DNA of 64,000 bases, taken from a virus (lineage: Duplodnaviria; Caudoviricetes). This document shows, one piece after another, positions 1 to 64,000 of the stretch. Both the position numbers and the translations under genes were made by a program. Where the stretch lies: the IMG/VR virus record IMGVR_UViG_3300021403_000004, positions 42,871 to 106,870 of that record; one strand, given 5' to 3'. The notes below the pieces were generated by a model. The model saw only the letters and a program-made list of their open reading frames with translations, made no database searches and was not told where the DNA came from. How positions within the stretch are numbered: position 1 is the stretch's first letter; each line of letters begins with the position of its first letter.

Positions 1-182
1 CGAACTCGTGCAGCCATTGAAGACCAGCCAGCGTATTCGTGCAGCCATCCCCGCCCGAGCCAGCCATGGGCCGTGTGAACATGCAGCCACGCAACCAAAG
101 AACAACAACCAGCCATTGACCATGTGACGGCTCTTAATAATCCACGCATGAGCAGCCAGCCCATCATCTGGTGAAGCAAGGA

Positions 183-232
183 AAAAGCCCCGTACCGGGA
201 AACCGGTGCGGGGCTTTTCTTTTGCCTTTTTT
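183..232. terminator. Rho-independent terminator, probably bidirectional
   Basis: Stem AAAAGCCCCGTACCGG-GAAA-CCGGTGCGGGGCTTTT with flanking A and T tracts, just downstream of the - strand peptidase gene. Confidence 0.85.
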
Positions 233-251
233 CACGCTGCCCCTGGACGCG

Positions 252-1238
252 TCATGCCAGGCCCTTCACCACGGCCCAGTCGCGCAGCGCCTGCGCCGCG
301 TGCTTGTTTCCTGCCGTGTGCATGAGCGTGGTCCACGCGCTGGTCTTGGCCCACAGCTCCTGGTCGTGCACGTCATGGAGCGCCGGGGCGGGCGGCACGG
401 GGACTGGCGGCGCTGGAACGGGAGCTGGTGGCACCGGGACGGGAAACGGTCGGCCGGTGAGCGCAGTGTAGTCCGCGGCAAACTGGGGCAGGCTGACGCC
501 GTCCAGGAATTCCCGGCTGTTGAGGTGCTCAGGCCAGATGACGGCCCAGCACTCCTGCACCTGCCGGCTCCAGAACGCGTCCGTGAAGCTCGTCTCCTGG
601 GCCCACGTGATGAACGCCTCGTCGCCGCCGAGCTGCCCGGTGCCACCGGAACCATAGCCGCCGACCAGCACGGAGTGGCCGCCCTCGTCCGGTGAGCCGG
701 GCACGTAGTCCCAGGGCTGGCCGACGCTGAACTGGTCCTGGTTGGCGGACTGGACCACGATGCCCGTCCACACCGCGCCGAAGATGGCAATGGCGGCCTT
801 GACCTCATCCGGGTTGGTGTAGTCGACGGCAGCGAAGCCGAGCGCCTTCACGCCGTCCGGGCCGCCGTTGGCCACCAGGTCCTCCAGCGCCGTCTGGATG
901 TCCATGCCGTTGTCCTGCTGGGGGAAGCCCGGGTTCTGCGTGGCGTAGAACGCCCCTACCTGCGGCAATGTCGGGTAGTACTCCGTGCTGAGCACGGCCG
1001 TGACCAGGCGCCGGAAATCCGCCCATGTTACCGCGACGCAATCGCCCGCACCTTCGGCCGGGAACCCTGCCGCGACGTTGGCGGGATCAGGCCCGTTGCC
1101 GAGCATCTGCCAGCCCTGCAGCCGCGCCAGGTAATCGGCTGCAGGCGGGTGCGCGGGGACCACGCCCGTCAGTGACCGGCTCAGCCGGACGCGCGGGCGC
1201 CGGGGGTCATTCGGGCGGCGGCCGAATTTGAGGGTCAT
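252..1238 (-). CDS. Papain-like (C1-type) cysteine peptidase, possible lysis protein
   Basis: GDCV, GGHSVLVGGY and ITW motifs; Pro-rich linker before a short C-terminal domain. Confidence 0.7.
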   Translation of the reverse strand: MTLKFGRRPNDPRRPRVRLSRSLTGVVPAHPPAADYLARLQGWQMLGNGPDPANVAAGFPAEGAGDCVAVTWADFRRLVTAVLSTEYYPTLPQVGAFYATQNPGFPQQDNGMDIQTALEDLVANGGPDGVKALGFAAVDYTNPDEVKAAIAIFGAVWTGIVVQSANQDQFSVGQPWDYVPGSPDEGGHSVLVGGYGSGGTGQLGGDEAFITWAQETSFTDAFWSRQVQECWAVIWPEHLNSREFLDGVSLPQFAADYTALTGRPFPVPVPPAPVPAPPVPVPPAPALHDVHDQELWAKTSAWTTLMHTAGNKHAAQALRDWAVVKGLA

Positions 1239-1311
1239 GCATGCTCCCAGGTCCGTGGCTGGCCGGCTGATCGTCCCAGGCGGCGTATTTCACGGTATCG
1301 CATGGTGAGCG

Positions 1312-1818
1312 TCACGTGCAGGGGTGATGGCCGTGCCGGGCAAACCACTTGTTCGCCTTGAGGAACCGGCCTTCTCGCCAGAAGCCCCATGCCCGGGACT
1401 TCGGGCCAGTGAGCATCAGCGTCCAGGCCCCGTGCTCGCCCGGGATGACCGTGTGCTGGTGCAGGGCCGGGCGCACCCGGGCTGAGCCTGCCATCAGCAC
1501 GTCATCGCCTGCCGGGCTGCGATCGGTGTAGCAACCGCGCAGCATGACCGTGGCGAACCACCACGGGTGATCATGGAAGGCCCGGTCATCATCCGGCTTC
1601 AGCCAGTGGTGCAGGCGCACCGAGCCAAGCCTTGCCTCCAGCTTCCACCGGATGACGTACGGGCATTGCGGCAGCCCGAGCTTCTCGGCCCAGGTCATCG
1701 TCAGCACCGGGGAATGGTTTCGGGCCACTGACCTCTGCGTAATCTGCGCAGCGCTCTTCCTCTGAGCTACCCCGGTCCGGCGGAAGCCCCCGGACTTCGT
1801 TGGCTCCCACTCGGTCAT
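1312..1818 (-). CDS. Cupin-fold phage protein
   Basis: LHHW..PDDDRAFHDHPWWF...LRGxY motif; ATG lies 7 nt after TGATACTGT (leaderless -10). Confidence 0.7.
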   Translation of the reverse strand: MTEWEPTKSGGFRRTGVAQRKSAAQITQRSVARNHSPVLTMTWAEKLGLPQCPYVIRWKLEARLGSVRLHHWLKPDDDRAFHDHPWWFATVMLRGCYTDRSPAGDDVLMAGSARVRPALHQHTVIPGEHGAWTLMLTGPKSRAWGFWREGRFLKANKWFARHGHHPCT

Positions 1819-1949
1819 GTCTCTTACAGTATCATACATTCACGCCTGCACGTATCACGCAGGACCATTGTGGCTGGCAAGCCAATGATGGCGGCAGGTT
1901 CCTGACATGTCTCTTGTGGCTGGTAATCCGATACTGGCTGCAGGGTTAG

Positions 1950-2072
1950 TCAGGCAGTCCCGGTGCCCTTGCAGTCCTTGCAGGGCACGAAGGTTGATGC
2001 CCCAGGCTCCAGTCCTGAGCCCCCACAGGTGGGGCAGTCTTTCCTGGTTACCCGGATCATGGTGAGGTTCAT
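1950..2072 (-). CDS. 40-aa DnaJ-type zinc-finger miniprotein
   Basis: Own translation MNLTMIRVTRKDCPTCGGSGLEPGASTFVPCKDCKGTGTA has two CxxCxGxG motifs; upstream TGATACTGTAAGA promoter motif. Confidence 0.6.
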   Translation of the reverse strand: MNLTMIRVTRKDCPTCGGSGLEPGASTFVPCKDCKGTGTA

Positions 2073-2090
2073 GACATGTATCTTACAGTA

Positions 2091-3172
2091 TCACAGCTGC
2101 TCTAGCCACCCGAGCAGCTTCCGGGCGTGGCTGGCGAACGTCCGGTCCGCGATGGCCACCTGCGCCTTCCGGGCCGCCTCCTCGCGCTCAGCCTCGTGCC
2201 TGCACCACCAGCGCAGCTGCTCTGCGGCGTCTTCCGGCGTCGCGAACGAGGGCAGCATCCCGAGGACCTCATCGCTTTCCGGCCGCGGGTCCCTGAGGAA
2301 AAACAACCGGGACGCTGCCATCTCCACCTCGCGCGGGCCCATTGCCCAGCCCTCGCCCGCGTGCTCTTCCTCTGATTCCCGGCGGTACAAGTTGATGCCG
2401 CACGCGGCGTGCCGGTACAGCTCAGCCGTCTCGGCATTGTCCACGCAGGCTGCGTCCTGGGACAGGTACGCGCGCAGGGGCGAGCCCTCGCCCGTTTCCT
2501 CTTTCCAGTACGAGCCGCCCAGCAGGAAGTCCAGGCCCGCGAAGCCAGGCTGGGTGACCATTGCCTCAAAGAACCGCACCCGCGATTCAAAGGCCGTGCC
2601 GATGAAGGTGAGGTCCGCGGCCAGCTCCGGGTTGACTGGCCCCGTGCGCGGGTGGTGCACGTCCGGCCGGTACGCGTGCGGGATGTAGTACGCCGGGCCA
2701 AGTTCCTGGTACCGGGCAAGGTTCACGGGGTCGTTGATGAGGTTGATGTCACCGAACGGCGCCCGGGTCAGTTGCTCCGTGTCCTGGTACGGCGATTCCG
2801 TGTGCAGAAGCACTATCTTGTGCCCTCGTGCACGGAGAAGCGCAAACGTCCCAGCTTCAACAAAAAAGGCGCTCACGAACACGATCACCTGGGGCCAGAA
2901 GGAGTAGGTGGCATGCGTGATGCCTTGCATGGACGCGCGGATCGCTTCCAGCTGGTTCATCGCCTGCCGGACGATAGGATGCCCGGTCTCGTCCTTCTCT
3001 TCCGTGTCAATAAGGGCGCGCGAGTAGAAGTAAAGGCGGCCCTTTAAATCATTGGTGTTGTATAGCGCGACCTCGCAACCCTGCTCCCGCAGGCCGTCGG
3101 CCCATCCCCGGTATACGTCCGCAACACTGAAATCAGGGCCGTTAAACCAGGGTGTACTATCAGCACCCTCAT
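2091..3172 (-). CDS. CgeB-like (GT-B) glycosyltransferase whose 5' end is interrupted by an 8-nt insert (candidate translational bypass)
   Basis: AGGAGG RBS and ATG at 3172 give MRVLIVHPG; skipping 3138-3145 continues PDFSVADVYRGW... in frame with ORF 2091-2960 (ADLTFIGT, GINLYR, GPREVEMAA motifs). Confidence 0.75.
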
Positions 3173-3188
3173 GTTGGCATCACCTCCT

Positions 3189-3728
3189 TCACAGCGATTT
3201 CCGCTGTTTACGCTGCAGGTACATCTTTCGGTAATGATCCTTGCGGGCACCACTTGCATTCCTGGCGTTATCCCGCGCCTGAGCGCATGCCCGGCATTCC
3301 CTCTTGCCATTTTTGCGCAGGATGGTATTAGCTTCCGTGAATTCATGCCCTTGCGGGCACTTGTTCTCGCGAACCAGGATAGCAGTCGGGTGCATCCCGC
3401 GGAGCATGTTGACTGACCGGGTCACCGGGTCGCCGTGCCAAGGGTTCACGCAGGCCCGGTTACGGCACAGGTGATCAGGTTCCAGCTCAGGATCGAACTC
3501 GCCACGGTACAGCCGCCAGGCAATCCGGTGCGCTGTCGTTGGCCGCCACTTCCCGTCTCCGCACTTAACATTGAACAGAGCGTAACCTGTCTTCTGGAAG
3601 TGCGCGCCTGACCAGGCCCAGCAAGGTCCCGGGCACAAATCCTCATCCGGTGATGGTGGCCCTGGCAGCAGCTTGGCCTCGAACCGCTTGTGCATATCCC
3701 AGGTAACCGGGATTTGAACTCGTTTCAC
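3189..3728 (-). CDS. HNH homing endonuclease
   Basis: CWAWSG...AHRIAW...DHLCRNRACVNPWH and C-terminal CPQGHEF..N...RECRAC. Confidence 0.9.
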   Translation of the reverse strand: MKRVQIPVTWDMHKRFEAKLLPGPPSPDEDLCPGPCWAWSGAHFQKTGYALFNVKCGDGKWRPTTAHRIAWRLYRGEFDPELEPDHLCRNRACVNPWHGDPVTRSVNMLRGMHPTAILVRENKCPQGHEFTEANTILRKNGKRECRACAQARDNARNASGARKDHYRKMYLQRKQRKSL

Positions 3729-3833
3729 ACACGGAGATTACCTAGTCCTGGGTGTAAAAAACAAGACTTGGCACCCCGGTTAAGCACCTGTACCCATACA
3801 GGAACGCGCCCGCGTCTTTGCGCAGGTCGTCGC

Positions 3834-4358
3834 TCACGAAGCGGGCAGCCCGAGGGCCGGAGCGACGATCGTGCGGTACCACTGGGTCGCCTGCGCGCCC
3901 CCGCGGGCGAGGTCCGTCAGGCCCTCATAGCCCTCATGCACCTCGCCGGTGAACTCGTTCTCCCAGGCCCAGCGGGCGCCCTGGCCGTCCAGCCACTGGC
4001 CCAGCTCCGCGACCAGGCGGGCGTGCAGGTCACCGCAGCCATTGCCGTCGGAGTCCCGGTAGCCGTACGGCGTGTCGAAGGAGGCCTCCAGCCAGTGCGG
4101 GAAGCAGCGCCGGTGGCGCGCGTCCTCGTCATCAGGCTCGCAGTACCGGTGGTGGCCGCCCTCGGCAACCAGTGGCGCGTCCGTGCCATAGTGAACGTCC
4201 AGCAGCGCGAGCAGCCCCTGGCCGGGCTTGTTCCCGATGTAACCGCCCTCATCGGTGAACTTGATGCCCTCGTGAGCGCCGATGAGCCGGTTGCACGCTA
4301 CCCACACGGCCCGGTAGTCCACCTTGCTGATCACGTACACGCGTGTGTCCAGGGTCAT
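3834..4358 (-). CDS. Hypothetical phage protein
   Basis: 174-aa ORF with high-GC codon pattern; start overlaps upstream stop. Confidence 0.7.
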   Translation of the reverse strand: MTLDTRVYVISKVDYRAVWVACNRLIGAHEGIKFTDEGGYIGNKPGQGLLALLDVHYGTDAPLVAEGGHHRYCEPDDEDARHRRCFPHWLEASFDTPYGYRDSDGNGCGDLHARLVAELGQWLDGQGARWAWENEFTGEVHEGYEGLTDLARGGAQATQWYRTIVAPALGLPAS

Positions 4359-4627
4359 TGCACGTTCTCCTCAAACCAGGCGGCCATCTCACGGGCGCGC
4401 TCGTGAACGGCGTCCAGCTCCTGCTGCGTCCAGGCAGGCAGCTCCAGGCGCGTCACGGTGCCCGCGTCGGTGTCCAGCACCAGGACGTCACCCGGCATCA
4501 CGTCGTGCAAGCCCCACCGGGCCAGCTCCACCTCTGCCACCATGCTCACGCTGCCCTCCCGGCGCAGGTCAACAGTGGCCTCATCGCCAGTGACCTCGAT
4601 CACGATGCCGTGCCAGGGCTGGCTCAC
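4355..4627 (-). CDS. Hypothetical protein
   Basis: 90 aa, 4-nt overlaps on both sides. Confidence 0.65.
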   Translation of the reverse strand: MSQPWHGIVIEVTGDEATVDLRREGSVSMVAEVELARWGLHDVMPGDVLVLDTDAGTVTRLELPAWTQQELDAVHERAREMAAWFEENVQ

Positions 4628-5007
4628 GATGCCTCTTCCTCCAGCCAGCGCTCCACCCGCTCGCTCAAGATGGCGTAGCGCACGGCCATGTCCTGCCGTT
4701 CCAGTGCCGCCGCGCGGGTCTCCGGCGCCCGCGGCACGTACACCGGGACGGACGCGAACTGGCTGGCGGTGGCGTCGAGCAGCATGCCGCCGGGCAGCCG
4801 GTTCACCGTGTGCCGCATGTCCATGCCGGCGTCAACGACAAGGAACCGCACGAGGTCGCCGCCGGCATAGTCCTGGATCACCAGGGCCGATACCGTGCAC
4901 TGCCCGCACGCAGGGTTCCCGGGCGTCCACCGGTCCGGGAAGGCGCTGGTCTCCCGTATCCAGGATTGCCGCAGCGCCGCCAGGACGTCATCAAGCACGG
5001 GATTCAT
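4624..5007 (-). CDS. YunG-like protein
   Basis: W.PGNPACGQCTVSALVIQDYAGG motif; TATGCT 6 nt before ATG. Confidence 0.65.
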   Translation of the reverse strand: MNPVLDDVLAALRQSWIRETSAFPDRWTPGNPACGQCTVSALVIQDYAGGDLVRFLVVDAGMDMRHTVNRLPGGMLLDATASQFASVPVYVPRAPETRAAALERQDMAVRYAILSERVERWLEEEAS

Positions 5008-5049
5008 GACGTTAGCATACTGCGTCAGACTGCGCCGCGCTGTGCCGGG

Positions 5050-5475
5050 CTACAGCGCCCCTGCCTGGATCGACAGGCGGGCCCCGAAATAGGTGACCCC
5101 GGCATAGTCCACCCGCCCGTAGCTGTCAGCGGCCAGCGGCACGGCGAAGTGCACGGCGCCGCCCAGCGTCGGGTCCTCCTGGATGGCGCCGGCGATGCTG
5201 GCCGGGACGCTGTCATCCACGCCGATGCCCAGGTAGGCATCCAGCGCGCGCTGCACCTTCTCCACCGGCGCCCCGTCGCTGAGCAGCAGCAGCACCCGCA
5301 GGTTCACGGTGAAGGCGCCGTCCACGGTGGCGCCGTAGGTCACCACGGGCTGGCCGGGCAGCACCACGGCCACCGGCGGGCTGACCTGGTCACGGGCTTC
5401 CGGCAGGGCGCGCAGTCCCGTGCCCGTGGTAATCCGGGCGGCCAGGGCGGTGCGGATAGCGGCAAGGTCAGTCAC
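5050..5475 (-). CDS. Tail-terminator-like / neck protein
   Basis: DLAAIRTALA...PP.AVV.P...Q.ALDAYL...SIAGAIQEDPTLGG pattern typical of actinophage neck proteins. Confidence 0.6.
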   Translation of the reverse strand: MTDLAAIRTALAARITTGTGLRALPEARDQVSPPVAVVLPGQPVVTYGATVDGAFTVNLRVLLLLSDGAPVEKVQRALDAYLGIGVDDSVPASIAGAIQEDPTLGGAVHFAVPLAADSYGRVDYAGVTYFGARLSIQAGAL

Positions 5476-6070
5476 AGTCAGCGCTCCCGGGATCACGGCG
5501 CGATGCTGGCTCCTGCCCGGGCTCGTGCCCTGGGGAGAACGCGCCCGCTCCTGGCGTCATCGCGGTAACATGACGGTGAATTTCCGTCAGCAGCGCGCTG
5601 GCTGCCTCGATCCGCGCCGTCATCTCATTATTGACGGTCAGGAGCGCGTCCAGCTTTCCCGTCTCGCTGTAATGCGCGAGCGCCTGCTCTGCTGAGACCC
5701 GGTCAGCCCGCTTGGCCGCGATCAGGATCAGCGCTCCCTGCAAGCCGGCCATCATCGACAAGCACAAGTTCAGCAGGATGTACGGGTACTTATCGAACCC
5801 GTGCCCGCGCAGGAACAGTGAATTGAACGCCATCCAGGCGCCCATGAAGGCCAGGAAGCTGCCAACGAACGCCCACGACCCGAAGGCGTTTCGCATCACG
5901 TCCGCAGCGCGCTCGCCAAAAGTCAGTTCCTGCCCGGTCCGGACGTGCGGATGGCGCTTCCACAGCTCGCGCCCTGACTTCAGCCCGCGCACCAGCTGGT
6001 AATGGCGCTCAGGCAGCTCCACGCGGCCATCCTTGATTCCTGGCAGCCACGTGCGACGACCCGTTACCAT
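5468..6070 (-). CDS. DUF1003 membrane protein
   Basis: TFGERAAD...GSW.F...FDKYPYILLNL.LS...LQ..LIL motif. Confidence 0.85.
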   Translation of the reverse strand: MVTGRRTWLPGIKDGRVELPERHYQLVRGLKSGRELWKRHPHVRTGQELTFGERAADVMRNAFGSWAFVGSFLAFMGAWMAFNSLFLRGHGFDKYPYILLNLCLSMMAGLQGALILIAAKRADRVSAEQALAHYSETGKLDALLTVNNEMTARIEAASALLTEIHRHVTAMTPGAGAFSPGHEPGQEPASRRDPGSADCD

Positions 6071-6098
6071 GAGCTTTACCGTACGCTACAGCAGTCAT

Positions 6099-6257
6099 TC
6101 ACGCCGCCTTCATGATCATCGCGTAGATCACGGTCGACACCAGCTCCATGGACTGCTCCGTGGTGAAGCCTGCCATCACCCAGGCCAGGTACATCTCGTG
6201 CTGGGCCACGGCGGACGCCTGCAGCATCGTCAGCGGGTCAGGAACGTCGTCAGCCAC
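6099..6257 (-). CDS. Small hypothetical actinophage protein
   Basis: MADDVPDPLTMLQASAVAQHEMYLAWVMAGFTTEQSMELV...; TATAGT 7 nt upstream of GTG. Confidence 0.6.
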   Translation of the reverse strand: MADDVPDPLTMLQASAVAQHEMYLAWVMAGFTTEQSMELVSTVIYAMIMKAA

Positions 6258-6468
6258 GAGCTGATACTATACTGCGAGAGACGACTGGCCTGCGCCCGCC
6301 TTCCCGGCTCTCTTCGCTGAAGGCCAGTCGTCTCCTTTGCAGCCATTGATCCAAGGCCAGCCAACACGATCGTGCCGCCAGGGACATGTCGCAGTTCTCT
6401 TGCCTCTGCGCGCAGGCGAAGCCAGCCATGCCTGTTCAGCCGTTGACCCAGGGCCAGCCATTGTGGCA

Positions 6469-7116
6469 CTAGGCCGCCCACTCCAGTGCCCACGCCTCAT
6501 CCGGCACCCCGGTCCAGGGCATCACGCGCCCCCAGCTGACCATCCCCCGCGGGTGGGACAGCACGGCATGGCGCGCGTGCGGCAGGCTGACGCCGACGAC
6601 GAGGCCAGGCACGATCATGGCCTCGTCAGCGCGCCTGGCCGACACCAGGCGCACATCTGCCCTAGGTGACCAAGCCAGCAGCACGTCCAGCACGTCAGCG
6701 ATGCCGGCGCCGTCCTCGCCCCCGGCCATCGCGTGCAGCCGCGCGACCTCCTGCGCAGTCAGCGCCAGGCCCGTGACGGCCAGCAGGTGGTTGGCCACTG
6801 CCGTGGCCGCGCACGTGGGCGCCTCGTCATTGCAGCCCAGCAGCCACCAGCCGGGCAGGACCGCAGGCTGGACGGGAGCGACGGCCGCGGCCTTCTGCAC
6901 CGGGACCTTGCCCTGGCGCTTGGCCGCCTGCGCTGCCCGGCCCGCCGCGGCCCACTTCAGCGCCGCCTGCTTCTGGGCAGCGGACGGCTTCTTGCCCCGG
7001 GCCCGGGCGGTAGCCTGCGCCTTACGGCCGGCAGCGGCGAACTTCTTCCCGGCGGCCACTTGCGCAGGCGTGCGGCCGGCATGCGCGGCAAGCGGGGCCT
7101 TCGGGGCCTTGGCCAT
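6469..7116 (-). CDS. Lys/Ala-rich N-terminus fused to a papain/C39-like domain
   Basis: Basic KKFAAAGRKAQA repeats, then TCAATAVANH, HAV and SWG motifs. Confidence 0.55.
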   Translation of the reverse strand: MAKAPKAPLAAHAGRTPAQVAAGKKFAAAGRKAQATARARGKKPSAAQKQAALKWAAAGRAAQAAKRQGKVPVQKAAAVAPVQPAVLPGWWLLGCNDEAPTCAATAVANHLLAVTGLALTAQEVARLHAMAGGEDGAGIADVLDVLLAWSPRADVRLVSARRADEAMIVPGLVVGVSLPHARHAVLSHPRGMVSWGRVMPWTGVPDEAWALEWAA

Positions 7117-7130
7117 CGTGACCTCCTGGG

Positions 7131-7391
7131 CTAAACGGTATCCCTGGCAGCGTGCGCATAGAAGTACCCGCACCAGAAATGCGCGAATGCCCGGTCTTCG
7201 TCGCCCAGTTCACTGTGGTAGATGACAGCCTGCGCTTCGGCAATCCCGTCCTTGTTGACCGTGACGCTGCCGTCGCCTCCCCGCAAGACCAGCGGGACGC
7301 GCATGACCTCGCGCTCAGTGCCCTCCTCGAACACGATCACGTCGTCGCCCGCGTGCTGGGCAAGGTAGCGCCCGCTTGGCAGCCGTGCCAT
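7131..7391 (-). CDS. Hypothetical protein
   Basis: AGGAGG RBS before MARLPSGRY... Confidence 0.65.
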   Translation of the reverse strand: MARLPSGRYLAQHAGDDVIVFEEGTEREVMRVPLVLRGGDGSVTVNKDGIAEAQAVIYHSELGDEDRAFAHFWCGYFYAHAARDTV

Positions 7392-7473
7392 GTGCCCTCC
7401 TTCTTGCTGTATGCTGCAGTATAACGGCCGCAGGTAGCCAGTCAAAGAAACAGCAGCCCAGGGACGCGAGTCA

Positions 7474-7586
7474 GCCAAGGACCAGCAGCCCGAGATCGCT
7501 TGCGCGCCAAGGACCAGCAGCCCGAGATCGCTTGCCCGCCAAGGACCAGCAGCCCGAGATCGCTTGCCCGCCAAGGACCAGCAGCC
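7474..7586. repeat. 32-bp tandem repeat (3 full copies + 1 partial)
   Basis: GCCAAGGACCAGCAGCCCGAGATCGCTTGCSC starting at 7474, 7506, 7538, 7570. Confidence 0.9.
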
Positions 7587-7965
7587 GAACCAGATGAGCC
7601 AGCCAGAAGACGGCAGCCACCGCCGGTCAGCCAGCCGAAGACTCCCTGACCGTCATGGCTCACCGGCCGCGGGGGCAGCCCGACTTCACGTTGTCCACCG
7701 GCACGAGGGCCGGGCAGTTCTGCGTCGTCAGCACGCCCCGCGTTAGCCCGGTCCTTACCTTGATGACCATCACGCCTCACTCTTCCCCGTTCCGTAAAAC
7801 GACCAGCCATGAGACACGTGCCAGCCTCAGCGGCCCTGCAGCCAAGCGACTACAGCCAGCCACCCCATGCGTGCCGCCCTATCCGCTCAGCCAGCCAGCG
7901 TAGATGTGCCTTATGCCTCCCCTTCCTGCTGCCACAGATCGACAGCCAGCCAGCGTAGGCGTGCC

Positions 7966-8904
7966 TCATACTCCCACCGAGCGCTTCGTGTTCTTGAAGG
8001 GCCGCAGCAGCTCTATCAGCCAGGGGTTGGCCTGGATGCGCGTGACGCCGTAATCGGAGACCCCCGCCACGCCGAAGGGCGCGTCCTTTGACTTGAACAA
8101 GTCCGCGGCCAGGATGAAGGACGCTTGCGTCACCGAGGCCGGGACCTGGCTCCAGCCCCAGGTCCCGGCGATCTGCACCCGGTCCAGGTGCGCGAACGGG
8201 TAGATGAAGGGGAACAGCTTCCCAGACTGCACGGTGTAGGCCTGCCGGTACGGCCGCAAGATGCCCGTCGCGTTCAGGTTATAGCTGTCAGGCCCGATCC
8301 GGAGCTGGTAATCAGTGCCCTGCACCCAGGCCTCCTCGAAAGTGCCGTCACCATCGCGGTCCACGTTGAGCGCGGTCAGCGAGACCAGCGGGTCGATGTT
8401 GACCTTCACCAGCTCATGCGGCACGAAGGTGCGCACTTCGGTGATCCGGGTGAAGTGCTGGCCGCACCACTGGTTCACCCAGTCGCACACGGTCTGGATG
8501 GCGATCTGGGCCTGCGAGTCGTCGTCGCTGTCGGTGATGCCCAGCCGGTCCTTGAACTCCTCCAGGCCGATGTACCAGGTGCCGACCGCCGTCGGCAGCA
8601 CCCGCCAGGTGCCCGGCTGGATGTCCGATACCGCCCCGGTGCCGATCCAGACGAACGACCACAGGCCGTCAATGCCCGTGATGGCCGGCGAGCACGGCAC
8701 GGGCAGCGTGTAGCTCCCGGCGGAATTGCGGACGACGTCCGCGGGAGCCGAGCCGTTGTAGGTGTGCGTGACGGACGTGCCAGACGGGTCAGTCACCACG
8801 CAGCTGACCGTGGTCGGGTCTGCCGCGACCTGGGAGCTGTTCAGGAAGACGTTGCCCAGCTCGGCTATCTCCGATGGTGACTCGTAGAAGACCGTTGCGG
8901 TCAT
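7966..8904 (-). CDS. Head-tail adaptor (gp6-like) with an N-terminal Ig/BppU-like domain
   Basis: ADPTTV..VTDPSG N-domain; Y..LEEFKDRLGI.DS.DD...VQIAGTWGW..VP..V.QA..ILAADLFK.KDAPFGVAG. Confidence 0.8.
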   Translation of the reverse strand: MTATVFYESPSEIAELGNVFLNSSQVAADPTTVSCVVTDPSGTSVTHTYNGSAPADVVRNSAGSYTLPVPCSPAITGIDGLWSFVWIGTGAVSDIQPGTWRVLPTAVGTWYIGLEEFKDRLGITDSDDDSQAQIAIQTVCDWVNQWCGQHFTRITEVRTFVPHELVKVNIDPLVSLTALNVDRDGDGTFEEAWVQGTDYQLRIGPDSYNLNATGILRPYRQAYTVQSGKLFPFIYPFAHLDRVQIAGTWGWSQVPASVTQASFILAADLFKSKDAPFGVAGVSDYGVTRIQANPWLIELLRPFKNTKRSVGV

Positions 8905-9001
8905 GCGCGCTGCCCTGGCTGAGGGTGACCCGCGCTACCAGCCGCCGGGTGCTGGTCCTGCATCCTCTTGCCTGCCAGGATACGCCTCGCCATCACGCCG
9001 G

Positions 9002-10876
9002 TCACGTCACCGTGGCGCGCATGCTCGCCAGCTCCGTCACGGCGGTGTCAATGCTGTGGCCGCCCACGACCGGGCCGGTCACTCCCGGTGCCGGGGCAGT
9101 GCCCGTGCCTGCCGCCAGCCCTGCCGCTGCCGTCACGTTGCTGGAGCTGGCCACGGACGGCGGCTGCGCCGTCCCGTTCCCGGTGCCCGCCCCTGCAGCG
9201 GCCACGGTCACGGCAACGGGCGCCTGGGCAGTGCCTGCAGCAGCGGCCAGCCCTGCGGCGGCCGTCACGGACGGCACCGTGGTGACCACGGCGTTCCAAG
9301 CCGTCCCGGCGCCCGGGGGCAGCCCGGCAATGACAGTAACCTGCGCTGCTGGCGGCTGGGAAGCACCGGCCCCGGCTGCCAGCCCGGTACCGGCCACGAC
9401 TTGCGCGGCAGGCGGCTGCGCGGTCCCGGCACCGGGCGCCCGCCCTGCGCTCGCGGTCACGGCCGCAGCTGGCGGCTGCGCAGTTCCTGCTCCTGGTGCC
9501 CGCCCGGGGCCGGCCGCGATGACGGCGCCTGGCGGCTGCGCGGTTCCCGTCCCGGCAGCCAGGCCCGCGCTGGCAGTCACGCTGGCCACGGGCGGCTGGG
9601 CAGTGCCCGTTCCGGCAGCCAGGCCCGCGCTGATGACCGCCGGGGTCACTTCAAGGTCAGCCCAGTAGTTTTGCGTGCTGCCGGCCGTCGGGGTGGTGAC
9701 CAGCGCCACCAGGTAGGGGTAGACGTCAGGCGGGCCCTGGGTGAAGGTGCCCTGCCCGGCCAGCGTCGTGCCATCGCTGAACGCAGGCGTCCCGCCGGCA
9801 TTGCCGTTGTAGTTGTAGGCCAGTGACGCGGCAGACAGCTGCGGCGCCGAGATGGGGCCGTTGGTGACGCCGCTGGCGCCGATGCCGTTGCGCCAGTAAT
9901 CGGTCTGCGCGTCCTTGGCGAAGCACGCGGCCGGCGAGGCAGCGCCGTTGTACACGCCGGCCTTGTACTTGCCCGCAGGGAGGGTCGCGCTCAGCGTGCA
10001 CGAGATCCACCCGGACGCCGCGGCGCCCGACCACGACGGCGCCGCGTTCGTGGCGGCCAGGGTGCCCGTCAGGCCGCCGCCGGTGATGCTCCAGATGTTC
10101 GCCGCGGTCGCCAGCTGCGTCGCGCCTGATGGTGAGTAGTACCAGAGCTTGCTGACCACGCACGCCTGCGACAGCGCGATCTCGGTGGCGACCTCGTAAT
10201 TGTCCGGGGCATCGGAGACGATCGACGGGTTCGGCGGCCCGGTGTTCGGCCACAGCCGGTACGTCCCCGCGTACCCGGCAGGGGCCGTGTCGGAGACGCT
10301 GGCGTCCATCCAGAAGTTGCCGTTGTTGCTGCCCGTGAAAGGCATGTTCACGGTCGCGTCCGTGCCTGCCGTGGAGAAAACGCCCTGCGGGTTGCCGAAC
10401 GGGTCCGGCGCGGAAAAGCCCTGGTCCGAGAACGCGAACAGGGGCCCGCTGGTGATGCCCGATGTGTGGCCGCCGGAGCCGTACGAGTCAGCCGCGCCCG
10501 TGCCCGCGCCGGTCGTGTCGGAATCGCTGAAGCCGTGCAAGGTGACCGCAGCCCAGCCGGTGCACGCGTTGTACGTGCTGCCGATCGACAGCTGAATGGG
10601 CGTGCTGAGGGCGACGAAGTTCCACTGCCCGGCCGTCAGCGTCCCGGACGTGACCGTCGCAGCGGGCAGCAGCGTCCCGGTGCCGGCGCCGTCGACGTGC
10701 CACAGCGCGAACTTCCGCGCCGTCACGTCCTCGCCGGTGGCCACCCACTTCCAGTAGCCGGTGAACCACATGCCGCCCTGGGTCACCCGGAACAGGACGC
10801 CCACCAGGATGTTGCCGGTGTAGGGCACCGGCGAGGACGGGCCGTTAGTGGCCGGGAACAGCCGGTACGTCGTCAT
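9002..10876 (-). CDS. Virion protein with two DUF4082-like domains and an Ala/Gly/Thr repeat stalk
   Basis: GVLF.V...GQWNFVALSTP and NYWADLEV motifs; AGLAAGTGTAQPP repeats. Confidence 0.75.
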   Translation of the reverse strand: MTTYRLFPATNGPSSPVPYTGNILVGVLFRVTQGGMWFTGYWKWVATGEDVTARKFALWHVDGAGTGTLLPAATVTSGTLTAGQWNFVALSTPIQLSIGSTYNACTGWAAVTLHGFSDSDTTGAGTGAADSYGSGGHTSGITSGPLFAFSDQGFSAPDPFGNPQGVFSTAGTDATVNMPFTGSNNGNFWMDASVSDTAPAGYAGTYRLWPNTGPPNPSIVSDAPDNYEVATEIALSQACVVSKLWYYSPSGATQLATAANIWSITGGGLTGTLAATNAAPSWSGAAASGWISCTLSATLPAGKYKAGVYNGAASPAACFAKDAQTDYWRNGIGASGVTNGPISAPQLSAASLAYNYNGNAGGTPAFSDGTTLAGQGTFTQGPPDVYPYLVALVTTPTAGSTQNYWADLEVTPAVISAGLAAGTGTAQPPVASVTASAGLAAGTGTAQPPGAVIAAGPGRAPGAGTAQPPAAAVTASAGRAPGAGTAQPPAAQVVAGTGLAAGAGASQPPAAQVTVIAGLPPGAGTAWNAVVTTVPSVTAAAGLAAAAGTAQAPVAVTVAAAGAGTGNGTAQPPSVASSSNVTAAAGLAAGTGTAPAPGVTGPVVGGHSIDTAVTELASMRATVT

Positions 10877-13800
10877 GCGCCGCCTCCGGGGAAGGTCACC
10901 GTTGCCCGGCTGCTGGCAGCTGGCGTCACGCTGGCGCCAGCGCTGTAGCCCTTGATGACGTTCGCGGCAGCTGACACGGCGGGCAGCGGGGCCACCGCCA
11001 GCGAGCTGGCCAGCTGGGCCCGGGCCGTCACCACGGCGGCTGCAGCCAGCGCTGCCGCGGTCGCAGCCGCCAGCACGGGCGTCCGGGCCGGGACCGCGGC
11101 CTGCGCGGTTCCTGCGCCCGTGGCCAGTGCGGCACTGGCGGTCACGCTCGCCACGGGCGGCTGGGCAGCCCCGGTCCCGGCGCCCAGGCCGGGAGCCTCA
11201 GCTGCCTGCGCTACCGGGCTGAGGGCCGCGCCCGTGCCTGCTGGCAGTCCCGGCACCCGGCCAGGCACGGGCGGCTGGGCAGTGCCCGTGCCAGCGCCCA
11301 GGCCCGCTGCGGCGACAGCTTGCGCACCAGGAGACTGCGCCGTGCCTGCGCCCGTGGCCAGCCCGGCACTCGCCGTCGTGCTGCCTGACGTGGACGCCGT
11401 GGCCGTCAGTGCCGCGCCCGTACCGGAAGCCAGCCCGGCAAGGACGGTGACCTGCGCACCAGGGGGCTGGGACGTGCCCGCACTGACGGCCGTGCCCGGC
11501 GTGAGCGCCACGGCTGGCTGCTGCGCGGTCCCGGCACCGGGCGCCAGCCCGGCACTGACCGCGTCTTGTACTGCCGGGAGCTGGGCCGTGCCAGCGCCCG
11601 TGACCAGCCCGGCGGCTGCCGCGAGCTGCGCGGCCGGGGCTTGCGCGGTTCCCGTGCCGGAGGCAAGGCCAGAAGCCGTTGCCGCGGTGGCCACGGGCGG
11701 CTGCGCGGTCCCGGTTCCGGTGGCAAGGCCCGGCTGCGCGGTAACTTGCGCACCCGGAGCCTGGGACGTGCCCGCGCCCGCAGCCAGCCCGGCATTTGCC
11801 GTGGTGTTCCCTGACGTCGATGCTGACGGGGCAAGTGCCGTGCCCGTCCCGGCAGCCAGCCCGGCACTGACGGTGACTTGCGCACCCGGAGCCTGGGCGG
11901 TGCCCGTGCCCGTGGCCAGTCCCGTGCTGGCAATCGCGAGCGCTCCCGGGGCCTGGGACGCGCCCGTGCCTGCGGCCAGTCCCGCGCTGGCAATGACCTG
12001 CGCTCCCGGGGGCTGGGACGTGCCCGTGCCTGCGGCCAGTCCCGCGCTGGCAATGACCTGCGCTCCCGGGGGCTGGGACGTGCCCGTGCCTGCGGCCAGT
12101 CCCGCGCTGGCAATGACCTGCGCTCCCGGGGGCTGGGACGTGCCCGTGCCTGCGGCCAGTCCTGGAGCAGCCGTGACCTGCGCGCCCGGAGCCTGGGAAG
12201 TACCTGTCCCGGCAGCCAGCCCGGCAGGAGCGGCAGCCACGGCAAGGGGGGTGTCCAGCGCCGCGCCGGTGCCCGTGGCCAGCCCCGGAACTGCCGTGAC
12301 GACGGCAAGAGGGGTATCGAGTGCCGCGCCCGTCCCGGCAGCCAGGCCCGCTGGCGCCGTGGTGGCCGGCACCGTGGCCGCCGGGCTGGCGATGGCCTGC
12401 TGCTGGCGCCGGTAGCGCCGCTGCCACAGGTCCGACCCGGGCTGCACGGGCGGCGCCGTCACGGCCGGCTGGGCAGGCGGCCCCTGGAAGGCCAGCACCC
12501 AGTCGGGATCGCCCTGGCTGTTGCTGCCCTTGGCCGTGGAATTGTACGTCGTGCCCGTGGCAGCAGGCGACGTGGCGCCGTTGACGGGGTCAATCCAGGT
12601 CGCGGTGTACCCGGGATTCAGCAGCGCCTGGTTGACGGTGATCGTGGTGGCGTGGCTGAGGTACACCACGGCCAGCGAGCCGTCTGGCGTGATGGAGCCG
12701 GTGACGTAGGCGTCCGTCGTGGAGGACTCATACTGGCTGGTGGTGTACGTGGAGTGCGTGCCGCGCCCGGACGTGATGAACTGGCTGGCCGTGTCCGGCA
12801 GCAGGTTCTGCCAGCCGGGCAGCCCCTCGAACGCCGTCCTGATCGCCAGCGCGCTGTTCTTCCAGAACCAGCCGGTCGCCGCCTGGTTCTGGGCGGTGGC
12901 CGGCCACTCCCAGACGCCCTCATCACCGTGGATCTTGCCGCGCGCGCCTGACGACAGCGCCCACCAGGACTCTTGCCGGAAATTGCGGTCGAACGCGAAG
13001 CTCGACCCGCCGACGTACGATGAGCCGCCCTGGTAGAAGTAGCCGTCCCCGGCGATCACCGGCACGGTGCCGTCAGCCGAGTACGCCAGCTCAACCCCGT
13101 AGTAGATGACCTGGTAGCTGTAGACGAAGTTGTACTGGGCGTTGGCGAAGCCCCACGCCTGGTGGGTGTTATTGCCGTCCAGCGTCAGGCGGCTGGTGGT
13201 CTCGGGATTGTTCTCGATGGACACCACGTGCGCGTCCCCGGCCGCGCGCACGCCCGTCATGAACGCCGTGATCAGCGCGTCATTCTCGCCGAAGTAGTCA
13301 TCGGCAAGGTTCCAGACGAGGTTGGGCAGGCCTTTGTACCGGTTGCCGAGCGCTGTGCCGTACGCGGTGAACTCTGCCGCCGACTTGCCGAACAACGGCC
13401 CGGGACCGGAGCTGAAGTCGCTATCGTAGCCGATGGCGTTCAGGAACACGCAGATGCCCTTGGCCCGGGCGCTGGCCAGGAAGTAGTCGATCCGCTGCCA
13501 GTACGCTTCCGTCAGGCCCGACGACGGGCTCGCGCCCGATGTCCCGGTTGACGGCGCGCCGCCCTGGAAGGGGTACAGCCCGTCGAACGTCACGCCCTGG
13601 TCGTTGATGTTGCCGGACTGGGTGGTGCCCATCGGCTTGGTGTAGACGACGTTGACGCCCTGGGCCTGGCGGGTGGCCAGGTAAGTGTCGTAGTCGGCCT
13701 GCCAGGCGCCGGACGTCCAGCGCCCCACGTTGCCGCACAGCGCCCAGGCTGCGTCGCCCCACACCAGCCGGGGCGTGCCGTACTGGTCGGTGAAGTACCC

Positions 13801-14745
13801 GTTCGCGCCGCCCGCGGTGCCCGTGATGACCGGCGGGTCAATGAACCGGTACCAGGGGATGTTGGGATTGCGCCAGCGGTGCCGGAAGAACACGCCGCCC
13901 GGCTGGGCAGGCAGCGACGGCGGCGCGGGCGTGGATGCCTGCCCGTCCAGGCCGGAGCCGGCGGCGGCCGCCAGCCCGGCCATGACGGGCGGCGGCAGGC
14001 TGCTCGGGACGGGCTGCTGCGGGCGCCTCCACCAGCGCCGCCAGGACGCGCTGCCCGGCTGCGGGGCTGGCGGCAGTGACGGCGGCGGGGCGGCCAGCTT
14101 GAACGCGACCAGGAGCAGGCCCCAGGTGGTGGCCCCGGAGATCGCCCAGGACAGGGACTCCAGGCCGCCCGTGGAGTTGCCGTAGCCCGCCACGAGCTGC
14201 GCGCTGTTGCTGGACCCCGAGTTCACCGCGGAGGAATAACCGGACAGCGTGTACGTGCTGCCGTACCCGGCGTCGCCCGCCATGCCGAGCAGGAACTCGC
14301 CCGCCGTGGCCGAGGAGTACGTCGTGCCGCCGGTGATGGTGGCTGGCGATGCCGTGCCCGTGTTGTGCCCGGCAGTGCCGTCCAGGATGGCCGTGGTGCT
14401 GCCCGCCTGGAGCCCGGCTACCTCAAGCAGGCCGGCGACGGCGCCGAAGTTCGTGCCGTTGGTGCACGTGATGACGGGCTTGAGGCCGGCATCGCCCGCT
14501 GGGGTGTCCAGCGCCCAGAAGGACAGGCCGCCCTGGCCCGACGGGTAGGCAACGGACCCGATGCTCGTGAAGCTGTTGGCCGCCGCGTCCTTGACGGTCG
14601 TGGGAACGGTGACCGTGTTGGAGTCCAGCGACACCACGACGATCAGCTTGGAGCCCGATGACAGGCTCGCCGTGGACGGCGTGACCGTGCAGTTGCCGGA
14701 GCCGGCCACGGCACCGGTGGCTGACTGGAGGACGGACCAGCTCAC
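10873..14745 (-). CDS. 1290-aa virion protein with a DUF4038/apiosidase-like glycoside hydrolase, a collagen-binding-like domain and a 20-aa repeat stalk
   Basis: YFTDQYGTP...WGDAAW, AYWQRID, LGNRYK.LPNLVW, YTATWIDPVNG, DWVL motifs; long C-terminal repeat region. Confidence 0.8.
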   Translation of the reverse strand: MSWSVLQSATGAVAGSGNCTVTPSTASLSSGSKLIVVVSLDSNTVTVPTTVKDAAANSFTSIGSVAYPSGQGGLSFWALDTPAGDAGLKPVITCTNGTNFGAVAGLLEVAGLQAGSTTAILDGTAGHNTGTASPATITGGTTYSSATAGEFLLGMAGDAGYGSTYTLSGYSSAVNSGSSNSAQLVAGYGNSTGGLESLSWAISGATTWGLLLVAFKLAAPPPSLPPAPQPGSASWRRWWRRPQQPVPSSLPPPVMAGLAAAAGSGLDGQASTPAPPSLPAQPGGVFFRHRWRNPNIPWYRFIDPPVITGTAGGANGYFTDQYGTPRLVWGDAAWALCGNVGRWTSGAWQADYDTYLATRQAQGVNVVYTKPMGTTQSGNINDQGVTFDGLYPFQGGAPSTGTSGASPSSGLTEAYWQRIDYFLASARAKGICVFLNAIGYDSDFSSGPGPLFGKSAAEFTAYGTALGNRYKGLPNLVWNLADDYFGENDALITAFMTGVRAAGDAHVVSIENNPETTSRLTLDGNNTHQAWGFANAQYNFVYSYQVIYYGVELAYSADGTVPVIAGDGYFYQGGSSYVGGSSFAFDRNFRQESWWALSSGARGKIHGDEGVWEWPATAQNQAATGWFWKNSALAIRTAFEGLPGWQNLLPDTASQFITSGRGTHSTYTTSQYESSTTDAYVTGSITPDGSLAVVYLSHATTITVNQALLNPGYTATWIDPVNGATSPAATGTTYNSTAKGSNSQGDPDWVLAFQGPPAQPAVTAPPVQPGSDLWQRRYRRQQQAIASPAATVPATTAPAGLAAGTGAALDTPLAVVTAVPGLATGTGAALDTPLAVAAAPAGLAAGTGTSQAPGAQVTAAPGLAAGTGTSQPPGAQVIASAGLAAGTGTSQPPGAQVIASAGLAAGTGTSQPPGAQVIASAGLAAGTGASQAPGALAIASTGLATGTGTAQAPGAQVTVSAGLAAGTGTALAPSASTSGNTTANAGLAAGAGTSQAPGAQVTAQPGLATGTGTAQPPVATAATASGLASGTGTAQAPAAQLAAAAGLVTGAGTAQLPAVQDAVSAGLAPGAGTAQQPAVALTPGTAVSAGTSQPPGAQVTVLAGLASGTGAALTATASTSGSTTASAGLATGAGTAQSPGAQAVAAAGLGAGTGTAQPPVPGRVPGLPAGTGAALSPVAQAAEAPGLGAGTGAAQPPVASVTASAALATGAGTAQAAVPARTPVLAAATAAALAAAAVVTARAQLASSLAVAPLPAVSAAANVIKGYSAGASVTPAASSRATVTFPGGGA
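11941..12180. repeat. Near-perfect 60-bp coding tandem repeat (AGLAAGTGTSQPPGAQVIAS)
   Basis: Lines 11941, 12001, 12061 and 12121 are nearly identical. Confidence 0.9.
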
Positions 14746-14785
14746 GCGTGCCCACCTCCTGCCAGGTCAGGCCGGACTGCCCCCC

Positions 14786-15367
14786 TCAGTTCTCGCCGTA
14801 GACCCGCATCTGGGTCAGCGTCGTGCTGTTGGCGGCGTTGGAGGCAGACCAGGTCCCGAACAATTCCAGGAACAGGCTGATCTCGTTGTTCACGCCCGTC
14901 AGGTTGTTGGAGAACATCAGCGACTGGGGCGCCGTCGACCACACGGACGTGGCCACGACGGCCACCCGGATCTCGCCGTTGGCCTGCAGCGTGGTGCCCA
15001 GGTTGCCAACTGCCTGGCAGGTGACGTCGCAGTCGATGGACCACGGGAAGACGGTGGTGATCGCCGGGGTCAGCGTGGCGGACGTGAACAGCGTCGCGCC
15101 GCCAGTGCCCGCGATCGTCCCGGCCGCGGCGTCCAGGCCGGCGGCGTAGACGAACGTGGCCGTGCCCGCCACCGACGTGATGGTGCCCTCAGCCTTGAGG
15201 TGCAGGGCCTTGCCCGGGTAGGTGAAGTAGCCGGCCGGGATCAGGCAGCGCGGGATGGATGATGACGCGATGGCCGAGATAGGCGCCTGCGTAGTGTACG
15301 TGTTCTTGGTGACCGAGGCAGGAAGGGAGTACAGCAGTTCCCCCTGGGTCATGGTATAACCGCTCAA
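14786..15367 (-). CDS. Putative virion structural protein
   Basis: 193-aa beta-rich Thr/Ala-rich ORF within the structural block. Confidence 0.65.
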   Translation of the reverse strand: MSGYTMTQGELLYSLPASVTKNTYTTQAPISAIASSSIPRCLIPAGYFTYPGKALHLKAEGTITSVAGTATFVYAAGLDAAAGTIAGTGGATLFTSATLTPAITTVFPWSIDCDVTCQAVGNLGTTLQANGEIRVAVVATSVWSTAPQSLMFSNNLTGVNNEISLFLELFGTWSASNAANSTTLTQMRVYGEN

Positions 15368-15426
15368 GATGATCTCCTTTTGACCGGAATCAGAGCGTTC
15401 CCAAAGAAATGTGTTATGCTCAGAGC

Positions 15427-16017
15427 ATGGCTAACAAAAGGAGATTTACGCCGAAGCAAGATTCCGACATTGCTGCCCTCTACGTCGACAAAGGCCTGAC
15501 GATGGACGCCATCGCTGCGCGGTACGTGAACGCATCGGTTAACAGCGTCCGGAATTCGCTGCTGCGCAGTAACGTGACTATCAGGCCGAAGAACAGTCCA
15601 CGGCCTGATGAGGACTGGCCTGTCTGCTCCTGTGGCGGGCGCGTGATCTACAAGACGGCCGGCCAGTGCGCAAGCTGCTACCACCGGGAGCGCAATCGTG
15701 TGCCTGAAGTCAGAGAGGCAAAATTCACCTGGTGGCTTCGAAAAGCACATGGCATGAGCCGGGAAGCTTACGATGCCATGCTGGCCGCGCAAGACGGGGT
15801 ATGTGCAATCTGCCGCAGTCCTGACCCACGAGGACACCGGCTCGCGGTCGACCACGATCATGCTTGCTGCCCTGGTGAGGGATCGGCATGCAGCTCGTGC
15901 ATCCGCGGACTGCTGTGCGTGAGCTGCAATACGGCACTTGGATCGCTTCATGACGACGTGAGGCTTGCTGAAGCCCTCATCGCCTACCTGAAGCACACCC
16001 GTAGTAATCATGGCTGA
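15427..16017 (+). CDS. Endonuclease VII-family homing endonuclease with N-terminal HTH
   Basis: YDAML.AQDGVCAIC...LAVDHDH...IRGLLC..CN.ALG; antisense insertion with its own TATGCT -10. Confidence 0.9.
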   Translation: MANKRRFTPKQDSDIAALYVDKGLTMDAIAARYVNASVNSVRNSLLRSNVTIRPKNSPRPDEDWPVCSCGGRVIYKTAGQCASCYHRERNRVPEVREAKFTWWLRKAHGMSREAYDAMLAAQDGVCAICRSPDPRGHRLAVDHDHACCPGEGSACSSCIRGLLCVSCNTALGSLHDDVRLAEALIAYLKHTRSNHG

Positions 16018-16545
16018 TCACGTCGTGATGCTGAAGACGGTGCCGCTGCTGTACCCGGTGGTGAACCAGGCAATGGTGAACGTGCCCGCCGTCACCGATT
16101 GCGACCCGCCGAAGTAATTGAAGCAGAATCCCTGGTTGGCGACGGTTCCCGCGGTGATGGACGTGCAGTACACCAGGTCGCCGAAGACCGCGCTGACCGT
16201 GACGGTCGTCCAGCTGGCATTGGCGGCATGGAACGCCAGCGCATTGGTGGCCGTCCCGTCAATGCCGTAGGACAGCGTGCCCAGGGCCGTGCCGCCCGCG
16301 GTGTAGTTCGTGCCGGATGCCTCATTGGCCGTCACCCACGGGCCGCCGGCGCCGTTGTAGCCGATGTGCGCCATCGTGTCGGTGTTCAGCGGCGTGGTCG
16401 TCAGGTACAGGGCGGCCTTGAAGCCGTTGTTGGCGATGCCCGTGGTGACCCAGCCCGTGGGCAGGGACGTCCCGCTGCCGGCCGTCGCCTGCAGCAGGGG
16501 GTTGTTCATGGTCTGCGTGAAGATGGCACTACCTGACCAGGCCAC
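16018..16545 (-). CDS. Putative virion structural protein
   Basis: FKAALY...NEASGTNYTAGG..L...FGGSQSVTAGTFTIAW pattern seen in phage minor structural proteins. Confidence 0.65.
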   Translation of the reverse strand: MAWSGSAIFTQTMNNPLLQATAGSGTSLPTGWVTTGIANNGFKAALYLTTTPLNTDTMAHIGYNGAGGPWVTANEASGTNYTAGGTALGTLSYGIDGTATNALAFHAANASWTTVTVSAVFGDLVYCTSITAGTVANQGFCFNYFGGSQSVTAGTFTIAWFTTGYSSGTVFSITT

Positions 16546-16548
16546 GGC

Positions 16549-16872
16549 CTAGACCTCCGTTGCGAGCACGGCCCGTGCGAGGCCTGCGTTGACGAGCACG
16601 TCATCGTGGTCGTTGAAGAGGGTGCGGACGGACATGTACGCCTTGCCGTCCTCGCCCATGGCCTGCAGGTCCGCGCCCAGGTAGTCCTGGCGCTCTTCAG
16701 CCACGACGGAGCACCGCGTCCCTGTCCGTACCAGGGGCGCGGTGAGCATGTGCAGGCGCGGGCACGTGTGAAAGCGGGACGACCCCGGGGGCAGTGCGGG
16801 AGTCCGGTCTGTAGTATTACAATTGGGGCAGTGCCAGTCTTCGTACGGGACCTTCAGGAGCGGGACGTCCAC
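16549..16872 (-). CDS. Zinc-binding hypothetical protein
   Basis: WHCPNC...FHTC..L..LTAPLV. Confidence 0.65.
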   Translation of the reverse strand: MDVPLLKVPYEDWHCPNCNTTDRTPALPPGSSRFHTCPRLHMLTAPLVRTGTRCSVVAEERQDYLGADLQAMGEDGKAYMSVRTLFNDHDDVLVNAGLARAVLATEV

Positions 16873-16982
16873 CCGGAGGGCCTCCAGCCACTCAGGTGAT
16901 TGCTTCCTGGCTCCCTGACCTGGGCCGCAGCGTTACCGACAGTGTAACGTAGCGCGTCCCGTGCTGGGCGGTCCTGCGGCGC

Positions 16983-17600
16983 TTACTTCTTGAGCGCCAG
17001 CATGATGCCCAGGACCACCGACACCAGCACGCTGATCACCATGATGACGGGGACGATCACCTGGTTCAGGTCGGTGCGCCCGGCCCGTCCCTCAGCCCGC
17101 TGCGCCAGCTCGCCTGCCGTCGTGCCGGACGCGGTGTCCAGCCGGGACGTGAGCCGCAGCTCCAGCTTGCCGATCAGCTCGCTGAGGGCAGCCAGCCTGT
17201 CCTCCAGCGCCTGGCGCGCCCCGGCGTACTCCTGCCGGGGCACGAAGTGCGCAGCCTGGTCAGACAGCGTCTTGCGGAACTCATTGACGGACTGGAACCG
17301 GGCTTCATTAGAGGTGGCCGCCACGCCCACGGCCTTTTCTGCGCTGCCCAGTGCCGTGGCAGTTGCCTTCTCCGCGGCGGCGAACGCCGCGTCCAGGGCC
17401 TTGACCTGGGTGGCGTAACGCTCGTCCAGCAGCGTGCTCAGGCTGGCGATCTTGATGTCCGTCAGCTCGCGAAGCGCCGCCAGCTCCCGGCGGTACTGCA
17501 CCGTGACCTGCTCAATGGCCGCATTGGTGAGCAGCGTCGGGTCCGGGCGCGGCACCAGGTCCTGCTGCTGCCAGCCCGGCGGCACGGAAGTGCCCTCCAT
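16983..17600 (-). CDS. Coiled-coil protein with C-terminal TM helix (possible lysis-associated)
   Basis: RFQSVNEFRKTLSDQ motif; hydrophobic C-terminus; TATGAT 6 nt before ATG. Confidence 0.7.
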   Translation of the reverse strand: MEGTSVPPGWQQQDLVPRPDPTLLTNAAIEQVTVQYRRELAALRELTDIKIASLSTLLDERYATQVKALDAAFAAAEKATATALGSAEKAVGVAATSNEARFQSVNEFRKTLSDQAAHFVPRQEYAGARQALEDRLAALSELIGKLELRLTSRLDTASGTTAGELAQRAEGRAGRTDLNQVIVPVIMVISVLVSVVLGIMLALKK

Positions 17601-17628
17601 CCCTGGATCATACGGCTCACCTGCTGCC

Positions 17629-17910
17629 TCAGCCCTGCACCGGCGGCTTCCCCAGGCTCATGACATCGTGCGGGGACGCCACGACCAGGGCGCCGCCCAG
17701 CTGGTCGGCCAGCCCTGACAGCGCCCGGGACCAGGCGCGCAGGTCCGTGGCGCTCACGAGCATCGTCAGCGTGGCCGACGACGTCCGGAAGGTCAGCACG
17801 CCCAGCATCCCGCCCGGGGCGTCCATCGTCCCCGCGTCCATCCGGGCCGGCCCCATGGCCAGCAGGGGATTGCCCGGGTCCACGAGGAACGGCTGCCCTG
17901 GCGCGGTCAC
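17629..17910 (-). CDS. Hypothetical protein
   Basis: 93 aa, overlaps upstream stop. Confidence 0.55.
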   Translation of the reverse strand: MTAPGQPFLVDPGNPLLAMGPARMDAGTMDAPGGMLGVLTFRTSSATLTMLVSATDLRAWSRALSGLADQLGGALVVASPHDVMSLGKPPVQG

Positions 17911-18443
17911 GGGTGGCTGCCGGCCAGCGGGAACGAGGCGGAGTCGCCCGTGGCGTAATCCGTCAGCACCAGGGCCGGGCCGTCAGCTGACAGGGCGCCG
18001 GCATCGCCGATGCTCATCACGCACTGGTCAATGCGCAGGCCGCCCAGCGCGCCGGCATCGCGTGCCGGGAAGACCCGGCCGGACACGTCCACGCACGCGA
18101 TGGTCACCGGGACGGTGCGCACCGGCCCCGGGACCGCCACGGTCCGGGTCACCGTCCGGGTGCGCACCGGGCCTGGGACGGCAACCTTCTTCACGACCAC
18201 CGGTCCCGGCACCCGCACCTGCACGGTCCTGGACACGGTGTGTTCCGGGACGGGCATGCCCGCCATCGCCCACGATGCGCCGGCGAGCACCGTGACCACC
18301 ACGGCAGCCAGCAGGAAGACCAGCCGCGCGCCTGCCTGGCGGCGGAACGGGGCCAGCGGCGCGTCCTGCGGCGGGATGACCGGAATCGGGCACGTGTCAT
18401 CATCGGCATGCGAAACGGGCAGCGGCGCGGGTGACTGGGTCAC
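17907..18443 (-). CDS. Membrane-anchored protein with VPGPV repeats
   Basis: One TM segment and three VPGPV repeats. Confidence 0.55.
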   Translation of the reverse strand: MTQSPAPLPVSHADDDTCPIPVIPPQDAPLAPFRRQAGARLVFLLAAVVVTVLAGASWAMAGMPVPEHTVSRTVQVRVPGPVVVKKVAVPGPVRTRTVTRTVAVPGPVRTVPVTIACVDVSGRVFPARDAGALGGLRIDQCVMSIGDAGALSADGPALVLTDYATGDSASFPLAGSHP

Positions 18444-18459
18444 GAGCTCGGCAATCCTC

Positions 18460-18648
18460 TTAACGCTGGCTGGCGGTCCGGCCGAACAGCATGTCCAGCA
18501 CGGCATCGGGGCTGACCTTGCGCGCGAGCAGGGCTGACAGGGCAGCCGCTTCCTTGCCCTCGTAGAAGTCCAGGAGCTGCCCGTCATCAGAAAAGGCCAC
18601 GTACCGGGACGACTCCTGCGGGCCGTCCACGTCCTTGACGATCACCAT
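18460..18648 (-). CDS. Small hypothetical protein
   Basis: GAGG RBS; 62 aa. Confidence 0.5.
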   Translation of the reverse strand: MVIVKDVDGPQESSRYVAFSDDGQLLDFYEGKEAAALSALLARKVSPDAVLDMLFGRTASQR

Positions 18649-18658
18649 CGCGATTACC

Positions 18659-19213
18659 TCACGCGGGGCGCTGCTTGATCCACCGCCGGACTTCCCCGTC
18701 GTCCAGCACGGGCCACCAGTGCTCAGGCGGCGGCGCTTCCAGGTTAGCGCAGATGACCACGCCGCCTGGGCGCACGTCCTGCCAGACTTTCGCCTCCAGC
18801 TCGCGCTGCAGCGCCCTGTCGCGCAGCGGGCGGTTGAACCACAGGAGGTCGAACTTGCCGTAGCCCCCGTAATCCAGGGCGTCAGCGACCTCTGCCGACA
18901 AGCCGAGCTTCCAGGCCTCGTTCACGTACTCCGGGACCCGGTCAATGCCGTGCACGTCCAGGCCGAAGACCTCCTGGGCAATGAGCATCCGGGTTCCCAC
19001 GCCGCTGCCGACTTCAAGGAACGACGTCCCGGAAGACTCCGGCAGCGCCTCTGCCACCAAGGCGATGAAGTCCCAGAGCGGGAACGGCATCCAGGGCGTG
19101 CTGCGCACGTCATCATGCCCGGCGCTGCCTGCCAGCCACTGCCGGTCCAGCAGCTCCGCCTGCCGCAGCGCCACCCTGATCGCCTCGGGCCTGCTGCCCC
19201 CGGGGATGCTCAC
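18659..19213 (-). CDS. Class I SAM-dependent methyltransferase
   Basis: FLEVGSGVG motif I, VHGID, ADAL. Confidence 0.8.
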   Translation of the reverse strand: MSIPGGSRPEAIRVALRQAELLDRQWLAGSAGHDDVRSTPWMPFPLWDFIALVAEALPESSGTSFLEVGSGVGTRMLIAQEVFGLDVHGIDRVPEYVNEAWKLGLSAEVADALDYGGYGKFDLLWFNRPLRDRALQRELEAKVWQDVRPGGVVICANLEAPPPEHWWPVLDDGEVRRWIKQRPA

Positions 19214-19464
19214 GACTGGGCCCCGTCACGCGGGCCGGGCACGTCATCGCGCAGGCAAGGCTGGACATCGTCACGCGGGCCGGGCGCGCCCGTTGCCGGG
19301 GCCAGCCCTGCCTGCGCGATGACGTGACCGCCAGGCAGCGGCTCGCTGTCCGGCTCAGGATAGGCGTCCGCAGGCAACGGCGGCAGCGGCTCGCCCGCCA
19401 CGGCCTTCGCCCAGTCGATCCGGTCCCCGCCGCGGGTTTCCTGCTGCGGCACCTGCTCGCCCAT
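19210..19464 (-). CDS. Hypothetical low-complexity protein
   Basis: Overlaps the methyltransferase start; three P(R/C).DD-type repeats. Confidence 0.4.
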   Translation of the reverse strand: MGEQVPQQETRGGDRIDWAKAVAGEPLPPLPADAYPEPDSEPLPGGHVIAQAGLAPATGAPGPRDDVQPCLRDDVPGPRDGAQS

Positions 19465-19622
19465 GCCGGCTCCGTCCTGTCCTGGCTGGCTGGCCAGCCT
19501 GTCACTCCCGTGCACATCAGTCTTGGCTGGCATCGTCCGTGCACGGCTGCGCCCCCGGCCCTGAGTGAGCGGCTCGCGGTCCCCGTCATGATACCGCACG
19601 GATACCGCATGAGACCGCCAGG

Positions 19623-20675
19623 CTACCGGAACAAGGACTCATACGCCTGCGCCCACAGGTGCCAGTTCCTCGCGATGGTGCGCTCGCACGCCGCCTCCCG
19701 GGCTGCCTTGCCCATGGACGCCCGCAGTCCCGCGTCATTGGCCAGCACGGACATGTACTTCAGCCACTCGTGGTCGTGCCTGACCAGGAAACCGTTCTCG
19801 CCGTGCCGGATGAAGTTGCGGTACACCGCGCAGTCGGTGGCGATGGACGGGATGCCGCGGGCTGCCCACTCCAGGACCTTGACGTCCGACTTGGCGAGGT
19901 CGAAGTCCGTGCCCGTCAGCGGGGCCAGCCCGATGTCGAAGTCCGCCGTGGCATAGTACTCCCGTGGCTGCTCGTACACCGGCACCCACGGGACGTGCAG
20001 GACCCTGTCGCTCAGCAGGTACGGCTTGCGGGCCTTTCCCGACGGGTTCAGGAACGACTCGCTGAAGTCCGTGCCCCCCAGCTGGAAGTCCCAGCCAGGG
20101 AAGCGCCGCAGGAACCGCCGCACGGGGTCCACGATGAGGCCCACGTCGCTGCCGTGGCTCGCGCCGCCTGCCCAGCCCACGGCAGGCCGCTCCCGGGAGG
20201 CCCGGGGCATGTCCAGCACCCAGCCGGGGATGCAGTTGGGCAGCACGGCCACGCCCGGGTTGCCCGTCTCCTCGCGCATCACCGCGGCCAGGTGACTGGT
20301 CGTCACGGTGATCAGGTCGGCCACCTGCGCCTGGTGCGTGACAGCCTCGCGGATCTCCGGCCTGCTAAAGACATGGTAGGCCTGCCAGTTCACCGGCGTC
20401 ACCCGGAACACGTCGTCATCGATCTCGTACACCAGGCGGCTGCCCGGGACGCGCGCCTGCCGCCAGACGCGCATGCCGCCGTAATGGTTGAAGCGCTGGC
20501 CGATGATGATGTCGTGGCCTTGCATGTCCCGCAGCGTGATGGGCCTGTTGCCCTCCTCGTTCCCCCCACTGCGGAACGTGACCTCATGCCCGTGCCTGGC
20601 CAGCTCCTCCAGGGGGACCGTCATGCGGTACCAGCAGCACCCGGAACCGCCGTCGTGGCCGGCGAAGATCTTCAC
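19623..20675 (-). CDS. Glycosyltransferase (GT4-like)
   Basis: GC.WYR..P, YEIDDD, VGWAGG.SH, DIGLAPL...KSD.K.LE motifs. Confidence 0.9.
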   Translation of the reverse strand: MKIFAGHDGGSGCCWYRMTVPLEELARHGHEVTFRSGGNEEGNRPITLRDMQGHDIIIGQRFNHYGGMRVWRQARVPGSRLVYEIDDDVFRVTPVNWQAYHVFSRPEIREAVTHQAQVADLITVTTSHLAAVMREETGNPGVAVLPNCIPGWVLDMPRASRERPAVGWAGGASHGSDVGLIVDPVRRFLRRFPGWDFQLGGTDFSESFLNPSGKARKPYLLSDRVLHVPWVPVYEQPREYYATADFDIGLAPLTGTDFDLAKSDVKVLEWAARGIPSIATDCAVYRNFIRHGENGFLVRHDHEWLKYMSVLANDAGLRASMGKAAREAACERTIARNWHLWAQAYESLFR

Positions 20676-20765
20676 GGGTGCACGGTCACCGACTCCATCA
20701 GCCGATCCTTTCAGCCTGAACGTTTCCGTGTTTTAACCGGAAGAGTACAGTTAAGGGTAGCGGGC

Positions 20766-21740
20766 CTAGTGCGGCTGCCCGCTGGGAGACAACACCTCCG
20801 AGCCGCAAAGGAGCTGATGGCAATGCTCGCCATCGCCGCGCTCGTGTTCTTCATCATCACCGCCGTCGTCGCGTGGGTAGACAAGACCATTTCGGTCCCG
20901 CACTTGATCGCCTTGACGGCCGTCGGCCTGGCCTTCCTCGCTGGTCACTTTATCTGGGGCTGGTGGGGCACCCGTACTGCTCCCTGACAGGGACCGCGGG
21001 CGTCCTGCAGCCTGGTCACCACGCGCACCCTGTAACCCGCGTCCGGGCAAGACCGTGCCCGCCTCGTCCCAGGGCGCCTCTTTCTTCGGCGTCCAGCAGG
21101 AGATCCCCGGCTCGGCATGCGCGTGGTAGTACGCCAGCTCAGCACTGAGGTTCGCGTAGTCCTCATGCCAGGCCAAATGGTCGGCAACGTACGGGAAGCC
21201 CGTGCGCACGGCGCTGAAGGAGTGGCAGCCGACGTCCATCATCGGGACGTGCACGGCCAGCGTGGTGTCCACGTCCGCGTGGAAGACGCCCGGCTCAACC
21301 TCGTTATCCCAGAAGTGGGCTTCCCAGCCGATCACGTTCTCGCGCTGGCTGTAATGCGCCGGGATGCGGTCAATCCGCAGGCCCAGCCCGGCCTTGTGAT
21401 AGCGCGGGTGCCTGCTGAGGACCTCAGCCAGGTGCCAGGGCCAGTCAAGGGGGCAGCCTTCCGACGGCACCACGTCGGGATCGGTGACGACGTACTTCTC
21501 CCGGGCGTTGGCTGCGCGGAACCAGCCCCGCGTCCACAGGTCACGCGGGTTGCCGCCGCCGTCGTCCACTACCCGGACCCCGGCTTTCTGCACGTCCCGG
21601 AGCCAGTCCACGGCCTCCGGCCAGGTCGTGCCGTGGTCAACGATGGTGGTCTCCAGGCCGGCCGCCTGCATGGCCGCGAGGCAGAGCCTGCCGTAGGTCA
21701 CCCTGTCCCGGAAGATGATGAAAGCGCGCAAGAGCGTCAC
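20766..21740 (-). CDS. Glycosyltransferase family 2-like; true end possibly 21016 via a TTA bypass
   Basis: IVDHGTT, YVVTDPD, K.GLGLRID, ADVDTTLA, HLAW motifs; C-terminal tail runs antisense over 20817-20987. Confidence 0.8.
   Translation of the reverse strand: MTLLRAFIIFRDRVTYGRLCLAAMQAAGLETTIVDHGTTWPEAVDWLRDVQKAGVRVVDDGGGNPRDLWTRGWFRAANAREKYVVTDPDVVPSEGCPLDWPWHLAEVLSRHPRYHKAGLGLRIDRIPAHYSQRENVIGWEAHFWDNEVEPGVFHADVDTTLAVHVPMMDVGCHSFSAVRTGFPYVADHLAWHEDYANLSAELAYYHAHAEPGISCWTPKKEAPWDEAGTVLPGRGLQGARGDQAAGRPRSLSGSSTGAPPAPDKVTSEEGQADGRQGDQVRDRNGLVYPRDDGGDDEEHERGDGEHCHQLLCGSEVLSPSGQPH
20817..20987 (+). CDS. 56-aa two-TM membrane protein (holin-like or superinfection exclusion)
   Basis: AAGGAG RBS; MAMLAIAALVFFIITAVVAW...LIALTAVGLAFLAGHF. 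Confidence 0.65.
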   Translation: MAMLAIAALVFFIITAVVAWVDKTISVPHLIALTAVGLAFLAGHFIWGWWGTRTAP

Positions 21741-21746
21741 AGCCTT

Positions 21747-22421
21747 TCAGGGATACTCCGGCCATCCGGGCTTCAGGTCGTAAACGGCAGGGTTAGCCTG
21801 CGACATCCAGGTCTCGGCCTGCCAGCGGTCCTCACTGGCCGGGGCCGGGAGCCGGCGCAGGTACGACGACGTGGCCCACCAGAAGTTGCCGCCGAAGAAC
21901 GGGGGGTCGCTCGGGTAGTGCTGGTTGTCCACCCAGTGGCAGCCCACGGCATCATGGCGGGCCAGCAGCGCCAGGCACTCTTCCCACTCGTAGATGACCT
22001 TGCGCGTCATCGACCTGCGCCAGGCCATGTTGGTGTCCGAGCCGTCCGCGGCGCCCTTGGTGTGCGCGTACACGACGGCGTACTCGTCCTGGGACTTCTG
22101 CACGTCATCGTGGATGGCCTGGAGCGTCAGCTGCTCCCAGCCCTCGTCAGCCTCGCGCCAGGCCGCCGGCTCGGGGAGGTCCCAGTTCCGGCACAGCAAG
22201 CCGATCCGCTGCCGGGCGGCGTCACGGTCTCGCGGCGGCCCCACCAGGCCGACCGTGGTGACCACGCCGTCAAGGCCCGAGCGGCCCATCGCGGTGAAGT
22301 GATCGCGTACCGGCACCGCCCAGGCGCCTGCCGCGTAACAATGATAGTAATGGCGCACCGGGAGGGCCGCCCGCAACCGCGCCTCCCGCTGGGCGCACTG
22401 GGCGCACGAGCTGCCCGTCAT
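21747..22421 (-). CDS. Glycosyltransferase-like protein
   Basis: E..TL..I, VYAHTKG, WRRSM, FFGGNFWWATSSYLRRL, R..AETW motifs. Confidence 0.75.
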   Translation of the reverse strand: MTGSSCAQCAQREARLRAALPVRHYYHCYAAGAWAVPVRDHFTAMGRSGLDGVVTTVGLVGPPRDRDAARQRIGLLCRNWDLPEPAAWREADEGWEQLTLQAIHDDVQKSQDEYAVVYAHTKGAADGSDTNMAWRRSMTRKVIYEWEECLALLARHDAVGCHWVDNQHYPSDPPFFGGNFWWATSSYLRRLPAPASEDRWQAETWMSQANPAVYDLKPGWPEYP

Positions 22422-23059
22422 CGCTGCTCCTGCCTGAACCGGGACGGCCACACGTCACTGGTCTCCTCGTCCACGCTCACGTACGGCACCCCGGCATCCA
22501 GCCACCGCTGCACGAGGTCCCAGTCCTCCGTCCAGGACGCGGGCCCCCAGGTGCCGTGCTCCAGGGCCCAGCGCCGGTGCATGATCATCGGCGTTCCCAC
22601 GTTCCCGCACGCCAGCGGCCCCCAGCCGGTGACCGTCTCGTGCGGGCCGCCGTGCGCCGTCATCCTGCTGACGGCGAAGCCTGCCTGCGGCGCGGCGTCC
22701 AGGGCCTTGGCCAGCAGCGCGCAGTGCCCCGGCCGCAATGCGTCGTCATCGTCACAGTAAGTAATGTACGTCCCGTGCGCTTCTTCCAGGCCGGCCAGCC
22801 GGGCATGGTGCCCCCAGTGCTCGCCCGCCGGGTGCTCCGGCAGCTCGCAGTAGCGGATGCCGTGCCAGCCGTTGCGCGCGACCTCGCCGCCCAGCCGGAA
22901 GGCCAGCTCGTCGTCTGGCCCGTCACTGACGATGACGTGCTCAGTGCCCGCCAGCGACTGCGCCTGCACGGACGGGATGCACCGCTCCAGGAGCAGGTCG
23001 TGGCGCCGGAACCAGGTGGGCGTGATGACGGTCACCGCAGGGCCGCTCATCCGGGCCAC
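22418..23059 (-). CDS. Glycosyltransferase family 2
   Basis: VTVITPT, VIVSDG, YITYCDDDD, EDWDL. Confidence 0.9.
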   Translation of the reverse strand: MARMSGPAVTVITPTWFRRHDLLLERCIPSVQAQSLAGTEHVIVSDGPDDELAFRLGGEVARNGWHGIRYCELPEHPAGEHWGHHARLAGLEEAHGTYITYCDDDDALRPGHCALLAKALDAAPQAGFAVSRMTAHGGPHETVTGWGPLACGNVGTPMIMHRRWALEHGTWGPASWTEDWDLVQRWLDAGVPYVSVDEETSDVWPSRFRQEQR

Positions 23060-23772
23060 CTGTCCGGGACGTTGATGCCGCGGTTGAACTCAGCTAGTGA
23101 CTGCGGGGTGAACGGCGTCCCGCCCAGCTTGGCGATATCGGCGTTCAGCTGCCCCCCGCGGCTGTAGGCGTGCCAGTTCTGCAGGTCGGCTGCCGTCAGC
23201 GCGTACGACGCTGCGTACGTCTGGTCATGGCCGGCCTTGCCGTTGGAGTAATGCAGGTGCTCGATGACCACGTCATCAAGGTAGGTGATCCCGCACGCGG
23301 TGCCCCAGGCGAACCAGGCCACGTCCACGTACATGTGGCTGATCGACGGCGCCCCTGCGTAGCCCAGTGCCTGCACCACCTCACTGCGCATGAAGACATG
23401 GCAGCTCATCGACCCCGGGTCGCGCGGGTACAGGTCGTTGCCGAACGCGAACGGGGTGCGCTGCAGGGCCTCCAGGATGCGGGCATCCCAGCCTGCCGTG
23501 CGCGGCACGTTGTCGTCACCCAGGCAGCCCACGGCCCGGTAGCCCGCGGCCCGGGGGACGGCCAGCTCGTTCGTCCAGGCCGTGACCTGGCGCAGCCCGG
23601 ATCGCACCTCGTACTCCACGCCCTGCAGGCGCGGGTACTGGCGCTCATCGTCATCGTCTAGGCCCACGGCCAGCGTGGTCGCCGCCGTGCACGTCTGCGC
23701 CATCGCCTGCGCCAGCCTGCTGACGCTCGCCGGACGCCCGCGGCTGGGCACGACGACCAGCAGGTCCCTCAT
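23047..23772 (-). CDS. Glycosyltransferase family 2-like (paralog of 25336-25998)
   Basis: VVVPSRGRP, GDD..PRT.GWD, H.Y.D, IEHLH. Confidence 0.85.
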   Translation of the reverse strand: MRDLLVVVPSRGRPASVSRLAQAMAQTCTAATTLAVGLDDDDERQYPRLQGVEYEVRSGLRQVTAWTNELAVPRAAGYRAVGCLGDDNVPRTAGWDARILEALQRTPFAFGNDLYPRDPGSMSCHVFMRSEVVQALGYAGAPSISHMYVDVAWFAWGTACGITYLDDVVIEHLHYSNGKAGHDQTYAASYALTAADLQNWHAYSRGGQLNADIAKLGGTPFTPQSLAEFNRGINVPDRWPG

Positions 23773-23778
23773 GGGGCT

Positions 23779-24006
23779 TCAACTAACCTTGTGCACGTTA
23801 ATGACTTGACTCCACGGAAGCACGCACGCATCCCAGGCCTCATCACCCACAGTAATAGCCGCGGTGGCTACACCGTGATTAAACAACTCCACATCCCCGA
23901 CAGGAAGAGTAACGCTCCCATCGGTCACGGTTACCAGCTCTACCGTCATCGCACCGCCCCACCATGCGGGGTACAGCTCGCTGAGCACGACTGGCGTGTC
24001 CGTCAT
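23779..24006 (-). CDS. Hypothetical protein
   Basis: 75 aa, lower GC, overlaps upstream stop. Confidence 0.5.
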   Translation of the reverse strand: MTDTPVVLSELYPAWWGGAMTVELVTVTDGSVTLPVGDVELFNHGVATAAITVGDEAWDACVLPWSQVINVHKVS

Positions 24007-24695
24007 TTCTCGCTCTCCTTGCCTAGTGCCGGGCTGCACACCCAGAATGACCTGTCTGGCGTCAGGTGCCCTGCGTACAGTACGGTCTCGATCCGGTACC
24101 CGAAGCCTTCCAGCAATGCATGGCACCGAAGACGGCTATTCATCTGCGCCACGAACGGGTACACGTCTGTATGATCCTCTATCAGCAATCTAGGCACGAA
24201 TTGCCGCAGCGTTGCCGCACCCCCCATGAGAACGCCGAGCTCGGCACCCTCCACGTCAATCTTCACCCAGTCCAGGCGCGTGATGTCGTGCTCCTGAGCT
24301 AGCTCATCCAGGGTGGAGAACACAGCCCCGTCAGGCGCATGATGCTCCGGGTACGGCATAGTATCCAAGGCAGTCCTGAATCCCGGCTCGTAGCCACCAG
24401 GAGCAGCAAGTGCCTCATGGATCACGACAAGCCGTGACACGTCCAGGCGGTTAGACTCGCACAACCGTACCAGCGTGCCCGTATACGCCACCGACGGGTC
24501 TACCGCGTACACCATCGCCCCGGCAGCCAGTGCCGGAATCGTGTAACTGCCGATATGGCAGCCGATGTCGATGACCACGTCACCAGGCCTCACGCGCCAG
24601 TGCGCCTGCCTTACCTCAGCCTCATCCTCGAACCAGCCTGTGATGTTTGGGTCATCGGGCAGCGTCACGTCCTGCTGCCCGTACGTCACGATCAT
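24003..24695 (-). CDS. FkbM-family methyltransferase
   Basis: VIDIGCHIG and WVKIDVEGAEL motifs. Confidence 0.9.
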   Translation of the reverse strand: MIVTYGQQDVTLPDDPNITGWFEDEAEVRQAHWRVRPGDVVIDIGCHIGSYTIPALAAGAMVYAVDPSVAYTGTLVRLCESNRLDVSRLVVIHEALAAPGGYEPGFRTALDTMPYPEHHAPDGAVFSTLDELAQEHDITRLDWVKIDVEGAELGVLMGGAATLRQFVPRLLIEDHTDVYPFVAQMNSRLRCHALLEGFGYRIETVLYAGHLTPDRSFWVCSPALGKESEK

Positions 24696-25336
24696 GACGA
24701 TCCCGCGATCACCGTCAGCCACGGGTAGGACGGCACCGGCGGGACCTTCTCCGCTGGCAGCGGGAAGCGCTCGGTCTTGAAGGTGTCAGCCGCGGAGGAC
24801 CGGTACCAGTACACCGGGTCGCCGGGCACCCAGGCCTGCTCCCGGCACCGGCCGCTCGCCCGCACCTTGTTGCTCCACTCGCGCTCGGCCCCGTTCCCGC
24901 CCTCCCAGGCCCCCAGGAGCGCGATCTCCCGGCGGATCGGGTTGAACTGGGTGATGTCCCTGGTCAGCATGTCATCCCGGTTCGTCCAGCCGGAGTGCAC
25001 GAGCGAGTGCTCCACCGGGGCCTCCAGCACGCCGTCCGTCGTCCAGCGCACCATGAAGCCCACGTAGTCGGGCTGCGCCTGCAGGGCGGCCATGACGCGG
25101 GCAACGCCATCGGGGGCCAGCAGGTCATCATCGTCAATGCAGGACACGTACTGCGCCCGGGACGCGTCCAGCAGCGCCTGCGTCTTGGCGCCGTAGGTGC
25201 TTTCCAGGTTGTCCCGGTACAGCAGCGCGCCGAATCCCGGCTGCCACTGCCGGTCCAGGTCCGCGAGCAGCTCCAGCAAGGTGGCGTGCCGGTGCGGGAT
25301 GGAGCAGATCAGGGCATCCCAGGTAACATCGCTCAT
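24692..25336 (-). CDS. Glycosyltransferase family 2-like
   Basis: LICS, G.K...LL, YVSCIDDDD motifs. Confidence 0.8.
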   Translation of the reverse strand: MSDVTWDALICSIPHRHATLLELLADLDRQWQPGFGALLYRDNLESTYGAKTQALLDASRAQYVSCIDDDDLLAPDGVARVMAALQAQPDYVGFMVRWTTDGVLEAPVEHSLVHSGWTNRDDMLTRDITQFNPIRREIALLGAWEGGNGAEREWSNKVRASGRCREQAWVPGDPVYWYRSSAADTFKTERFPLPAEKVPPVPSYPWLTVIAGSS

Positions 25337-25998
25337 CACAGCACCGCCTTGATCGCGCCGATGTCCTGCGCCAGCTGCCCCCGGCAGTACGCGCTGTACG
25401 CTGCCTGGCACTGCGGCCAGGACTGCTCCGCCCGCAGGTACGTCTCATCCAGCGGGGCCTTGCCGGACGAGTGGTGCAGGTGCTCAATGATGACATCGCC
25501 CAGGTACTCAATCCCGCACGCGGCACCCCAGGCACCCCAGGCGTCGTCCACGAACATGTGCGTGAGGGACGGGACGCCAAGGTAGCCAAGCGCCTGGACC
25601 ACTTCACTGCGCATGAAGGCGTGCGTCACCTGAGAGCCCTGCGGGCGCAGCGGGTACAGGTCGTTGGCGTAGGCAAACGGCTCCCGGCCCAGCGCGGCCA
25701 TGATCCTGGCATCCCAGCCGGGCGTCTGCGGCACGCAGTCATCGCCCAGCGCCCCGGTGAACCGGTACGTGCCCGCACGGGGAACCGCGAGCTCGTTCAC
25801 CCAGGGCGTGAAGCCGCGCAAGCCAGAGCGGACCTCGTACTCCACGCCCGCCAGGCGCTCGTAGCCGCCCTCGTCATCGCTGTCCAGGCCGACGACCAGC
25901 GTCGTGTCGCCCCGGCAGGTGGCGTCCATGGCCTCGCGCAGCCGGCGGACGTTCTGCGGGCGCCCCCGGCTCGGCACGACGACGACGAGGTCCCTCAT
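25336..25998 (-). CDS. Glycosyltransferase family 2-like (paralog of 23047-23772)
   Basis: VVVPSRGRP, GDD, HMFVDD, IEHLH. Confidence 0.85.
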   Translation of the reverse strand: MRDLVVVVPSRGRPQNVRRLREAMDATCRGDTTLVVGLDSDDEGGYERLAGVEYEVRSGLRGFTPWVNELAVPRAGTYRFTGALGDDCVPQTPGWDARIMAALGREPFAYANDLYPLRPQGSQVTHAFMRSEVVQALGYLGVPSLTHMFVDDAWGAWGAACGIEYLGDVIIEHLHHSSGKAPLDETYLRAEQSWPQCQAAYSAYCRGQLAQDIGAIKAVL

Positions 25999-26357
25999 AT
26001 CAGCCTGTCCGCCGCGGCCAGCCGGACCGTGTCGCCCTCGTACCCCTCACCCGACCGCGGCCCGCGGGTGAACACCAGGCACGTGCAGTCCTCCAGGGCC
26101 TCCCAGGCGTGCGCGACCCCCGGCAGCTCGCAGGCCATGTCACCCGGGCCGTACGCGCGGTCCTGCACCAGCCCTTCCTCGTCCCTGGTGACGATGCGCA
26201 GCCGCCCGCGGACCACGTACGTCCACTGGGTGGTCTGGGCATGCACGTGATTACCGCGGATGGACCCGGCCCAGCTGACGATCCGGGTCACGGAGTCCAG
26301 TGGCGTGACCAGGAGGTCCTCAATCAGGCCACGCCCGTCAGCAAAGCTGCTAGGCAT
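25995..26357 (-). CDS. Cupin-fold NDP-sugar isomerase/epimerase
   Basis: F.DGRG.IEDL...GSIRGNH.H...PGVAHA...RGPRSG..YE.DT. Confidence 0.8.
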   Translation of the reverse strand: MPSSFADGRGLIEDLLVTPLDSVTRIVSWAGSIRGNHVHAQTTQWTYVVRGRLRIVTRDEEGLVQDRAYGPGDMACELPGVAHAWEALEDCTCLVFTRGPRSGEGYEGDTVRLAAADRLI

Positions 26358-27480
26358 CAATGACCTCCGGGCTCGGGAGCGGGATGATGAACGCGCCCCT
26401 GTAGCCTGCCGCCCGCAGCTTCGGCATGATGTCGCCGGCAAGGTGCCAGGACAGCAGGAGCGCGTACCCCGGCTGGTCTTCCGTCAGCCGCTTCTCGTCT
26501 GCGACGGGAATTTGCGTGCCCGGGATCAGCGTGCCGATCTTCTCGCTGCCTGGCACCTCGCACACGAGCGTGATGAACCTGGCGATCCCGGCGTAGTGGA
26601 TGAGCGGCGTGGCACGGGTGGCGGCGCCAATGCCGTACACGGACTTCTTCTCCAGGTGAACGGCCCTCCACAGCATGCCGCGCAGTGCCGCGGCGGCGCC
26701 CTCGGCGCGGAACTGCCAGCCCGGCCGCTGCACGCGCGCGCGCATCCGGAATGACCCGCCGTGCACCGGCACCTGCCGGGAGCTGGTCACCCGCATCCCG
26801 TGCCGTTCCAGCAAGGCGCTCAGTGACGCCACCGAGTAATAGCGCAAGTGCTCATGATAAATGGCGTCGACCTGAAGGCCCTCGGTAATGCTCGCCAGGT
26901 CATGGTTCTCCGTGATGAATTCCCCGCCCTCGCCAAGCAGGAGCTGCACGCCATCCAGGAAGTCATGCGGGTCGGGCACGTGCGCGAGGACATTGCACGC
27001 CGTGATGACCGCGGCCGGGCCGTGGTCCTCACGGATCTTCCTGGCCAGTTCCGCGGAGAAGAACTCCTGGTAGCGGATGATTCCCGGGCCGCATTTCAGG
27101 ACCTGGCCGGTAGGCTCGACAGCGGCTTTCCGCAAGCCAGGACCGGGATAGCTGCCCAGCAGCGTCCCGTCATTGGCCCCGATGTCGATGACGAGGTCAT
27201 CCAGGAACAGGGATGAGGCCAGTGAGCTCGCCAGGTCGGCGTAATGCCGCCGCAAGGCTGCGGAGTTACCTGTCGCGTAAGGGTGGTCGGGGCGGAACAG
27301 CTCTTCCTGGCTCACGGTGTGGCTCAGCTGCACGAGCGTGCAGTTACCGCATCGCACGAGCGCGAGCGGGTACCGGGCACTGGCGCTCATGCGCTCGGCG
27401 AGGGGCTGGCGGCCCATGCTGAACAAGGGCCGCAGGCTGGCTGAGCCACAGCCGCCGCATGCCGTGACCTCACCGTCCAC
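26350..27480 (-). CDS. NDP-hexose C-methyltransferase family
   Basis: CxxC...G.QPLA...C..C.LVQL; VIDIGANDG; NVLAH; IYHEHL.YYS; HGGS; LLLSW. Confidence 0.9.
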   Translation of the reverse strand: MDGEVTACGGCGSASLRPLFSMGRQPLAERMSASARYPLALVRCGNCTLVQLSHTVSQEELFRPDHPYATGNSAALRRHYADLASSLASSLFLDDLVIDIGANDGTLLGSYPGPGLRKAAVEPTGQVLKCGPGIIRYQEFFSAELARKIREDHGPAAVITACNVLAHVPDPHDFLDGVQLLLGEGGEFITENHDLASITEGLQVDAIYHEHLRYYSVASLSALLERHGMRVTSSRQVPVHGGSFRMRARVQRPGWQFRAEGAAAALRGMLWRAVHLEKKSVYGIGAATRATPLIHYAGIARFITLVCEVPGSEKIGTLIPGTQIPVADEKRLTEDQPGYALLLSWHLAGDIMPKLRAAGYRGAFIIPLPSPEVIDA

Positions 27481-28015
27481 TATCGCTCCTGCGATGCAGG
27501 TAATTATGCTCTGCCGGAGACAGCCAGATGCAGTTACCTGGCTCGTAATCACCATCAGTGTCCAACCGGTGCAGGTGCCAGTAAGGAGCTGGTGACGGCC
27601 CCATGTCAGCCAGGAAATTCGGGAATCCATCACGTCCGGTCCAGCGGGCGCACACCTTAATGCCGCGCCCCCCGTAACGGGCGTAGGACTTATTGGCCGG
27701 GTCTTCACAGCGTCGGCGCACGCCCTGCCATAGCGTGTAGTTCGGATGATGACTGAGTCCGTGCCTGAACTGCATGCCAGACGTCCGGCAATGCTCCGCG
27801 ACTTTCCTGGCCTTCAGGCACCCGCATGACTTCCGGTGACCACTCCGCAAGCTTGCGCCCGGAGCCACGACGACAGCGCCACAGGCGCACTCGCAACGGT
27901 AAGTCCTGTACCCGTTTTTACTCCCTGCGTACTCCAGCACGGTCAGCAGCCCGTAAGCATCTCCCGGCTTAACTGACGGCGGCCGTCCGCGACCGATACC
28001 ACGCGACGCCGTCAC
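27470..28015 (-). CDS. HNH-type homing endonuclease
   Basis: YG.LTV...CECACG...LRSG..KSCGC; RC...YGGRGIKVC.RW...FLADMG...G.YEPGNC.W. Confidence 0.85.
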   Translation of the reverse strand: MTASRGIGRGRPPSVKPGDAYGLLTVLEYAGSKNGYRTYRCECACGAVVVAPGASLRSGHRKSCGCLKARKVAEHCRTSGMQFRHGLSHHPNYTLWQGVRRRCEDPANKSYARYGGRGIKVCARWTGRDGFPNFLADMGPSPAPYWHLHRLDTDGDYEPGNCIWLSPAEHNYLHRRSDSGR

Positions 28016-28971
28016 TTCGGGTGCTCCCGGTACCAATCGAGAACCGGCCCTATACCTCGTGCTAGTGAGACTTTCGGGCTGTACCCGAGAGCACTGATCT
28101 TACTGATGTCAGGGCACCGCCGCGGAGGACTGCCCGCCGGAAGCACCCCGGGCGTTATCTTCACGTCTCTGTTGTAGTGCGCACCGATAAGGGAGACCAG
28201 CTCTGCGATCGTTCTTTCCTCCGGGGTCCCCACGTGATAGATCCCGCTGGGCGTGCTCTCATCGAGAAGGAGCGCGAGCGCATCCGTGCAATCTGAGATG
28301 TGGCAGAACGCCCGGGTTTCCTGGCCTGTGCCCTGAATCGGAAACCGGATCACCCCTGCTCCCGGGTTCGCGTCAAGCAATGTGCTGATCCGGCGGCCGA
28401 ACTCCGGGATCACGTGCTCGTAACCCCCGTCATTTCCGTAGACGTTGTGCGGGCGCGCGATGACGACCCGGTCCAGCACGCCCGTCCGCGCCCAGGCCAG
28501 GGCCATCAGCTCGCAGGCGATCTTCCCGCCGCCATAGGAGTACCGCGGGTTCTCCACGTCCGGCACCACCAGCGGGACGCTCTCGGGCGTGGGCACCTGG
28601 CGGGCCACCTGGTAGGCCTCAGAAGAGGACACCAGCAGCAGGCTCGCGGTGCCCGTCGCCTCGCACGCCGTGAGCACGTTCAGCATGCCCCGGATGGCCA
28701 CGTCCAGCACCTGGCGCGGCTCAGCATAGAACGTCTGCGTGCCCTGCAGGTACGCCAGGTGCGCGACCGCCTCGCAGCCCGCCATCGCATCACGGACGGC
28801 GGCGGCATCGCGCACGTCACCCTGCAGGACCTCGCAGTTCACGCCCTCCAGGCGATCCTGGCGCCCGCGGGACATGTCATCCAGGACGCGGACCTCATGA
28901 CCGTCCGCTGCCAGGCGCCGGACGAGGTCACTGCCCACGAAGCCGGCCCCGCCAGTCACCAGGTAGCGCAT
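28012..28971 (-). CDS. NAD-dependent NDP-sugar epimerase/dehydratase (extended SDR)
   Basis: LVTGGAGFVG, SSSE.Y, YGGGK, RPHNVYG motifs. Confidence 0.92.
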   Translation of the reverse strand: MRYLVTGGAGFVGSDLVRRLAADGHEVRVLDDMSRGRQDRLEGVNCEVLQGDVRDAAAVRDAMAGCEAVAHLAYLQGTQTFYAEPRQVLDVAIRGMLNVLTACEATGTASLLLVSSSEAYQVARQVPTPESVPLVVPDVENPRYSYGGGKIACELMALAWARTGVLDRVVIARPHNVYGNDGGYEHVIPEFGRRISTLLDANPGAGVIRFPIQGTGQETRAFCHISDCTDALALLLDESTPSGIYHVGTPEERTIAELVSLIGAHYNRDVKITPGVLPAGSPPRRCPDISKISALGYSPKVSLARGIGPVLDWYREHPK

Positions 28972-29033
28972 GAAGAGGACTCTAGCAGACTCAGGGCCTG
29001 GTAGCCCATGAAGAGACTCTAGCAGACTCGGGC
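28969..29033 (-). promoter_or_regulatory. Tandem duplicated leaderless promoter unit
   Basis: Two near-identical copies of CATGAAGAG(G)ACTCTAGCAGACTC on +, i.e. TAGAGT 6-7 nt before an ATG on -. Confidence 0.55.
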
Positions 29034-29056
29034 TTCGTGGTTGATACCATGACATC

Positions 29057-29677
29057 ATGACTGATGACAAGCTTCCTGGGTACCCGTCCGTCCTGGGCAT
29101 CCTGGAACGGCTGGATGCAGCCGGGGCCACCGGGATGCTGTCCAAGGACCTGGCGCTGTCCTTCCGGCTGAGGCCGCGCGGCCTGCACGCCACCCAGGTT
29201 GAGGTGAACACCTGCCTGGACAAGCTGTGCCAGGCAGGCCGCGTGCTGCGAGGAGGACTGGAGCCATCACCCTACTATCACGGGTCGCCGGCCTTCCGCT
29301 GGTACATCACGCCAGCGGGCACCGCGCACCTGAAGGCAGGCGGCCTCAAGGGCAAGGCCGCGGCACGGCGGGCCGTGCAGGCCCGCAGCCAGGACGCCCG
29401 CGACCAGGCCGCCCGGCAGCGCGCGGACGCCGAGGCGCGCGCCCGCGTGCGCGTGCAGTCCCTGGCGCCGGGCTGCACGCGCGAGCGCAACGAGGTGATC
29501 CGCGAGCTGCGCGCCACGGGCCTCACGCTGGCGTTCATCGGCGCCTTGCTCGGGATCACCCGCGAGCGCACCCGGCAGGTCCTCGCGAGCATCCGGGTGC
29601 GCCAGCCGTGCCGGTGCCCCCGGTGCCGGGCGTTACTTGGCCCGGTCGTATACCCGGTGGTGCTGCCTGCACAGTAG
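29057..29677 (+). CDS. DNA-binding protein with sigma-70 region 4-like HTH
   Basis: GLTLAFIGALLGITRERTRQV; winged-helix-like N-terminus; TACCAT -10. Confidence 0.7.
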   Translation: MTDDKLPGYPSVLGILERLDAAGATGMLSKDLALSFRLRPRGLHATQVEVNTCLDKLCQAGRVLRGGLEPSPYYHGSPAFRWYITPAGTAHLKAGGLKGKAAARRAVQARSQDARDQAARQRADAEARARVRVQSLAPGCTRERNEVIRELRATGLTLAFIGALLGITRERTRQVLASIRVRQPCRCPRCRALLGPVVYPVVLPAQ

Positions 29678-29684
29678 CACTAGA

Positions 29685-29834
29685 TCAGCGCGAACGGTCA
29701 TCCTTGTAGTCGTGGCCCGAGCTGCCGTTGACGACGGTGGCCTTCTCCTTCCCGTTCACTTCAGGAAGGCCGCCCGTCTGACCGCCCTTGGCCAGCTCCT
29801 GGCCGTTGGGGTACACGCGGGCAAGGTCGCTCAC
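29685..29834 (-). CDS. Small hypothetical protein
   Basis: 49-aa ORF MSDLARVYPNGQELAKGG..., GTG overlaps upstream TGA. Confidence 0.5.
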   Translation of the reverse strand: MSDLARVYPNGQELAKGGQTGGLPEVNGKEKATVVNGSSGHDYKDDRSR

Positions 29835-30088
29835 GTCTGCACCCAGCCGCCGTCAGAGGATGCCCCGTTTCCCGGCCAGCTGCCCGCGATGGCCTCGCCT
29901 GACGGGCCGCACGCGCCCGCTTCCTGGATCTTGCGCCACGGGCCGCCTGCCGCGTCACCGCCCACGGCATCGTAGATCGTGCCGCTGGTCACCTGGTCCT
30001 CCGCGGCACCCGGCGCGCTGGCGTCATAAGGCTGCCACGGCAGTGCGGGCGGGGAGGTGATCGGGCTTGGTGCGTCTGCCATCGTCAT
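29831..30088 (-). CDS. Small Gly/Pro-rich protein
   Basis: AGGAG RBS; ends GGWVQT like its neighbour. Confidence 0.6.
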   Translation of the reverse strand: MTMADAPSPITSPPALPWQPYDASAPGAAEDQVTSGTIYDAVGGDAAGGPWRKIQEAGACGPSGEAIAGSWPGNGASSDGGWVQT

Positions 30089-30096
30089 GCTCCTGT

Positions 30097-30321
30097 TCAG
30101 GTCTGCAGCCAGCGGCCTGGGCCGTCCGGGAACGCCGCGGTGACGTTCCCGCTGCGGTCCGCCGTCCCGCTGCCATCGTCAACGGCCTTCCAGCCGCTCA
30201 TCGTCGCGTCACTGGTGGCGTCCCAGTCCTGCTGCGGCGGCCCGCCTACCGTCGGCGAGGCCGTCACGACGTGCGGCGGGTCCGGGACGGTCACGTTCCC
30301 TATTGCCTTGTTGACGGCCAT
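30097..30321 (-). CDS. Small Gly/Pro-rich protein
   Basis: Ends GRWLQT; similar layout to 29831-30088. Confidence 0.6.
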   Translation of the reverse strand: MAVNKAIGNVTVPDPPHVVTASPTVGGPPQQDWDATSDATMSGWKAVDDGSGTADRSGNVTAAFPDGPGRWLQT

Positions 30322-30632
30322 CAGGCAGCCGGCTTCCGCACGACGCCAGGCGTGGCCGTCCGGCTCCAGGCCGCGGTGCCCGGCCCGGTCCAGCGCTGGG
30401 AGCTGGCCTGCGGCTTGCCGTCGGTGCCCGGCGGGATCGCGCCCTTGTTCGTCGCCGTGATGGCCGGGTCGTTGCCGAAGTAGTCCCCTGCCGGGTGCAT
30501 GACATCCACCGGCTGCGAGCCCGGGGCCGTCATCGCCTCCTCGTTGGAGGCCCGCATGTTGCCGCCTTCCTGGGAAGTGGGCGTCAGCGCGCTGACCGGG
30601 TCACCGGGCAGGAGGCTGCTCAGGTCCTGCAT
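30321..30632 (-). CDS. Small Gly/Pro/Thr-rich protein
   Basis: MQDLSSLLPGDP...; translationally coupled. Confidence 0.55.
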   Translation of the reverse strand: MQDLSSLLPGDPVSALTPTSQEGGNMRASNEEAMTAPGSQPVDVMHPAGDYFGNDPAITATNKGAIPPGTDGKPQASSQRWTGPGTAAWSRTATPGVVRKPAA

Positions 30633-30636
30633 GGCT

Positions 30637-31164
30637 TCAGCCCCTGACCGCCCGGCCGCCGCGCAGGACGTGGCCGCCACCCGGCTGGTACCGGCCGCTG
30701 CCCGCCTGCGGCTCGTTGCCCTTGATCCCGGGAAGTTGCGGGCCGCCCGTGGCGTAGCCGCCATCATTGGCCTGCGTCGACTCCCGCGGGCCGGTGATGT
30801 CATCGGTCCGGGTGACCTGGTCGTACGGGCCGATGCCGTCATTGGGGTAGGTGTAGGTGATGGCCGTGCCGCCGCCATCGGTGTCCACCACGCCCTGCGT
30901 GCCCGGGGCGCCCGTGCTCACGATCTCCTCGTGCGTGATGCCGGTCAGGCCGTCAATGGTCTGGCCCTTCTCGTTGGTCGGGTCCAGTGCCTCCGCGCTG
31001 GTCGCCGAGCCAGGAGCGCCCGTGCCCGTCGGCAGCGGGCCGCCGAAGATGGCGGTGCCCCAGTCCCCGACCGGGTACTGGCCGGGCTCATTCGTCGGGT
31101 CGGCGGTCTCAGCCGTCCCCGAGTACGGCCGGTTGCTCGTCGTGGTCTTGCCAGGGCCTGCCAT
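30637..31164 (-). CDS. Gly/Thr-rich protein, possible capsid-associated
   Basis: Internal repeat DPTNE.GQ...TGAPG; RBS present. Confidence 0.65.
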   Translation of the reverse strand: MAGPGKTTTSNRPYSGTAETADPTNEPGQYPVGDWGTAIFGGPLPTGTGAPGSATSAEALDPTNEKGQTIDGLTGITHEEIVSTGAPGTQGVVDTDGGGTAITYTYPNDGIGPYDQVTRTDDITGPRESTQANDGGYATGGPQLPGIKGNEPQAGSGRYQPGGGHVLRGGRAVRG

Positions 31165-31196
31165 GTCCGGCTCCCTTCCTCGTCTTCATCCTACGC

Positions 31197-31583
31197 TTAC
31201 AGCCTGGGGCCGAACCGCGATTGCAAGTCCGCCTTGGTCATCTTCGCCGCCGTGTCCGGGTCCATGCCCTGGCTCACCGCGTAGTCGACCCACGACTGCT
31301 TAGGATCTGCCGGAGCTGGCGGGGCCGGCGGCAGCGGCGCGAAGTTCTCCACGGGGCCGTCCGGCGCAGCCTCCTCATCCTCTTCTGGCAGCACGGCAAT
31401 CTGGGCGGGTGACGCCAGCGGTGGCGGGGGTGCCACATAGGGCGGCTCCACTTCCATGGCCATGCCACCGCGGATCAGGTGCTCGCCTTCCCAGTCCTCT
31501 ACCTGGAACGGCGTCCACCCGGGCGGGTACCGGTCACCGTTAGCGCGGGTCCCCGACATGTGCATGGTGGTCTGGATCCACAT
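31197..31583 (-). CDS. Capsid-adjacent small protein with C-terminal SAP/Rho-N-like helix pair
   Basis: [10 protein letters not shown]...A.KMTKADL motif common downstream of actinophage capsid genes. Confidence 0.7.
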
Positions 31584-32530
31584 AACGTCAGCTCTTCCTT
31601 ACGCCGGTCAAGCAGCGCCGCGTACATCTCATCCGGGTAGTACTCGGCAATGAATGCGATCAGGTCTTCTAGCCGCTGCCCCCGCGGCTGGTTCTTGCGG
31701 ACCCACAGTTCCAGGTTCTCCGGGCGGTTGTCACTGCGGATGCCGTTCTTGTGATGCGCGTCCTCAAACGTCCGCAGCAGGCGGCCGATCATCTGCTCCA
31801 TCACCAGCCGGTGCTCCAGGACGGGGCGGCCATTCCGGCGCTCAGCCGACATCCGGTAGCCATCAGTCGTGGTGTAGCCCTGGCTTTTACGTGGCTGCGC
31901 GCCCCACTTGCCGACTGGGTCGCCCGTATGCAGCCAGCGCTGGTAGTGCATCCCGCACCAGCCGCGCCTCGTAGCTTGCCTCTCGCAGCTCTCGACAGCG
32001 CACGTTACCCCTTGCCATTTCGTTACGCGCTCTGACTGAGGAATCAAGGCAGCGCCACCTGCGTCACCGGTCCTGCGCAACCGTGCGTAGTGCGTCTCAC
32101 AGTAGCCAAGAGACCTGACTGGGTTTTCACACCCTTCAACCGAGCAGGCCACTCCCGGGCTGTAATTCCGCGTTGCCTCTGCGCTGCCGTGCCTTTGAAA
32201 CCTCATGTAGTGAAGTCGGCAGTAACCCTTGGCACTGTGCGGTTCATCACAGTCCTCTACCGAGCACACTGCCCCGGGATTCCAGGCGCGAGTTGCTTCT
32301 GGTGTTCCATGCCGCTCTACCCGATTCAGGTGGAGCTTGCAGTAACCGTGCGCATGCGGCTTGCTCGTGCAATCAACTGCCTGGCACTCCAGCGGCTGCC
32401 TGGCGTAGTCCCGCAACGGCGTGAGCGGCTTGCCGTTCATGAGCTGCTTGTAGTGCCGCGTGCAGTACCCGCGGCAGTATCGCAGCCTCGTGCAGCCCTC
32501 GAACGTGCATGGTTCAGTACTCTTAAGCAC
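31499..32530 (-). CDS. HNH homing endonuclease with five N-terminal zinc-finger-like repeats
   Basis: 5x C(S/A)VEGC...GYC..HY.R; EHRLVME..IGR.L...[17 protein letters not shown]. Confidence 0.9.
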
Positions 32531-32560
32531 TGCTGGCCCCTCCCACACAGGGTGCTGGCT

Positions 32561-32592
32561 GAGAGCGGACGGCACGCACGCCGTCCGCTCTC
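32561..32592. terminator. 13-bp perfect hairpin downstream of the capsid gene
   Basis: GAGAGCGGACGGC / GCCGTCCGCTCTC. Confidence 0.6.
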
Positions 32593-32774
32593 CCCATGCT
32601 AGGGCCGGTACATGAACTGGCGCAAGCCTTCGCTCAAGAATGGCGCGTTCTGTTACGAGATCTGGTGCGAAAACGTGAAGACTCGCACATGCGCGCCCAC
32701 GCTCTCGTACCAGTTCCCGAATCACTACAGTTCTCCTTCTGTTGCGTACCGAACGAGTTCTCGAAAAAACTCGA

Positions 32775-34025
32775 TTATGCGCTGGCGCCTTTGTAAACGC
32801 GAATCGCGCCCGTGCGGTCCACCATCGTCCCGTCCCCACGGAGGATAGCCCTGAAGGTTACCAAATCCGTGGAGAAGGCGAAGTCATCGGACCTTTCGAA
32901 CCTGACCCCGCCGACGAGCCGGACGAAGTACTGCGAGAAGTCCCCGAACGCGATCGACAGGGCGTTGGTGGCCAGGGCCGGCATGAACGGGTCGGCGACC
33001 AGCGGCTTGCCGAGCAGCAGGTCCGGGCTGCCGAGCACGGCTGACGGCTCCCAGATCGGGCGCCCCACCGTGTCGGTGATCTTGCGGAACCCGCCGATGG
33101 TCTTGTCCGCGGCCAGCCAGTAGCAGGACCGGCTCTGGCGGTACGGGGCGATGACCGAGTACTCCAGGTCGACCAGGTTGGCGTAGCTGGGCGCGCCGCC
33201 CACGCCGGTCGTGGCGCCGGTAACGCCCACGGAGTTGTTGACGATGCCGTAAGGCTGCCCGGCGCCTGACCCGTTGACCAGGTCGGTGCCGAACGCGTTG
33301 CCCAGCGCGCGGCCGGCCTGCATGGCCAGGTAGCCGAGCAGGTCGACGGCCGTGTCATCGATGAGCTCGCGGGCCACCTGGAGCAGGACGCCGTACTTGT
33401 ACGCCGACAGCGTCTGCATGCTGAAGGCCGGGTCTGAGGACGCGATCGTGCCTGCCTGCGCCGCCGAGGCCGCCGTGGAGTGACCGGTCGTCTTCGGGAC
33501 CTGCAGCGTCTCGCCACCGCCGGTGTTCAGCACCGTGGGACCGCACTGCATGACGCCGGAGACCTCAATGAGGTGCGCGATCAGCATGTCATAAAAATCA
33601 GTCGGCACGATTGAGGACGCGTTCGTGCCGCCGACGCCAGCGGTGGTCAGGATGCGGTAGTTCACCGGGCCGCGAGCCGCCGTGTCGTGCTTGAGCTCCA
33701 TCGCCCGCGGGGTGCCGGGCTCGCCGCGCGCCCACTTGCGCAGCTCGGCATCCATCGCGCCCTGCGCCGGAGCCTTGCGGTCCTGCGGCTTGTCGGCCAG
33801 GTCGTTGAAGGCCTTGTCCGCGTCCGAGGCGCGCTTCTCCTGGTCCAGTACCGCCTTGATCCGGGTGTCCAAGACGGACATTTCTTCCTGCATCGCCTCC
33901 CACCGGCCCTGCTCCTCCGGCGTGAAGCTGCGGTTCTCCTCAGCCGCATCTTCGGCGATCTTCTTTGCTTCGTTCCAGACGTTGAGCCTGCGATCCCTAA
34001 GACGCTTGGCCACTTCGCTTGCCAT
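32775..34025 (-). CDS. HK97-family major capsid protein
   Basis: Coiled-coil delta domain, IVPT, L.AYK...ELI.D, GSG.GQP.G, IAFGDFS.Y..R motifs. Confidence 0.95.
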
Positions 34026-34149
34026 TTTTAGCTACTCCTTTCGAGAGAAGCTCGTGACTTTCGCGCCAAGATATGACGCGACGGTCACCGGCTCCGTCCA
34101 CACCCAGGAAGGGCAGCTACGGCCACGGATCTGTGGTACATTCACTCGC

Positions 34150-35142
34150 ATGTCCCGTATCGACCTCACAGGACAGCGCTTCGGACAGCTCATAGCCGTC
34201 GAAGTCATGGAAGGCCAGCGCATCAACGGCGGCCTTGCCTGGCTGTGCCGCTGCGACTGCGGCACTGAAAAGGTCTTCGCCTCCGGCGAGCTACGCCGGG
34301 GTCGCGCCTGGTCCTGCGGCTGCGGCATGCCCCGGTCCGTCGACATCGCCGGCCAGCGCTTCGGCCGGCTGACCGCCCTCTCAGCAGTAGACGGCCAGCG
34401 CATCCACGGATCACTCGCCTGGCTCTGCCGTTGTGACTGCGGCACCGAGAAGGTCCTGTCCTCGGACACACTGCGCGCTGGCCGTACCCAGTCCTGCGGC
34501 TGCAACGGCATAGCGCACCCCATCAACCTGGCCGACCAACGCTTCGGGTCCCTGCTCGTCCTCGGTGCCGCTGAAGGCCAGCGCATCCACGGATCGCTTG
34601 CCTGGCTATGCCGCTGCGACTGCGGCACTGAGAAGGTCCTCGCCTCCAACGCACTACGCACCGGCCACACCCAGTCCTGCGGCTGCGGCATGCACGCCGG
34701 AACGCACGGCCAGTCGTCGCGGCAAGGCAAGCCCACGCCCGAGTACATGGCCTGGGAGGCCATGAAGCAGCGGTGCCTTAATCCCCGCCATAAGGCGTTC
34801 CCCCGATACGGCGGCCGAGGCATTACCGTGTGCCCGGAGTGGATTGACTCGTTCGAGGCCTTCTTCGCGCACGTCGGCCCACGCCCCGGCCCGGAATATA
34901 GCCTGGACCGCTACCCGGATAATAACGGGAACTACGAGCCGGGCAACGTACGCTGGACGACCTGGGAGGAGCAGAACCGGAACCAGCGCCCGCGCACGCC
35001 AGGACTGAAGCGACCCGGACGGCGCAAGGGGCCGCCACGGTACGCCGAATGCCACCCAGATCGCCCGCACGAAGCCAAGGGCCTGTGTCATGCGTGCTAC
35101 CAGGCGGCCTGGTACCAGGCTCATCGTTCTCCTCCTCCCTGA
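34150..35142 (+). CDS. HNH-type homing endonuclease with a triplicated N-terminal domain
   Basis: 3x GQRFG.L...WLCRCDCGTEKV...SCGC; YGGRGITVC.EW..SFEAF...NGNYEPGNVRW. Confidence 0.9.
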   Translation: MSRIDLTGQRFGQLIAVEVMEGQRINGGLAWLCRCDCGTEKVFASGELRRGRAWSCGCGMPRSVDIAGQRFGRLTALSAVDGQRIHGSLAWLCRCDCGTEKVLSSDTLRAGRTQSCGCNGIAHPINLADQRFGSLLVLGAAEGQRIHGSLAWLCRCDCGTEKVLASNALRTGHTQSCGCGMHAGTHGQSSRQGKPTPEYMAWEAMKQRCLNPRHKAFPRYGGRGITVCPEWIDSFEAFFAHVGPRPGPEYSLDRYPDNNGNYEPGNVRWTTWEEQNRNQRPRTPGLKRPGRRKGPPRYAECHPDRPHEAKGLCHACYQAAWYQAHRSPPP

Positions 35143-35195
35143 ACTTGTCTTTCCGGCTAACCGGGAAGTTTTCGGTTATACTGGGTGAGACCGTG

Positions 35196-36221
35196 CTACT
35201 CCATATCGGAATAGGGGTCTTCCATGTTCATCTGCAGGGCGAGCATGGCCTGCTGGCCGCTCAGGACGGGCTTGCGCGGCGGAGTAGGCTCTGAGCGCTT
35301 GGCCGGGCCGGCGTTATCGGTGCGGCGGAAGAACTCCATGCCCCGGCCGTCAGCCAGCCGTGAGCGCACTTCCTCCGGCTCGGCCTGCACCCAGTTGGAC
35401 AGTGACTCCACCGCGCCGTTCAGCGCGCGGGCCGCCGCCGTCGAGTCCGGGTAAGCGGGATCGAGCACGGGCGCGACGTCCACCAGCTGCACCGACAGCA
35501 GCGTCCGCATGGGGTAGTTGAACTCGCTGACGCCCCACTCATCGCCGCCCGGGAAGACGCGGAACGCGAAGCTGGAGTGCCGGACGTCGCCGCGCTGGCA
35601 ATATTCGATAATGTCTGCCCGGGACTGCGGCGGGATCACGTCGTACAGCAGGCCCTGCTCGTCCACCTTGAGGTCCAGCGTGCGAGCGTACGTCGTGCCC
35701 AGCAGCAGGTCATCCTTGTGGTTGAACCGGCAGACGACATCGGGCCAGTGATCAGCCCGGGACTCGTTGAACGCCAGCGGCGAGACCTGCTCCACGAAGC
35801 CGCCCAGCTTGCGCGACAGCTTGCCGAAGCAGGCCGCGTACCCGTAAATGTGCTTGGGGTCCTCCGGGTGCGCCTGGCGCACCTCCAGCGGGAACCGGGT
35901 GAACCGGCGCTCCGGGAAGCCGTCCGGCGGCACCTCGCCAAAAGATGAGCGCTGCGCGCCGGACACCGTGATGCCGAACTTGCGGGCTGCGGCCAGGATC
36001 TTCGGCAGCGCCTGCTTGCCGAAGGGCGACTGCGGCGCGCGGACCAGGGCATTGCGCGTGTGCGGGGCATCGTGCACGGGAAAGTGCCGCTTGCTGCGCG
36101 GCACCGTGCGGCCCGAGGAATCCTTCTTGCCGCCGTCCTCGATGTAGGCGAACGCGCTGTCGGGCAGGTTGTTGATCGCTGCCGTGTTCATCGCGGCCCG
36201 CGGCTCGTCACTCATGTGCAT
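35196..36221 (-). CDS. HK97-family prohead protease with an N-terminal accessory domain
   Basis: GYAA.F, GF.E, FNH...LLG, D..GL, SFAF, V..PAYP; N-terminal LPDSAFA...RHFPVHD..H.RNAL.R. Confidence 0.92.
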   Translation of the reverse strand: MHMSDEPRAAMNTAAINNLPDSAFAYIEDGGKKDSSGRTVPRSKRHFPVHDAPHTRNALVRAPQSPFGKQALPKILAAARKFGITVSGAQRSSFGEVPPDGFPERRFTRFPLEVRQAHPEDPKHIYGYAACFGKLSRKLGGFVEQVSPLAFNESRADHWPDVVCRFNHKDDLLLGTTYARTLDLKVDEQGLLYDVIPPQSRADIIEYCQRGDVRHSSFAFRVFPGGDEWGVSEFNYPMRTLLSVQLVDVAPVLDPAYPDSTAAARALNGAVESLSNWVQAEPEEVRSRLADGRGMEFFRRTDNAGPAKRSEPTPPRKPVLSGQQAMLALQMNMEDPYSDME

Positions 36222-36242
36222 TCCTTGTCGTCCGGGGCTGCA

Positions 36243-38966
36243 TCAGTGCGCCCTCCCGTTCCCGTTGCCGTTACTGCCATTCGCCGTCGCGAGCCGGGCC
36301 AGGTCCGCCTCCGACGGGATCCAGGGGCCGAGGAACTCCGGCTCCCGTCCCGCGGCCCTCCTCGCCTGCTGGAGGAGCCGCGCCGTGACGTCCGGGCCAA
36401 GATACTCATCCAGGAGGGCCCGCAGGTAGTCGAGCGTGATCGCCGAGTCATGATTATTACTGTTCCTGACCGACCCTACCTGAGAAGCCAGGAAGTCTTC
36501 CGGCGTCGGCGTGCTCGGGCCGGCCTCCGGGGCGGACAGGCCCTGCTTCTGCAGTTCTTCCAGCTTCTGGGTGATGAGGTCGACCTCAAGGGTGATGCTC
36601 GGCAGCATCGACTTGGGAATGCCGCGGATCGACCGGGACATCGCCACCATGACGTCCAGCGGGATCTTCTCGTCACCCGTGGCGTTCGGGTACGGGGCCT
36701 TGTCTTCCTGGTCGCGGATCTCGTCAATGGTGAGCATGCCGATCGCGCGCTGCTGGGCGTAGATCTCCGTGCGCGTCTTCAGGTCGGTCTTCAGCAGCGC
36801 GTCAGCATTGAACCGGCAGAACCGGTTCTGCGGCAGCAGCCGGAAGAACGCCGTCTCCAGCCGGACGAGCCACGGCCGCAGCGCCTCAATCACTTGCAAT
36901 GTGGACTGTTCTACTGTATTCCCCGTGAAATAGCAGGTGCCGTTGCGCCGCGCGAACCAGGTCTTATTCGGCGTCTGCACGCACCACACCAGATCGGCAG
37001 TTTCCTGGCTGACGTACTCAGCATGACCCTTGGGCTTAACCAAGGGGGACTTCCGCAGGCACATGACCCACATCCCGCGATTATTCTGACGGATCGTCCC
37101 AGCGCGCCCCGTAAGGGCGCATGCCACCTGAAACGCCTCCAGCCGTGCCCGGTTGCGCTGAGCGATGACATCGCCGCGGCTACGCGCGCCTGCCTGCCGG
37201 CCACCTCCCGCTACCCGGCAGCCATCCGCGTCAATCGAGGTCTGGTAGAACAGCTCCAGCTGAGCACGGGTAAGCTGGCTCAGGAACTCCGTCGAGACAA
37301 CCTTGCCCGGCGCGTGCTCAGTCAGCACTGCCCCGGCAGCGGCGTTCAGCCGGAAACGACTAACCTGCCTGTCGTCGGTATCTTCCGTCCACCCGGGCCC
37401 ATCTGCCTTCCCAGCGCGAACATGCGCAACCGTGTGGCCATCAGCATCGCAAGCGCGGGCGATCTCCCGGTCACTGCGATCAGGATCACGTTCCAGTTCA
37501 GCGCGGATAACCGCCCGCTTCTCGCGGCCCTTGGATCCAAGCAGCGACCGGCCCGTGAACTTCACATCAGGGCCGAACAGCTCTGTCAAGGCCGCTCGGA
37601 TACGCGCAACGTTTACCGGGTTGACCGCCCCCGACTGGGTAAGCGTCACCTGTCCGTGCTCACCAGCCCAGCCCTCAGTCCACAGCCAGGCCACTAGCTC
37701 GACCAGGGTGTCCGACCACTTGGCCTCTTCGGGGGCGACCACCGGAGCCGCTGCCGCAACCCTGTGGTGAGAGCCCATCCGGGCAGTATCTGTCCACTCC
37801 CAGGCAGTCTTTTCGTAAGGAAGTGCAGGCCAGCGATGATTCGGTGTGCTGACCGACGAATGTGACTTGCTTTCCAGCCTGATGACCGGGTACGGGCCGT
37901 CGCTGAACACGTGAACAGACGTCACCGGCTGCCACTCCGCCAGGCCTGTACTAGTATTCAGCGTCAGGCATGTATCATTCGTGGTCACCTGGTCATACCG
38001 AAGCCAACCACGTGTAGTCAAAATATCACTATCAGTAGTCAGACAGTTGTACGTCAAGCTGTCCCCGCGACGCCCGCCGACACGGTCCGGGGGCAGCCCG
38101 AAAATCGCCGCGAGCTGGGTGGCGTTAGCCTGGACGGCTTCCAAGAACTGGGCTTCTGACGGCGGCACGGCCACCGGCTTGTAATCCCAGTCACGGCCGA
38201 TCACCAGCGGCTTGTGCCCGTGGATGGCCTCCATCAGCGACTCACGGATCTCGCGGGCGTCCTCCAGGGTGACTTCCAGCTCCTGGTTGCGGAAGACGCC
38301 GGACGGGAAGCCGCCCGCAGTGAACCAGTCGGTCCCGTACTTGCCTGTCTCGATGCCGGACAGCACGGTCATCGCGAAGGCGCGCAGTGGCGAGATTCCC
38401 TCGGTCCGTCCCGGCAGCGTGTACGCCTTCACGTGGAAGAGCTCATTGCGCCAGTCGCTGACCAGGCGGCCATACACGTACACGCGCGTGCGCAGCGGGT
38501 TCCAGGGCTGCTGGGCGTCATCTTCCACCTGGACCATGTCCGGCGGAACCCATTCAATGCCCGTCGGGTACCCGAAGCCGTCCCGGCCCGAAACCAGGCC
38601 CCAGGCATTGCCGTGCAGCAGCAGTGCCGTCATGCACTGGTAGAGCCAGTCATACAGCGTGACATCTGAATTAGCGCTCGGGTGGTCGAAGAGGGACGGC
38701 CCGTTGTACCGGGTGGTGACGTCAGACCCCTGCGGGCTGATGTAGATCTTGAGCGGAAGGCTGGCCAGTGATTCCGCGAGCAGCCGCGTGCAGGAATACA
38801 GGGCCGGCAGCCCGAGCGCCTCATCCTGGCCGTAGAAGGCCCGGGACGGGTGAACGGGGCCGCCCAGGTTGAAGCCCCAGTAGGGATTAGTCCACGGGCG
38901 CCATGGCACTCCGCCAATCACGCGCTTTTCAGCGCGGTCAGCCATGATGCGCTCAATGAGCCCCAC
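36243..38966 (-). CDS. HK97-family portal protein containing an intein
   Basis: LA..LASLPL, LLHGNA, GISPL, AQFLE, LRPWL.RLE, TIDEIR motifs. Confidence 0.93.
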   Translation of the reverse strand: MGLIERIMADRAEKRVIGGVPWRPWTNPYWGFNLGGPVHPSRAFYGQDEALGLPALYSCTRLLAESLASLPLKIYISPQGSDVTTRYNGPSLFDHPSANSDVTLYDWLYQCMTALLLHGNAWGLVSGRDGFGYPTGIEWVPPDMVQVEDDAQQPWNPLRTRVYVYGRLVSDWRNELFHVKAYTLPGRTEGISPLRAFAMTVLSGIETGKYGTDWFTAGGFPSGVFRNQELEVTLEDAREIRESLMEAIHGHKPLVIGRDWDYKPVAVPPSEAQFLEAVQANATQLAAIFGLPPDRVGGRRGDSLTYNCLTTDSDILTTRGWLRYDQVTTNDTCLTLNTSTGLAEWQPVTSVHVFSDGPYPVIRLESKSHSSVSTPNHRWPALPYEKTAWEWTDTARMGSHHRVAAAAPVVAPEEAKWSDTLVELVAWLWTEGWAGEHGQVTLTQSGAVNPVNVARIRAALTELFGPDVKFTGRSLLGSKGREKRAVIRAELERDPDRSDREIARACDADGHTVAHVRAGKADGPGWTEDTDDRQVSRFRLNAAAGAVLTEHAPGKVVSTEFLSQLTRAQLELFYQTSIDADGCRVAGGGRQAGARSRGDVIAQRNRARLEAFQVACALTGRAGTIRQNNRGMWVMCLRKSPLVKPKGHAEYVSQETADLVWCVQTPNKTWFARRNGTCYFTGNTVEQSTLQVIEALRPWLVRLETAFFRLLPQNRFCRFNADALLKTDLKTRTEIYAQQRAIGMLTIDEIRDQEDKAPYPNATGDEKIPLDVMVAMSRSIRGIPKSMLPSITLEVDLITQKLEELQKQGLSAPEAGPSTPTPEDFLASQVGSVRNSNNHDSAITLDYLRALLDEYLGPDVTARLLQQARRAAGREPEFLGPWIPSEADLARLATANGSNGNGNGRAH
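36918..38045 (-). mobile_element. Intein in portal (376 aa, LAGLIDADG-like)
   Basis: Starts CLTTDSDILTTRGW, TPNHRW block B, ends VWCVQT...YFTGN with +1 Thr; exteins join as SLTYN-TVEQ. Confidence 0.9.
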
Positions 38967-39132
38967 TGCGGGTTCCGGGTCCTTCCGGGTCAGGAACGAC
39001 CCGGCTCCCTGAAAATGGCCGCGGGCATGTTAAAGCACAGCGTACGCCACATGACGCCGTTTAGCACACGCTAGCCGGCGCGTTCGCGGCCCTGCCGTTA
39101 AATCAGACCCGGAAAGACACGGGAATGCCCGC

Positions 39133-39369
39133 TTACTGACGGCCCCCTGGCGTTACTGCCGCGGCATTGCCCGGGCCTGCCAGCCCCTGGCCCTCCCGCC
39201 AGCCGCGCCGGACGGACAGCGCGCAGATGACCACGCCCACCCAGGCACGCGCCAACAGCCACCCGGCAACGTAGAACGTCCCCAGCAGCAGCGTCAGCGC
39301 GACCCGCGAGAACTTCACCTCACGGGCACGCGCGGTGATCTCGTCAACGGGCAACTGGATAGTAGCCAC
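39133..39369 (-). CDS. Small membrane protein
   Basis: AGGAGG RBS; hydrophobic segment. Confidence 0.6.
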   Translation of the reverse strand: MATIQLPVDEITARAREVKFSRVALTLLLGTFYVAGWLLARAWVGVVICALSVRRGWREGQGLAGPGNAAAVTPGGRQ

Positions 39370-39388
39370 CTGCGCGCCCTCTTCCTTC

Positions 39389-39610
39389 TTAGCGGACCTG
39401 TCCCAGGAACCGCGCCCAGGCGGCCGGGCTGAACTCCAGGACGGGGCTGGCCTCCCTGAGCTGAGTGTCCCGGACACCTACCATCCCCGGGCCAGTCCCG
39501 GCTCCGACGCACCCGCCGTTGTGCACGCTGTAACTAGCCTTGCGCCAGGTCCCGGCCTCCACGCAATTACCACCCGTGGTGCCGCTGTAACTGGACTTGC
39601 GCCATGTCAT
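39389..39610 (-). CDS. DUF397 protein with duplicated N-terminal motif
   Basis: WRKSSYS...NCVE twice; VRDT...L.F...AW..F. Confidence 0.9.
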   Translation of the reverse strand: MTWRKSSYSGTTGGNCVEAGTWRKASYSVHNGGCVGAGTGPGMVGVRDTQLREASPVLEFSPAAWARFLGQVR

Positions 39611-39626
39611 GCCCGTGCCACTCCCT

Positions 39627-39809
39627 TCAGCGGACCTGTCCCAGGAACCGCGCCCAGGCGGCCGGACTGAACTCCAGGACCGGGCTGCCGCCCCTCAGCT
39701 GGGTATCCCGGACGCCTACCACTCCAGGGGCCGTGCCCGCCTCCACGCAATTACCGCCTTGCGAGCCACTGTAACTGGACTTGCGCCAAGTCGCCGTCTC
39801 TATCATCAC
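39627..39809 (-). CDS. DUF397 protein
   Basis: WRKSSYS..GGNCVE...VRDT...LEFSPAAWARF. Confidence 0.9.
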   Translation of the reverse strand: MMIETATWRKSSYSGSQGGNCVEAGTAPGVVGVRDTQLRGGSPVLEFSPAAWARFLGQVR

Positions 39810-40060
39810 GCCGACCAGGATAACTCCTCCGGGGCCTCCGTGAAGGTGATCGCGATTTCCTTGCCGAGCCGGTCCACGAAGAACCCGGCCGCACCCTCAT
39901 TGCGGATGGTCATCTGGACGGAGCCGTTCGGGGTGGCCGATGCCCAGTCCCGGTTGTGCTCGCCGCGCGACACTGCCTGCAGCTTGACCGTCGTCGCTGC
40001 GGGGTCCCAGGCCGCGCGCTCGTACCCGCTGACGTAAAACCGCGCTTCCACCATGGCCAT
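39806..40060 (-). CDS. Conserved hypothetical phage protein
   Basis: ARF...V.L.AV...N..WA.ATP.G...MTI.N..A..F. Confidence 0.7.
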   Translation of the reverse strand: MAMVEARFYVSGYERAAWDPAATTVKLQAVSRGEHNRDWASATPNGSVQMTIRNEGAAGFFVDRLGKEIAITFTEAPEELSWSA

Positions 40061-40215
40061 GACCGGGGCTCCTCGCTGAAGTTTCTGCTGCTGCCTGCAC
40101 TGGATCACGGCTGCGAAGGGGCTTCAGGCCCAGTCCGGCCATTTTTGAGTATAGGCTATCCACGTTCAGCAGGGCAGCAGCCATTATGCAACAGCCAGCC
40201 ACGCCCCGCGAGCGC

Positions 40216-43167
40216 TTACCTGACCGACTTGTGCACGTCATAAGACCGGCGCTTCTTGTTGAGCGCCCAGTAGGCGAGCGTCGCGGCAGTCACCGGAGTG
40301 ATGTCATCCTCGCTCGTGCGCCGGGACCAGCCGCGCCCGCCATCGCCGATGTCCCGCGTCTGGGCGCTGGCAATCGCGCTCCACAAGGCGGGCGCCTTCT
40401 CCTTGCCCAGGTGGATCACGCGCCGCCCGCGGACGCCCGTCACCATCAGGGCGAAGGCGGCCGCCTCGTCACCGGAGCCGGCCACCAGGACCTCGATCCC
40501 GGCGCGCTCGGCCGCGTCCGCCAGCGCCGCCGCCGGGCCATTGCGCGGGATGCAGACCGCTGCCGGGCGCCAGTGCCTCTTCAGCTCCGCCAGCCGGGCG
40601 ACCACCCAGTCGGTTCCCTCGCGGGAGCAGCCCCGCGGGATCTCCAGCACCGTGCGGTACGGTTGCTGCTCCTGCCGTGCCGAGCGCACCGGGCGCCCGT
40701 CAGCGTCCACCTTGACGACCCGGAGCTGCGGCTGCTGCGGCTGCTCCGGGCGCTCCCAGGCTGCCGCGATGGTGGCCACCGTCATCTCCGGGTTCACGTC
40801 CACCGCGAACGCCAGTGGCTGCACGGCGCCACCCGGCTCAGCCATCCCGCACGCGGCCCAGGCTTCCTCGGACACCACGGCCCAGGCTTCCTCTTCTGCA
40901 GGCCAGTCGCCGATGCCCAGCCGCTCGCGATCGAACTGGGCAGGCGTCAGGGCGGCGAACTCCTTGCGCACGTGCTCGTAGCTGATCCGGGAGCCGAACG
41001 CGGGATTGGCCTTGGCCCAGGTGCGCGGGTCGTCCCGGTCATCGTGCTTGCCGCACACGATGTAGTGATTGTCCTTGCGCCCGCGGACCTCATCACGCGG
41101 GCACGTGTCCAGGTGCGGGTCAGCCGACCATTCCGCGCCCGCCACCGTGGGGTCCTGCCGCAGCAGGCGACGGCGCACGAGGGAGAGCTGGACGCTGTCC
41201 TTGACCCCGGCCGAGGCCGTGTAGTACATCTGCGGGTTCGGCACGGCCGACAGGGTCGGCATGGACGCGCCCACCTGCTCATCCGTGAGGAACATCGCCT
41301 CATCGTATACAACCACGTCGGCCGTGAAGGCCCGTCCGGAGCCCCGGGACCGGGCCAGGAAGCGCAGCCGGCCCGACACGGACTGCCGCACCCGCTTGCC
41401 GCCCGCTCCGAAGATCAGCGTCGGCGTGGCCCGCAGCTCGATCGCCTCATCGCCGTGGCTGGTCATCACCCGCTTGACCCGGCGGCTCAGCTCGTCATAG
41501 GAGCCGATGGTGTCCCGGACCCGGCGGAAGTGCTCGGCAGCAGCCTTGAACTCGTGCGCGGTGTGGATGATCATCCGCTCGCCGAACAGGAACAACCCGC
41601 CAAGCTCACGCACTTCCAGGCATGAGTTGTGCGTTGGCGTGAACGCCTTCCCCACCAGGTAAACGCCATCTGGCGCGTCCACCTGGATGCAGCGCGTCGG
41701 CACCGACGGCACCGGCCGGATGCCCGTGATGCTCATGACCTCATGCGGCTGCGTCACTTCCCGCATCGTCGCGGGAACCTTGTGCCCTGGCGCGTCCATG
41801 TCGGCATCCCTGAGGCGCCGGTTCCGGTGCATCTGGCACAGTCCCGGGCCCTCACCGCCAAGACGGCCCGCGTACGGGCGCGCGCAGCCAGGCCACTCAC
41901 AGCTCCGGGCCGCGCGCTCCTGAGGGGGACGCCAGCGCTCAGCCTTGCGCGGCATCGCGAACGGGTTGAACGCCGGGGTCCACAGGAACCGGGCGCGGTC
42001 CTTCCTGCGCACGCCGTTCAGTGACGTGGCACCATCATGCCGGGTCACCCGGATGCCGAGGCTGCGCGCCAGCCGCCAGAAGTCCTCGGCCAGGCCGGGC
42101 AGCGTCGTAGTGAACTCAACTTGCGGGGCCTTGTTCGTGATCGCGATCGACCCGTCGCTGTCCATCAGGCCGCGCAGCAGTGCCAGCCGCTGGTCCGGCG
42201 ACGCCGTCAGGTACAGCTCCGGGATGCGCTTCTTGCCAGCTCCCCAGATGCCAAGGTCCTGGCACGCCATGCGATACTTCCCTGGCTCCCTCAAGAGGAA
42301 CCAGATCTCTTGCACCTTGGTGACAGGGTGCTCACGAACACGGTCAACCTCAGCGCCAGCAGACCTGATGGCGCTTTCTACCCAATCCCGGTCCATTTTG
42401 CCTGCAAATATAATCGCACTACGGCTAGCGCCGTCTCCAAGCCAGAAACCCAGCAGGTACGGGTCGATCGGCAGATCTGCCGGGGGTGTCTGCGGGACCG
42501 CATCGCAGCGAACCCTCCAGTTGTACTCCATTCTGCCGTTATCAGGACGCCTGCCTCCAACATCTCCTGCCAGGTCGCGTGTCCGCTTGACTTCCCACTT
42601 CTTGTGATCCCGGCGCCTCACCCGCCAGAGGTGATCCTGACCGACAACGTGTGACGAGCCGTCCGTGAATGAAACCTCATAGCACGGCTCATCCGGAAAG
42701 ACCTCCGTCCTGGCGATTACCCGTGTCGGCCTGCCTCCCGATCCGTAGACCGAATCGCCGACCCGAATATCCTTGAAGGTTGTCCAGCCACGTGATACAG
42801 TGAGGATGTCAGTCGAACAAGCATTCGGGTTCTTGCCGTTCTGGCGGGACACGATCGCCGCTACCTCAAAGGCTGCCCAGCGGCCATCCGGCTGGACCCC
42901 GCATGCCTCTGCCAGCCACCATTTCTGCCAGCCGTCCAGGTCATACCCGCACGACGGCGCCCACTGCAAGAGCTCCGCCGACGCGTAATCCCCGCACCCG
43001 AGGCCGGGATAGCCGCGCTGGCCGCACGTCCGGCACTCAGGGTCCTTCTCCCGGTGCCGGGGCGGCGACGTCCAGAAGCGCGGCAGCTGGCTGCCCAGCA
43101 GCTCACCATCGTAGACCGTCCCGTCCGGGAGGAAGACGAGCGGGCGGCCGAGGGGCTGGGCAGTCAC
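40216..43167 (-). CDS. terL: Large terminase subunit containing an intein
   Basis: VSRQNGK Walker A, HTAHE, SGRAFT.D...DEA, W.KANP, AVDV, DITP..A motifs. Confidence 0.93.
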   Translation of the reverse strand: MTAQPLGRPLVFLPDGTVYDGELLGSQLPRFWTSPPRHREKDPECRTCGQRGYPGLGCGDYASAELLQWAPSCGYDLDGWQKWWLAEACGVQPDGRWAAFEVAAIVSRQNGKNPNACSTDILTVSRGWTTFKDIRVGDSVYGSGGRPTRVIARTEVFPDEPCYEVSFTDGSSHVVGQDHLWRVRRRDHKKWEVKRTRDLAGDVGGRRPDNGRMEYNWRVRCDAVPQTPPADLPIDPYLLGFWLGDGASRSAIIFAGKMDRDWVESAIRSAGAEVDRVREHPVTKVQEIWFLLREPGKYRMACQDLGIWGAGKKRIPELYLTASPDQRLALLRGLMDSDGSIAITNKAPQVEFTTTLPGLAEDFWRLARSLGIRVTRHDGATSLNGVRRKDRARFLWTPAFNPFAMPRKAERWRPPQERAARSCEWPGCARPYAGRLGGEGPGLCQMHRNRRLRDADMDAPGHKVPATMREVTQPHEVMSITGIRPVPSVPTRCIQVDAPDGVYLVGKAFTPTHNSCLEVRELGGLFLFGERMIIHTAHEFKAAAEHFRRVRDTIGSYDELSRRVKRVMTSHGDEAIELRATPTLIFGAGGKRVRQSVSGRLRFLARSRGSGRAFTADVVVYDEAMFLTDEQVGASMPTLSAVPNPQMYYTASAGVKDSVQLSLVRRRLLRQDPTVAGAEWSADPHLDTCPRDEVRGRKDNHYIVCGKHDDRDDPRTWAKANPAFGSRISYEHVRKEFAALTPAQFDRERLGIGDWPAEEEAWAVVSEEAWAACGMAEPGGAVQPLAFAVDVNPEMTVATIAAAWERPEQPQQPQLRVVKVDADGRPVRSARQEQQPYRTVLEIPRGCSREGTDWVVARLAELKRHWRPAAVCIPRNGPAAALADAAERAGIEVLVAGSGDEAAAFALMVTGVRGRRVIHLGKEKAPALWSAIASAQTRDIGDGGRGWSRRTSEDDITPVTAATLAYWALNKKRRSYDVHKSVR
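41626..42828 (-). mobile_element. Class 3 (WCT) intein with LAGLIDADG endonuclease in TerL Walker A (401 aa)
   Basis: Starts at Pro (PNACSTDILT); DHLW, TRCIQV and PTHN/S; YLLGFWLGDG and LLRGLMDSDG. Confidence 0.88.
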
Positions 43168-43250
43168 TCACCCAGTATGCACGAGTCTTGACGACTCCCG
43201 GAAGCAAAAGCTCCGTGGCTGCCTTACCTTGCTTGGCTGCACCTCTTTCT

Positions 43251-43495
43251 TGGCTGGCTGTCGTGCTCTGGCTGCACGCATCGCGTGGCTGGCTGCCGTG
43301 CCCTGGCTGCACGCATCGCGTGGCTGGCTGCCGTGCCCTGGCTGCACGCATCGCGTGGCTGGCTGCCGTGCCCTGGCTGCACGCATCGCGTGGCTGGCTG
43401 CCGTGCCCTGGCTGCACGCATCGCGTGGCTGGCTGCCGTGCCCTGGCTGCACGTCTGCAATGGCTGGCTGTCGCCTTCTGGCTGCACGCTACGCG
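43251..43495. repeat. 35-bp tandem repeat x7 upstream of terL
   Basis: TGGCTGGCTGCCGTGCCCTGGCTGCACGCATCGCG; central copies identical, end copies degenerate; no spacers. Confidence 0.95.
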
Positions 43496-43695
43496 CCCGG
43501 CGGTACTTCCTCTACCTCCAGCAGGGGCCAGCAATGATGGACCATGCCGTCGTCCTGGCGCAGCTCCACGTCGCCGCCGTCCCCGTACCCTAGCAGGACG
43601 CCTTCCTGGACGACGTGCGCGGCTAGCTTAACCTTGACGCGCTTGCCCAGCAGGGACGTCACGTGCGCGTGCCACTGCGTCAGCATCTCGCTCAC
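43489..43695 (-). CDS. Small Sm/SH3-like hypothetical protein
   Basis: LLGKRVKV.L...EGVLLG. Confidence 0.55.
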   Translation of the reverse strand: MSEMLTQWHAHVTSLLGKRVKVKLAAHVVQEGVLLGYGDGGDVELRQDDGMVHHCWPLLEVEEVPPGA

Positions 43696-43883
43696 GGTGC
43701 CGTCACCACGGCCTTCAGGCTGGCCGTGAACTCCTGCCACGCGCCAGCCGGGAACTCCAGCACAGTGCGGCACGCGCTCCCGGCTTGCTTGGTGTCGCGC
43801 ACGCCCACCCCTCCACGGGCCGTGCCAGCCTCCACGCACAGAGCCTGGTTATGCGTGTAGCTGGATGTGCGCCAGCCGTTCAC
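43692..43883 (-). CDS. DUF397 protein
   Basis: WRTSSY...CVE...VRDTK...LEF...AW..F. Confidence 0.85.
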   Translation of the reverse strand: MNGWRTSSYTHNQALCVEAGTARGGVGVRDTKQAGSACRTVLEFPAGAWQEFTASLKAVVTAP

Positions 43884-44199
43884 TCCGGCGGCCTCCCCTC
43901 CGTGAAGTCCACGTACGTGACCGCCCTGGGAACGTCTCGCAGCACGAGCCGCGCAAGCGGGCTGCTGCTGACAGGGCAGTTGCTGAACGACGCGCCCCTG
44001 GCCATCACAGCCCCGCACTGGTCGTCGTCAGCCGGGCGTAAATGCCGCCCGTGAGGATCTCCGCATCGCCGGCGCACGCGCCCTGGCTGTTGCTGAACAC
44101 GGTCTTTCTCCCTTCATCATGGCGGCTGCCGCTCACTGCTGAGCCGCCTGTGAACCTTGTCCCTGGACAGAGCATACAGCAAGAGACTCTGTGCCGTGC

Positions 44200-45099
44200 C
44201 TACTTCGGGATCGGGTAGTTCCGCGAGGTGAGCTGCCCGCGCCAGGGCTGGATCTTGTCCCGCTTCTCACCAGACCGCCAGTAATTCCAGGTCCCGAACA
44301 GCAGCGCCCGGCGCTCGTCCACGGTGTGCGCGGCGCCGCTGCGCAGGCGGGTCAGCTGGTTGCGGAACACCAGGATGGGGTTATCCGGCTTGAGCTCGTC
44401 CCCGTATGCCAGCTTGTTGAAGAACTCCGCTGCCTGGGCAGTGTCCAGCCTGTTCAAGATGATGGTGGCCGTGCCGAGCACGGAGGCCGGCAACGGCACC
44501 ATGATGCGCAGCCGTTCCGCGTACGCTGACGCGGCCTGGACCGCGTCCTGGTGCTCGCGCAGGTAATCGTCGAGCTCCGCCCGGGAAGCCTTCTCGGAGC
44601 CGCCGCTGGGAACCAGCGTCAGGTGCCCGCGGTCCCAGCGCCACATCCCTCGCGTGATGGACGATATGGACGTCGGGTAGGAATAGCCGGCGACCCTAAG
44701 CATGTCGAAGTAATACCGGGGCAGCCCCGTGTCGAACGTGTCCATGACGTCCGGCTCCACGCCCTCCACCAGGAGCAGGAGGACCGCCGTCCCGCTCTTG
44801 GTAACGGCCTCCAGCCGGTGCTGCCCCTGCAGCAGGTTGCCGTCCCGGTCACGGACGACCGTCTCCCCGTTGAACTTCCAGCGCCCTTCGGCCATGTCCC
44901 GGCCATAGGCGTCGCTCACGTAGCCGCGGCGGCTCCGGTTACGGACGCTGGACTGCGCCAGCCACTTGGTGGCCACCTCCGGCGTCATCAAGACGGCCCG
45001 GATGGTGACTCCCTCCGGGGCCCCGGGGACCGGGACGGCTGGCACGCCGAACGGGTCATTGCGAATGTCATCCTGCACCTGCGACGGGTCCTTGCTCAT
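44200..45099 (-). CDS. ParB/Srx-like nuclease-domain protein
   Basis: TPE.A..WL...NR...Y.RDM..G.W..NGE...GQHRL.A...D.G..R motif. Confidence 0.75.
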   Translation of the reverse strand: MSKDPSQVQDDIRNDPFGVPAVPVPGAPEGVTIRAVLMTPEVATKWLAQSSVRNRSRRGYVSDAYGRDMAEGRWKFNGETVVRDRDGNLLQGQHRLEAVTKSGTAVLLLLVEGVEPDVMDTFDTGLPRYYFDMLRVAGYSYPTSISSITRGMWRWDRGHLTLVPSGGSEKASRAELDDYLREHQDAVQAASAYAERLRIMVPLPASVLGTATIILNRLDTAQAAEFFNKLAYGDELKPDNPILVFRNQLTRLRSGAAHTVDERRALLFGTWNYWRSGEKRDKIQPWRGQLTSRNYPIPK

Positions 45100-45395
45100 C
45101 AGCTGCTGCCGTTTCCTTCCCCTGACAGCAAGGCCGTCAGGCGGTTCAGTTCCTTTTCCATCACGCGGTTGCGGCTCTTGAACACCGCCAGCAGGGCCAC
45201 CGCCTCATCCACTGACAAGGCCCTGGTGCCCGCCCTGGTCAGCGACGGGGGCGTGTGTGCGCTCCAGCCCGCATGGCCTGCCTTCTGCATCTCGAACGCG
45301 ATGCGCTCTGACGTCCAGCCGGACTTGATCTGGCTGTGCAGCAGCTTCTTCACCGCGTCACTGATCGTGGTGCTCGTTACGATCCGCGAGTTCAC
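45099..45395 (-). CDS. HTH DNA-binding protein
   Basis: GWTSERIA.EM...G.R.LSVDEAVAL. Confidence 0.55.
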   Translation of the reverse strand: MNSRIVTSTTISDAVKKLLHSQIKSGWTSERIAFEMQKAGHAGWSAHTPPSLTRAGTRALSVDEAVALLAVFKSRNRVMEKELNRLTALLSGEGNGSS

Positions 45396-45696
45396 CTTGA
45401 GACTGCTCCTTTCACCCGCTCACGCTGAGCAGATGTCACAACTATACCCTAAAATACTCTGTTGGCAACCCGGGCGCGACCACGGCAACCGGAGGGCTGC
45501 AGACGGCATGCGAGCAGCGAGCCTGGGTAGCGGCAAGGCCGGAGGCTGCCATGGGACTTGTCAGCGCGATTCTCTTCGGCGTTGCTTTTGTGCTGTAATG
45601 GGCCGGCGGCGGGAAAGCACCGTTCACCCCGGAAGGACCTGACCATCCTCGGGCTGTTCTTCCTGGTCCTGGCCATCATCTTCGGTCCCTGGTGGC

Positions 45697-45903
45697 CTAG
45701 CCGCCGGTAGCCTTCCGGACTGCGGCCTGCCCTGGCTGCACGGGCACGACGACGAGGCTGGCCACGACCGGGAACGGTGCCTGCGCGAGCACGGCGCGCT
45801 CAGCGGCTTCCCGGTTCGCCGCCGTCAGGCCGCAAGTGTAGATGGCGCCAGCCGGGGACTCAGCGCGTGCCTGCCAGGATGCCATGACCGTCATGACCGT
45901 CAC
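45697..45903 (-). CDS. Hypothetical protein
   Basis: 68 aa, overlaps upstream stop. Confidence 0.45.
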   Translation of the reverse strand: MTVMTVMASWQARAESPAGAIYTCGLTAANREAAERAVLAQAPFPVVASLVVVPVQPGQAAVRKATGG

Positions 45904-46181
45904 TCACCGCCTGCCAGCCTGCGCTCCCGGCGCTCCCGGACCTCATCGGTGGCGTCCCCCTTGACCTCTCCGGGGGCCATGTCCCGCAGCTGGGCGAGCG
46001 CCAGCCGGATCTCGCGGGCGTAAAGGGCTGCGTCCCGGGGGGTCAGCGGAACCTCATCTATCTGGCGGGCGCAGTACAGCGCCACGGCAGCCACCCCGCC
46101 CCGGCGCATGTCGGCGGGCAGCCGGGCCAGGTCACTGAGCACGGAGCCTTCCATGGACTGCTCTTCCTGAGGCGGCGTCAT
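45900..46181 (-). CDS. Putative small terminase subunit
   Basis: A..ID...A..RE.R..L..L...DE.R.RR..R pattern of actinophage TerS. Confidence 0.65.
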   Translation of the reverse strand: MTPPQEEQSMEGSVLSDLARLPADMRRGGVAAVALYCARQIDEVPLTPRDAALYAREIRLALAQLRDMAPGEVKGDATDEVRERRERRLAGGE

Positions 46182-46182
46182 G

Positions 46183-46821
46183 TCAGTCTCCGCTTCCCGA
46201 CCTGCTGCGCTCGTCATCGGTGTAGGAAATGCCCGCTGACTGCCCGCGGGCATACCGCGCCGAAGCCGCTGACGCCGCCCGGTAAGAGTCATGCGTGGCC
46301 CGTGGCGTCGCCGTATAGTGCAAGGACCTCTCGCCCGGGATTCCCAGGCTCGCTGCCTCCGCGAAGGCATCAACGTTCGCGCCCACGTAGGCGACCTGCC
46401 ACCCGTACTCCTGCTGCTGCCGGGTGATAAGGTCCCGGACCTGGCTGCGCGTGTACTCCTGAGACGCGTTCTCCTGGCCGTCAGTGGTGATGAGCATGAT
46501 GACCTTCCCGGGCCGGTCGCCCTCCGGCAATGCGGCCAGCTGCTCGCCTGTCCGGGTAATGGCCTGCCCGCACGCGTCCAGCAGTGCGGTCATGGCCCGC
46601 GGCACCAGCTCGTACGACAGCGCGGCCTCCAGGGGGGCGAAGTCGTGCACGGTCTCGGGCACGCTGTCGAACTGGCACAGCGTCATGGTAGCCCGGCCAG
46701 GCAGCGCGGCCTGTTCCTGGATGAAGAGCCGGATGCCTGCCTGCGCTTCAGGCTGGATGGCGGCCATGCTCCCGGACCGGTCCGTGATGAGCAGGTAATG
46801 CCGGTAATCAGGATCAGTCAT
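46183..46821 (-). CDS. von Willebrand factor A domain protein
   Basis: DRSGSM MIDAS, TALLDA.G, ITTDGQENAS. Confidence 0.9.
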   Translation of the reverse strand: MTDPDYRHYLLITDRSGSMAAIQPEAQAGIRLFIQEQAALPGRATMTLCQFDSVPETVHDFAPLEAALSYELVPRAMTALLDACGQAITRTGEQLAALPEGDRPGKVIMLITTDGQENASQEYTRSQVRDLITRQQQEYGWQVAYVGANVDAFAEAASLGIPGERSLHYTATPRATHDSYRAASAASARYARGQSAGISYTDDERSRSGSGD

Positions 46822-46966
46822 CGCCGTCCTCCACGCCGCACTCCTCGTCCAGGTACCCGCCCGCGCCATCAGCCCGGATGGTGTCACCCGGGCTGATGTC
46901 GGCCCCGCACCCGGCACAGCTGCCGTTGTACGCCGCCACGAACCACGGCCCGGGATCCTTGCTCAT
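46814..46966 (-). CDS. Small zinc-finger protein
   Basis: A.Y.G.CAGCG..I.PGD.I; TAGGCT 6 nt before ATG. Confidence 0.55.
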   Translation of the reverse strand: MSKDPGPWFVAAYNGSCAGCGADISPGDTIRADGAGGYLDEECGVEDGDD

Positions 46967-47085
46967 GACGCCAGCCTAGTCCTCCCAGTGCTATACTGCA
47001 ACGGACAGCCATCGGCCATAAGCCAGCCCTGGCAGGATTGCCGCCGGCCACGCTCAGCCAGCGAACTCCAGGAAGGAGCCGGCCC

Positions 47086-47793
47086 GTGCCCCGACTGCTC
47101 GACGGCTGCTGTGGCGCTGGCGGGGCCGCCCGCGGGTACGTGACCGCCGGGTTCGAGGTGCACGGCATCGACAGCAACCCGCGGCTGCGCGAGGATTACC
47201 TGAAATCAGGAGCGGTCAGCTTCACGGTGGCGGACATCATGGACGTGCTCGCTGACGTCGCGTACATGCGGTCCTTCGACGCTATTCACTGCAGCTTCCC
47301 CTGTCAGTTCTACTCCCAGATGTCACGGTGCCGCCCTGGCCTCGCGGCCCAGTACCCTGACCTCATCGGTCCCGGCCGTGAGCTCCTGGAACGGGCGGCC
47401 ATCCCGTACGTCATCGAGAACGTCGGCGCTGCCCGGCCCTGGCTGAAGGATCCCGTCGTGCTCTGCGGCGTGATGTTCGGCCGCCCGGTCTACCGGCACC
47501 GGCTCTTCGAGGCCGGGAACGGGATCACGCTCGCGCAGCCTCCCGCGCCCTGGCAGCAGCGCGCGTCCGCCACGCCATACAACAAAGAGTGCCGGTGGAA
47601 TCACCCGGTTGCCGCCGCGAAAGCCGGGCACTGGAAGCCCGGTTACTACGTCAGCGTCAGCGGGCACGAGCGCAAGGAGCCCGTCCGCGAGGCGATGGCC
47701 ATCGACTGGATGCGCAACCGGGACGACGTCAAGGAAGCGGTACCGCCGTACATGACTCTCGAAATCGGCCGGCAAATCCTGGAGCAGCTGTGA
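47086..47793 (+). CDS. Short DNA cytosine-methyltransferase-like protein
   Basis: LLD.CCGAGGA..GY, H.S.PCQ.YS, YVIENV, RHRLFE, EA.PP..T..IG. Confidence 0.8.
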   Translation: MPRLLDGCCGAGGAARGYVTAGFEVHGIDSNPRLREDYLKSGAVSFTVADIMDVLADVAYMRSFDAIHCSFPCQFYSQMSRCRPGLAAQYPDLIGPGRELLERAAIPYVIENVGAARPWLKDPVVLCGVMFGRPVYRHRLFEAGNGITLAQPPAPWQQRASATPYNKECRWNHPVAAAKAGHWKPGYYVSVSGHERKEPVREAMAIDWMRNRDDVKEAVPPYMTLEIGRQILEQL

Positions 47794-48131
47794 CCTGGAG
47801 CCTTGACTTCGCCCGGAACCCCGAGCGCATCGCGTCACTGACTGAGCTGTACGCGATCACGCCGCTGCGCTTTGACGGGACCACGCCGCACGGCCTGTGC
47901 ACGGCCCCCAGGGACGTGCTGGCCGGCGCGCGCTTCAGGGGCGGCCCCGGGCGGGAAGAAGAGGCCCGGAAAGCGTGGGCCTTCGAGATGAAGGCGTACT
48001 TCCACCGCGGCGTGGGAGAACCGCCGGTCGTCACGTCGTACGACGGTGGCGTGTACACGGTCATCGGCCTCATCACGACAACCCATCCTGGCGACCAGCC
48101 GGATGAGCAGGGCATCGTGTGGTTCACGTGA
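47790..48131 (+). CDS. Hypothetical protein
   Basis: GTGA overlap with upstream stop. Confidence 0.55.
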   Translation: MTWSLDFARNPERIASLTELYAITPLRFDGTTPHGLCTAPRDVLAGARFRGGPGREEEARKAWAFEMKAYFHRGVGEPPVVTSYDGGVYTVIGLITTTHPGDQPDEQGIVWFT

Positions 48132-48229
48132 TTAATGCCAGGGGATGGCCCTCGGGCTGCTTGATGACTTGCGGACAGCACGCGAACTGTCCTGAACACC
48201 GAGAACGTCAGCAGCGGTGAGCACGCAAG

Positions 48230-48298
48230 CACCCCTGCCAGGAGTCGAACCTGGCGGCTGGATTTAGGAAACCCGGCGCCGGGTCCGCCGGCAGGGGC
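48230..48298 (-). tRNA. tRNA-Arg(CCT), reduced D arm
   Basis: GCCCCTG/CAGGGGT acceptor; loop TTCCTAA; GGTTCGACTCC. Confidence 0.8.
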
Positions 48299-48299
48299 C

Positions 48300-48374
48300 T
48301 GGAGTCGCGCCCGGGAGTCGAACCCGGCTTCGCACGGTTTGCAATCGTGCCCCCGCGCCAGCGAGACGCGCGAC
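48300..48374 (-). tRNA. tRNA-Cys(GCA)
   Basis: Loop TTGCAAA; U73 and encoded CCA. Confidence 0.88.
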
Positions 48375-48375
48375 A

Positions 48376-48447
48376 TGGTGTCCCCGTCCGGAGTCGGACC
48401 GGATAGCATTCCTTCGGAGGGAAGGCAGCAGGTCCGCTGCCAGGGAC
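48376..48447 (-). tRNA. tRNA-Arg(CCG)
   Basis: TTCC CTCCGAA GGAA; encoded CCA. Confidence 0.8.
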
Positions 48448-48448
48448 A

Positions 48449-48523
48449 GGAGCCCCTGTCCGATTCGAACGGGTACTCCATTGCCAGCCGCGCGGCCAGC
48501 GGAGACCAATCCAGGGTAGGGGC
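48449..48523 (-). ncRNA. tRNA-like element with a 19-nt anticodon loop
   Basis: GCCCCT/AGGGGC acceptor, TTCGAAT T loop; CTCCG [CTGGC CGCGCGG CTGGC AA] TGGAG. Confidence 0.6.
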
Positions 48524-48533
48524 CTGAACACAG

Positions 48534-48615
48534 TGCGCGACATAGGATTCGAACCTACTCAGCCATAGCACCTGATTTACAGTCAGGTTCCGCTCGCCAT
48601 CTCGGACGATCGCGC
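48534..48615 (-). tRNA. tRNA-Tyr(GTA)
   Basis: CCTGA CTGTAAA TCAGG; variable arm. Confidence 0.9.
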
Positions 48616-48618
48616 AAG

Positions 48619-48718
48619 GAGGGTTTCCGCGGCCATTGAACCCGGCAGGTCACGGCTGGCTGCGGTTCGCGGGGCCGGGAGCCTGCCTGAGTCCGGCGTG
48701 CCGCACGAGGATGCCCTC
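48619..48718 (-). ncRNA. Candidate long hairpin ncRNA
   Basis: Nested pairings GAGGG/CCCTC, GCGGC/GCCGC, GGACTC/GGGTTC, GGCAGG/CCTGCC. Confidence 0.5.
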
Positions 48719-48737
48719 AACCCCGGCTATTCAAGAG

Positions 48738-48811
48738 GGTGATCACCCGGGTTCGATCCGGGACTTTCAGAGTCACAGTCTGACGTGCAGGGCCACTACA
48801 CCATGACCACC
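48738..48811 (-). tRNA. tRNA-His(GTG) with G-1
   Basis: TCAGA CTGTGAC TCTGA; GGTGGTCA/TGATCACC. Confidence 0.9.
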
Positions 48812-48829
48812 ATGAGCGCTTGCGCGCTG

Positions 48830-48902
48830 TACACGGAGTGGGACTCGAACCCACGATACCCTGTTTGTAGGACAGGAGCCTTAGCCGCTAGACGACCCGT
48901 GC
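48830..48902 (-). tRNA. tRNA-Val(TAC), C33
   Basis: CCTGT CCTACAA ACAGG. Confidence 0.88.
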
Positions 48903-48950
48903 ATGAACACTCCGGTCACTTGCTGATGACGCCCCCGGAACCAGGCTCCA

Positions 48951-49025
48951 TGGTACAGTCACCGGGATTCGAACCCGAAATAAGAGATTCGTAGTCTCTC
49001 GTGATATCCGTTTCACCATGACTGC
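48951..49025 (-). tRNA. tRNA-Arg(ACG)
   Basis: AGAGA CTACGAA TCTCT; encoded CCA. Confidence 0.92.
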
Positions 49026-49026
49026 G

Positions 49027-49099
49027 CGCTGATGAAGAGAATCGAACTCTCGGCCCTCCGCTCGACAGGCGGACGCTCTAACCCCTGAGCTACACCAGC
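49027..49099 (-). tRNA. tRNA-Asp(GTC)
   Basis: TCCGC CTGTCGA GCGGA. Confidence 0.9.
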
Positions 49100-49107
49100 T
49101 TGCTAGC

Positions 49108-49701
49108 TTACTCAACGTCTTTATATGTAAGCCTACGTTTTATCATCGATACCGCAGTCCGTGAAATATCATACCGGGCACCGATATCTCGTGTTGTACC
49201 ACTTGCTAGGCGAATTTCACGCACCTGATCTTCCGTCAGGGTGGAATTACCCGACCTTACGCCTGACACCCCTGGATTTGGTATGCCCTGATTTACAGCC
49301 GACAAGCGGTGACGCGCTTCTTCAGACCATATGCGGTCTTTTCCGCCGACACCGTGACTACCGGAGACCGCGTTAAGCAAATTAGTCCCCGGTATCTTGA
49401 ACAGGAGATCTGTCCAATATTCCTCAGCTTTCCAGCGGTCAGCTACGCACACTTCCTGCACTACCAGAAATTGAGGTGGTTCCGGCAACGTCACCAGCCA
49501 CCCGGCCACGTGAGTTGATTTAGCGAAACGGCTCGCCCAGTGCAGCCGAACACGCTCCTGCGCACCTAGTTTAGTGGAGCCAACATACCGGATGGCGTCT
49601 CTATCAAACAGTACGTAAATATCAGCCATGTCTTGTGCATGACGCTTGCGTAGCCACTCTTGCTGATAGGTACGCCGCATCTTAGAATCTGCATAGGGCA
49701 C
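49108..49701 (-). CDS. GIY-YIG homing endonuclease with NUMOD3/HTH tail, inside the tRNA operon
   Basis: IYVL...RYVGST; E..W...LLN; SEEARHRLS; LTEDQVREIR HTH; lower GC; TATACT -10. Confidence 0.8.
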   Translation of the reverse strand: MPYADSKMRRTYQQEWLRKRHAQDMADIYVLFDRDAIRYVGSTKLGAQERVRLHWASRFAKSTHVAGWLVTLPEPPQFLVVQEVCVADRWKAEEYWTDLLFKIPGTNLLNAVSGSHGVGGKDRIWSEEARHRLSAVNQGIPNPGVSGVRSGNSTLTEDQVREIRLASGTTRDIGARYDISRTAVSMIKRRLTYKDVE

Positions 49702-49717
49702 CTACCCAGTATACCTG

Positions 49718-49788
49718 CTCTCCCACCTGGATTCGAACCAGAATTAAATGGTTAACAGCCATCCGTTCTGCCGTTGAACTATAGGAGA
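49718..49788 (-). tRNA. tRNA-Asn(GTT)
   Basis: GATGG CTGTTAA CCATT. Confidence 0.92.
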
Positions 49789-49825
49789 TTAGTGCCCGAT
49801 TATAGCCTCGGAGCCAGGCTGGCAG

Positions 49826-49899
49826 TGGCGGAGGCGTGATTCGAACACGCGATCTTCAGGTTATGAGCCTGACGAGGTACCTAGCTCCTCTACTCCGCA
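49826..49899 (-). tRNA. tRNA-Met(CAT), initiator-like
   Basis: TCAGG CTCATAA CCTGA; 1:72 mismatch. Confidence 0.88.
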
Positions 49900-49900
49900 G

Positions 49901-49971
49901 TCGTCCTACAGGGATTCGAACCCTGTTCTCAGCCTTGAAAGGGCTGGGGCCTACCTATAGCCGATAGGACG
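49901..49971 (-). tRNA. tRNA-Glu(TTC)
   Basis: CAGCC CTTTCAA GGCTG. Confidence 0.9.
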
Positions 49972-49975
49972 CGAG

Positions 49976-50048
49976 CGCTCGCACCGGGGCTTGAACCCGG
50001 GATCTCCTGCTTGAGGGGCAGGCGACTTCACCGCTTGTCCACGCGAGC
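49976..50048 (-). tRNA. tRNA-Glu(CTC), C33
   Basis: CCTGC CCCTCAA GCAGG. Confidence 0.88.
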
Positions 50049-50052
50049 TCAG

Positions 50053-50122
50053 CACAGCGCCAGGGAGTCGAACCCTGTTTCCGCGGCTTAGAAGACCGCT
50101 GCACGTATCCGCCGTGCGCTGC
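50053..50122 (-). tRNA. tRNA-Arg(TCT), reduced D arm
   Basis: GCGGT CTTCTAA GCCGC. Confidence 0.85.
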
Positions 50123-50123
50123 A

Positions 50124-50198
50124 TGGTGCCTCCGTGGGGACTCGAACCCCAGTACGCGGGGTAAAAGCCCGCTGTCCTTGCCGCTAAACGACAGAGGC
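50124..50198 (-). tRNA. tRNA-Lys(TTT)
   Basis: GCGGG CTTTTAC CCCGC; encoded CCA. Confidence 0.9.
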
Positions 50199-50203
50199 GC
50201 GAG

Positions 50204-50274
50204 TCGGGATACCGGGTGCCGCCCCCGGGTGACTGGCTTATGAGACCAGCGGTTTACTGTTAGCCTATATCCCA
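50204..50274 (-). tRNA. tRNA-CAT (elongator Met or Ile2), atypical T loop
   Basis: CTGGT CTCATAA GCCAG; T loop GGCGGCA. Confidence 0.75.
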
Positions 50275-50275
50275 G

Positions 50276-50347
50276 TGGGATCGCAGGGAATCGAACCCTG
50301 ATCACGTCCTTATAAGAGGCGCATCCTCACCATTAAACGACGATCCA
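50276..50347 (-). tRNA. tRNA-Ile(TAT)
   Basis: Loop CTTATAA; GGTTCGATTCC. Confidence 0.85.
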
Positions 50348-50348
50348 G

Positions 50349-50425
50349 TCGTACGGGAAGGACTTGAACCTTCGTGTCACCAGTTACCCTTTCGGCTCCT
50401 TATCAGGGAGAGGGGATACCGTACG
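50349..50425 (-). tRNA. Rewired tRNA-Ile(GAT) with the D-loop 3' of the anticodon arm
   Basis: CGTACGG TA TCCCCT CTCC-CTGATAA-GGAG CCGAA AGGG TAACTGGTGACAC GAAGG-TTCAAGT-CCTTC CCGTACG A. Confidence 0.75.
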
Positions 50426-50429
50426 CACG

Positions 50430-50513
50430 AGGAAGAACGACGAGTCGAACGCCACGGGTCACCCCGCGATCCGCTTTCAAGGCGGTCCCAGGCACCGGCC
50501 TGGATGATCTTCC
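50430..50513 (-). tRNA. tRNA-Ser(TGA), 8/4-type fold
   Basis: CCGC CTTGAAA GCGG; long variable arm; 4-bp T stem. Confidence 0.85.
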
Positions 50514-50520
50514 GGAAGAA

Positions 50521-50611
50521 CTCAGTGCCCCACCCGGGGAGCGCCCGGCCACGGGTACCTAGGATCACGCGGAATTGAACCGCGCCGCCAGGACTTGAAC
50601 CTGTCACTGAG
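50521..50611 (-). ncRNA. Double-T-loop tRNA-sized RNA without an anticodon arm
   Basis: CTCAGTG/CACTGAG closing stem; CAGG-TTCAAGT-CCTG and GCGCGG-TTCAATT-CCGCGT in tandem. Confidence 0.7.
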
Positions 50612-50615
50612 AAAG

Positions 50616-50700
50616 CAGAAGGCGGAGGGCACGATCCCCAGGGCTGTCACGCCCCCGGCTCGCTAGCAACGAGTGCCTGGCCCCGCCAGGTTCGCCTTCC
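50616..50700 (-). tRNA. tRNA-Ser(GCT), 8/4-type fold
   Basis: CTCG TTGCTAG CGAG; GGAAGGCG/CGCCTTCT acceptor. Confidence 0.82.
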
Positions 50701-50701
50701 A

Positions 50702-50778
50702 TGGTACCCCAGGCGGGATTCGAACCCGCAGCATCGCCGGATCTGAACCGGAGTGGTCGGCCAGTTGCCTACCGGGGC
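50702..50778 (-). tRNA. tRNA-Leu(CAG), short variable region
   Basis: CCGG TTCAGAT CCGG; encoded CCA. Confidence 0.88.
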
Positions 50779-50779
50779 A

Positions 50780-50855
50780 TGGAGTAGATGACGGGACTCG
50801 AACCCGCAACCATTACCTTGGCAAGGTAATACGCTACCAATTGCGCCACATCTAC
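50780..50855 (-). tRNA. tRNA-Gly(GCC)
   Basis: TTACC TTGCCAA GGTAA; U73, CCA. Confidence 0.93.
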
Positions 50856-50859
50856 GCAG

Positions 50860-50930
50860 AGCGAGCGACGGGAATCGGACCCGCGCCTCGACCTTGGGAA
50901 GGTCACGTGCTGCCATTGCACCACGCTCGC
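50860..50930 (-). tRNA. tRNA-Gly(CCC)
   Basis: TGACC TTCCCAA GGTCG. Confidence 0.9.
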
Positions 50931-50932
50931 AT

Positions 50933-51025
50933 GACAGGAACGGGCAGCTAATCCGCCGGGATTCCGGAACTCCCGATTGCGCCGCTTCCGCCGGTAAGAG
51001 CCTTTGCGCTAGCGCTTTTCCTGCC
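50933..51025 (-). ncRNA. Candidate structured ncRNA
   Basis: GGCAGGAA/TTCCTGTC closing stem, GCTAG/TTAGC, CGGGA/TCCCG hairpin. Confidence 0.5.
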
Positions 51026-51026
51026 G

Positions 51027-51100
51027 AGCCTGACGCCGGATTCGAACCGGCGACCCTCGCCTTACCACGGCGATGCTCTCACCACTGGAGCTAGTCAGGC
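51027..51100 (-). tRNA. tRNA-Thr(GGT)
   Basis: TCGCC GTGGTAA GGCGA. Confidence 0.9.
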
Positions 51101-51102
51101 AG

Positions 51103-51170
51103 AGCCGCGATCCGGTGCCGGCCCGGACCTGCTTCCTTACAAGGGAAGCGTCACAGCCGTGTGCCGCGGC
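51103..51170 (-). tRNA. tRNA-Thr(TGT), minimal D arm and atypical T loop
   Basis: CTTCC CTTGTAA GGAAG; T loop GCCGGCA. Confidence 0.75.
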
Positions 51171-51174
51171 ATTG

Positions 51175-51247
51175 CTGTCCGCCCAGGACTCGAACCTGGA
51201 ATCGCCGGGACCAAAACCCGGAGAGCTGCCTGTTGCCCTAGCGGACA
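51175..51247 (-). tRNA. tRNA-Gln(TTG)
   Basis: CCGGG TTTTGGT CCCGG. Confidence 0.88.
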
Positions 51248-51252
51248 CTGCT

Positions 51253-51306
51253 GCTGCCATTATCACGTTGACAGGTCTCCCTGCTTTCGGGGTCGTTCTA
51301 GGCAGC
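51253..51306 (-). ncRNA. Candidate small ncRNA
   Basis: GCTGCC/GGCAGC closing stem and CAGG-GAGA-CCTG GNRA hairpin. Confidence 0.4.
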
Positions 51307-51322
51307 TTCATGACTGTCCCCG

Positions 51323-51403
51323 TGCGCGAGGCGGGAATCGAACCCGCAAGACCGAGGTCGCTGCCTCCTCAAGGCAGTGCGTTTACCGTTTCACCACTCA
51401 CGC
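51323..51403 (-). tRNA. tRNA-Leu(GAG)
   Basis: CTGCC TTGAGGA GGCAG; variable arm. Confidence 0.9.
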
Positions 51404-51407
51404 AAGG

Positions 51408-51478
51408 CTTCCCTTCAAGGACTCGAACCTCAATCGCCAGAGTCAGATTCTGGCATCCTGCCATTAGACGAAAGGGAA
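51408..51478 (-). tRNA. tRNA-Gln(CTG)
   Basis: CCAGA ATCTGAC TCTGG. Confidence 0.9.
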
Positions 51479-51484
51479 TTAAAG

Positions 51485-51558
51485 TGCGCAGCCCGGGATT
51501 CGAACCCGGAGCATCACTGGTTTTGGGCCAGCGTGGTCGGCCAGTTGCCTAGCCGCGC
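51485..51558 (-). tRNA. tRNA-Leu(CAA), C33, short variable region
   Basis: GCTGG CCCAAAA CCAGT; D arm identical to Leu(CAG). Confidence 0.85.
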
Positions 51559-51562
51559 AGGA

Positions 51563-51637
51563 GCAGCAGTTTCATGCTCCCGGTACTTCAGGACTGATCG
51601 GGCCCTGGTTGCCGGGACGAGCAGTGCCCCCGCTGCC
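51563..51637 (-). ncRNA. Candidate hairpin ncRNA with a loop-E-like internal loop
   Basis: GCAGCGG/CTGCTGC, TCCCGG/CCGGGA, CAGGGC/GTCCTG; internal loop CAAC/AAGTA. Confidence 0.5.
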
Positions 51638-51650
51638 GGGCATGCCTGCG

Positions 51651-51724
51651 TGCGCCGCGAGGGACTTGAACCCCCAACTCCCGACTTAAGAGGACGGTAC
51701 TCTAACCAGTTGAGTTAGCGGCAC
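51651..51724 (-). tRNA. tRNA-Lys(CTT)
   Basis: Loop CTCTTAA; canonical D and T arms. Confidence 0.9.
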
Positions 51725-51830
51725 GTAGTTGTTGCACATATTCACGTCTTGCATCTTTACAGTCATCACATTTTGGCGGCCCACAAAGGGCTGCGGTCCC
51801 CTTGCAGTCCCGCAGTGGCCTCGCGAGCAG

Positions 51831-51899
51831 AGCCTGACCTCAGAATCGGACTGAGCGATCTTCCCGTACGAAGGGACGACGTGACCCAGCACGTCAGGC
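51831..51899 (-). tRNA. tRNA-Thr(CGT), minimal D arm
   Basis: TCCC TTCGTAC GGGA; GCCTGAC/GTCAGGC. Confidence 0.78.
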
Positions 51900-51950
51900 A
51901 TGAAGCTCGTCCCGGTTGGGCGCGCGATGGCTTATTGAGGACGAGCTCCG

Positions 51951-52021
51951 AAGGGCAGGCGGGAATCGAACCCGCATCTTCTGCTTGGAAGGCAGAGGGC
52001 CTGCCATTAACTGACTGCCCC
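51951..52021 (-). tRNA. tRNA-Gly(TCC)
   Basis: TCTGC CTTCCAA GCAGA. Confidence 0.9.
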
Positions 52022-52030
52022 GTAAAAAGC

Positions 52031-52107
52031 GACCGGACTGCACCCGCAAAACGGTGCGGAAGCCAGGACTGCTTGCAGTTGCGACTTATCTCCTTTGCAG
52101 TCCAGCC
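52031..52107 (-). ncRNA. Candidate structured ncRNA
   Basis: 12-bp closing stem GGCTGGACTGCA/TGCAGTCCGGTC with internal stems. Confidence 0.55.
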
Positions 52108-52109
52108 GG

Positions 52110-52183
52110 TGCCTGCTCCCTGGATCGAACAGGGGGCCTCTGCATTTTCAGTGCAACGCTCATTCCGACTGAGCTAAGCAGGC
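52110..52183 (-). tRNA. tRNA-Phe(GAA)
   Basis: TTGCA CTGAAAA TGCAG. Confidence 0.9.
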
Positions 52184-52263
52184 ATGCGGGCGCTGTTTTT
52201 CCGCGGCGCCTAGAAGGCCGCGCCCGGTCTTGCGTCCCTCCCTCCGGAGGGAACCGCTTTCCC

Positions 52264-52406
52264 GCTGGTGTGCTGTTACGCCAGGGCAGTGCGCCGTTTG
52301 CCTTCCCGCCCGCCAGCGTCTGCACTGTCACCGCGCAGGCCCTCAGACAAGAAGCGGCATGACCGCGCTCTTTCAAGGATGGCTGCCTTTAAGCCCACCT
52401 TCCAGC
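52264..52406 (-). ncRNA. 23S rRNA H43/H44 (L11-binding, GTPase-associated centre) mimic RNA with an 86-nt insertion
   Basis: GCTGG AAGGTGGGCTTAAAGGCAGCCATCCTTGAAAGAG [86 nt] GCGTAACAGCACA CCAGC aligns to 23S nt ~1051-1108 with compensatory changes. Confidence 0.82.
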
Positions 52407-52410
52407 CGGG

Positions 52411-52483
52411 TCGGGTACCCCTGAGTCGAACAGGGTGCTTCCTGCTCCCAAAGCAGGCGGGTTAACCGTCTCCCTCGTACCCG
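52411..52483 (-). tRNA. tRNA-Pro(TGG)
   Basis: CCTGC TTTGGGA GCAGG. Confidence 0.88.
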
Positions 52484-52521
52484 TCATGCCTTAGCCAGGC
52501 CTTTCAGCCCATGAAGCCGAG

Positions 52522-52593
52522 TCGGGCACCCCTGAATCGAACAGGGTCTCTCCTGCATCCCGAGCAGGCAGATTGCCATCTTCCCCGTACCCG
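52522..52593 (-). tRNA. tRNA-Pro(GGG), C33
   Basis: CCTGC TCGGGAT GCAGG. Confidence 0.85.
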
Positions 52594-52597
52594 AAAG

Positions 52598-52669
52598 TCA
52601 GCCCCCCGGGAGTCGAACCCGGTTTCTCCTCGATCCGAACGAGGCAGATTACCGTCTTCCTCGAAGCTG
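52598..52669 (-). tRNA. tRNA-Pro(CGG)
   Basis: CCTCG TTCGGAT CGAGG. Confidence 0.88.
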
Positions 52670-52675
52670 GCGACG

Positions 52676-52747
52676 TGGAGACTGAGGGAATCGAACCCTC
52701 TGCGTCAACGCTTGCAAAGCGCGACCGCTGCCTTAGCTGTAATCCCC
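52676..52747 (-). tRNA. tRNA-Ala(TGC)
   Basis: Loop TTTGCAA; G3:U70. Confidence 0.85.
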
Positions 52748-52752
52748 GTGCG

Positions 52753-52825
52753 TGGAACCTGCGAGGCTTGAACTCGCGACCTCGTGCGTGCCACGCACGT
52801 GCTCTCCCAGCTGAGCTAAGGCCCC
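52753..52825 (-). tRNA. tRNA-Ala(GGC)
   Basis: CGTGC GTGGCAC GCACG; G3:U70. Confidence 0.92.
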
Positions 52826-52892
52826 ATCTGCCCAGGCGGGCCCGGTCGAGCAGGCGCATGCGCGCCCTCCCGCGGTCCCTGGGCAATGCTCA

Positions 52893-52932
52893 CCACTGTT
52901 GAGTTCTCAAGTAAGCCCCCGTCATGCGGGGA
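52893..52932 (-). promoter_or_regulatory. rrn-type boxB hairpin plus boxA antitermination signal
   Basis: CCCCG-CATGA-CGGGG followed by CTTGAGAACTCAACAG, as in actinobacterial rRNA leaders. Confidence 0.75.
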
Positions 52933-52934
52933 AG

Positions 52935-53006
52935 CTGGCCGCCGAGGAATCGAACCCCGACCAAGAGGTTTGGAAGCTCTTGTGCTTGCCGTTACACCAG
53001 CAGCCA
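52935..53006 (-). tRNA. tRNA-Trp(CCA)
   Basis: Loop TTCCAAA; canonical D and T arms. Confidence 0.88.
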
Positions 53007-53030
53007 CTGTCGTTGTGCCTTGTGCTCTTT

Positions 53031-53059
53031 ACACTAGCTCAGGCCTGCCCCTGTGGCAA
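53031..53059 (-). promoter_or_regulatory. Housekeeping-sigma promoter of the tRNA operon
   Basis: TTGCCA-17 nt-TAGTGT, about 25 nt before the first tRNA. Confidence 0.7.
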
Positions 53060-53116
53060 GCTCTTTTTAGACTGTATCAGACTTCCCTCTGCTTGTCCAC
53101 CCGGCAGGAGCGCGGT

Positions 53117-53146
53117 GGGGCCCTCGCCTACCCTGGCGAGGGCCCC
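53117..53146. terminator. 12-bp perfect hairpin after the Y-like RNAs
   Basis: GGGGCCCTCGCC-TACCCT-GGCGAGGGCCCC. Confidence 0.55.
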
Positions 53147-53147
53147 G

Positions 53148-53250
53148 GTTCGCGTTGCCATGTGTTTGCCGTTACACCACAGCGCATTCGCGCTGGAGGG
53201 AGTCGAACCCTCATCCTCGCACTATTGAGGTGCACGCTGGTTTCCGCTGG
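53148..53250 (-). ncRNA. YrlA/Y-RNA-like permuted tRNA domain (copy 1)
   Basis: Order T arm GAGGG-TTCGACT-CCCTC, loop-closed acceptor CAGCGC-GAAT-GCGCTG, D arm GTG-TAACGGCAAA-CAC; ends approximate. Confidence 0.72.
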
Positions 53251-53279
53251 CACGCTGCCCTGCGGCTCTTGCTAGGTGA

Positions 53280-53480
53280 GTGACGGCGCCCTGCCATTAG
53301 GCCATGTCCCGGTGTACTGGACGGGACAGCGGGAATCGAACCCGCACGTCCGGCACGCAAGTGCGCAATGCGATCGTGCCCGGAGGGGAAGAAGCTGAAG
53401 CTGCAGCAATACGACGAAGACGATGCTGGCCAGCCACGCGATGGGCCGGGCGGACAAGGAAGCTGAAGCTGCGCTGTGTC
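53280..53480 (-). ncRNA. YrlA/Y-RNA-like permuted tRNA domain (copy 2) with a long 5' extension
   Basis: GCGGG-TTCGATT-CCCGC, TGTCCCG-loop-CGGGACA, GCC-TAATGGCAG-GGC; two GCAGCTTCAGCTTC repeats upstream; TGATACGCT promoter at 53485-53493; ends approximate. Confidence 0.7.
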
Positions 53481-53490
53481 CGTTAGCGTA

Positions 53491-53892
53491 TCACGGTTTC
53501 ACACCGGACTGGCACTGTCCGGTGCCCGCCTCCGGGACCGCATGCTGGACGTACTGGACGAGTGCCTCCCGGAGCACGTCACTGAACGACATCCCGTGCG
53601 CCCTCGCATGAGCGCGCACTGCCTCCACGAGCAGCGAGTCAAGCCGGGCAGAGACTACCTGGTCAAGCTTGCGTGACGCGCCGCGCTGCCCTGAGCCTTC
53701 CATGACCATCCCGGAAGCTGGCCTGCCTTCCTGCGCAAGCGCGTGCCCGCGATCAGGGCTGACCCACACACGATCAACGACCAGGACTGACCCGGCCGCG
53801 CGCAGCTTGTCGTCCACCATCTCCGCCACCTCCGTCATTGACAGGTGCTCCGGCGCCAGCAAGCGCACGTTCACGAGGACGTACTGGCTCAT
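53491..53892 (-). CDS. Ribbon-helix-helix (CopG-like) regulator
   Basis: VVSARL...VRAHARAHGMSFSDVLREALVQYV. Confidence 0.7.
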   Translation of the reverse strand: MSQYVLVNVRLLAPEHLSMTEVAEMVDDKLRAAGSVLVVDRVWVSPDRGHALAQEGRPASGMVMEGSGQRGASRKLDQVVSARLDSLLVEAVRAHARAHGMSFSDVLREALVQYVQHAVPEAGTGQCQSGVKP

Positions 53893-54239
53893 GATGCCTG
53901 CCTTCCCTTCCGGAACTGGCGCCAGCGCCTGCGCGCCTGGTACAGCGGCCAGATCGTGTACCTGGCCACCACGTGCGTCATCCGGTCGCTCAGCAGGTGC
54001 CGCCCGTGCCCGATGTGGATGTGCGGCGCGTGCCCGCGGCCATCCTCCCACCGCGATCCCCACGTGCACGCATACGGCGCCAGGGTGTCCACGCGGCGCT
54101 GCCGGGCCCAGAGGCGGATGATGGCCAGCCACGCCCGGCGCCTGCTTGCGTACACCCGCTTGCGGCCGTGCATCGCCGCCCAGTCACGCGGCCTCGTCCG
54201 GCGGTAGCGGCGCGGCGGCCGACGGCGCCTGCGCGTCAC
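53889..54239 (-). CDS. Arg-rich hypothetical protein
   Basis: K..Y.SR..A...PY.C...H.HIGH. Confidence 0.55.
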   Translation of the reverse strand: MTRRRRRPPRRYRRTRPRDWAAMHGRKRVYASRRRAWLAIIRLWARQRRVDTLAPYACTWGSRWEDGRGHAPHIHIGHGRHLLSDRMTHVVARYTIWPLYQARRRWRQFRKGRQAS

Positions 54240-54682
54240 AGCAAGCGCACGCCATCATGATGACGCACTGCCGGGCCTGCAAGGAACCTGTAGGACAAGG
54301 CATCAGTGACCCGTGCCGCAAAGGCTTCACTGCACAGCTCGCTCACCTCACGGGGAGTAGCCCACAAGAACGCCGTGACCTCATCATTGAGCGTGAGCGT
54401 CCCGCCTGCCGGCGCGCACCGGAAGACCAGGGTCACCACCGTGCGCTGCATGTTCTTGTAAACGCCCGCCAGCACGCGCAGCCGGACTTCCAGGCCTGTC
54501 TCCTCCCTGACTTCACGCCGCAGGCCCGTGATAAGGTCCTCGTCGCGTTCCAGGCCGCCACCGGGCGGTTCCCAGTGCCCGTTATCATGCCGCCGGGTAA
54601 GGAGCACCCGGTCCTGGTCATCCACGATCACGGCGATGACGCCCACCCGGTGGCAGTCCGCGTGCTCCCATGCTGCGCTCAT
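54236..54682 (-). CDS. NUDIX hydrolase
   Basis: PGGGLE..E.....RREVREETGL Nudix box. Confidence 0.92.
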   Translation of the reverse strand: MSAAWEHADCHRVGVIAVIVDDQDRVLLTRRHDNGHWEPPGGGLERDEDLITGLRREVREETGLEVRLRVLAGVYKNMQRTVVTLVFRCAPAGGTLTLNDEVTAFLWATPREVSELCSEAFAARVTDALSYRFLAGPAVRHHDGVRLL

Positions 54683-54736
54683 CCCCGCCGCCTCTTGCCA
54701 TGCCTGCCCCGCTTGCAGCCGTGCATCGCCGTCCAG

Positions 54737-55063
54737 TCACGCAGCCTCGTCCGGTGGCACCGGCGCAGCGGGCGGCGGCGCTGGCGTGCGCGCATCAGTA
54801 ACAGCCTTCCTCGCATCGGGCTCTTCCGGCGCGTACCCCGCACACAGGGCGTGCACGGCAACGGCCGCACCCGTCGTGACCCCGTCAGCCTTGCGGTCCT
54901 CCGGGGCGATCCCGGCCAGGACCAGCACCAGCACCCGGTCCAGGAGGGGCTCCTCGCACACCGGGCAGTCCTGGCCGGCCATCGGGTGGCTGGCCCTGAT
55001 GGTGAACCGGCGGCCAGTGGCCAGCAGGGGCTTGGCCGTCGCGAAGACGCGCACCGGGATCAC
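54737..55063 (-). CDS. Zinc-binding hypothetical protein
   Basis: CPVC...H..C. Confidence 0.55.
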   Translation of the reverse strand: MIPVRVFATAKPLLATGRRFTIRASHPMAGQDCPVCEEPLLDRVLVLVLAGIAPEDRKADGVTTGAAVAVHALCAGYAPEEPDARKAVTDARTPAPPPAAPVPPDEAA

Positions 55064-55377
55064 GGCCTCTTCCTCCTGTGACGCCCTCGCTGGTCACGCC
55101 GGGCCTTGCTCGGCTTGACGGGAACGTGGCAATACACGCGCCCGGCCCCTTCCGACCACGCGTAATGCGAGTTCTCCATGCCCGGATGACGGAACGCGCG
55201 GTAACAACCGCCATCGCACCGGCACCAGATCTCGCCCATGCCGCCCAGGTATCCCTGGCACGCCGGGCAGCGCCACTCCGTGCAGTTCCCCCAGTGGCAT
55301 GACGCCGTGACGGAATCACTCAAGGAGAAGGGCGGCGTGCACCGGCAGCCGCGGTGCCGCTTCACGCGCTCCTTCAC
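55060..55377 (-). CDS. Cys-rich hypothetical protein
   Basis: Multiple Cys pairs; overlaps downstream start. Confidence 0.5.
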   Translation of the reverse strand: MKERVKRHRGCRCTPPFSLSDSVTASCHWGNCTEWRCPACQGYLGGMGEIWCRCDGGCYRAFRHPGMENSHYAWSEGAGRVYCHVPVKPSKARRDQRGRHRRKRP

Positions 55378-55379
55378 GA

Positions 55380-55832
55380 CTACCTTAGCTCCTGAGCGCT
55401 CAGCCGCCGGGCGCGCAAGCCCGGCTTAGCCTGCAGCGCCTGCCCGATCAGGAGCCGGCACTGCTCCTCAACGTACGCCGTCGTGCGGACGACGCCGCGC
55501 TCTTCCAGGACATGCCAGGCGGGCCAGCGCTCGCACCCCGGCAGCCCGGGATCGGGCGCATCCCCGCAATGCGCGCAGTCAAAGCCCAGCCACCAGGCAT
55601 CGTCAGCGCCGCCCTTGCCGCAATGCAGGTCCGGCTGGGCGAAGGTAAGGCCACCGTGCACGCTCGCGTCCACGTCATCGTAATCCCGGCCATGCCACGG
55701 GTGCCCCGGAGGGACGCGCACGTACCCGCACCGGTACCCCATCAGGTTGGACGTCACCTCCCATTCAAGGCCCTCATGAACGCCCTTGGCAAGAAGCAGT
55801 TCCGGGTGAGCTACCGACACCGGATTGCACAC
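55380..55832 (-). CDS. Conserved hypothetical phage protein
   Basis: RCGYV..P..HP..G..Y...VHGGLTF...WW.GFDCAH.GD motif. Confidence 0.8.
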   Translation of the reverse strand: MCNPVSVAHPELLLAKGVHEGLEWEVTSNLMGYRCGYVRVPPGHPWHGRDYDDVDASVHGGLTFAQPDLHCGKGGADDAWWLGFDCAHCGDAPDPGLPGCERWPAWHVLEERGVVRTTAYVEEQCRLLIGQALQAKPGLRARRLSAQELR

Positions 55833-56000
55833 GGCCCCTCCCTTCCCACTGCAGCAATACCACCTTGGCTGGCTGGCTGGCGACCTGCGGCTGCGAGCTG
55901 TTCTCCGTTGACTAGCTGATAATGGCTGGCTGATGACCTTTGGCTGCACTGATTCCATGGCTGGCTGGCGGCCTGCGACTACGCAGTTACCGGGAACTGG

Positions 56001-56759
56001 CTACCCGAGCACGTACCCTAGCAGCGCGTCGCCTGCCTGCCGGTCCTGCACGACGAGCGCGTTAGCCTGCTCGCGAGCGAACTTCACCGCGTGCAGGACC
56101 TCCGTCGCCCTGGCGCGCATGGCCTGGATGTCCTTGGCAGGCAGCTGCCCGGAGAACCGCACCGTCGTCCAGTATCCCTCAATGACGTCACTCTCGTAGG
56201 TGCGCACCTGCGCCGGGTGCTCCGGGGTAGCCTCGTACAGGACCTGCACCTGCGGGACCTTCTTGGTGCGCTCGGCCTGCCGGGGCGCGGACTTCCAGAC
56301 GCCCGCCTGGAGTGCCGGGCCGGCGTCGCTCCACTCCTGCGCCGGGTCCAGCTCCGGCAGCCGCTCGATCAACTGCGTGATGAGCTGGCCGAGCTGCGCC
56401 TCCAGGAACAGCAGGTACCCGGCCGGGACATCACGCACCAAGACGGTGCCGTCCTTGAGCGTGATGTCGGCGCGGGCACTGCAGTTGGCGTACTCGCGGG
56501 TGAACTTCAGGTCTAGCAGCCGGGTCAGGTGCTCCCGGGCACTGTCGACCAGTTCTCGCGCGGTGATCTGCACCTTGCGGTTCTGCGGCGGGAGCTGATC
56601 GCCCTCGTCACCGCGCCGCGACTCATACGTCCGGGAAATGCCCGTCAGCGGGTCGTTGTCGCCGCCGATGGCGAGCACGTGCCGGATCTTGGCCAGGTGC
56701 TGGTCAGTGTCGGCCACCACCCCGCGCTCAATGGCTATCACCTGGTGCAATGCGGTCAT
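56001..56759 (-). CDS. Conserved actinobacterial coiled-coil protein of unknown function
   Basis: L.Q.IA.E.G...GI.RTY....G..LP.....Q...VP..YLLFLE.QL...LP.LDP...LYEAT.EHPAQV...G.W....FSG.LP...AVK.ARE.AN. Confidence 0.8.
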   Translation of the reverse strand: MTALHQVIAIERGVVADTDQHLAKIRHVLAIGGDNDPLTGISRTYESRRGDEGDQLPPQNRKVQITARELVDSAREHLTRLLDLKFTREYANCSARADITLKDGTVLVRDVPAGYLLFLEAQLGQLITQLIERLPELDPAQEWSDAGPALQAGVWKSAPRQAERTKKVPQVQVLYEATPEHPAQVRTYESDVIEGYWTTVRFSGQLPAKDIQAMRARATEVLHAVKFAREQANALVVQDRQAGDALLGYVLG

Positions 56760-57028
56760 GACGGCTCCTTCGTGAGGCCTCGCCGGGCTTGATCTGATTG
56801 GCTCGCTGTCGCGGTGTGGCTGCGGGCTTAACGGATTGACCGGCTGTGACCAGCCGGGCAGCACGAGGCAGGACCGGGTCAGGGGCGGGGTCGGACCATC
56901 CCCGGTCCTGCACTGTCATCGTACCGTAATGCAAGACCGGGAGATACCGCAACAAGTTTCAGGCCCGGAAGTCACGTGCGCAAGCACATCAACGGTGGCT
57001 GGCTGTCCTGGCTTGGCTGCGTGCCTGG

Positions 57029-57841
57029 TTAAGCCAGGCCTGGAATGACCGCGACCGCCATGTCCTCAGCAATCTCAGCCGGGTTCACCACGTCCTCGAA
57101 ATAATACGGGTGCACCCACGGATGTGCCTCAGCGACCTCAGCGTACTGCTGATAAGCAGCCTTGCCGCCGCCGCCCGCCTCACCGATGATGCAGATCGCC
57201 CACACCTCGTCCCACTCACCGTGCGAGCCGTAGCCCTTCGGGCTGAGGGTGGCCTGCTCCAGGTACTGCCGGAACTCCTCAGCATCGCTGAGCGCGCCAT
57301 CGGTGAGCACCACGCGCGCGCGCACCGGGCGGTCAGCCCGCGGCGTGTCATAGAACTCGCCCTTGTGCTTAGCGTCACCCAGGTAGTGCGCGTCCCCGGC
57401 CTCGATAGCCTCCATGATCCGGGTGCCGCCTGCCACCGGGTGCGGCGCGCCCCTGAAGTACTTAGCGCGAAAGTCCGTCATCTTCCGGTCGAAGTTGGAA
57501 GAGTTCAGGTCCCCGTCATCACTGCCTTTGCCGGTGGGCAGGAAGACGTTGCTGAACGCGTAACGGTACACGCCGCCATGGTCGTCATCGCCGGCGGCCT
57601 GCTCGTCCGCGGCTTGGCTGTCCAGCGCCTCGAACGGGACGATAAGCTGCCGGAGTGCCTCAACCTGGACGTCCCAGGTGCACACGCTTGGCTTGCTGTC
57701 CCAGGGCCAGCCCTCTGATTCTGAGCAGTCATCATAAACTTCTGGCTCAGCTTCAGACTCCATCGGCAGGAGCTGGACGATCTCCTCGCGCCTGGTCCGG
57801 GCCGGGCCGCCCGTCGGGGTCTCCGTGCGAACGATCTGCAT
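57029..57841 (-). CDS. Divergent vWA-like protein
   Basis: DCSES degenerate MIDAS, GGT.IM.AI, VLTDG. Confidence 0.65.
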   Translation of the reverse strand: MQIVRTETPTGGPARTRREEIVQLLPMESEAEPEVYDDCSESEGWPWDSKPSVCTWDVQVEALRQLIVPFEALDSQAADEQAAGDDDHGGVYRYAFSNVFLPTGKGSDDGDLNSSNFDRKMTDFRAKYFRGAPHPVAGGTRIMEAIEAGDAHYLGDAKHKGEFYDTPRADRPVRARVVLTDGALSDAEEFRQYLEQATLSPKGYGSHGEWDEVWAICIIGEAGGGGKAAYQQYAEVAEAHPWVHPYYFEDVVNPAEIAEDMAVAVIPGLA

Positions 57842-58005
57842 CGGTTTCTTCTTTCTGTGAGGTGCTCGTCACCATACCTTAACAGACTCAGAGATACCTA
57901 ACTCGCCTAGGCAGTCGATGACGGCCTCCACGACGATGATGACCGCCACGATCACCGCGGCTGCCAGGAACATGTACTGGAAGGGGGCCAGCGGGCCGGT
58001 GAAGA

Positions 58006-58401
58006 TCACGGCATGACCTCCGGGTGCACGTGCTCCCAAGTGATCAGGCCCTCCGGCTCGCCATCCAGGAACTCTGCCAGGCAGCACACGGGAATCCCTG
58101 CGGCCAGCGCCGTGTGCACCTCCGCTTGCGCGCCCTTGCTGCGCTCCCAGCCGGGCAGCACGGCCACCGCGTCCGCGCAGCCGAGGATCCAGGCGAGGTC
58201 CACGGCCAGCGCCTGCCGCAGGTAGGCGGGGTCATTCCCGTACGCCTCGCCATCGCGCGGGTCCTTGCCGTTGCCCAGGTCCTGCTCAGCAGGGCTGAAC
58301 ACCTCATGGCCAGCAGCCCGCAACTGCCGCACGGCATCATGAATGGCCGGGTGGTTGTGCTCAGGATAACCGCGCATTGGCGCGGCACAGTACACCTTCA
58401 T
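58006..58401 (-). CDS. DUF4406 / nucleoside 2-deoxyribosyltransferase-like protein
   Basis: K.Y...PM.G...N.PA...L...G..V..PA...LPGWE.S.GA..E. Confidence 0.85.
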   Translation of the reverse strand: MKVYCAAPMRGYPEHNHPAIHDAVRQLRAAGHEVFSPAEQDLGNGKDPRDGEAYGNDPAYLRQALAVDLAWILGCADAVAVLPGWERSKGAQAEVHTALAAGIPVCCLAEFLDGEPEGLITWEHVHPEVMP

Positions 58402-58655
58402 TCGCGGGCGCCTTCCTTGTCAGGCTGCACCAGGCCCTCGCACGCAGCGGGCACGTCACCAGGCGCGGTGAACTCCATGAGGCTGGCCGCTTCCTCCAGG
58501 ATCACGCGCAGCCGCCGGACTTCAGCGCCAGCCTGCTGCGCCGCAGACCGCCAGCGCACCGCCTCGCTGCCTGCCACGTCAGCTTCCCGGCGCAGCGCGG
58601 CGTTCTCGGCCTCCAGCTCGCGAACCCGGCCTGCCAGGTCCTGGTCCTGCATCAT
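58398..58655 (-). CDS. Coiled-coil hypothetical protein
   Basis: RVRELEAENAALR; overlaps downstream start. Confidence 0.55.
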   Translation of the reverse strand: MMQDQDLAGRVRELEAENAALRREADVAGSEAVRWRSAAQQAGAEVRRLRVILEEAASLMEFTAPGDVPAACEGLVQPDKEGARE

Positions 58656-59406
58656 GAGCGCTCATCTCCCTTCAAGAAGGCGCCCCGGAGGCAGGAACGC
58701 TCGCACGGGGGCCGACCCTGCCATGCGCCTCGCCTCCGGGACGCCTCGATAATACCGCATCATCAGACGCTACGATACTCTTCCTGGATGGCCCTGCCTG
58801 AAGAGGACTGTAAAATACTCTCATGACCCTTGAGCACCTGGCCATGATCCTGCGCGCAGGCGAGCGCAGGACCTGGGGCATCCATGACGCGACGACCACG
58901 CACCTCGGCAGCGTGCTGCGGGCAATGGCGGCAGAATGCGACCGCCTTGACAAGGAGGGCAGTGCCTCATGAACTTCACGCTGCGGTCCCGGGACCGCTG
59001 CCACCACCGGAGCCGGCGGGGGCTGCCCTGCTTTCGCATGCGCATCCACGACTACTGGTGCGCCAGCCACAACCACCGCTGCTTCTGGCATTCCATGGAC
59101 CGCAACCGGTGCCCTAGGCGGCCAGCATGACCGGCATCTTGCTCGTGGCCTTCCTGGCCCTGGTCATCGTGGGCGCCATCGCGCGCCTGGTCCCCGGCGC
59201 TCACCGTGACCGCGCTGCCCGGTACTGCACCAAGCACGTCATCGTGCGGCAAGGCCCTGGCGGCCCCGACGTGCTGCGCTGGGTCTACGGCCCGCACCGC
59301 ACGCAGGGCAATGCCTGTGATGGCCCAGAGCACCAGCGCGCGCCCGGGCTATGGTAAAGCGCGTGAGCACCCAGCTGACCCTTGCGCACGAAAGGCCAGG
59401 AACGTC

Positions 59407-59805
59407 ATGAAGACATGGGTGGCAGACCTGTCGCATAACAAGGATGAAGGCACGTACCTCACGATCAGGGAGGCCTCCCTGGCAAGCCTGGTCCTCCAGG
59501 ACGTGGGGGACAGCGTGTTCGGGCTGCTGAACTGGGCGCACCGCGACTGGATGTACAGCCTGCGCTGGGGAAAGGCCGACCCGCAGTGGGGCTTCGCCGA
59601 CAAGTCAGCGGGCAGCAAGCTGCATGACCTCGCCCAGTGGGCCGGCGGGGGATTCGGCTCCTTCCGCAGGGACAAGGACATCGCGCACCTTCCCGTCACT
59701 CGTGCGTGGGTGCGCGAGCACTGCCCTGATGCAGGCTGGCCGTGGAACGAGCCGGCGCCCGGTGACGACGTGCCGGCCAGTAACGCAGGGGATACGACAC
59801 CGTGA
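59407..59805 (+). CDS. Hypothetical protein
   Basis: AGGA RBS; high-GC codon pattern. Confidence 0.55.
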   Translation: MKTWVADLSHNKDEGTYLTIREASLASLVLQDVGDSVFGLLNWAHRDWMYSLRWGKADPQWGFADKSAGSKLHDLAQWAGGGFGSFRRDKDIAHLPVTRAWVREHCPDAGWPWNEPAPGDDVPASNAGDTTP

Positions 59806-60014
59806 CCATCGCCACCAGCGCCCGCACGACCGTCAACCTCACGTTCCGTGCACATGCCGCGCTGAAGGCCACGATGGCGCGCACGCGCATGTCCAAGACC
59901 GACATCGTCAACCGGGCGGTCACGCTGTACGAGATCATCGACTCCGAAGCCAGCACCGGCGCGGAGATCGTCATCCGGCGCGACGGCCAGGAACGCGCCG
60001 TCATGCTCTTGTAG
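59802..60014 (+). CDS. Ribbon-helix-helix protein
   Basis: TVNL...A..AL......SKTDIVNRAV.LY. Confidence 0.7.
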   Translation: MTIATSARTTVNLTFRAHAALKATMARTRMSKTDIVNRAVTLYEIIDSEASTGAEIVIRRDGQERAVMLL

Positions 60015-60044
60015 CTCCGGGCGCCATCGTGCCAGCATGGCACG

Positions 60045-60374
60045 ATGGCGCCCCTGGCGTGGCTTGTCGGCATCGCGGGCACGGGCCTGTTCCTGACCCT
60101 CCTCGGCGTCATCATCCTTGTGCCCATTAAGTGGGAAGGGACTCCGGCCGGGACGCTCGTGCACGTCAAGTGCACGCGCTGCCGCGGCGGCATGCAGGCC
60201 ATCACGCCCCGCGGCTGGACGCGGCTTCCGGACCACATGCGCCTGCTGCACAGGAAGCCGACGGGCGACACGTGGGGGTCCCCTCAGGCCAACATCAGGG
60301 ACTGCCCTTGCTGCCTGGGACTAGGCGTGCATAGCACGACGAGTGCTGACGCTGCACGCTGGACGTGCCCGTAG
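60045..60374 (+). CDS. Membrane-anchored DnaJ-type zinc-finger protein
   Basis: N-terminal TM; CTRCRGG and CPCCLGLG. Confidence 0.6.
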   Translation: MAPLAWLVGIAGTGLFLTLLGVIILVPIKWEGTPAGTLVHVKCTRCRGGMQAITPRGWTRLPDHMRLLHRKPTGDTWGSPQANIRDCPCCLGLGVHSTTSADAARWTCP

Positions 60375-60611
60375 CGATTACTCCTCGGTAACCTACTAGT
60401 CGGTAACACTGGCCAGTAACATTCAAACTACGACTCTGTGATTCTCGAAAAGACTCTAAGAAGTCGGTCAAAATTTCTAAAAAGCGCCTCTACCTGCTAG
60501 ATTTCCCATAAAATTCGACGGCTTAGTCAAATTTATATTTTATACGCTTGAATTTTTCAATTAGAGAGGGATTTCGATGACCAAACCGTCCCGGAAAACT
60601 TGTTCTAAAAA

Positions 60612-61115
60612 ATAGTCGACTATGGTCGACCACCCTCGACTAGTATCGTGACGGGTCGATGTAGTCGACCACTATCAGGTGTGGTCAACGATGGTCATAC
60701 TGATCGACCATGGTCGACTATAGTTGACCTCGGTTGACCATCAGCTAGCACGTTTGTCTGACAGGTGGTCGACCATTGTCATGGTGGTCAACACTGATCG
60801 AGGTGGTCGACCACTATCGATATGGTCAACCATGGTCGACGTACATTACGCTGCGTGAACTAGTCGACCATGGTTGTGCAGTTATTCTGAGCGTGGTCGA
60901 CTACACACGAGCACATTCACTGGTCACTATCAGTGAGTGACAGGCCGGCGTCAGCTGTCATATGGTCGACTATGTACATACATGTGCTAGCCATTTGTCG
61001 AACAGGCTAGCTAGCACAGTGTAGGTAGTGGTCGACTATGGCAGTCAACAAGAGAAGGACGGTCGTGTCTCAAGTAGTCGACCATGGTAGAGCTATCACG
61101 AGTAGTAGTCGACTG
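60612..61115. repeat. Non-coding array of GTYRAC motifs
   Basis: By manual count about 13 GTCGAC plus 6 GTCAAC/GTTGAC in ~500 bp, usually as TGGTCGAC or TAGTCGAC; preceded by an AT-rich tract at ~60400-60612. Confidence 0.85.
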
Positions 61116-61117
61116 CA

Positions 61118-61266
61118 GTCACCACGTGATGCACGTCACATAACCTCGTACGTCACGTCAGTCACACACGTCACATTGTATATTTGATGGTACGGGGGTT
61201 CACTCACGTGACGTATGTGACGTTTGGGACTAATGGTTCGTGACGCCTGATGTTATTGTGACGAGT
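61118..61266. repeat. Cluster of CGTCAC/GTGACG motifs in two opposed groups
   Basis: ACGTCAC copies at 61130-61175 face GTGACG copies at 61205-61265. Confidence 0.65.
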
Positions 61267-61436
61267 GTCCGTTTAGAACGCGTTCGAATTACGCCCCTGA
61301 CCAGGCATTATGATACGAAAGGCCGCTGGAGTATGCTGGAGCTAGCTCCACCGAACGGAAGCGGAGCAGCGGGGCGAAGTGGGCCCCGGAGCGCGGGCCC
61401 GGAGCGCGGGCCCAGGAACTGAGAGGAGAGCAGCAC

Positions 61437-61649
61437 ATGACTAAGCCTACGGCTGCGCAGAACAAAGCACGGCGTGCGGAAGTCCTGGCACGCGTTGCCG
61501 CCCGTCGCTCGCCACTCCCCACGTGGCGTGATCTGGAAAGCGACCGGATTACCGGCACGCTGGTGTTCAACCACGACAAAGCACGGCGCGCTTTCGAGCG
61601 AAGTTCCGCGCCTGCTGACGTATGGGCCCGCCGGAACGCGCAGTTCTGA
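61437..61649 (+). CDS. Hypothetical early-type protein
   Basis: GAGGAG RBS. Confidence 0.6.
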   Translation: MTKPTAAQNKARRAEVLARVAARRSPLPTWRDLESDRITGTLVFNHDKARRAFERSSAPADVWARRNAQF

Positions 61650-61727
61650 CCACCCATGGTCGTGCACGGGCAACCGTGCATGGCCACGGGTGACCAGAGA
61701 GGCACCCGAGTCCTGAAAGGACACGCC

Positions 61728-62300
61728 ATGTCAGAGCAGACCCTTACCGCGCAAATCGACTTCTCGGTATTCGGTGCCGTCAAGGGCATCGTGACCAAGT
61801 CGGATAAGCCGCGCGTGGAGATCCCTGAAACCCTGGCTAAGGGATTCGCGGACATCGTCTCCTACCTCGCCACTCCGGGAGTGGAGAACACGAACAAGAT
61901 CAGCATGGAGATGCCCACGGAAGCGGAAGCCGACACGCTCCGCGCGCAAGTGCAGCAGTACGCGGACGACAACGGACTGTCCGCCTACATCCCTAAGTGG
62001 GCAGACGCACACTGGTCACGCAAGGATGCGGACCAGGAAACCGGCATCTACGGGACGGACCCTGAGACGGGAAAGGCCCTGACGGCTAAGTGGATTCCCG
62101 CCAACGGCGCGTTCGTCGGGGGGAAGTGGAAGGGTGTCTCAAAGAGCTGGAACGTGGACACGAACGTCACGTTCCGGATCACGCACCCGAAGCCTAAGGA
62201 CGACAGTCCTACGGTGGACACGACCACGGTCACCACTACCCAGAGTGAGGCCAAGCCGGCAACCCCCGCATCACGCGGTCGGCAGATCCTCGCCAAGTAG
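61728..62300 (+). CDS. Hypothetical protein
   Basis: AAGGA RBS; 190 aa; followed by a hairpin. Confidence 0.75.
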   Translation: MSEQTLTAQIDFSVFGAVKGIVTKSDKPRVEIPETLAKGFADIVSYLATPGVENTNKISMEMPTEAEADTLRAQVQQYADDNGLSAYIPKWADAHWSRKDADQETGIYGTDPETGKALTAKWIPANGAFVGGKWKGVSKSWNVDTNVTFRITHPKPKDDSPTVDTTTVTTTQSEAKPATPASRGRQILAK

Positions 62301-62401
62301 CTCGCGCGGTCCCATGGTCGGCCGGCTCCCGTTCACGCGAACCGGGAGCCGGCCGGCCACGGAATCACGGAAGCCACACAGCAGCAGAAAGGAGAAGCCC
62401 A

Positions 62402-62635
62402 ATGCCAACCATGGCCAGCGACAGGATTGACCGTCACCAAGCGTACGGCGTGCACATTGACCTGACGTGCCAGAACCACCGTGACCTACGGTGGTCAACC
62501 AAGAACATCGCCCCTATCGGGTGCAGGTCGCTCTTCTGGCGTCCGGCACTCGACAGCAACTACCGGCCTACGCAGGATGAGTGCACGTGCCCGGTCAGTG
62601 ACTTGATCGTGGCCCCGCGCGAAAGGGGCCAGTGA
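62402..62635 (+). CDS. Conserved small hypothetical protein
   Basis: AAGGAG RBS; HI.LTC.NH..LRWSTKNI..IG.R...EC.C. Confidence 0.7.
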   Translation: MPTMASDRIDRHQAYGVHIDLTCQNHRDLRWSTKNIAPIGCRSLFWRPALDSNYRPTQDECTCPVSDLIVAPRERGQ

Positions 62636-62916
62636 TGACCAAGCCAGGGCCAGCCGGAATTACGGTCATCCGCACGCCGCTTTTCAGCACGGCAAGCCTC
62701 CGGGCGGAGATTCACGCCATGAGCGAAGCCGACATGATCAGCATGCTCATGCTCATCGGCATGCGGTACCCGGACGCGTACGCCGATGCGCGCGCCACGG
62801 TGCAGGACATGAACGACACCCGCGCGCCGGACCAGGAACCGGAATGCGTGAACTGTGACACCATCCCGGTTTTCCAGAACCGGCTGTGCCGGCGATGCTG
62901 GCAAGCCGGCGTCTGA
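62632..62916 (+). CDS. Zinc-finger hypothetical protein
   Basis: CVNC...LCRRCW. Confidence 0.55.
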   Translation: MMTKPGPAGITVIRTPLFSTASLRAEIHAMSEADMISMLMLIGMRYPDAYADARATVQDMNDTRAPDQEPECVNCDTIPVFQNRLCRRCWQAGV

Positions 62917-62999
62917 TTACTGGTCATCGCGCGCCGAATGCGACGGCGCACGGTGGCAGGCAATCAGCCTGGCACGGACAACGAGAAAGGCGGTCAGCA

Positions 63000-63380
63000 G
63001 TGCTGTATGCACGGTACGTGGCCTATGACCCAAGCGGAAACCAGCTGTACGGAGTCAAGGAACTGACAGAACCGGAAATCCGGCAGCTCACGGACATGGG
63101 ATTCACGTTCCATCCCTACCGGGAGCAGGAGTGGTCGCCACTGCTCACGCTCACGGAGCTAATGGGCATGACGCATGCGCAGCGTGAATTTCTCTCCGTC
63201 CATTCCGGCGGAAACCCGGTCACGCGCAAGCTCACGGCAGCAGCAATCCTCGCCAAGTGGACGTGCCCTGACGACATCATGGACGCGAACGGGTTCCCGC
63301 GCCATGTGCCCACTGCAACCGTGAACCTCACCCCCGCATGCGGGCACGCAACAGGCCAGCACGCAGACCGCTGTTTCTGA
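63000..63380 (+). CDS. Hypothetical protein
   Basis: GAAAGG RBS, GTG start; followed by a hairpin. Confidence 0.55.
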   Translation: MLYARYVAYDPSGNQLYGVKELTEPEIRQLTDMGFTFHPYREQEWSPLLTLTELMGMTHAQREFLSVHSGGNPVTRKLTAAAILAKWTCPDDIMDANGFPRHVPTATVNLTPACGHATGQHADRCF

Positions 63381-63513
63381 CTATCCATGGCCGTGCACGG
63401 GAAGCACTCCCGTGCACGGCCATGGGTATTCAGCCCTAACATGTCCGGCCGGCTAACGCGAGAGCGCGGTAGCCGGCCGGCTGCCATTTTCCCGCAAAGG
63501 AAAGGAACCCAGA

Positions 63514-63666
63514 ATGCCTTACATCCTGGTGCACACCCGCATTCGTTACGCTAACGATGTCGTCACGTTCTCCGCAAACAGTGACAAAGAGGCCGAGAAA
63601 ACCGGCATGGGCCTCGTGCCCACGGGCGCAAGCATGATGTACATCGCGCGCGTGGTCACGAACTAA
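63514..63666 (+). CDS. Small hypothetical protein
   Basis: AAAGGA RBS; MPYILVHTRIRYANDVVTF... Confidence 0.5.
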   Translation: MPYILVHTRIRYANDVVTFSANSDKEAEKTGMGLVPTGASMMYIARVVTN

Positions 63667-63668
63667 CC

Positions 63669-63881
63669 ATGGCACGGCAAACCATGAGGTACGCCCGGCC
63701 CAAGCGCCAGGGCTACTACAAGAGCCACACCGTCGCGCCACCTCCTGCGCCCCGCGTGCCGGACATGGCCCCGGGGACCCAGAATTCCGCGCCGTCACGC
63801 AAGACGCCGGCGCAACTAGCGGCCCGTGCCGCAGCACGGCAGGAACGGATGGCTGCCCGCAAGGCAGCACGCAAGCAGTAA
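63669..63881 (+). CDS. Small basic hypothetical protein
   Basis: 70 aa, directly after upstream stop. Confidence 0.5.
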   Translation: MARQTMRYARPKRQGYYKSHTVAPPPAPRVPDMAPGTQNSAPSRKTPAQLAARAAARQERMAARKAARKQ

Positions 63882-64000
63882 CCAGCACGACAGGCACCGA
63901 TGGATTCCCGGGCAGTCAACGGGGGGGGGGGGGGGGGGGGGGGCGGGACTCCCGCCCCGGGCCGCCGGGGCGGACCACGAGGAAAAAAAGCACAGAAACC

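What the first reader, a model, noticed from the sequence alone, without database searches (positions are those of the whole stretch)
3036..3190. UUA-triggered translational bypass element(s) in a glycosyltransferase gene
Seen: strong RBS, then ATG...CAC CCT GGT TTA AC GGC CCT GAT TTC. Taking off at GGU and landing on GGC (same tRNA-Gly(GCC)) skips 8 nt and yields MRVLIVHPGPDFSVADVYRGW in frame with the downstream ORF (357 aa in total). Simple decoding of UUA leads to a stop at 3044. About 30 codons later GAT TTA AAG GGC CGC looks like a second, 9-nt in-frame insert with near-cognate landing. Established: UUA is the rarest codon in high-GC actinomycetes (bldA control in Streptomyces), and bypassing of a short UUA-containing insert has been proposed for the Streptomyces phage phiHau3 terminase. 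Inference: expression depends on scarcity of Leu-tRNA(UAA).
Basis: partly seen in the sequence, partly recalled or inferred. Interest (0 to 1): 0.85.

Follow-up and report, generated by a model that had tools for sequence, protein, structure and literature searches.

The report
Ribosome-hop inserts in phage glycosyltransferase
A phage sugar-transferase gene is broken near its start by a tiny insert that begins with the rare leucine codon TTA, and dozens of related phage genes carry similar inserts built so that a stalled ribosome could hop over them, which makes this the largest natural collection yet of a poorly documented decoding trick.

Summary
Observation confirmed, on the minus strand. 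SD 3190-3183, ATG 3172, nine codons, then in-frame TTA (3145-3143). The glycosyltransferase frame (PF13524) resumes 8 nt on and runs to 2091. A second, 9-nt in-frame TTA insert lies at 3047-3039.

Homologues read both junctions without a gap. Contigs from one further DNA run and two RNA libraries are identical here, so this is not an assembly error.

Of 123 unique related phage genes, 24 have frame-breaking and 11 only in-frame TTA-led inserts (2-10 nt), all in the first 40 codons. TTA is otherwise almost absent: 5 of 38,352 downstream codons. In 21 of 30 distinct motifs the codon before TTA can re-pair with the codon before the resume point; 2.5 are expected by chance. Both +1-type and -1-type insert lengths occur. 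Every segment is under purifying selection.

The anatomy matches the phiHau3 terminase junctions (PMC10732093). Best reading: a UUA-stalled short translational bypass, GGU to GGC. This is a new member of a known but thinly documented kind. Dependence on tRNA scarcity, the host and the protein product are untested. An adjacent HNH endonuclease gene is an untested lead to how the inserts arose.

The parts
3183..3190 (-). Shine-Dalgarno GAAGGAGG of the glycosyltransferase gene
   Evidence: read directly; 10 nt before the ATG
3146..3172 (-). segment 1: ATG plus eight codons (M R V L I V H P G) in frame 0
   Evidence: Same N-terminus as intact homologues. WIN vs L002: 0 non-synonymous and 8 synonymous differences in codons 1-9
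3149..3169 (-). possible 5' hairpin (AGGGUG 3169-3164 pairs with CACCCU 3154-3149, 9-nt loop) ending one base before the take-off codon
   Evidence: MFE fold, where the whole 176-nt fold is not significant (z -0.41). Genes with a site-A insert fold their first 30 nt more stably than the others (not tree-corrected)
3146..3148 (-). take-off codon GGT (Gly)
   Evidence: last codon of frame 0 that matches the homologues
3143..3145 (-). in-frame TTA, the proposed slow A-site codon
   Evidence: TTA is 18 of 23,834 codons in the genome's crude ORF set. No tRNA-Leu(UAA) among the 30 phage tRNAs
3138..3145 (-). the 8 nt passed over (TTAAC plus landing GGC); as an insert relative to homologues it can equally be written 3139-3146
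   Evidence: frameshift-aware alignment to P0002
3138..3140 (-). landing codon GGC (Gly), readable by the same tRNA-Gly(GCC)
2091..3137 (-). resumed reading frame (PDFSV... to stop TGA 2093-2091), CgeB-like GT-B glycosyltransferase
   Evidence: Pfam PF13524, E 8.5e-11, 42.4 bits against a cut-off of 25. 83% identical to the intact 355-aa P0002. AF2 model of P0002 with GT4-like Foldseek hits
3039..3050 (-). second element: GAT (3050-3048), in-frame TTA AAG GGC (3047-3039); 9-nt insert relative to homologues
   Evidence: GGC can pair with tRNA-Asp(GUC) through a central G.U pair (inference). The same GAT-to-GGC pair is seen in L035, L041 and L165
3044..3046 (-). TAA that ends frame 0 if TTA at 3145 is simply decoded (42-aa product)
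3189..3728 (-). HNH endonuclease gene directly upstream; its stop lies at the 5' edge of the glycosyltransferase SD
   Evidence: Pfam HNH_3 4.2e-8; phrog_826 4.6e-37
50780..50855 (-). phage tRNA-Gly(GCC), which reads both the take-off and the landing codon of element 1
   Evidence: ARAGORN
49026..49099 (-). phage tRNA-Asp(GUC), the take-off tRNA of element 2
   Evidence: ARAGORN
48229..53006 (-). array of 29 tRNA genes (a 30th is at 1704-1776); Leu isoacceptors are CAG, GAG and CAA only, none for UUA

Best explanation
The gene encodes a CgeB-like GT-B glycosyltransferase of an uncultured high-GC actinophage. Its mRNA carries two very short UUA-led inserts.

Proposed mechanism:
1. Translation starts at ATG 3172 and reads nine codons.
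2. The ribosome then waits with peptidyl-tRNA-Gly on GGU and the very rare UUA in the A site.
3. The peptidyl-tRNA unpairs, the mRNA slips 8 nt, and the tRNA re-pairs on GGC.
4. Decoding resumes at CCU. This gives the uninterrupted HPG-PDFSV loop that intact homologues have.
5. About 30 codons later the same thing can happen from GAU over UUA AAG onto GGC. The middle position there would be a G.U pair. Otherwise those three codons are simply read.

Shown: the inserts are real, the family-wide anatomy holds, and all segments are under selection.

Inferred: the hop itself, its dependence on low Leu-tRNA(UAA), and any regulatory role.
For: (1) Homologues are contiguous at both junctions.

(2) Independent DNA and RNA-library contigs are identical to the window.

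(3) I aligned 172 related loci plus the window to P0002, allowing frameshifts (2 loci were too short). This gave 123 unique complete genes: 24 with frame-breaking TTA-led inserts, 11 with only in-frame ones, and 88 with none.

(4) 87 of the 88 insert-free genes are continuous ORFs. So 24 of 25 interrupted genes break at an in-frame TTA.

(5) TTA is otherwise nearly absent: 5 of 38,352 codons after codon 45, and 2 of 5,625 aligned N-terminal codons.

(6) 39 of 41 insertions at ref codons 6-17 and 35-41 contain TTA. No whole-codon indel occurs there in TTA-less full-length genes.

(7) In the 7- and 8-nt class the landing codon is synonymous with the take-off codon in 15 of 15 unique sequences. 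Over 30 distinct motifs, 21 can pair at all three positions if G.U is allowed, against 2.5 expected (binomial 5e-13). Eight of the other nine pair at two positions.

(8) Insert lengths 1, 4, 7, 10 and 2, 5, 8 all occur. No single frameshift direction can explain both sets.

(9) In 15 of 19 out-of-frame motifs TTA is followed by G or A. A +1 slip at the stall would therefore meet UAG or UAA.

(10) dN is far below dS in each segment between pairs of interrupted genes.

(11) The tree needs at least 13-15 changes of state, and near-identical genes differ only by the insert, for example L134 vs L125.

(12) Site A lies in the nearly invariant beta1-alpha1 loop of the fold.

(13) The phiHau3 terminase junctions have the same layout: GGC/TTA../GGT and TCT/TTA../TCC. 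Bypass there has partial experimental support (PMC10732093, sections 3.4-3.6 and part of the Discussion read).
Against: - There is no protein-level evidence here.
- Nine of 30 motifs do not pair fully. All 4- and 5-nt inserts mismatch at the first position of the landing codon.
- Landing codons are defined by my own alignment and by the assumption that the product has no net indel.
- The distinct motifs are not phylogenetically independent.
- Re-pairing flanks would also arise if the inserts were born as codon duplications.
- In-frame inserts encode Leu plus Gly or Pro, which a loop might simply tolerate.
- The 176-nt fold around the site is no better than shuffles (z -0.41).
- Only nine residues have been made at the stall, so no gene-60-type nascent-peptide signal is possible, and short peptidyl-tRNAs are prone to drop off (recalled).
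- The host and its tRNA-Leu(UAA) supply are unknown.
- Two genes (L002, L153) have a 1-nt T-run break with no TTA.
Confidence: 0.65

Rival explanations
1. Ribosomal frameshifting at or just after UUA rather than a hop. In the window this would be a -1 (or +2) shift that reads the gap and adds two or three residues to the loop. The 7-nt relatives would use a +1 shift, or UUAR read as four bases.
For: In-frame relatives such as CCT TTA CCC would give the same HPG-PL-PDF product as a +1 reading of CCT TTAG CCC. L158 has a canonical slippery G GGT TTA heptamer. The authors of PMC10732093 say +1 frameshifting could not be excluded beforehand for phiHau3 (section 3.5).
Against: - Both frame classes occur in one family at the same sites.
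- The window's T GGT TTA is not an X XXY YYZ heptamer, and GGU slipped to UGG pairs poorly (read directly).
- A +1 slip meets UAG or UAA in 15 of 19 out-of-frame motifs.
- Matched flanks have no role in this model.
- The junction loop never varies in length in TTA-less genes.
Confidence: 0.17
2. The gene is inactivated, or only a truncated 289-aa product from ATG 2960 is made. The inserts are tolerated damage.
For: Gene callers annotate exactly that 289-aa protein (P0003). Several relatives in the protein database are likewise called short (P0012, P0014, P0016).
Against: - Breaks are not random: 24 of 25 are at an in-frame TTA, all within the first 40 codons, and none lies in the C-terminal 245 residues of 174 sequences.
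- Codons 1-9 and 10-39 remain under purifying selection in their own frames.
- The SD and ATG are kept.
- A product starting at 2960 would lack the first four strands and two helices of the N-terminal Rossmann domain.
Confidence: 0.07
3. Assembly or sequencing artefact.
For: A single metagenomic contig; a short indel in an AT-rich patch.
Against: Identical sequence in contigs from X3 (DNA) and from X4 and X5 (RNA libraries), with no gaps. Analogous inserts recur in many contigs from different samples: L002-L005 share one sequence, as do L029-L033 and L063-L068 with L071.
Confidence: 0.01
4. RNA-level removal of the insert (editing or a tiny splice) before translation.
For: None directly; it would also restore the frame.
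Against: The two RNA-library contigs spanning the site carry the insert and no joint was reported. These are contigs, and DNA may be present in such libraries, so the evidence is weak. No known system removes 2-10 nt with such varied ends.
Confidence: 0.02

Closest known systems
UUA-mediated bypass proposed for the Streptomyces phage phiHau3 large terminase (g6/g7/g8) and two prophage terminases (Smith et al. 2013, cited but not read; Antonov et al. 2023, PMC10732093, sections 3.4-3.6 and part of the Discussion read)
   Same: - In-frame UUA directly after a sense take-off codon.
- A short non-coding gap.
- A synonymous landing codon just before the resume codon.
- Insert-free homologues with a conserved junction.
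- A high-GC actinophage.
I read the phiHau3 junctions myself: GGC/TTA../GGT and TCT/TTA../TCC, each a 10-nt shift. The g7/g8 gap even shares TTTAACGG with the window's insert.
   Different: - Different gene: a glycosyltransferase, not an essential terminase.
- The sites lie within the first 40 codons.
- Shifts range from 2 to 10 nt, against 7 or 10 in the terminases.
- In-frame versions coexist with frame-breaking ones.
- 35 of 123 unique genes carry such inserts here, against 3 of 100 terminase genes in that paper.
- The host is unknown and not shown to be Streptomyces.
Phage T4 gene 60 bypass (50-nt gap) and its mobA homing-endonuclease cassette (Bonocora et al. 2011 recalled; abstracts of bioRxiv 2022.08.31.505936 and 2024.12.09.627546 seen in listing)
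   Same: Peptidyl-tRNA-Gly takes off from one Gly codon and lands on a matching one. A slow A-site codon follows the take-off codon. A homing-type endonuclease gene lies next to the interrupted gene.
   Different: The gap here is 8 nt, not 50. No nascent-peptide signal is possible after nine residues. No take-off stem-loop lies in the gap. The slow codon is a rare sense codon, not a stop.
Short hops at hungry or stop codons in E. coli (Weiss et al. 1987; Gallant and Lindsley; both recalled, listed as refs 47-48 of PMC10732093)
   Same: Short-range re-pairing of peptidyl-tRNA to a nearby matching codon when the A site is starved.
   Different: Those are low-level laboratory events in reporters. 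Here the layout is conserved and selected in natural genes.
Mitochondrial byp elements of Magnusiomyces capitatus (Lang et al. 2014, recalled; ref 58 of PMC10732093)
   Same: Many short, mobile-looking inserts within coding sequences that are skipped between matching codons; high turnover between relatives.
   Different: Byps are 27-55 nt with stem-loops (recalled). Here the inserts are 2-10 nt with no evident structure inside them, and the trigger is UUA.

Membership tests
phiHau3-type UUA-triggered translational bypass | in-frame UUA immediately 3' of the last codon that matches the homologues | tested here: met
   GGT|TTA at 3148-3143 and GAT|TTA at 3050-3045. The same holds in every TTA-led frame-breaking insert among the relatives.
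phiHau3-type UUA-triggered translational bypass | short block absent from homologues that interrupts the frame | tested here: met
   An 8-nt block relative to 28 homologues and to P0002. The second block is 9 nt and in frame.
phiHau3-type UUA-triggered translational bypass | landing codon that the take-off tRNA can read, directly before the resume codon | tested here: met
   GGT to GGC, both read by tRNA-Gly(GCC). Family-wide, 21 of 30 motifs are fully pairable against 2.5 expected.
phiHau3-type UUA-triggered translational bypass | junction conserved in length in insert-free homologues, so extra residues are unlikely to be tolerated | tested here: met
   No whole-codon indel at ref 6-17 or 35-41 in TTA-less full-length genes. 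Four rows were flagged: three are contig-truncated and one is the 1-nt case L153. P8 and G9 are at least 90% conserved in 72 sequences.
phiHau3-type UUA-triggered translational bypass | UUA is slow to decode in the host (limiting tRNA-Leu(UAA), bldA-type) | not testable with these tools
   Host unknown. Only indirect evidence: TTA is 18 of 23,834 codons and the phage's 30 tRNAs include none for UUA.
phiHau3-type UUA-triggered translational bypass | full-length product with a junction peptide lacking gap-encoded residues | not testable with these tools
   Needs expression and mass spectrometry.
phiHau3-type UUA-triggered translational bypass | 5' stimulators (stem-loop, SD-like sequence) proposed for phiHau3 | tested here: inconclusive
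   A 6-bp hairpin ends just before the take-off codon, but the 176-nt fold has z -0.41. Insert-bearing genes fold their first 30 nt more stably (-8.3 vs -5.7 kcal/mol, p 5e-5), not corrected for relatedness.
T4 gene 60-type bypass | long (about 50 nt) gap with take-off stem-loop and nascent-peptide signal | tested here: not met
   The gap is 8 nt and only nine residues have been made. It works like gene 60 in take-off and landing but is not a member.
canonical -1 programmed frameshift | X XXY YYZ slippery heptamer in the 0 frame | tested here: not met
   The window has T GGT TTA. One relative, L158, does have G GGT TTA.
Glyco_trans_1_2 / CgeB-like GT-B glycosyltransferase (PF13524) | Pfam match above the gathering score | tested here: met
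   42.4 bits against a cut-off of 25, E 8.5e-11, residues 201-353.
Glyco_trans_1_2 / CgeB-like GT-B glycosyltransferase (PF13524) | two-Rossmann-domain GT-B fold | tested here: met
   Tested on the 83%-identical intact homologue P0002, not on the window's own product. AF2 pLDDT 95.5. Top Foldseek hits are GT4-type enzymes: sucrose-phosphate synthase, MshA, PimA, BshA (E 5e-13 to 6e-11).
Glyco_trans_1_2 / CgeB-like GT-B glycosyltransferase (PF13524) | donor, acceptor and catalytic residues | not tested
   No residue-level comparison was done. The target (virion, cell wall or other) is unknown.

The most novel reading that the evidence does not exclude
The TTA mini-inserts could be the immunity half of a homing-endonuclease cassette, as in T4 mobA and gene 60.

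In this reading an HNH endonuclease that lands just upstream of the glycosyltransferase gene cuts the highly conserved 5' coding sequence of insert-free phages. Genomes that carry the endonuclease escape cutting because a 2-10-nt insert breaks the target. The insert costs nothing because ribosomes hop over it at the rare UUA. Inserts then outlive the endonuclease and turn over quickly in an arms race.

This would explain three things: why the inserts cluster in the first 40 codons, why near-identical genes differ only by an insert, and why in-frame and out-of-frame versions interchange.
Probability: 0.15. Interest if true: 0.85.

Novelty: new member of a known kind. Interest (0 to 1): 0.7.

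Why it matters
UUA-triggered bypass has rested on three terminase genes (four sites) and on partial experiments. Its authors write that the hypothesis has been 'mostly languishing unknown' (PMC10732093, last section).

This gene family supplies about 30 distinct natural take-off/gap/landing combinations at three sites, in phages from many soil samples. It turns an anecdote into a data set from which rules can be read and tested:
- a strong preference for NNU take-off codons and none ending in C;
- landing on NNC;
- G.U-tolerant landing of tRNA-Asp and tRNA-Asn on GGC;
- a purine after UUA;
- shifts as short as 2 nt.

It also shows that gene callers systematically truncate such genes. The window's own gene is on record as a 289-aa protein. 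Finally, it points to a possible link between recoding inserts and homing endonucleases outside the T4 group.

Tried and rejected
- Near-identity and protein searches of the region against the cultured-phage collection found nothing. PHROGs has no family for the glycosyltransferase.

- I scanned the whole 106,870-bp genome for other in-frame TTAs at frame breaks (one search was a script error). Besides the known site, the looser filter listed five places and the stricter filter four, one of them in both. I looked more closely at only two. Genome 14773 has no pairable landing codon. At genome 35086 the upstream ORF stops three codons after the TTA and the next start in the other frame lies 48 codons downstream, so it looks like two neighbouring genes. 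I did not examine the rest, so no second case in this genome is shown or excluded.

- An in-frame CCG TTA AGC CCG in ORF 56001-56864 lies upstream of the likely true start, so I dropped it. The other early TTA codons were not checked.

- The two TTTAA motifs at 39030 and 39098 are intergenic.

- The fold of 3020-3195 is no better than shuffles.

- HNH association: 7 of 7 against 28 of 116 (Fisher 9.5e-5). Only three independent contrasts exist, so the sign test cannot reach significance. I kept it as a lead only.

- Apparent non-TTA 'frameshifts' in L063, L071, L087, L167, L046, L152 and L156 are compensating pairs that my aligner placed in divergent stretches. They are not real breaks.

- The portal search gave only distant actinophage relatives (29.7-34.5% identity in the 15 best of 785 records), so no host could be named.

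- The supplementary figures and tables of PMC10732093, which hold the phiHau3 junction sequences and structures, were not opened. I read the junctions from the GenBank record instead.

- Searches for prior description of TTA inserts in phage glycosyltransferases found only PMC10732093, which treats terminases. PMC9671017 (passages read) reports unexplained frameshifts in Streptomyces cluster BI phages without mentioning TTA.

- Complex prediction, the protein-atlas search and the Rfam tools were not used.
Full report
**What is there.** The feature lies on the minus strand.
- A strong Shine-Dalgarno sequence (GAAGGAGG, 3190-3183) precedes ATG 3172-3170.
- Nine codons follow (M R V L I V H P G; GGT at 3148-3146), then an in-frame TTA (3145-3143).
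- If reading continues in that frame it ends at TAA 3046-3044 after 42 codons.
- The frame displaced by 8 nt (equivalent to -1) is open from 3179 to the stop at 2093-2091. It has no ATG/GTG/TTG before 2960.
- That frame encodes a Glyco_trans_1_2 (PF13524, CgeB-like) protein: E 8.5e-11, 42.4 bits against a cut-off of 25.
- The gene directly upstream (3728-3189) is an HNH endonuclease.
- The window belongs to a single 106,870-bp contig of 67% G+C. It carries a portal gene, a head-tail adaptor and 30 tRNA genes, so it is a phage.
- Its portal is only 29.7-34.5% identical to those of cultured actinophages of Mycobacterium and Gordonia (15 best of 785 records). Homologues of the glycosyltransferase in bacterial assemblies sit mostly in Actinomycetota (11 of 13 loci by record title). 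The host is therefore an unidentified high-GC actinobacterium.

**The inserts are real.**
- A protein search gave 1,836 relatives among 4,320 candidates.
- In an alignment of the window's open frame with 28 of them, full-length members of 350-357 residues begin MR(V/I)L(I/V)VHPGPDFSV and read NTNDRL without interruption.
- Relative to them the window has 8 extra nucleotides after the ninth codon and 9 extra nucleotides (TTA AAG GGC, 3047-3039) between the Asp and Arg codons.
- Contigs from another DNA run (X3, 2911-3361) and from two metatranscriptome runs (X4, 2971-3347; X5, 2880-3200) match the window with no difference and no gap. X1 may be the source sample and is not independent.
- These are contigs, not reads, so minority variants cannot be excluded. 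RNA libraries can also contain DNA.

**The family picture.** I fetched 173 related loci: 80 kept of 445 from IMG/VR, 13 from genomes, and 80 kept of 421 from metagenomes. Their 5' parts were aligned to the intact homologue P0002 with a frameshift-aware dynamic programme (2 loci were too short).
- After removing duplicates, 123 complete unique genes remain. Of these, 24 have a frame-breaking insert led by TTA, 11 have only in-frame TTA-led inserts, and 88 have none.
- 87 of the 88 are continuous ORFs. The exception, L153, has one extra T in a T-run.
- No sequence has a second frame in the C-terminal 245 residues (174 of 174).
- All TTA-led inserts sit at three places: ref codons 7-11 (the HPGPD loop), codon 16, and codons 36-39 (NxND|RL).
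- Of the 41 insertions at ref codons 6-17 and 35-41, 39 contain TTA and two are the 1-nt T-run cases.
- TTA-less full-length genes never have a whole-codon indel at those places.
- Outside the inserts TTA is nearly absent: 5 of 38,352 codons after codon 45, all in three genes, and 2 of 5,625 aligned N-terminal codons.
- In the window's own genome TTA is 18 of 23,834 codons in a crude ORF set.

**Anatomy of the inserts.** In every frame-breaking case the TTA is in frame with the upstream segment and directly follows the last codon that matches the homologues. The general form is N1N2[x TTA, 0-5 nt, N1N2]N3: a take-off codon, TTA, a short gap, then a second codon of the same kind just before decoding must resume.
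- In the 7- and 8-nt class the two codons are synonymous in 15 of 15 unique sequences. Examples are GGT..GGC (window), GGT..GGT, CCA..CCA, CCG..CCG, CCT..CCC, GAT..GAC and CGA..CGG.
- GAT or AAT followed by a gap ending in GGC recurs in six motifs: L035, L104, L041, L165, L016 and the window's second insert. GGC can pair with the anticodons GUC and GUU if G.U pairs are allowed. That is my inference from base-pairing rules.
- Over 30 distinct motifs, 21 can pair at all three positions by these rules, where 2.5 would be expected. Eight of the other nine pair at two positions. The 2-, 4- and 5-nt inserts match at positions 2 and 3, except GGA to AGT.
- The third base of the take-off codon is T in 22, A in 7, G in 2 and C in 0 of 31 motifs, in genes whose third positions are mostly G or C. 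Landing codons mostly end in C. This would favour leaving a weak wobble pair for a stronger one (inference).
- The base after TTA is G or A in 15 of 19 out-of-frame motifs.
- Caveats: motifs are defined by my alignment and by the assumption of no net indel in the product, and they are not independent events.

**Selection and turnover.** Between pairs of interrupted genes, non-synonymous change is far below synonymous change in each of the three segments, although the segments lie in different frames. For the window against L002:

| Codons | Non-synonymous differences / sites | Synonymous differences / sites |
|---|---|---|
| 1-9 | 0 / 20.2 | 8 / 6.8 |
| 10-39 | 7.5 / 69.8 | 17.5 / 20.2 |
| 40-117 | 30.2 / 176.8 | 38.8 / 57.2 |

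So all segments are translated as parts of a protein.

On a tree built from residues after codon 45, the insert states need 24 changes. At least 13-15 of these are forced by well-supported branches. Near-identical genes differ by the insert alone. L134 and L125 show 19 mismatches in about 1,140 nt plus a 4-nt block. L104 and L097 differ by a 10-nt block. Inserts are therefore gained or lost often, and in-frame and out-of-frame versions sit side by side (L142 and L155 differ by one G).

**Mechanism.** One mechanism accounts for all these lengths. With UUA unread in the A site, the peptidyl-tRNA leaves its codon and re-pairs a few nucleotides downstream, and decoding resumes after the landing codon. 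This restores exactly the loop seen in uninterrupted homologues.
- A single frameshift direction cannot serve both the 1/4/7/10-nt and the 2/5/8-nt classes.
- A +1 slip at the stall would meet a stop in most cases.
- The window's T GGT TTA is not a slippery heptamer.
- In an AlphaFold model of P0002 (pLDDT 95.5) the first site is the loop between strand 1 (residues 2-6) and helix 1 (14-27), and the second is the start of helix 2. P8, G9, S13 and V14 are at least 90% conserved and D16 is invariant in 72 sequences.
- The fold is GT-B, nearest to GT4 enzymes such as MshA, PimA and BshA. The first-strand loop of such enzymes lines the active-site cleft (recalled), so added residues there are plausibly harmful.
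- A product starting at ATG 2960 would lack the first four strands.
- The phage encodes tRNA-Gly(GCC) and tRNA-Asp(GUC), the tRNAs that would hop, and three Leu tRNAs, but none for UUA.

I put recoding at UUA by any mechanism at about 0.85 and the hop specifically at 0.65. Whether the device senses host tRNA-Leu(UAA) is inference. So is whether the in-frame inserts are hopped or read.

**Comparison with what is known.** Antonov et al. 2023 (PMC10732093; I read the abstract, sections 3.4-3.6, the first part of the Discussion and the closing section) revisit the 2013 proposal by Smith et al.
- In phiHau3, two 10-nt UUA-led blocks in the terminase gene are proposed to be bypassed.
- They found only 3 UUA-containing, interrupted genes among 100 terminase genes.
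- They detected full-length product in Streptomyces.
- They obtained a junction peptide in E. coli after changing UUA to UAA.
- A +1-frame stop placed in the gap doubled recoding.

I read the phiHau3 junctions from its GenBank record. They are GGC, TTA CTC C, GGT and TCT, TTA ACG G, TCC, the same layout as here. The second shares TTTAACGG with the window.

The present case is therefore a new member of that kind. It differs in several ways: a different gene, a position near the 5' end, shifts of 2-10 nt, in-frame versions, and a far larger set of natural variants. It works like T4 gene 60 in take-off and landing, but it lacks the long gap, the stem-loop and the nascent-peptide signal, so it is not a member of that family. 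Three literature searches found no description of such inserts in glycosyltransferase genes. Papers outside the held library could exist.

**An open lead.** An HNH endonuclease gene, or its remnant, lies directly upstream of the glycosyltransferase gene in 7 unique rows: the window, L002, L006, L020, L142, L155 and L158. All 7 carry TTA inserts, against 28 of 116 other rows. Only three phylogenetically independent contrasts exist, so this is not significant. It does recall the T4 mobA/gene 60 cassette (recalled) and suggests that the inserts may protect against cleavage.

Noticed in passing
L002-L005 (locus about 3006-3010) and L153 (locus about 236): One extra T in the GAY-TTY run at ref codons 11-12 breaks the frame without any TTA. 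L002-L005 are four contigs from four samples with the same sequence, and they also need the TTA hop at site B (CGA TTATC CGG). This may be a +1 slip of tRNA-Phe on UUU_U/C, or real damage.
   Followed up: partly
window 3189-3728 (-), and upstream of the gene in L002, L006, L020, L142, L155, L158: An HNH endonuclease gene or its remnant lies directly upstream of the glycosyltransferase gene in 7 of 7 unique rows that have it, all insert-bearing. There are only three independent contrasts.
   Followed up: partly
window 3149-3169 (-), and the first 30 nt of the genes in 27 site-A loci: A hairpin formed by codons 2-3 and 7-8 ends just before the take-off codon. Genes with a site-A insert fold this segment more stably (-8.3 vs -5.7 kcal/mol, Mann-Whitney 5e-5), not corrected for relatedness or composition.
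   Followed up: partly
window 48229-53006 and 1704-1776 (-): Thirty tRNA genes include ones for rare codons (Arg-CCU, Ile-UAU as called by ARAGORN, Leu-CAA), but none for UUA or CUA.
   Followed up: no
window 1704-1776 (-) within ORF 1312-1839: A lone tRNA-Ile(GAU) gene overlaps the first 37 codons of the ORF called as a cysteine-dioxygenase-like protein. Its PHROG match starts at residue 38, so the real start is probably downstream.
   Followed up: no
window 1950-2072 (-): A 40-codon ORF just after the glycosyltransferase gene has two CxxC pairs and looks like a small zinc ribbon (read).
   Followed up: no
window 39030 and 39098 (-): Two of the genome's few TTTAA motifs lie 68 nt apart in the AT-richer spacer upstream of the portal gene. 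One reads TTTAACGG like the insert. They are intergenic, so they are not recoding sites.
   Followed up: partly
L174 (phiHau3) 2924-2940: The gap at the g7/g8 junction of the phiHau3 terminase shares the octamer TTTAACGG with the window's insert. TTTAACG also recurs in L136 and L041. This may be chance or a favoured gap sequence.
   Followed up: no
window 6469-7173, 26352-27708, 43882-44077 and other ORFs (one search list): Eleven of the 18 in-frame TTAs in the crude ORF set fall within the first 35 codons. Many may lie upstream of true starts. Only one (56001-56864) was checked.
   Followed up: partly

What the first reader, a model, noticed from the sequence alone, without database searches (positions are those of the whole stretch)
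48230..53490. Phage RNA operon mixing a complete tRNA set with rRNA-, tRNA- and Y-RNA-mimic RNAs: a candidate translation-shield system
Seen: a co-oriented - strand array with a TTGCCA/TAGTGT promoter and rrn-type boxB/boxA carries 38 tRNAs (all 20 amino acids). At tRNA-like spacing it also carries structured non-tRNA units: a 23S H43/H44 mimic, a double-T-loop RNA, several closed-stem RNAs and pseudoknots, with two Y-like RNAs just upstream. Established: RNase P and 3' processing of flanking tRNAs releases intervening RNAs, and phage tRNAs offset host anticodon nucleases. Inference: the operon mass-produces RNA decoys or mimics of the translation machinery. Standard tRNA annotation would dismiss these units as spacers.
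Basis: partly seen in the sequence, partly recalled or inferred. Interest (0 to 1): 0.9.

Follow-up and report, generated by a model that had tools for sequence, protein, structure and literature searches.

The report
Phage tRNA operon carrying ribosome-mimic RNAs
An uncultured soil phage of actinobacteria packs about 38 tRNA genes into one array, and RNAs that are not tRNAs sit between and beside them, including a copy of the ribosome site that binds protein uL11 and a double tRNA look-alike, which suggests the phage makes imitations of translation parts whose purpose is still untested.

Summary
The minus strand at 48229-53006 carries a co-oriented array of 29 (ARAGORN default) to about 38 (relaxed settings plus synteny) tRNA genes for all 20 amino acids. 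An exact copy of the actinobacterial rRNA-leader motif follows the first tRNA.

Of the non-tRNA units:
- **GAC mimic, 52264-52406.** This is a real, split, self-closed mimic of the 23S GTPase-associated centre (GAC). It belongs to a large phage RNA family that I also found in cultured phages and in IMG/VR. I found no description of it in print. This scan had already noted the family in other phages.
- **'Y-like RNAs'.** These are one unit of about 320 nt with two permuted tRNA-like modules. Two relatives keep it through compensatory changes. It has its own promoter-like box and terminator hairpin, and in the relatives it lies downstream of the array.
- **His-Tyr unit.** This 121-nt unit is more conserved than any tRNA (92-93% against a tRNA median of 74%).
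- **Pre-Phe unit.** It shows compensatory pairs.
- **Other units.** Five, including the double-T unit, have no counterpart in relatives.

Contigs from four soil RNA libraries lie on the array. The decoy or 'shield' function is inference only.

The parts
48229..53006 (-). Co-oriented tRNA array, from tRNA-Trp(cca) to tRNA-Arg(cct). It holds 29 to about 38 tRNA genes covering all 20 amino acids, and the gene order is shared with six related arrays.
53031..53099 (-). Two overlapping candidate promoters upstream of tRNA-Trp: TGGACA-17-TACAGT at 53099-53071 and TTGCCA-17-TAGTGT at 53059-53031. These are consensus matches only.
   Evidence: the count is not above shuffles
52826..52933 (-). Leader between tRNA-Trp and tRNA-Ala. 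A small hairpin is followed by the rrn-leader motif TTGAGAACTCAACAG (52910-52896) and a long GC hairpin. It is 82-88% identical to L021 and L169.
52368..52406 (-). GAC mimic, 5' half: 5' strand of the closing helix, H43 hairpin and junction. It starts 3 nt after tRNA-Pro(tgg).
52282..52367 (-). GAC mimic, 86-nt inserted domain between the junction and the H44 hairpin. Its first hairpin covaries among the window, L021 and L169 (read by eye).
52264..52281 (-). GAC mimic, 3' half: H44 hairpin (GCGUAACAGC) and the 3' strand of the closing helix.
52184..52262 (-). Pre-Phe unit: a hairpin, an A-rich linker and a 7-bp stem that encloses a second hairpin and an A-rich bulge. It is found directly 5' of tRNA-Phe in the window, L021, L169 and L013.
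51900..51949 (-). 50-nt hairpin with a 12-bp stem between Gly(tcc) and Thr(cgt). Folding z-score is -4.5, and 41 nt are 85% identical to the same slot in L012.
51787..51829 (-). Conserved 5' hairpin of the unit between Thr(cgt) and Lys(ctt), 89% identical to L169. L021 and L169 share the matching stretch at 83%.
50349..50425 (-). Non-canonical tRNA-Ile(GAU) with no D arm in the normal place. A homologue in L011 carries a UAU anticodon, and all three stems show compensatory changes.
50521..50611 (-). Double-T unit: a 7-bp closing stem around two T-arm-like hairpins. No homologue was found in any related array, and the folding z-score is -0.12.
49108..49701 (-). 197-aa ORF in the 617-nt gap between tRNA-Asn and tRNA-Asp, in a stretch of lower G+C. 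No family was found for it.
48616..48736 (-). His-Tyr unit: a 121-nt long, irregular hairpin that is 92-93% identical in three lineages. This is the best-conserved element of the array.
53117..53490 (-). Separate RNA unit upstream of the array.
- A -10-like box TGATACGCT ends at 53485.
- Module 1 lies at 53345-53288: T arm, closed 7-bp acceptor-like hairpin with UCCA in its loop, then D arm.
- Module 2 lies at 53212-53162.
- An adapter-joined fragment end sits at 53156.
- A GC hairpin at 53146-53117 has no U tract.

Best explanation
This locus is the translation-RNA island of an uncultured actinophage.

**Transcription (inferred).** Host RNA polymerase reads a long minus-strand array of about 38 tRNA genes. 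An rRNA-leader (nut-like) motif placed just after the first tRNA probably recruits the host's Nus antitermination factors. That would let the polymerase run through several kilobases of highly structured RNA.

**Processing (inferred).** RNase P and the tRNA 3'-end enzymes cut out the tRNAs, and in doing so they release the RNAs that lie between them.

**Passenger RNAs (shown from sequence).** Some passengers are real, selected RNAs:
- a split, self-closed copy of the 23S rRNA GTPase-associated centre, where uL11, thiopeptides and the translational GTPases bind;
- a near-invariant 121-nt hairpin between tRNA-His and tRNA-Tyr;
- a structured unit of about 79 nt in front of tRNA-Phe.

Other gaps hold strongly divergent tRNAs or lineage-specific spacer hairpins.

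**Neighbouring RNA (shown from sequence).** Next to the array is a separately promoted RNA of about 320 nt. It carries two permuted tRNA-like modules built like the tRNA-like domain of the bacterial Y RNA YrlA.

**Function (inferred).** The tRNAs supply or replace host tRNAs during infection. The GAC copy acts away from the ribosome by binding uL11 or another factor that recognises that site. The tRNA-like modules engage proteins that recognise the tRNA elbow.
For: **Array and synteny.**
- 29 tRNAs by default ARAGORN and 37 at relaxed settings.
- The same tRNA order in L011-L014, L021, L022 and L169.

**Leader motif.**
- It occurs once in the record and at the same place in L011 and L021.
- 43 of the 80 have the 16S 5' end 85-223 nt downstream, 33 end too soon to tell, and 4 have none.

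**GAC mimic.**
- Rfam LSU_rRNA_bacteria scores 18.9 bits, E 4.2e-4, over model positions 1090-1174 in a 225-nt scan.
- Both halves sit around an 86-nt insert.
- In 11 phage copies plus one real 23S, closing-helix pairs 1046-1054/1105-1113 show 2-5 pair types each, pair 1058-1080 shows 3 types, and the H43 and H44 cores are invariant.
- At one closing-helix position the window, L021 and L169 carry U-A, A-U and C-G.
- Copies lie in unannotated DNA of nine cultured phage genomes.
- 39 of 80 fetched IMG/VR loci carry both halves.
- A co-oriented tRNA ends within 50 nt upstream in 13 of those 39.

**Conservation between the window and L021/L169.**
- tRNAs: median 0.74, range 0.55-0.92.
- His-Tyr unit: 0.92-0.93.
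- GAC mimic: 0.83-0.86.
- Leader: 0.82-0.88.

**Pre-Phe unit.** In the 7-bp stem, 5 of 7 pairs differ on both sides between the window and L013. I read this from the sequences printed.

**Y-like unit.**
- The YrlA model matches positions 30-81 at 21.6 bits, E 0.031.
- A consensus fold of three lineages gives 87 pairs, 19 of them with changes on both sides, including 5 of 7 in the closed acceptor-like hairpin.

**RNA libraries.**
- Contigs identical to the window from four soil metatranscriptome runs lie on 48289-53478 and bridge tRNAs and passenger units. Examples are X5 50653-52909, X4 51888-52938, X6 51841-52967 and X8 52162-52620.
- One contig carries adapter letters joined at 53156.

**Precedent.** T4 makes two small RNAs of unknown role from its tRNA region (passage in PMC3014915; annotation).
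Against: **Missing tests.**
- No result tests binding, processing or any effect on translation or defence.
- RNA-library contigs may come from carried-over DNA, and they cannot show ends, strand or level (tool warning).

**Weak signals.**
- The promoters are consensus matches no more frequent than in shuffles.
- Folding energies of the GAC unit (z -0.49), the His-Tyr unit (z -0.39) and most spacers are not unusual.
- The His-Tyr unit shows no covariation, because it hardly varies. Its conservation could therefore act at the DNA level.

**Patchy distribution.**
- Five window units have no counterpart in the closest relatives.
- L014 has almost no spacers, so passenger RNAs are not essential to such arrays.
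- The GAC mimic is absent from the held parts of L011-L014.
- 15 of 39 IMG/VR family members have no tRNA in the held locus, so tRNA-linked release is not general.

**YrlA membership.**
- The YrlA score is far below the gathering score of 69.
- No TROVE/Ro60 gene is in the record, which is 69% complete.

**This copy of the mimic.** The window's H43 loop differs from the rRNA consensus at two positions, and the junction differs at one.
Confidence: 0.55

Rival explanations
1. This is an ordinary phage tRNA array. The material between the tRNAs is debris: decaying tRNA duplicates, a captured piece of host 23S rDNA and neutral spacers, with no function of their own.
For: - Five units have no homologue even in the closest relatives, where the tRNAs abut.
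- Several tRNAs are so divergent that Rfam does not see them.
- Most folding z-scores are ordinary.
- L014 has almost no spacers.
Against: - The closing helix of the GAC copy, which replaces H42, covaries in 11 phage copies while the rRNA-like cores stay fixed. The same split design recurs in phages with 29-69% G+C.
- The His-Tyr unit is more conserved than the tRNAs beside it, which are 59-61% identical.
- The pre-Phe and Y-like units keep their pairs through changes on both sides.
- The GAC and pre-Phe modules stay intact while tRNA-Pro(tgg) changes place between them.
Confidence: 0.12
2. The non-tRNA units act in cis for the operon itself. They would be processing sites for RNase III or RNase E, folding insulators between tRNAs, internal promoters or attenuators, and antitermination signals. 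They would not be free RNAs acting on the host.
For: - Many units are closed by long end-to-end stems (52022-52107, 51900-51949, 50931-51025), as are the processing stems of rRNA operons (recalled).
- A terminator-like site lies in the Phe-Gly unit.
- The Met-Asn spacer holds TATAAT, and -10-like boxes sit at the same place in L012 and L013 (read by eye).
- The leader carries a nut-like motif.
Against: - A cis role does not explain a faithful copy of the uL11 site.
- That RNA also occurs without nearby tRNAs in 15 of 39 IMG/VR loci.
- The Y-like unit has moved to the other end of the array in relatives.
Confidence: 0.2
3. The near-invariant His-Tyr element, and perhaps others, work as DNA: for example a replication, packaging or recombination site, or a homing-endonuclease target. 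Alternatively the element spread recently among these phages.
For: - It is 92-93% identical while the flanking tRNAs are 59-61% identical.
- Variation is confined to about 15 apical bases, and no covariation can be read.
- It has no Rfam match.
Against: - It sits in the same slot, with the same strand and boundaries, in three lineages.
- It is covered by a contig of an RNA library (X4 48289-48816).
- A one-base insertion in L021 and L169 rules out a shared reading frame.
Confidence: 0.13

Closest known systems
GTPase-associated centre of bacterial 23S rRNA (top of H42, H43, H44; the uL11/thiostrepton site; E. coli numbering 1051-1108 is recalled)
   Same: - The H43 stem and loop, the junction AAAGAG, the H44 hairpin, and the G/A·A mismatch at the base are all kept.
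- The Rfam LSU model aligns to it.
- The table compares it against the real 23S in L027.
   Different: - It is not part of an rRNA gene.
- H42 is replaced by a short self-closing helix that covaries.
- An 86-nt domain is inserted before H44.
- Two H43-loop positions and one junction position differ from the consensus.
- It scores 18.9 bits against a gathering score of 50.
Phage T4 tRNA cluster with the stable RNAs rnaC and rnaD (species 1 and 2) and the homing endonuclease segB
   Same: - Non-tRNA stable RNAs are encoded head to tail with tRNAs on one strand.
- An ORF is inserted in the cluster.
- The roles of the T4 RNAs are unknown (PMC3014915 passage).
   Different: - T4 has 8 tRNAs and 2 passenger RNAs.
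- Read by eye, neither T4 RNA shows the GAC motif. rnaC ends in a T arm.
- The window's ORF matches no endonuclease family.
YrlA, the tRNA-like bacterial Y RNA (Rfam RF02553; Chen et al. 2014, PMC4201824, passages read)
   Same: - The order is T arm, then a closed stem in the place of the acceptor stem, then D arm.
- Like M. smegmatis YrlA, module 1 has a 7-bp acceptor-like stem. In M. smegmatis that stem is cut by RNase P and gains CCA.
- The loops in the window and L169 already read UCCA.
   Different: - It scores 21.6 bits against 69.
- The Ro-binding strand was not recognised. By eye I did not find the GNCGAAN0-1G motif at a conserved place.
- No TROVE gene is in the record.
- It has two modules in one RNA of about 320 nt.
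Actinobacterial rRNA operon leader (nut-like boxB-boxA-boxC region; NusA binds boxC of the M. tuberculosis rrn leader, PMC2724277 passage)
   Same: - A 15-nt exact match to the motif that lies a median of 180 nt upstream of 16S in actinobacteria.
- A small hairpin precedes it.
   Different: - It follows the first tRNA instead of preceding all genes.
- The tools do not tell whether this stretch is the boxA or the boxC of the published nomenclature. The papers that define them were not held.

Membership tests
Phage split GAC-mimic RNA family (no published name found; defined here by its parts) | H43-like hairpin with an rRNA-type loop and the flanking junction | tested here: met
   - Rfam LSU local match, E 4.2e-4.
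- 2 mismatches to the 18-nt core.
- Stem pairs kept.
Phage split GAC-mimic RNA family (no published name found; defined here by its parts) | H44 hairpin and the 3' strand of the closing helix, placed after an inserted domain | tested here: met
   GCGTAACAGC lies 86 nt after the junction. The layout is the same in 9 of the 10 other phage copies (inserts of 86-223 nt); L025 is unsplit.
Phage split GAC-mimic RNA family (no published name found; defined here by its parts) | Self-closing helix in place of H42, kept by covariation | tested here: met
   - 2-5 pair types per position over 1046-1054/1105-1113 in 12 rows.
- U-A, A-U and C-G at one position in the window, L021 and L169.
Phage split GAC-mimic RNA family (no published name found; defined here by its parts) | Binds uL11 or another GAC ligand away from the ribosome | not testable with these tools
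   The complex predictor takes proteins only, and no binding data exist.
True 23S rRNA gene or gene fragment (RF02541) | Score at or above the gathering score, with contiguous rRNA beyond H42-H44 | tested here: not met
   - 18.9 bits against 50, covering only model positions 1090-1174.
- tRNAs flank it on both sides.
YrlA / bacterial Y RNA (RF02553) | Rfam gathering score of 69 bits | tested here: not met
   21.6 bits over model positions 30-81 only.
YrlA / bacterial Y RNA (RF02553) | tRNA-like domain: T arm, closed acceptor-like stem, D arm | tested here: met
   - Alignment to the model.
- 5 of 7 acceptor-like pairs are compensatory in three lineages.
- A second module has the same order.
YrlA / bacterial Y RNA (RF02553) | Encoded next to a Ro60/Rsr (TROVE) gene and bound by it | tested here: not met
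   No PF05731 match in the 106,870-base record, which is 69% complete. The control search found it in Deinococcus. Binding is not testable.
rrn-type antitermination leader | Conserved leader motif of the host clade's rRNA operons, on the transcribed strand near the start of the operon | tested here: met
rrn-type antitermination leader | Recruits Nus factors and suppresses termination | not testable with these tools
   Inference from the E. coli and M. tuberculosis systems (PMC2724277 passages).
tRNA (RF00005), for the gap units in conserved tRNA slots | Cloverleaf recognised by tRNA models | tested here: inconclusive
   - Thr(cgt), Thr(tgt), Ser(gct) and Arg(ccg) are found only by relaxed ARAGORN and by synteny. 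For the first three, Rfam gave no match at E<=1.
- 50349-50425 scores 28.8 bits against a cut-off of 29.

The most novel reading that the evidence does not exclude
The phage fields a coordinated set of RNA imitations of the translation apparatus. The set comprises a free uL11/GTPase-centre copy, tRNA-elbow mimics that cannot be charged, re-wired tRNAs and a near-invariant 121-nt RNA. They are made in bulk from, or beside, an antiterminated tRNA operon and freed by the host's own tRNA-processing enzymes. Their role would be to soak up host factors or defence nucleases that attack or throttle translation during infection.
Probability: 0.2. Interest if true: 0.9.

Novelty: new variant of a known kind. 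Interest (0 to 1): 0.7.

Why it matters
Phage tRNA clusters are usually annotated as tRNAs plus spacers. In this locus at least four of the 'spacers' are selected RNAs, and one of them copies a universally conserved ribosomal site.

**If the GAC copy binds uL11, a translational GTPase, RelA or a thiopeptide.** Phages would then have a previously unrecognised way to tune or protect translation. The family's presence in cultured Pseudomonas, Aeromonas, Xanthomonas, Cronobacter and Pectobacterium phages makes this directly testable.

**The rrn-leader motif.** It suggests that phages borrow the host's rRNA antitermination system for tRNA operons.

**The permuted tRNA-like RNA.** It extends YrlA-type architecture to a phage that has no visible Ro60 gene.

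**For annotation.** The case shows that default tRNA finders miss about a quarter of the tRNA-like genes in such arrays.

Tried and rejected
**Searches that found nothing or could not decide.**
- Megablast of the array against cultured phages gave no match.
- The portal protein finds only distant actinophages, at 35% identity or less.
- Folding-energy z-scores were unhelpful at this G+C.
- MAFFT and RNAalifold on the pre-Phe unit misaligned the L013 stem. I therefore read the pairs from the printed sequences.
- His-Tyr unit:
  - no Rfam family;
  - only scattered short hits in five actinobacterial genomes;
  - no other IMG/VR holder besides G001 and G004;
  - the metagenome scan gave one further lineage, L169/L170, plus chance or unrelated hits.
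- The Y-like T-arm pattern hit ordinary tRNAs elsewhere.
- Small Rfam scans of the other units found only tRNAs.
- The ORF at 49108-49701 has a GIY...YIG-like spacing by eye (recalled motif), but Pfam, PHROGs and PDB give nothing. One weak tblastn hit was found.
- The Pd_22F hit and the L023, L026 and L027 hits are real or rRNA-like 23S stretches, not mimics.
- T4 rnaC and rnaD are not GAC-like.

**RNA libraries.**
- The flanks 47403-48004 and 53724-54927 have no contig in any of the four runs, and 47102-47402 next to none.
- The Y-like region has the highest per-contig depth in X4 and X5.
- The tool says that holes and contig depths prove nothing, so I do not use either point as evidence.

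**Literature.**
- Searches found no description of a phage GAC mimic.
- The main-text passages of PMC10690425 that I read say that no rRNA prediction overlapped its candidates. Its supplementary tables could not be seen, and they may list this family.

Full report
**What the window is.** The window is bases 42871-106870 of a 106,870-base IMG/VR virus record that CheckV rates 69% complete. It has 57-74% G+C. It encodes a terminase, a portal, a prohead protease and a capsid protein. Its portal is at most 35% identical to those of Mycobacterium and Gordonia phages. Runs that hold the stretch are soil metagenomes and metatranscriptomes. The rrn-leader motif described below points to an actinobacterial host.

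**The array.**
- ARAGORN at default finds 29 tRNA genes on the minus strand between 48229 and 53006.
- Rfam adds three at or above its cut-offs and two just below.
- Local ARAGORN at -ps90 gives 37, and -ps80 adds Thr(tgt).
- All 37 T-arm-like hairpins from 53345 to 48254 are on the minus strand.
- A terminase search brought in related contigs. Six of them, plus one metagenome contig, carry arrays with the same tRNA order: L011, L012, L013, L014, L021 (G001), L022 (G004) and L169.
- By synteny, the 73-nt gap at 51101-51173 is the Thr(tgt) slot and 50348-50430 is the Ile(gat) slot.
- Thr(cgt), Ser(gct) and Arg(ccg) also sit where relatives have normal tRNAs. For Thr(cgt), Thr(tgt) and Ser(gct), Rfam gave no tRNA match even at E<=1 in small scans.

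**Start of the operon.**
- The consensus scan prefers TGGACA-17-TACAGT at 53099-53071. It finds no more sites than in shuffles.
- The rrn-type box is solid. TTGAGAACTCAACAG (52910-52896) occurs once in the whole record, 23 nt after tRNA-Trp. It is at the same place in L011 (no mismatch) and L021 (two mismatches).
- In 43 of the 80 the 16S 5' end lies 85-223 nt downstream (median 180). 33 loci end too early to tell, and 4 have none.
- Passages of PMC2724277 state that such leader boxes bind Nus factors and that boxC of the M. tuberculosis rrn leader binds NusA.
- I could not read the defining papers, so I do not assign the motif to boxA or boxC.

**The GAC mimic.**
- Scanned alone, the 225-nt gap between tRNA-Pro(tgg) and tRNA-Phe matches LSU_rRNA_bacteria positions 1090-1174 (18.9 bits, E 4.2e-4).
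- The scan's earlier notes describe a split mimic whose two ends rebuild the site. Prompted by them, I found that the H44 hairpin and the 3' strand of the closing helix lie 86 nt after the junction. The element spans 52406-52264.
- A blastn of L021's copy against cultured phages hit unannotated, co-oriented intergenic DNA of UNO-G1W1, pf16, 4_4572, XacN1, Milchi, Astolliot, XaC1, GAP32 and CBB. Several of these hits lie inside or beside tRNA clusters.
- A low-G+C IMG/VR phage (L025) has an unsplit minimal copy just ahead of tRNA-Met.
- In an anchored table of 11 phage copies and one real 23S, the closing helix shows 2-5 pair types per position and pair 1058-1080 shows three. The H43 and H44 cores and the purine·A mismatch at the base never change.
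Of 80 loci fetched, 39 also carry the H43 core upstream, at 29-69% G+C.
- 13 of those 39 have a co-oriented tRNA ending within 50 nt upstream, 18 have a tRNA within 300 nt, and 15 have no tRNA in the held locus.
- Within the lineage, the mimic is in the window, L021 and L169 but not in the held parts of L011-L014.
- In L021, tRNA-Pro(tgg) lies between the mimic and the pre-Phe unit. In the window and L169 it lies before both. The two are therefore separate modules.

**Other conserved units.** Identities between the window and L021/L169:

| Element | Identity |
|---|---|
| tRNAs | median 0.74, range 0.55-0.92 |
| His-Tyr unit (48616-48736) | 0.92-0.93 |
| Leader | 0.82-0.88 |
| GAC mimic | 0.83-0.86 |
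| Pre-Phe unit | 0.68-0.71 |

- The flanking His and Tyr tRNAs are only 0.59 and 0.61 identical.
- The His-Tyr unit folds into one long irregular hairpin. All variation sits in about 15 apical bases, so covariation cannot be read. It has no Rfam family and no consistent match in five actinobacterial genomes.
- The pre-Phe unit recurs in L013, whose terminase is 49% identical. There, 5 of the 7 pairs of its main stem are changed on both sides (sequences; read by eye).
- A 50-nt hairpin at 51900-51949 (z -4.5) is shared with L012. The first 43 nt of the Thr-Lys unit are shared with L169, and L021 and L169 share the matching stretch.
- The odd tRNA-Ile at 50349-50425 has a homologue in L011 with a UAU anticodon. 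Its core is 84% identical over 56 nt, and the acceptor, anticodon and T stems all differ by compensatory changes.

**Units without support.** The following have no counterpart in any related array:

| Unit | Coordinates |
|---|---|
| Phe-Gly | 52022-52107 |
| Lys-Leu | 51559-51649 |
| Leu-Gln | 51248-51321 |
| Thr-Gly | 50931-51025 |
| Double-T | 50521-50611 |

All except Phe-Gly (z -2.55) have ordinary folding energies. They may be young, lineage-specific RNAs, cis elements or debris.

**The Y-like RNA.**
- Upstream of the array promoter lies a separate unit. It begins with a -10-like box directly after the stop codon of the RHH-protein gene. Two modules follow, each ordered T arm, closed acceptor-like hairpin, D arm. 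A GC hairpin closes the unit.
- Rfam's YrlA model aligns positions 30-81 to module 1 (21.6 bits, E 0.031 in a 401-nt scan, gathering score 69).
- In L021 and L169 the homologous unit lies downstream of the array. There it has a similar -10-like box and a terminator with a U tract.
- A consensus fold of the three gives 87 pairs, 19 with changes on both sides, including 5 of 7 in the acceptor-like hairpin of module 1.
- The loop of that hairpin reads UCCA in the window and L169.
- Chen et al. 2014 (PMC4201824, passages read) describe this same domain order in YrlA. They report that M. smegmatis YrlA, with a 7-bp acceptor-like stem, is cut by RNase P and receives CCA. They also warn that tRNA dimers can mimic the pattern. 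The compensatory hairpin argues against a mere dimer here.
- No TROVE gene is in the record.

**RNA libraries.**
- Four soil metatranscriptome runs hold contigs identical to the window over 48289-53478.
- Long contigs bridge tRNAs and passenger units, including the GAC mimic.
- One contig ends at 53156 joined to adapter letters.
- The tool warns that such libraries can contain DNA and that contigs show neither ends nor level. This is presence in RNA libraries, not proof of transcription.

**Verdict.**
- The step from anatomy to a 'translation shield' is inference.
- The best-supported reading is a host-style, probably antiterminated tRNA operon that also delivers a few selected passenger RNAs. 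One of them belongs to a widespread and apparently undescribed phage family that copies the uL11/GTPase centre. Next to the operon lies a YrlA-like double tRNA mimic.
- The scan had already noted the GAC family in other phages. What this window adds:
  - an actinophage member with two close relatives;
  - the combination with an rrn-leader motif;
  - a near-invariant unknown RNA;
  - presence in RNA libraries.

Noticed in passing
window 40216-43167 (-): The terminase large subunit ORF is 983 aa. In relatives the same residues (1-982) are matched by only about 1,700 bases, so the window's gene seems to hold an insertion of about 400 aa. An intein is one possibility.
   Followed up: no
window 49108-49701 (-): A 197-aa ORF sits inside the tRNA array in a lower-G+C stretch and matches no Pfam, PHROG or PDB family. 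T4 has the GIY-YIG endonuclease segB at a comparable place in its tRNA cluster. L012 has a 1,646-nt insert in the Asp-Arg(acg) gap, the slot next to the window's Asn-Asp gap.
   Followed up: partly
window 50349-50425 (-) and L011 6703-6778: A tRNA-Ile lacks the D arm in its normal place. A D-loop-like stretch follows the anticodon arm instead. The design is kept in a second phage lineage with another anticodon (GAU in the window, UAU in L011) and with compensatory changes in all three stems.
   Followed up: partly
L012 17423-17623 (-) and L013 7521-7720 (-): The two more distant arrays share a unit of about 200 nt between tRNA-Ala(tgc) and tRNA-Pro(cgg), 77% identical over 198 nt. It is absent from the window and was not identified.
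   Followed up: no
L025 1590-1660: A low-G+C, 190-kb IMG/VR phage carries an unsplit, minimal copy of the GAC domain ending about 15 nt ahead of tRNA-Met. Its H44 stem is changed on both sides relative to 23S.
   Followed up: partly
L168, L172, L173 (metagenome contigs): A CRISPR array of an organism with about 48% G+C has a spacer sharing 20 consecutive bases with the His-Tyr unit. The spacer's flanks do not match, so this is probably chance.
   Followed up: no
window 48229-53006 (-): Many tRNA genes abut with 0-5 nt between them, and most do not encode CCA. Maturation must therefore rely on precise endonucleolytic cuts and on CCA addition.
   Followed up: no
window 1704-1776 (-): A lone tRNA-Ile(gat) lies about 46 kb away from the array.
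   Followed up: no
window 31499-32839 (-): A 446-aa HNH endonuclease ORF sits among the head genes, next to the capsid gene.
   Followed up: no
L032 (Paenibacillus phage Pd_22F, MZ092003, near the record end): The record holds a stretch that reads like genuine 23S rRNA well beyond H42-H44. It is probably host DNA in the assembly and not a mimic.
   Followed up: no

Follow-up and report, generated by a model that had tools for sequence, protein, structure and literature searches.

The virus record under study is a contig of 106,870 bases, 69% complete, with genes for capsid, portal and prohead protease, and the window analysed here is a stretch of 64,000 nucleotides within it. It derives from a tailed soil phage, probably one of an actinomycete; the host is suggested by three DUF397 genes, found among the 118 of 133 predicted proteins that were scanned, and by the 67% GC content of the record. 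The minus strand of the window carries a tRNA array (48229-53006) with 29 tRNAs called by ARAGORN and one match to the tRNA-Sec family (50431-50513, 50.8 bits, above the gathering score) that ARAGORN did not call. Embedded in this array, on the same strand, is an element of 143 bases (52264-52406) that resembles 23S rRNA's GTPase-associated center (GAC). It begins 3 nt behind tRNA-Pro(TGG) (52409-52483), directly upstream, and is separated from tRNA-Phe (52108-52183) by a second structured element.

This second element (52186-52260, minus strand) consists of a GC stem that surrounds a small hairpin, and its 5' end may take part in a pseudoknot. It is conserved in a related locus, L450 (about 1708-1780), where it follows a tRNA-Pro. 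It has no Rfam match, and a pattern scan of the collection returned no loci, missing even L450, its known carrier. At the head of the array (53288-53478, minus strand) we also noted a weak match to YrlA, a Y RNA-like family (53288-53346, 21.6 bits, E 0.13), in a region covered by RNA contigs from two soil metatranscriptomes, X1 and X3; no Ro60/TROVE gene was found in the one record searched, itself 69% complete. Ahead of the array, a candidate -10 hexamer (53485-53490, minus strand) was spotted by eye and is absent from the promoter scan; it lies 7 nt before the start of an X1 RNA contig (53478), a start seen in one study only, since the X3 contig stops at 53462. Elsewhere in the window, a cluster of glycosyltransferase, methyltransferase, cupin and NAD-dependent epimerase genes (19626-28971, minus strand) lies beside virion genes.

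The sequence quoted for the GAC-like element in an earlier note on this DNA was confirmed at its position. In E. coli numbering, used throughout, its ends correspond to 23S nucleotides 1051-1090 (52406-52367) and 1091-1108 (52281-52264), and a structured insert of 85 nt (52366-52282; 86 if the 1090 equivalent is included) lies between them. The 5' half comprises the 5' strand of the H42 tip, H43, the 1082-1086 turn and A1088, while the 3' half holds H44 and the closing strand. Between 1051:1108 and 1092:1099, 14 rRNA pairs are formed by Watson-Crick partners, U1060/A1088, U1082/A1086, G1071 and C1072 are present, and 49 of the 58 core bases are identical to the nearest rRNA sampled. The equivalents of A1067 and A1095 are kept, as had been noted, at 52390 and 52277. 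The H43 loop (1065-1073 equivalents, 52392-52384, with G1071 and C1072 at 52386 and 52385) deviates from rRNA by a G at 1070 and an A at 1068. The earlier note had read the stem differences from E. coli as compensatory changes that reveal selection. The pairs are indeed Watson-Crick, but bacterial rRNA itself most often has G1058-C1080 (G at 1058 in 66% of 114 bacterial sequences), so the change at this pair is not in itself evidence of selection.

A matrix of the 5' half scored the element at 43.6 bits, against 0.9 for the runner-up in the record and 10.9 for the best of 50 shuffled genomes, and the 5' half was also matched by the model R1 at E 2.8e-12, although the training set of this model included the window. 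The Rfam model of the large-subunit rRNA (RF02541) found no rRNA elsewhere in the record (0/1; positive controls 13/14 genomes), which bears out the claim that no flanking rRNA is present. The element itself matched nothing in Rfam at the gathering threshold or at E<=10, and free-energy folding of the element alone did not rise above shuffles (z -0.36).

Words of the region occur in eight soil metatranscriptome runs, of which four were examined in detail; all eight are from 2018 soil, may represent one campaign or the source sample itself, and may include DNA carry-over. Contigs of two studies, from X1 (50653-52909) and X3 (51888-52938), bridge the element and the neighbouring tRNAs with no differences or gaps, X5 covers just 52334-52578 and X7 yielded scraps only. 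In X1 and X3 most of the coding flanks have no cover, which proves nothing. The bridging contigs fit a tRNA-type precursor, and they do not show strand, ends or level.

We searched for the element in other viral genomes. The 5'-half pattern returned 119 viral loci, 85 of them distinct, two of these being true rRNA pieces. In a reciprocal test, 120 viral loci were picked by the 3' half alone, out of about 400 estimated in the collection: the 5' half lay upstream in 103 of them, and downstream and reverse-strand controls gave 0/120. When genome contigs were considered, 39 of 72 3'-half loci had the 5' half upstream, and 19 of these 39 have at least three tRNAs nearby. The family set analysed below consists of 153 representatives below 85% identity, obtained with a matrix filter that favours rRNA-like 5' halves. 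Four "phage" records carrying the motif (L085, L098, L124 and L125) turned out to be plain 23S rRNA and were excluded, and in a further candidate (L451) the match was short and due to chance. A covariance model built on the 5' half matches all 50 carrier records, which were found largely by the same motif, and none of 33 other tRNA-bearing phage records. Both halves are present, unannotated, in the cultured Pseudomonas phages pf16 and UNO-G1W1 and in Xanthomonas phage XacN1, and further cultured phages have 5'-half matches.

Members often lie close to tRNA genes: among the 101 representatives with enough flanking sequence, a tRNA occurs within 300 nt in 65, in every case on the strand of the element and often within 12 nt. 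In XacN1 (L122), the element lies directly behind a 2'-5' RNA ligase gene, and no tRNA is found closer than 2.5 kb. The 5' half occurs a second time 0.3-3.8 kb from the first copy in five genomes (G009, G021, G028, G037 and G049), and at the opposite end of the record in another (G047).

The alignment of the representatives shows covariation at secondary and tertiary contacts. The top covarying columns, in an analysis not corrected for descent, were 1058:1080, the base of the insert, the closing stem 1047-1055, 1055:1104, 1082:1086 and 1057:1081; MIp reached 1.51 for 1058:1080 and 0.73 for 1082:1086, with a shuffled maximum of 0.147. An independent count over 53 distinct 5' halves, likewise not descent-corrected, gave 97.3% paired cells, a value reached in 0/500 shuffles. 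Positions 1082 and 1086 are UA in 88 of the 153 representatives, CG in 39, CA in 14 and AU in 10, and base 1056 tracks them (GUA in 59, ACG in 32). This coupled pattern is one that distinguishes bacterial from eukaryotic rRNA. In the ribosome, 1082 and 1086 are described as forming a tertiary pair of the trans Watson-Crick type, which is U-A in E. coli, while Haloarcula has C-G (PMC2952862, as far as accessible). U1060/A1088 occur in 153/153 representatives and the base triples 1071/1091/1100 and 1072/1092/1099 in 150 and 152, counts in which the search patterns fix part of the columns in one half of the set. Since covariation extends to the tertiary 1082-1086 pair, and since U1060/A1088 and the triples are essentially invariant, selection acts on the tertiary fold. 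The alignment predicts, with near certainty, that the RNA takes up the H43/H44 tertiary fold and that the insert projects from H44 as an arm. Family-wide covariation, found across the 153 representatives, upholds the central claim of the earlier note, a stand-alone H43/H44 mimic under selection. The note had nevertheless overlooked two properties of the family: the kink-turn for L10 is lost, and the insert is an arm with a conserved junction in nearly all members.

Indeed, the junction of the insert is near-invariant across the family, whereas its length ranges from 27 to 369 nt. Among 126 loci anchored on the 5' half, 117 have an insert-type 3' half, eight have short flanks and only L083 is insert-less. 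The latter (L083:290-350) is a 58-nt member with a C1090-G1101 pair, located just before a tRNA-Met on a 190-kb phage contig, and constitutes a natural minimal version. The window member and two relatives, L450 and L453, have homologous 85-nt inserts. All three retain a hairpin with a 7-nt loop (52320-52338 in the window), in which four of six stem positions are changed on both sides, thus in a compensatory manner. At the base of the insert (helix 52366-52363 with 52286-52289), the usual U-U and G-U are replaced in this lineage by C-C and, in two of the three, G-C; these variants suggest that the insert helix starts directly after A1088 and that U-G before 1091 replaces 1089-1090. No motif is universal to the inserts of the family; a hairpin motif near the 3' end, a 7-mer, recurs in 32/153 representatives and another motif pair in 15-23, pointing to insert subfamilies.

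We then compared the bases that are kept with those that are relaxed, taking 114 rRNA sequences as the reference. To reduce bias from the search patterns, 5' positions were scored in 78 members retrieved through the 3' half, and 3' positions in 74 members retrieved through the 5' half. Because most of 1070-1104 is fixed by the rRNA pattern, a fair comparison is confined to 1039-1069 and to positions from 1105 on. According to the accessible part of a structural account (PMC1802607), the C-terminal domain of uL11 contacts 1058-60, 1062-65, 1075-83 and 1088, and the thiostrepton pocket is formed by 1067, 1069, 1070, 1073, 1095-98 and 1100. The bases of the C-domain face are retained in 67-78 of 78 members: G1059-C1079, G1063-C1075 and A1077 are present in 76-77, while adjacent pairs covary freely, and C1064 (73/78) and U1065 (68/78) are somewhat relaxed. 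U1061 is retained in 42/78 and replaced by A in 33%, U1061A being reported, in the same part of that account, as a stabilising change (PMC1802607). The exposed tip is looser. A1067 is found in 61/78 members versus 113/114 rRNAs (p 9e-7), the 17 others having mostly G, so that 1067 is still a purine in 76/78; G1068 is kept in 57/78, A1095 in 67/74 and A1096 in 54/74. Finally, the kink-turn 42 signature, which L10(L12)4 requires according to the sections consulted of PMC4538822, is present in one of 153 members versus 110 of 114 rRNAs, and a Watson-Crick stem takes its place. With the C-domain face kept, the tip relaxed and the kink-turn lost, the RNA looks tuned to its fold and to the C-domain of uL11; thiopeptides seem to matter less, and it does not look adapted to L10 or to a place within the ribosome. 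The retained bases are also those that the fold requires, and thus give no proof of a protein partner.

If uL11 is the partner, it would have to come from the host, because no uL11 gene was found in any of the 50 carriers, a set that includes 31 with a completeness of 90% or more (positive controls 14/14). RelA/SpoT synthetase genes were likewise absent from the 50 carriers. Carriers do not avoid UAG (92 of 745 stops, compared with 74 of 556 for the controls; p 0.89), nor are recoded genomes in excess among them (3/48 versus 1/30), both counts resting on crude gene calls in pieces of 20 kb; in the genome studied here, TAG ends 22 of 89 genes.

All together, these observations suggest how the element may work. 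It would be made with the tRNAs and excised from the tRNA precursor, 3' processing of tRNA-Pro yielding its 5' end, and the released RNA would fold like the uL11-binding domain of 23S rRNA. Binding of host uL11 through the C-domain of the protein is, in our judgement, probable. What such binding would achieve is a more tentative matter. The explanation that we favour, although we give it somewhat less than an even chance, is that the element is a non-coding phage RNA acting as a uL11 decoy that damps Rel-dependent ppGpp: ribosomes would be left short of uL11 and ppGpp synthesis would weaken during infection, the gain being a blunted stringent response at times when uncharged tRNA from the phage swamps the cell or when the host cuts tRNA. 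Titration of uL11 with a damped stringent response was among the proposals of the earlier note, and we consider it plausible. Expression of this rRNA fragment reportedly titrates L11 in E. coli, a result attributed to Van Dyke in 2002. RelA activation and RelA-dependent ppGpp require L11 (PMC13448080, in the portion consulted). However, uL11 also serves RF1 (again in the consulted part of PMC1802607), yet carriers keep UAG stops, which counts against bulk depletion of uL11. Moreover, an RNA without the L10 site has to compete for uL11 with ribosomes, which offer the protein a more complete binding context. An insert would be superfluous in a simple sponge, so the decoy leaves the conserved junction unexplained, and the persistence of A1095 and of a purine at 1067 also counts against it. 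De-repression of L11-regulated synthesis, proposed in the earlier note, fails on other grounds: the accessible text of PMC3616713 has L1, not L11, repressing the rplK-rplA operon.

The near-obligatory insert with its conserved junction and compensatory stems would be explained if the RNA were a scaffold. Its GAC-like head, probably carrying uL11, would then bring in translation GTPases or tRNA elbows away from the ribosome, with the insert serving as the working arm. The recurring insert motifs, including the 7-mer, also favour this, as does the purine at 1067, where the base stacks on the tRNA elbow (PMC5829649). bL12-like matches point the same way, being found in 11/50 carriers versus 0/33 controls (p 0.003), but the association is weak when restricted to 17 size-matched controls of at least 110 kb (p 0.053), the bL12 genes are far from the RNA, and the record studied here has no bL12 match, nor one to uL11. 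Since, in addition, inserts vary widely in length with no motif common to all, L083 does without one, and no sarcin-ricin loop accompanies the element, we hold a scaffold to be possible but unlikely. Phage tRNAs may serve to counter defences that cut tRNA, and an element sitting among tRNA genes might by the same logic lure a host defence effector whose target, to be recognised or cut, is the GTPase centre or the complex that it forms with uL11. Its patchy distribution (0/33 other tRNA-bearing phage records, positive control 50/50) would agree with this, and variation of the exposed tip bases could reflect an arms race. Such a bait should track the host sequence, yet 32/153 members have A1056/C1082/G1086, a combination that, to our knowledge, bacterial rRNA does not use, and no described anti-phage effector against H43/H44 appeared among the literature search results listed; we regard this explanation as rather doubtful. 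An RNA free of any protein partner, in which the fold is just a compact, nuclease-resistant clamp for the insert, is less probable still. The conserved bases are largely what the tertiary fold requires, the stabilising U1061A is common and a long paired closing stem replaces the kink-turn, all of which would suit a clamp; but the identities on the uL11 face hardly vary while their neighbours covary freely, and L083 is a head with nothing to clamp.

Two further explanations appear very improbable. The core match of 49 bases in 58 could betray a decayed rRNA scrap, or a piece of rRNA with a spliced-out intron. Group I introns as a rule follow U and end in G, and the insert usually does the same. 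Covariation across the 153 representatives and inserts as short as 27 nt speak against these ideas; no intron family was matched in the 20 loci scanned or in the window, so that no group I intron core was recognised in the insert, removal of the insert from the window member would leave C1090 opposite A1101, and both bridging RNA contigs retain it (contigs drop rare forms). The absorption of thiopeptides, another suggestion of the earlier note, is the least credible of all: the window member does retain A1067 and A1095 and its host is probably an actinomycete, but A1067 is altered in 17/78 members, mostly to G, a change that affects thiostrepton binding (PMC4042851), and the family also occurs in Pseudomonas and Xanthomonas phages.

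The closest known relative of the family is the 23S GAC itself, the 58-nt uL11/thiostrepton domain (E. coli 1051-1108), with which the element shares all helices, the H44 loop, A1084/A1085, U1060/A1088, the 1071 and 1072 triple bases and the 1082-1086 pair. It differs in being free-standing in a phage tRNA array, in the 85-nt insert in H44 that interrupts the 1088-1091 strand, in the lack of kink-turn 42, in an A replacing U at 1101 and in the relaxed tip bases. GOLLD and ROOL RNAs are linked to tRNA clusters as well. They too are structured phage or bacterial RNAs whose function is described as unknown in the consulted part of PMC12286853, but the element is much shorter and built on an rRNA domain, and neither it nor 20 family loci matched any Rfam family, these two included. 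Leaders of ribosomal protein operons, L10(L12)4 for rplJL and L1 for rplKA, are likewise extra-ribosomal copies of ribosomal protein sites (PMC4538822 and PMC3616713, in part). These leaders act in cis ahead of ribosomal protein genes, whereas the element lies between tRNA genes in carriers that have no uL11 gene, and it lacks the kink-turn that the L10(L12)4 leader needs; no uL11-binding leader was found in those parts of the literature on ribosomal protein leaders that were consulted. Phages also encode ribosomal proteins of the stalk base, bL12 and, in cyanophage PhiMa05, uL11 (PMC13157829, in part), but here the stalk-base part is RNA. We found no description of the family in the literature covered, from which subscription journals are mostly missing. 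The text and four supplementary files of Fremin 2023 (PMC10690425) gave no match, although the family may be an unnamed candidate in the alignment archives of that study, and the main text of the Minerva preprint mentions neither L11 nor 23S. As judged from its sequence, the family is a categorically new kind of element, predicted to work like the 23S GAC and yet neither rRNA, nor a ribosomal protein leader, nor an Rfam family.

On balance, we lean slightly towards the view that these phages have turned the stalk base into an independent RNA gene: a GTPase-centre module loaded with uL11 and fitted with a swappable arm, which would be made together with the phage tRNAs and reprogram host translation control off the ribosome, be it the stringent response, factor handling or tRNA handling. 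Known rRNA mimics are cis-acting leaders in ribosomal protein mRNAs; if the module exists as proposed, it would open a new class of rRNA mimics, ones that act in trans. Hundreds of phage contigs, and cultured phages as well, carry the family; were it indeed a free viral RNA modelled on one of the ribosome's functional centres, phages would have a new means of steering host translation or the stringent response. The family also amounts to a natural mutagenesis of a textbook RNA fold, indicating the bases required outside the ribosome and the site that accepts an added arm. What the window contributes is a lineage probably of actinomycete phages, whose junction variant is informative, together with RNA-library cover and negative results for UAG avoidance and phage uL11. 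The cultured carriers pf16 and UNO-G1W1, which grow on laboratory hosts, make the family directly testable.
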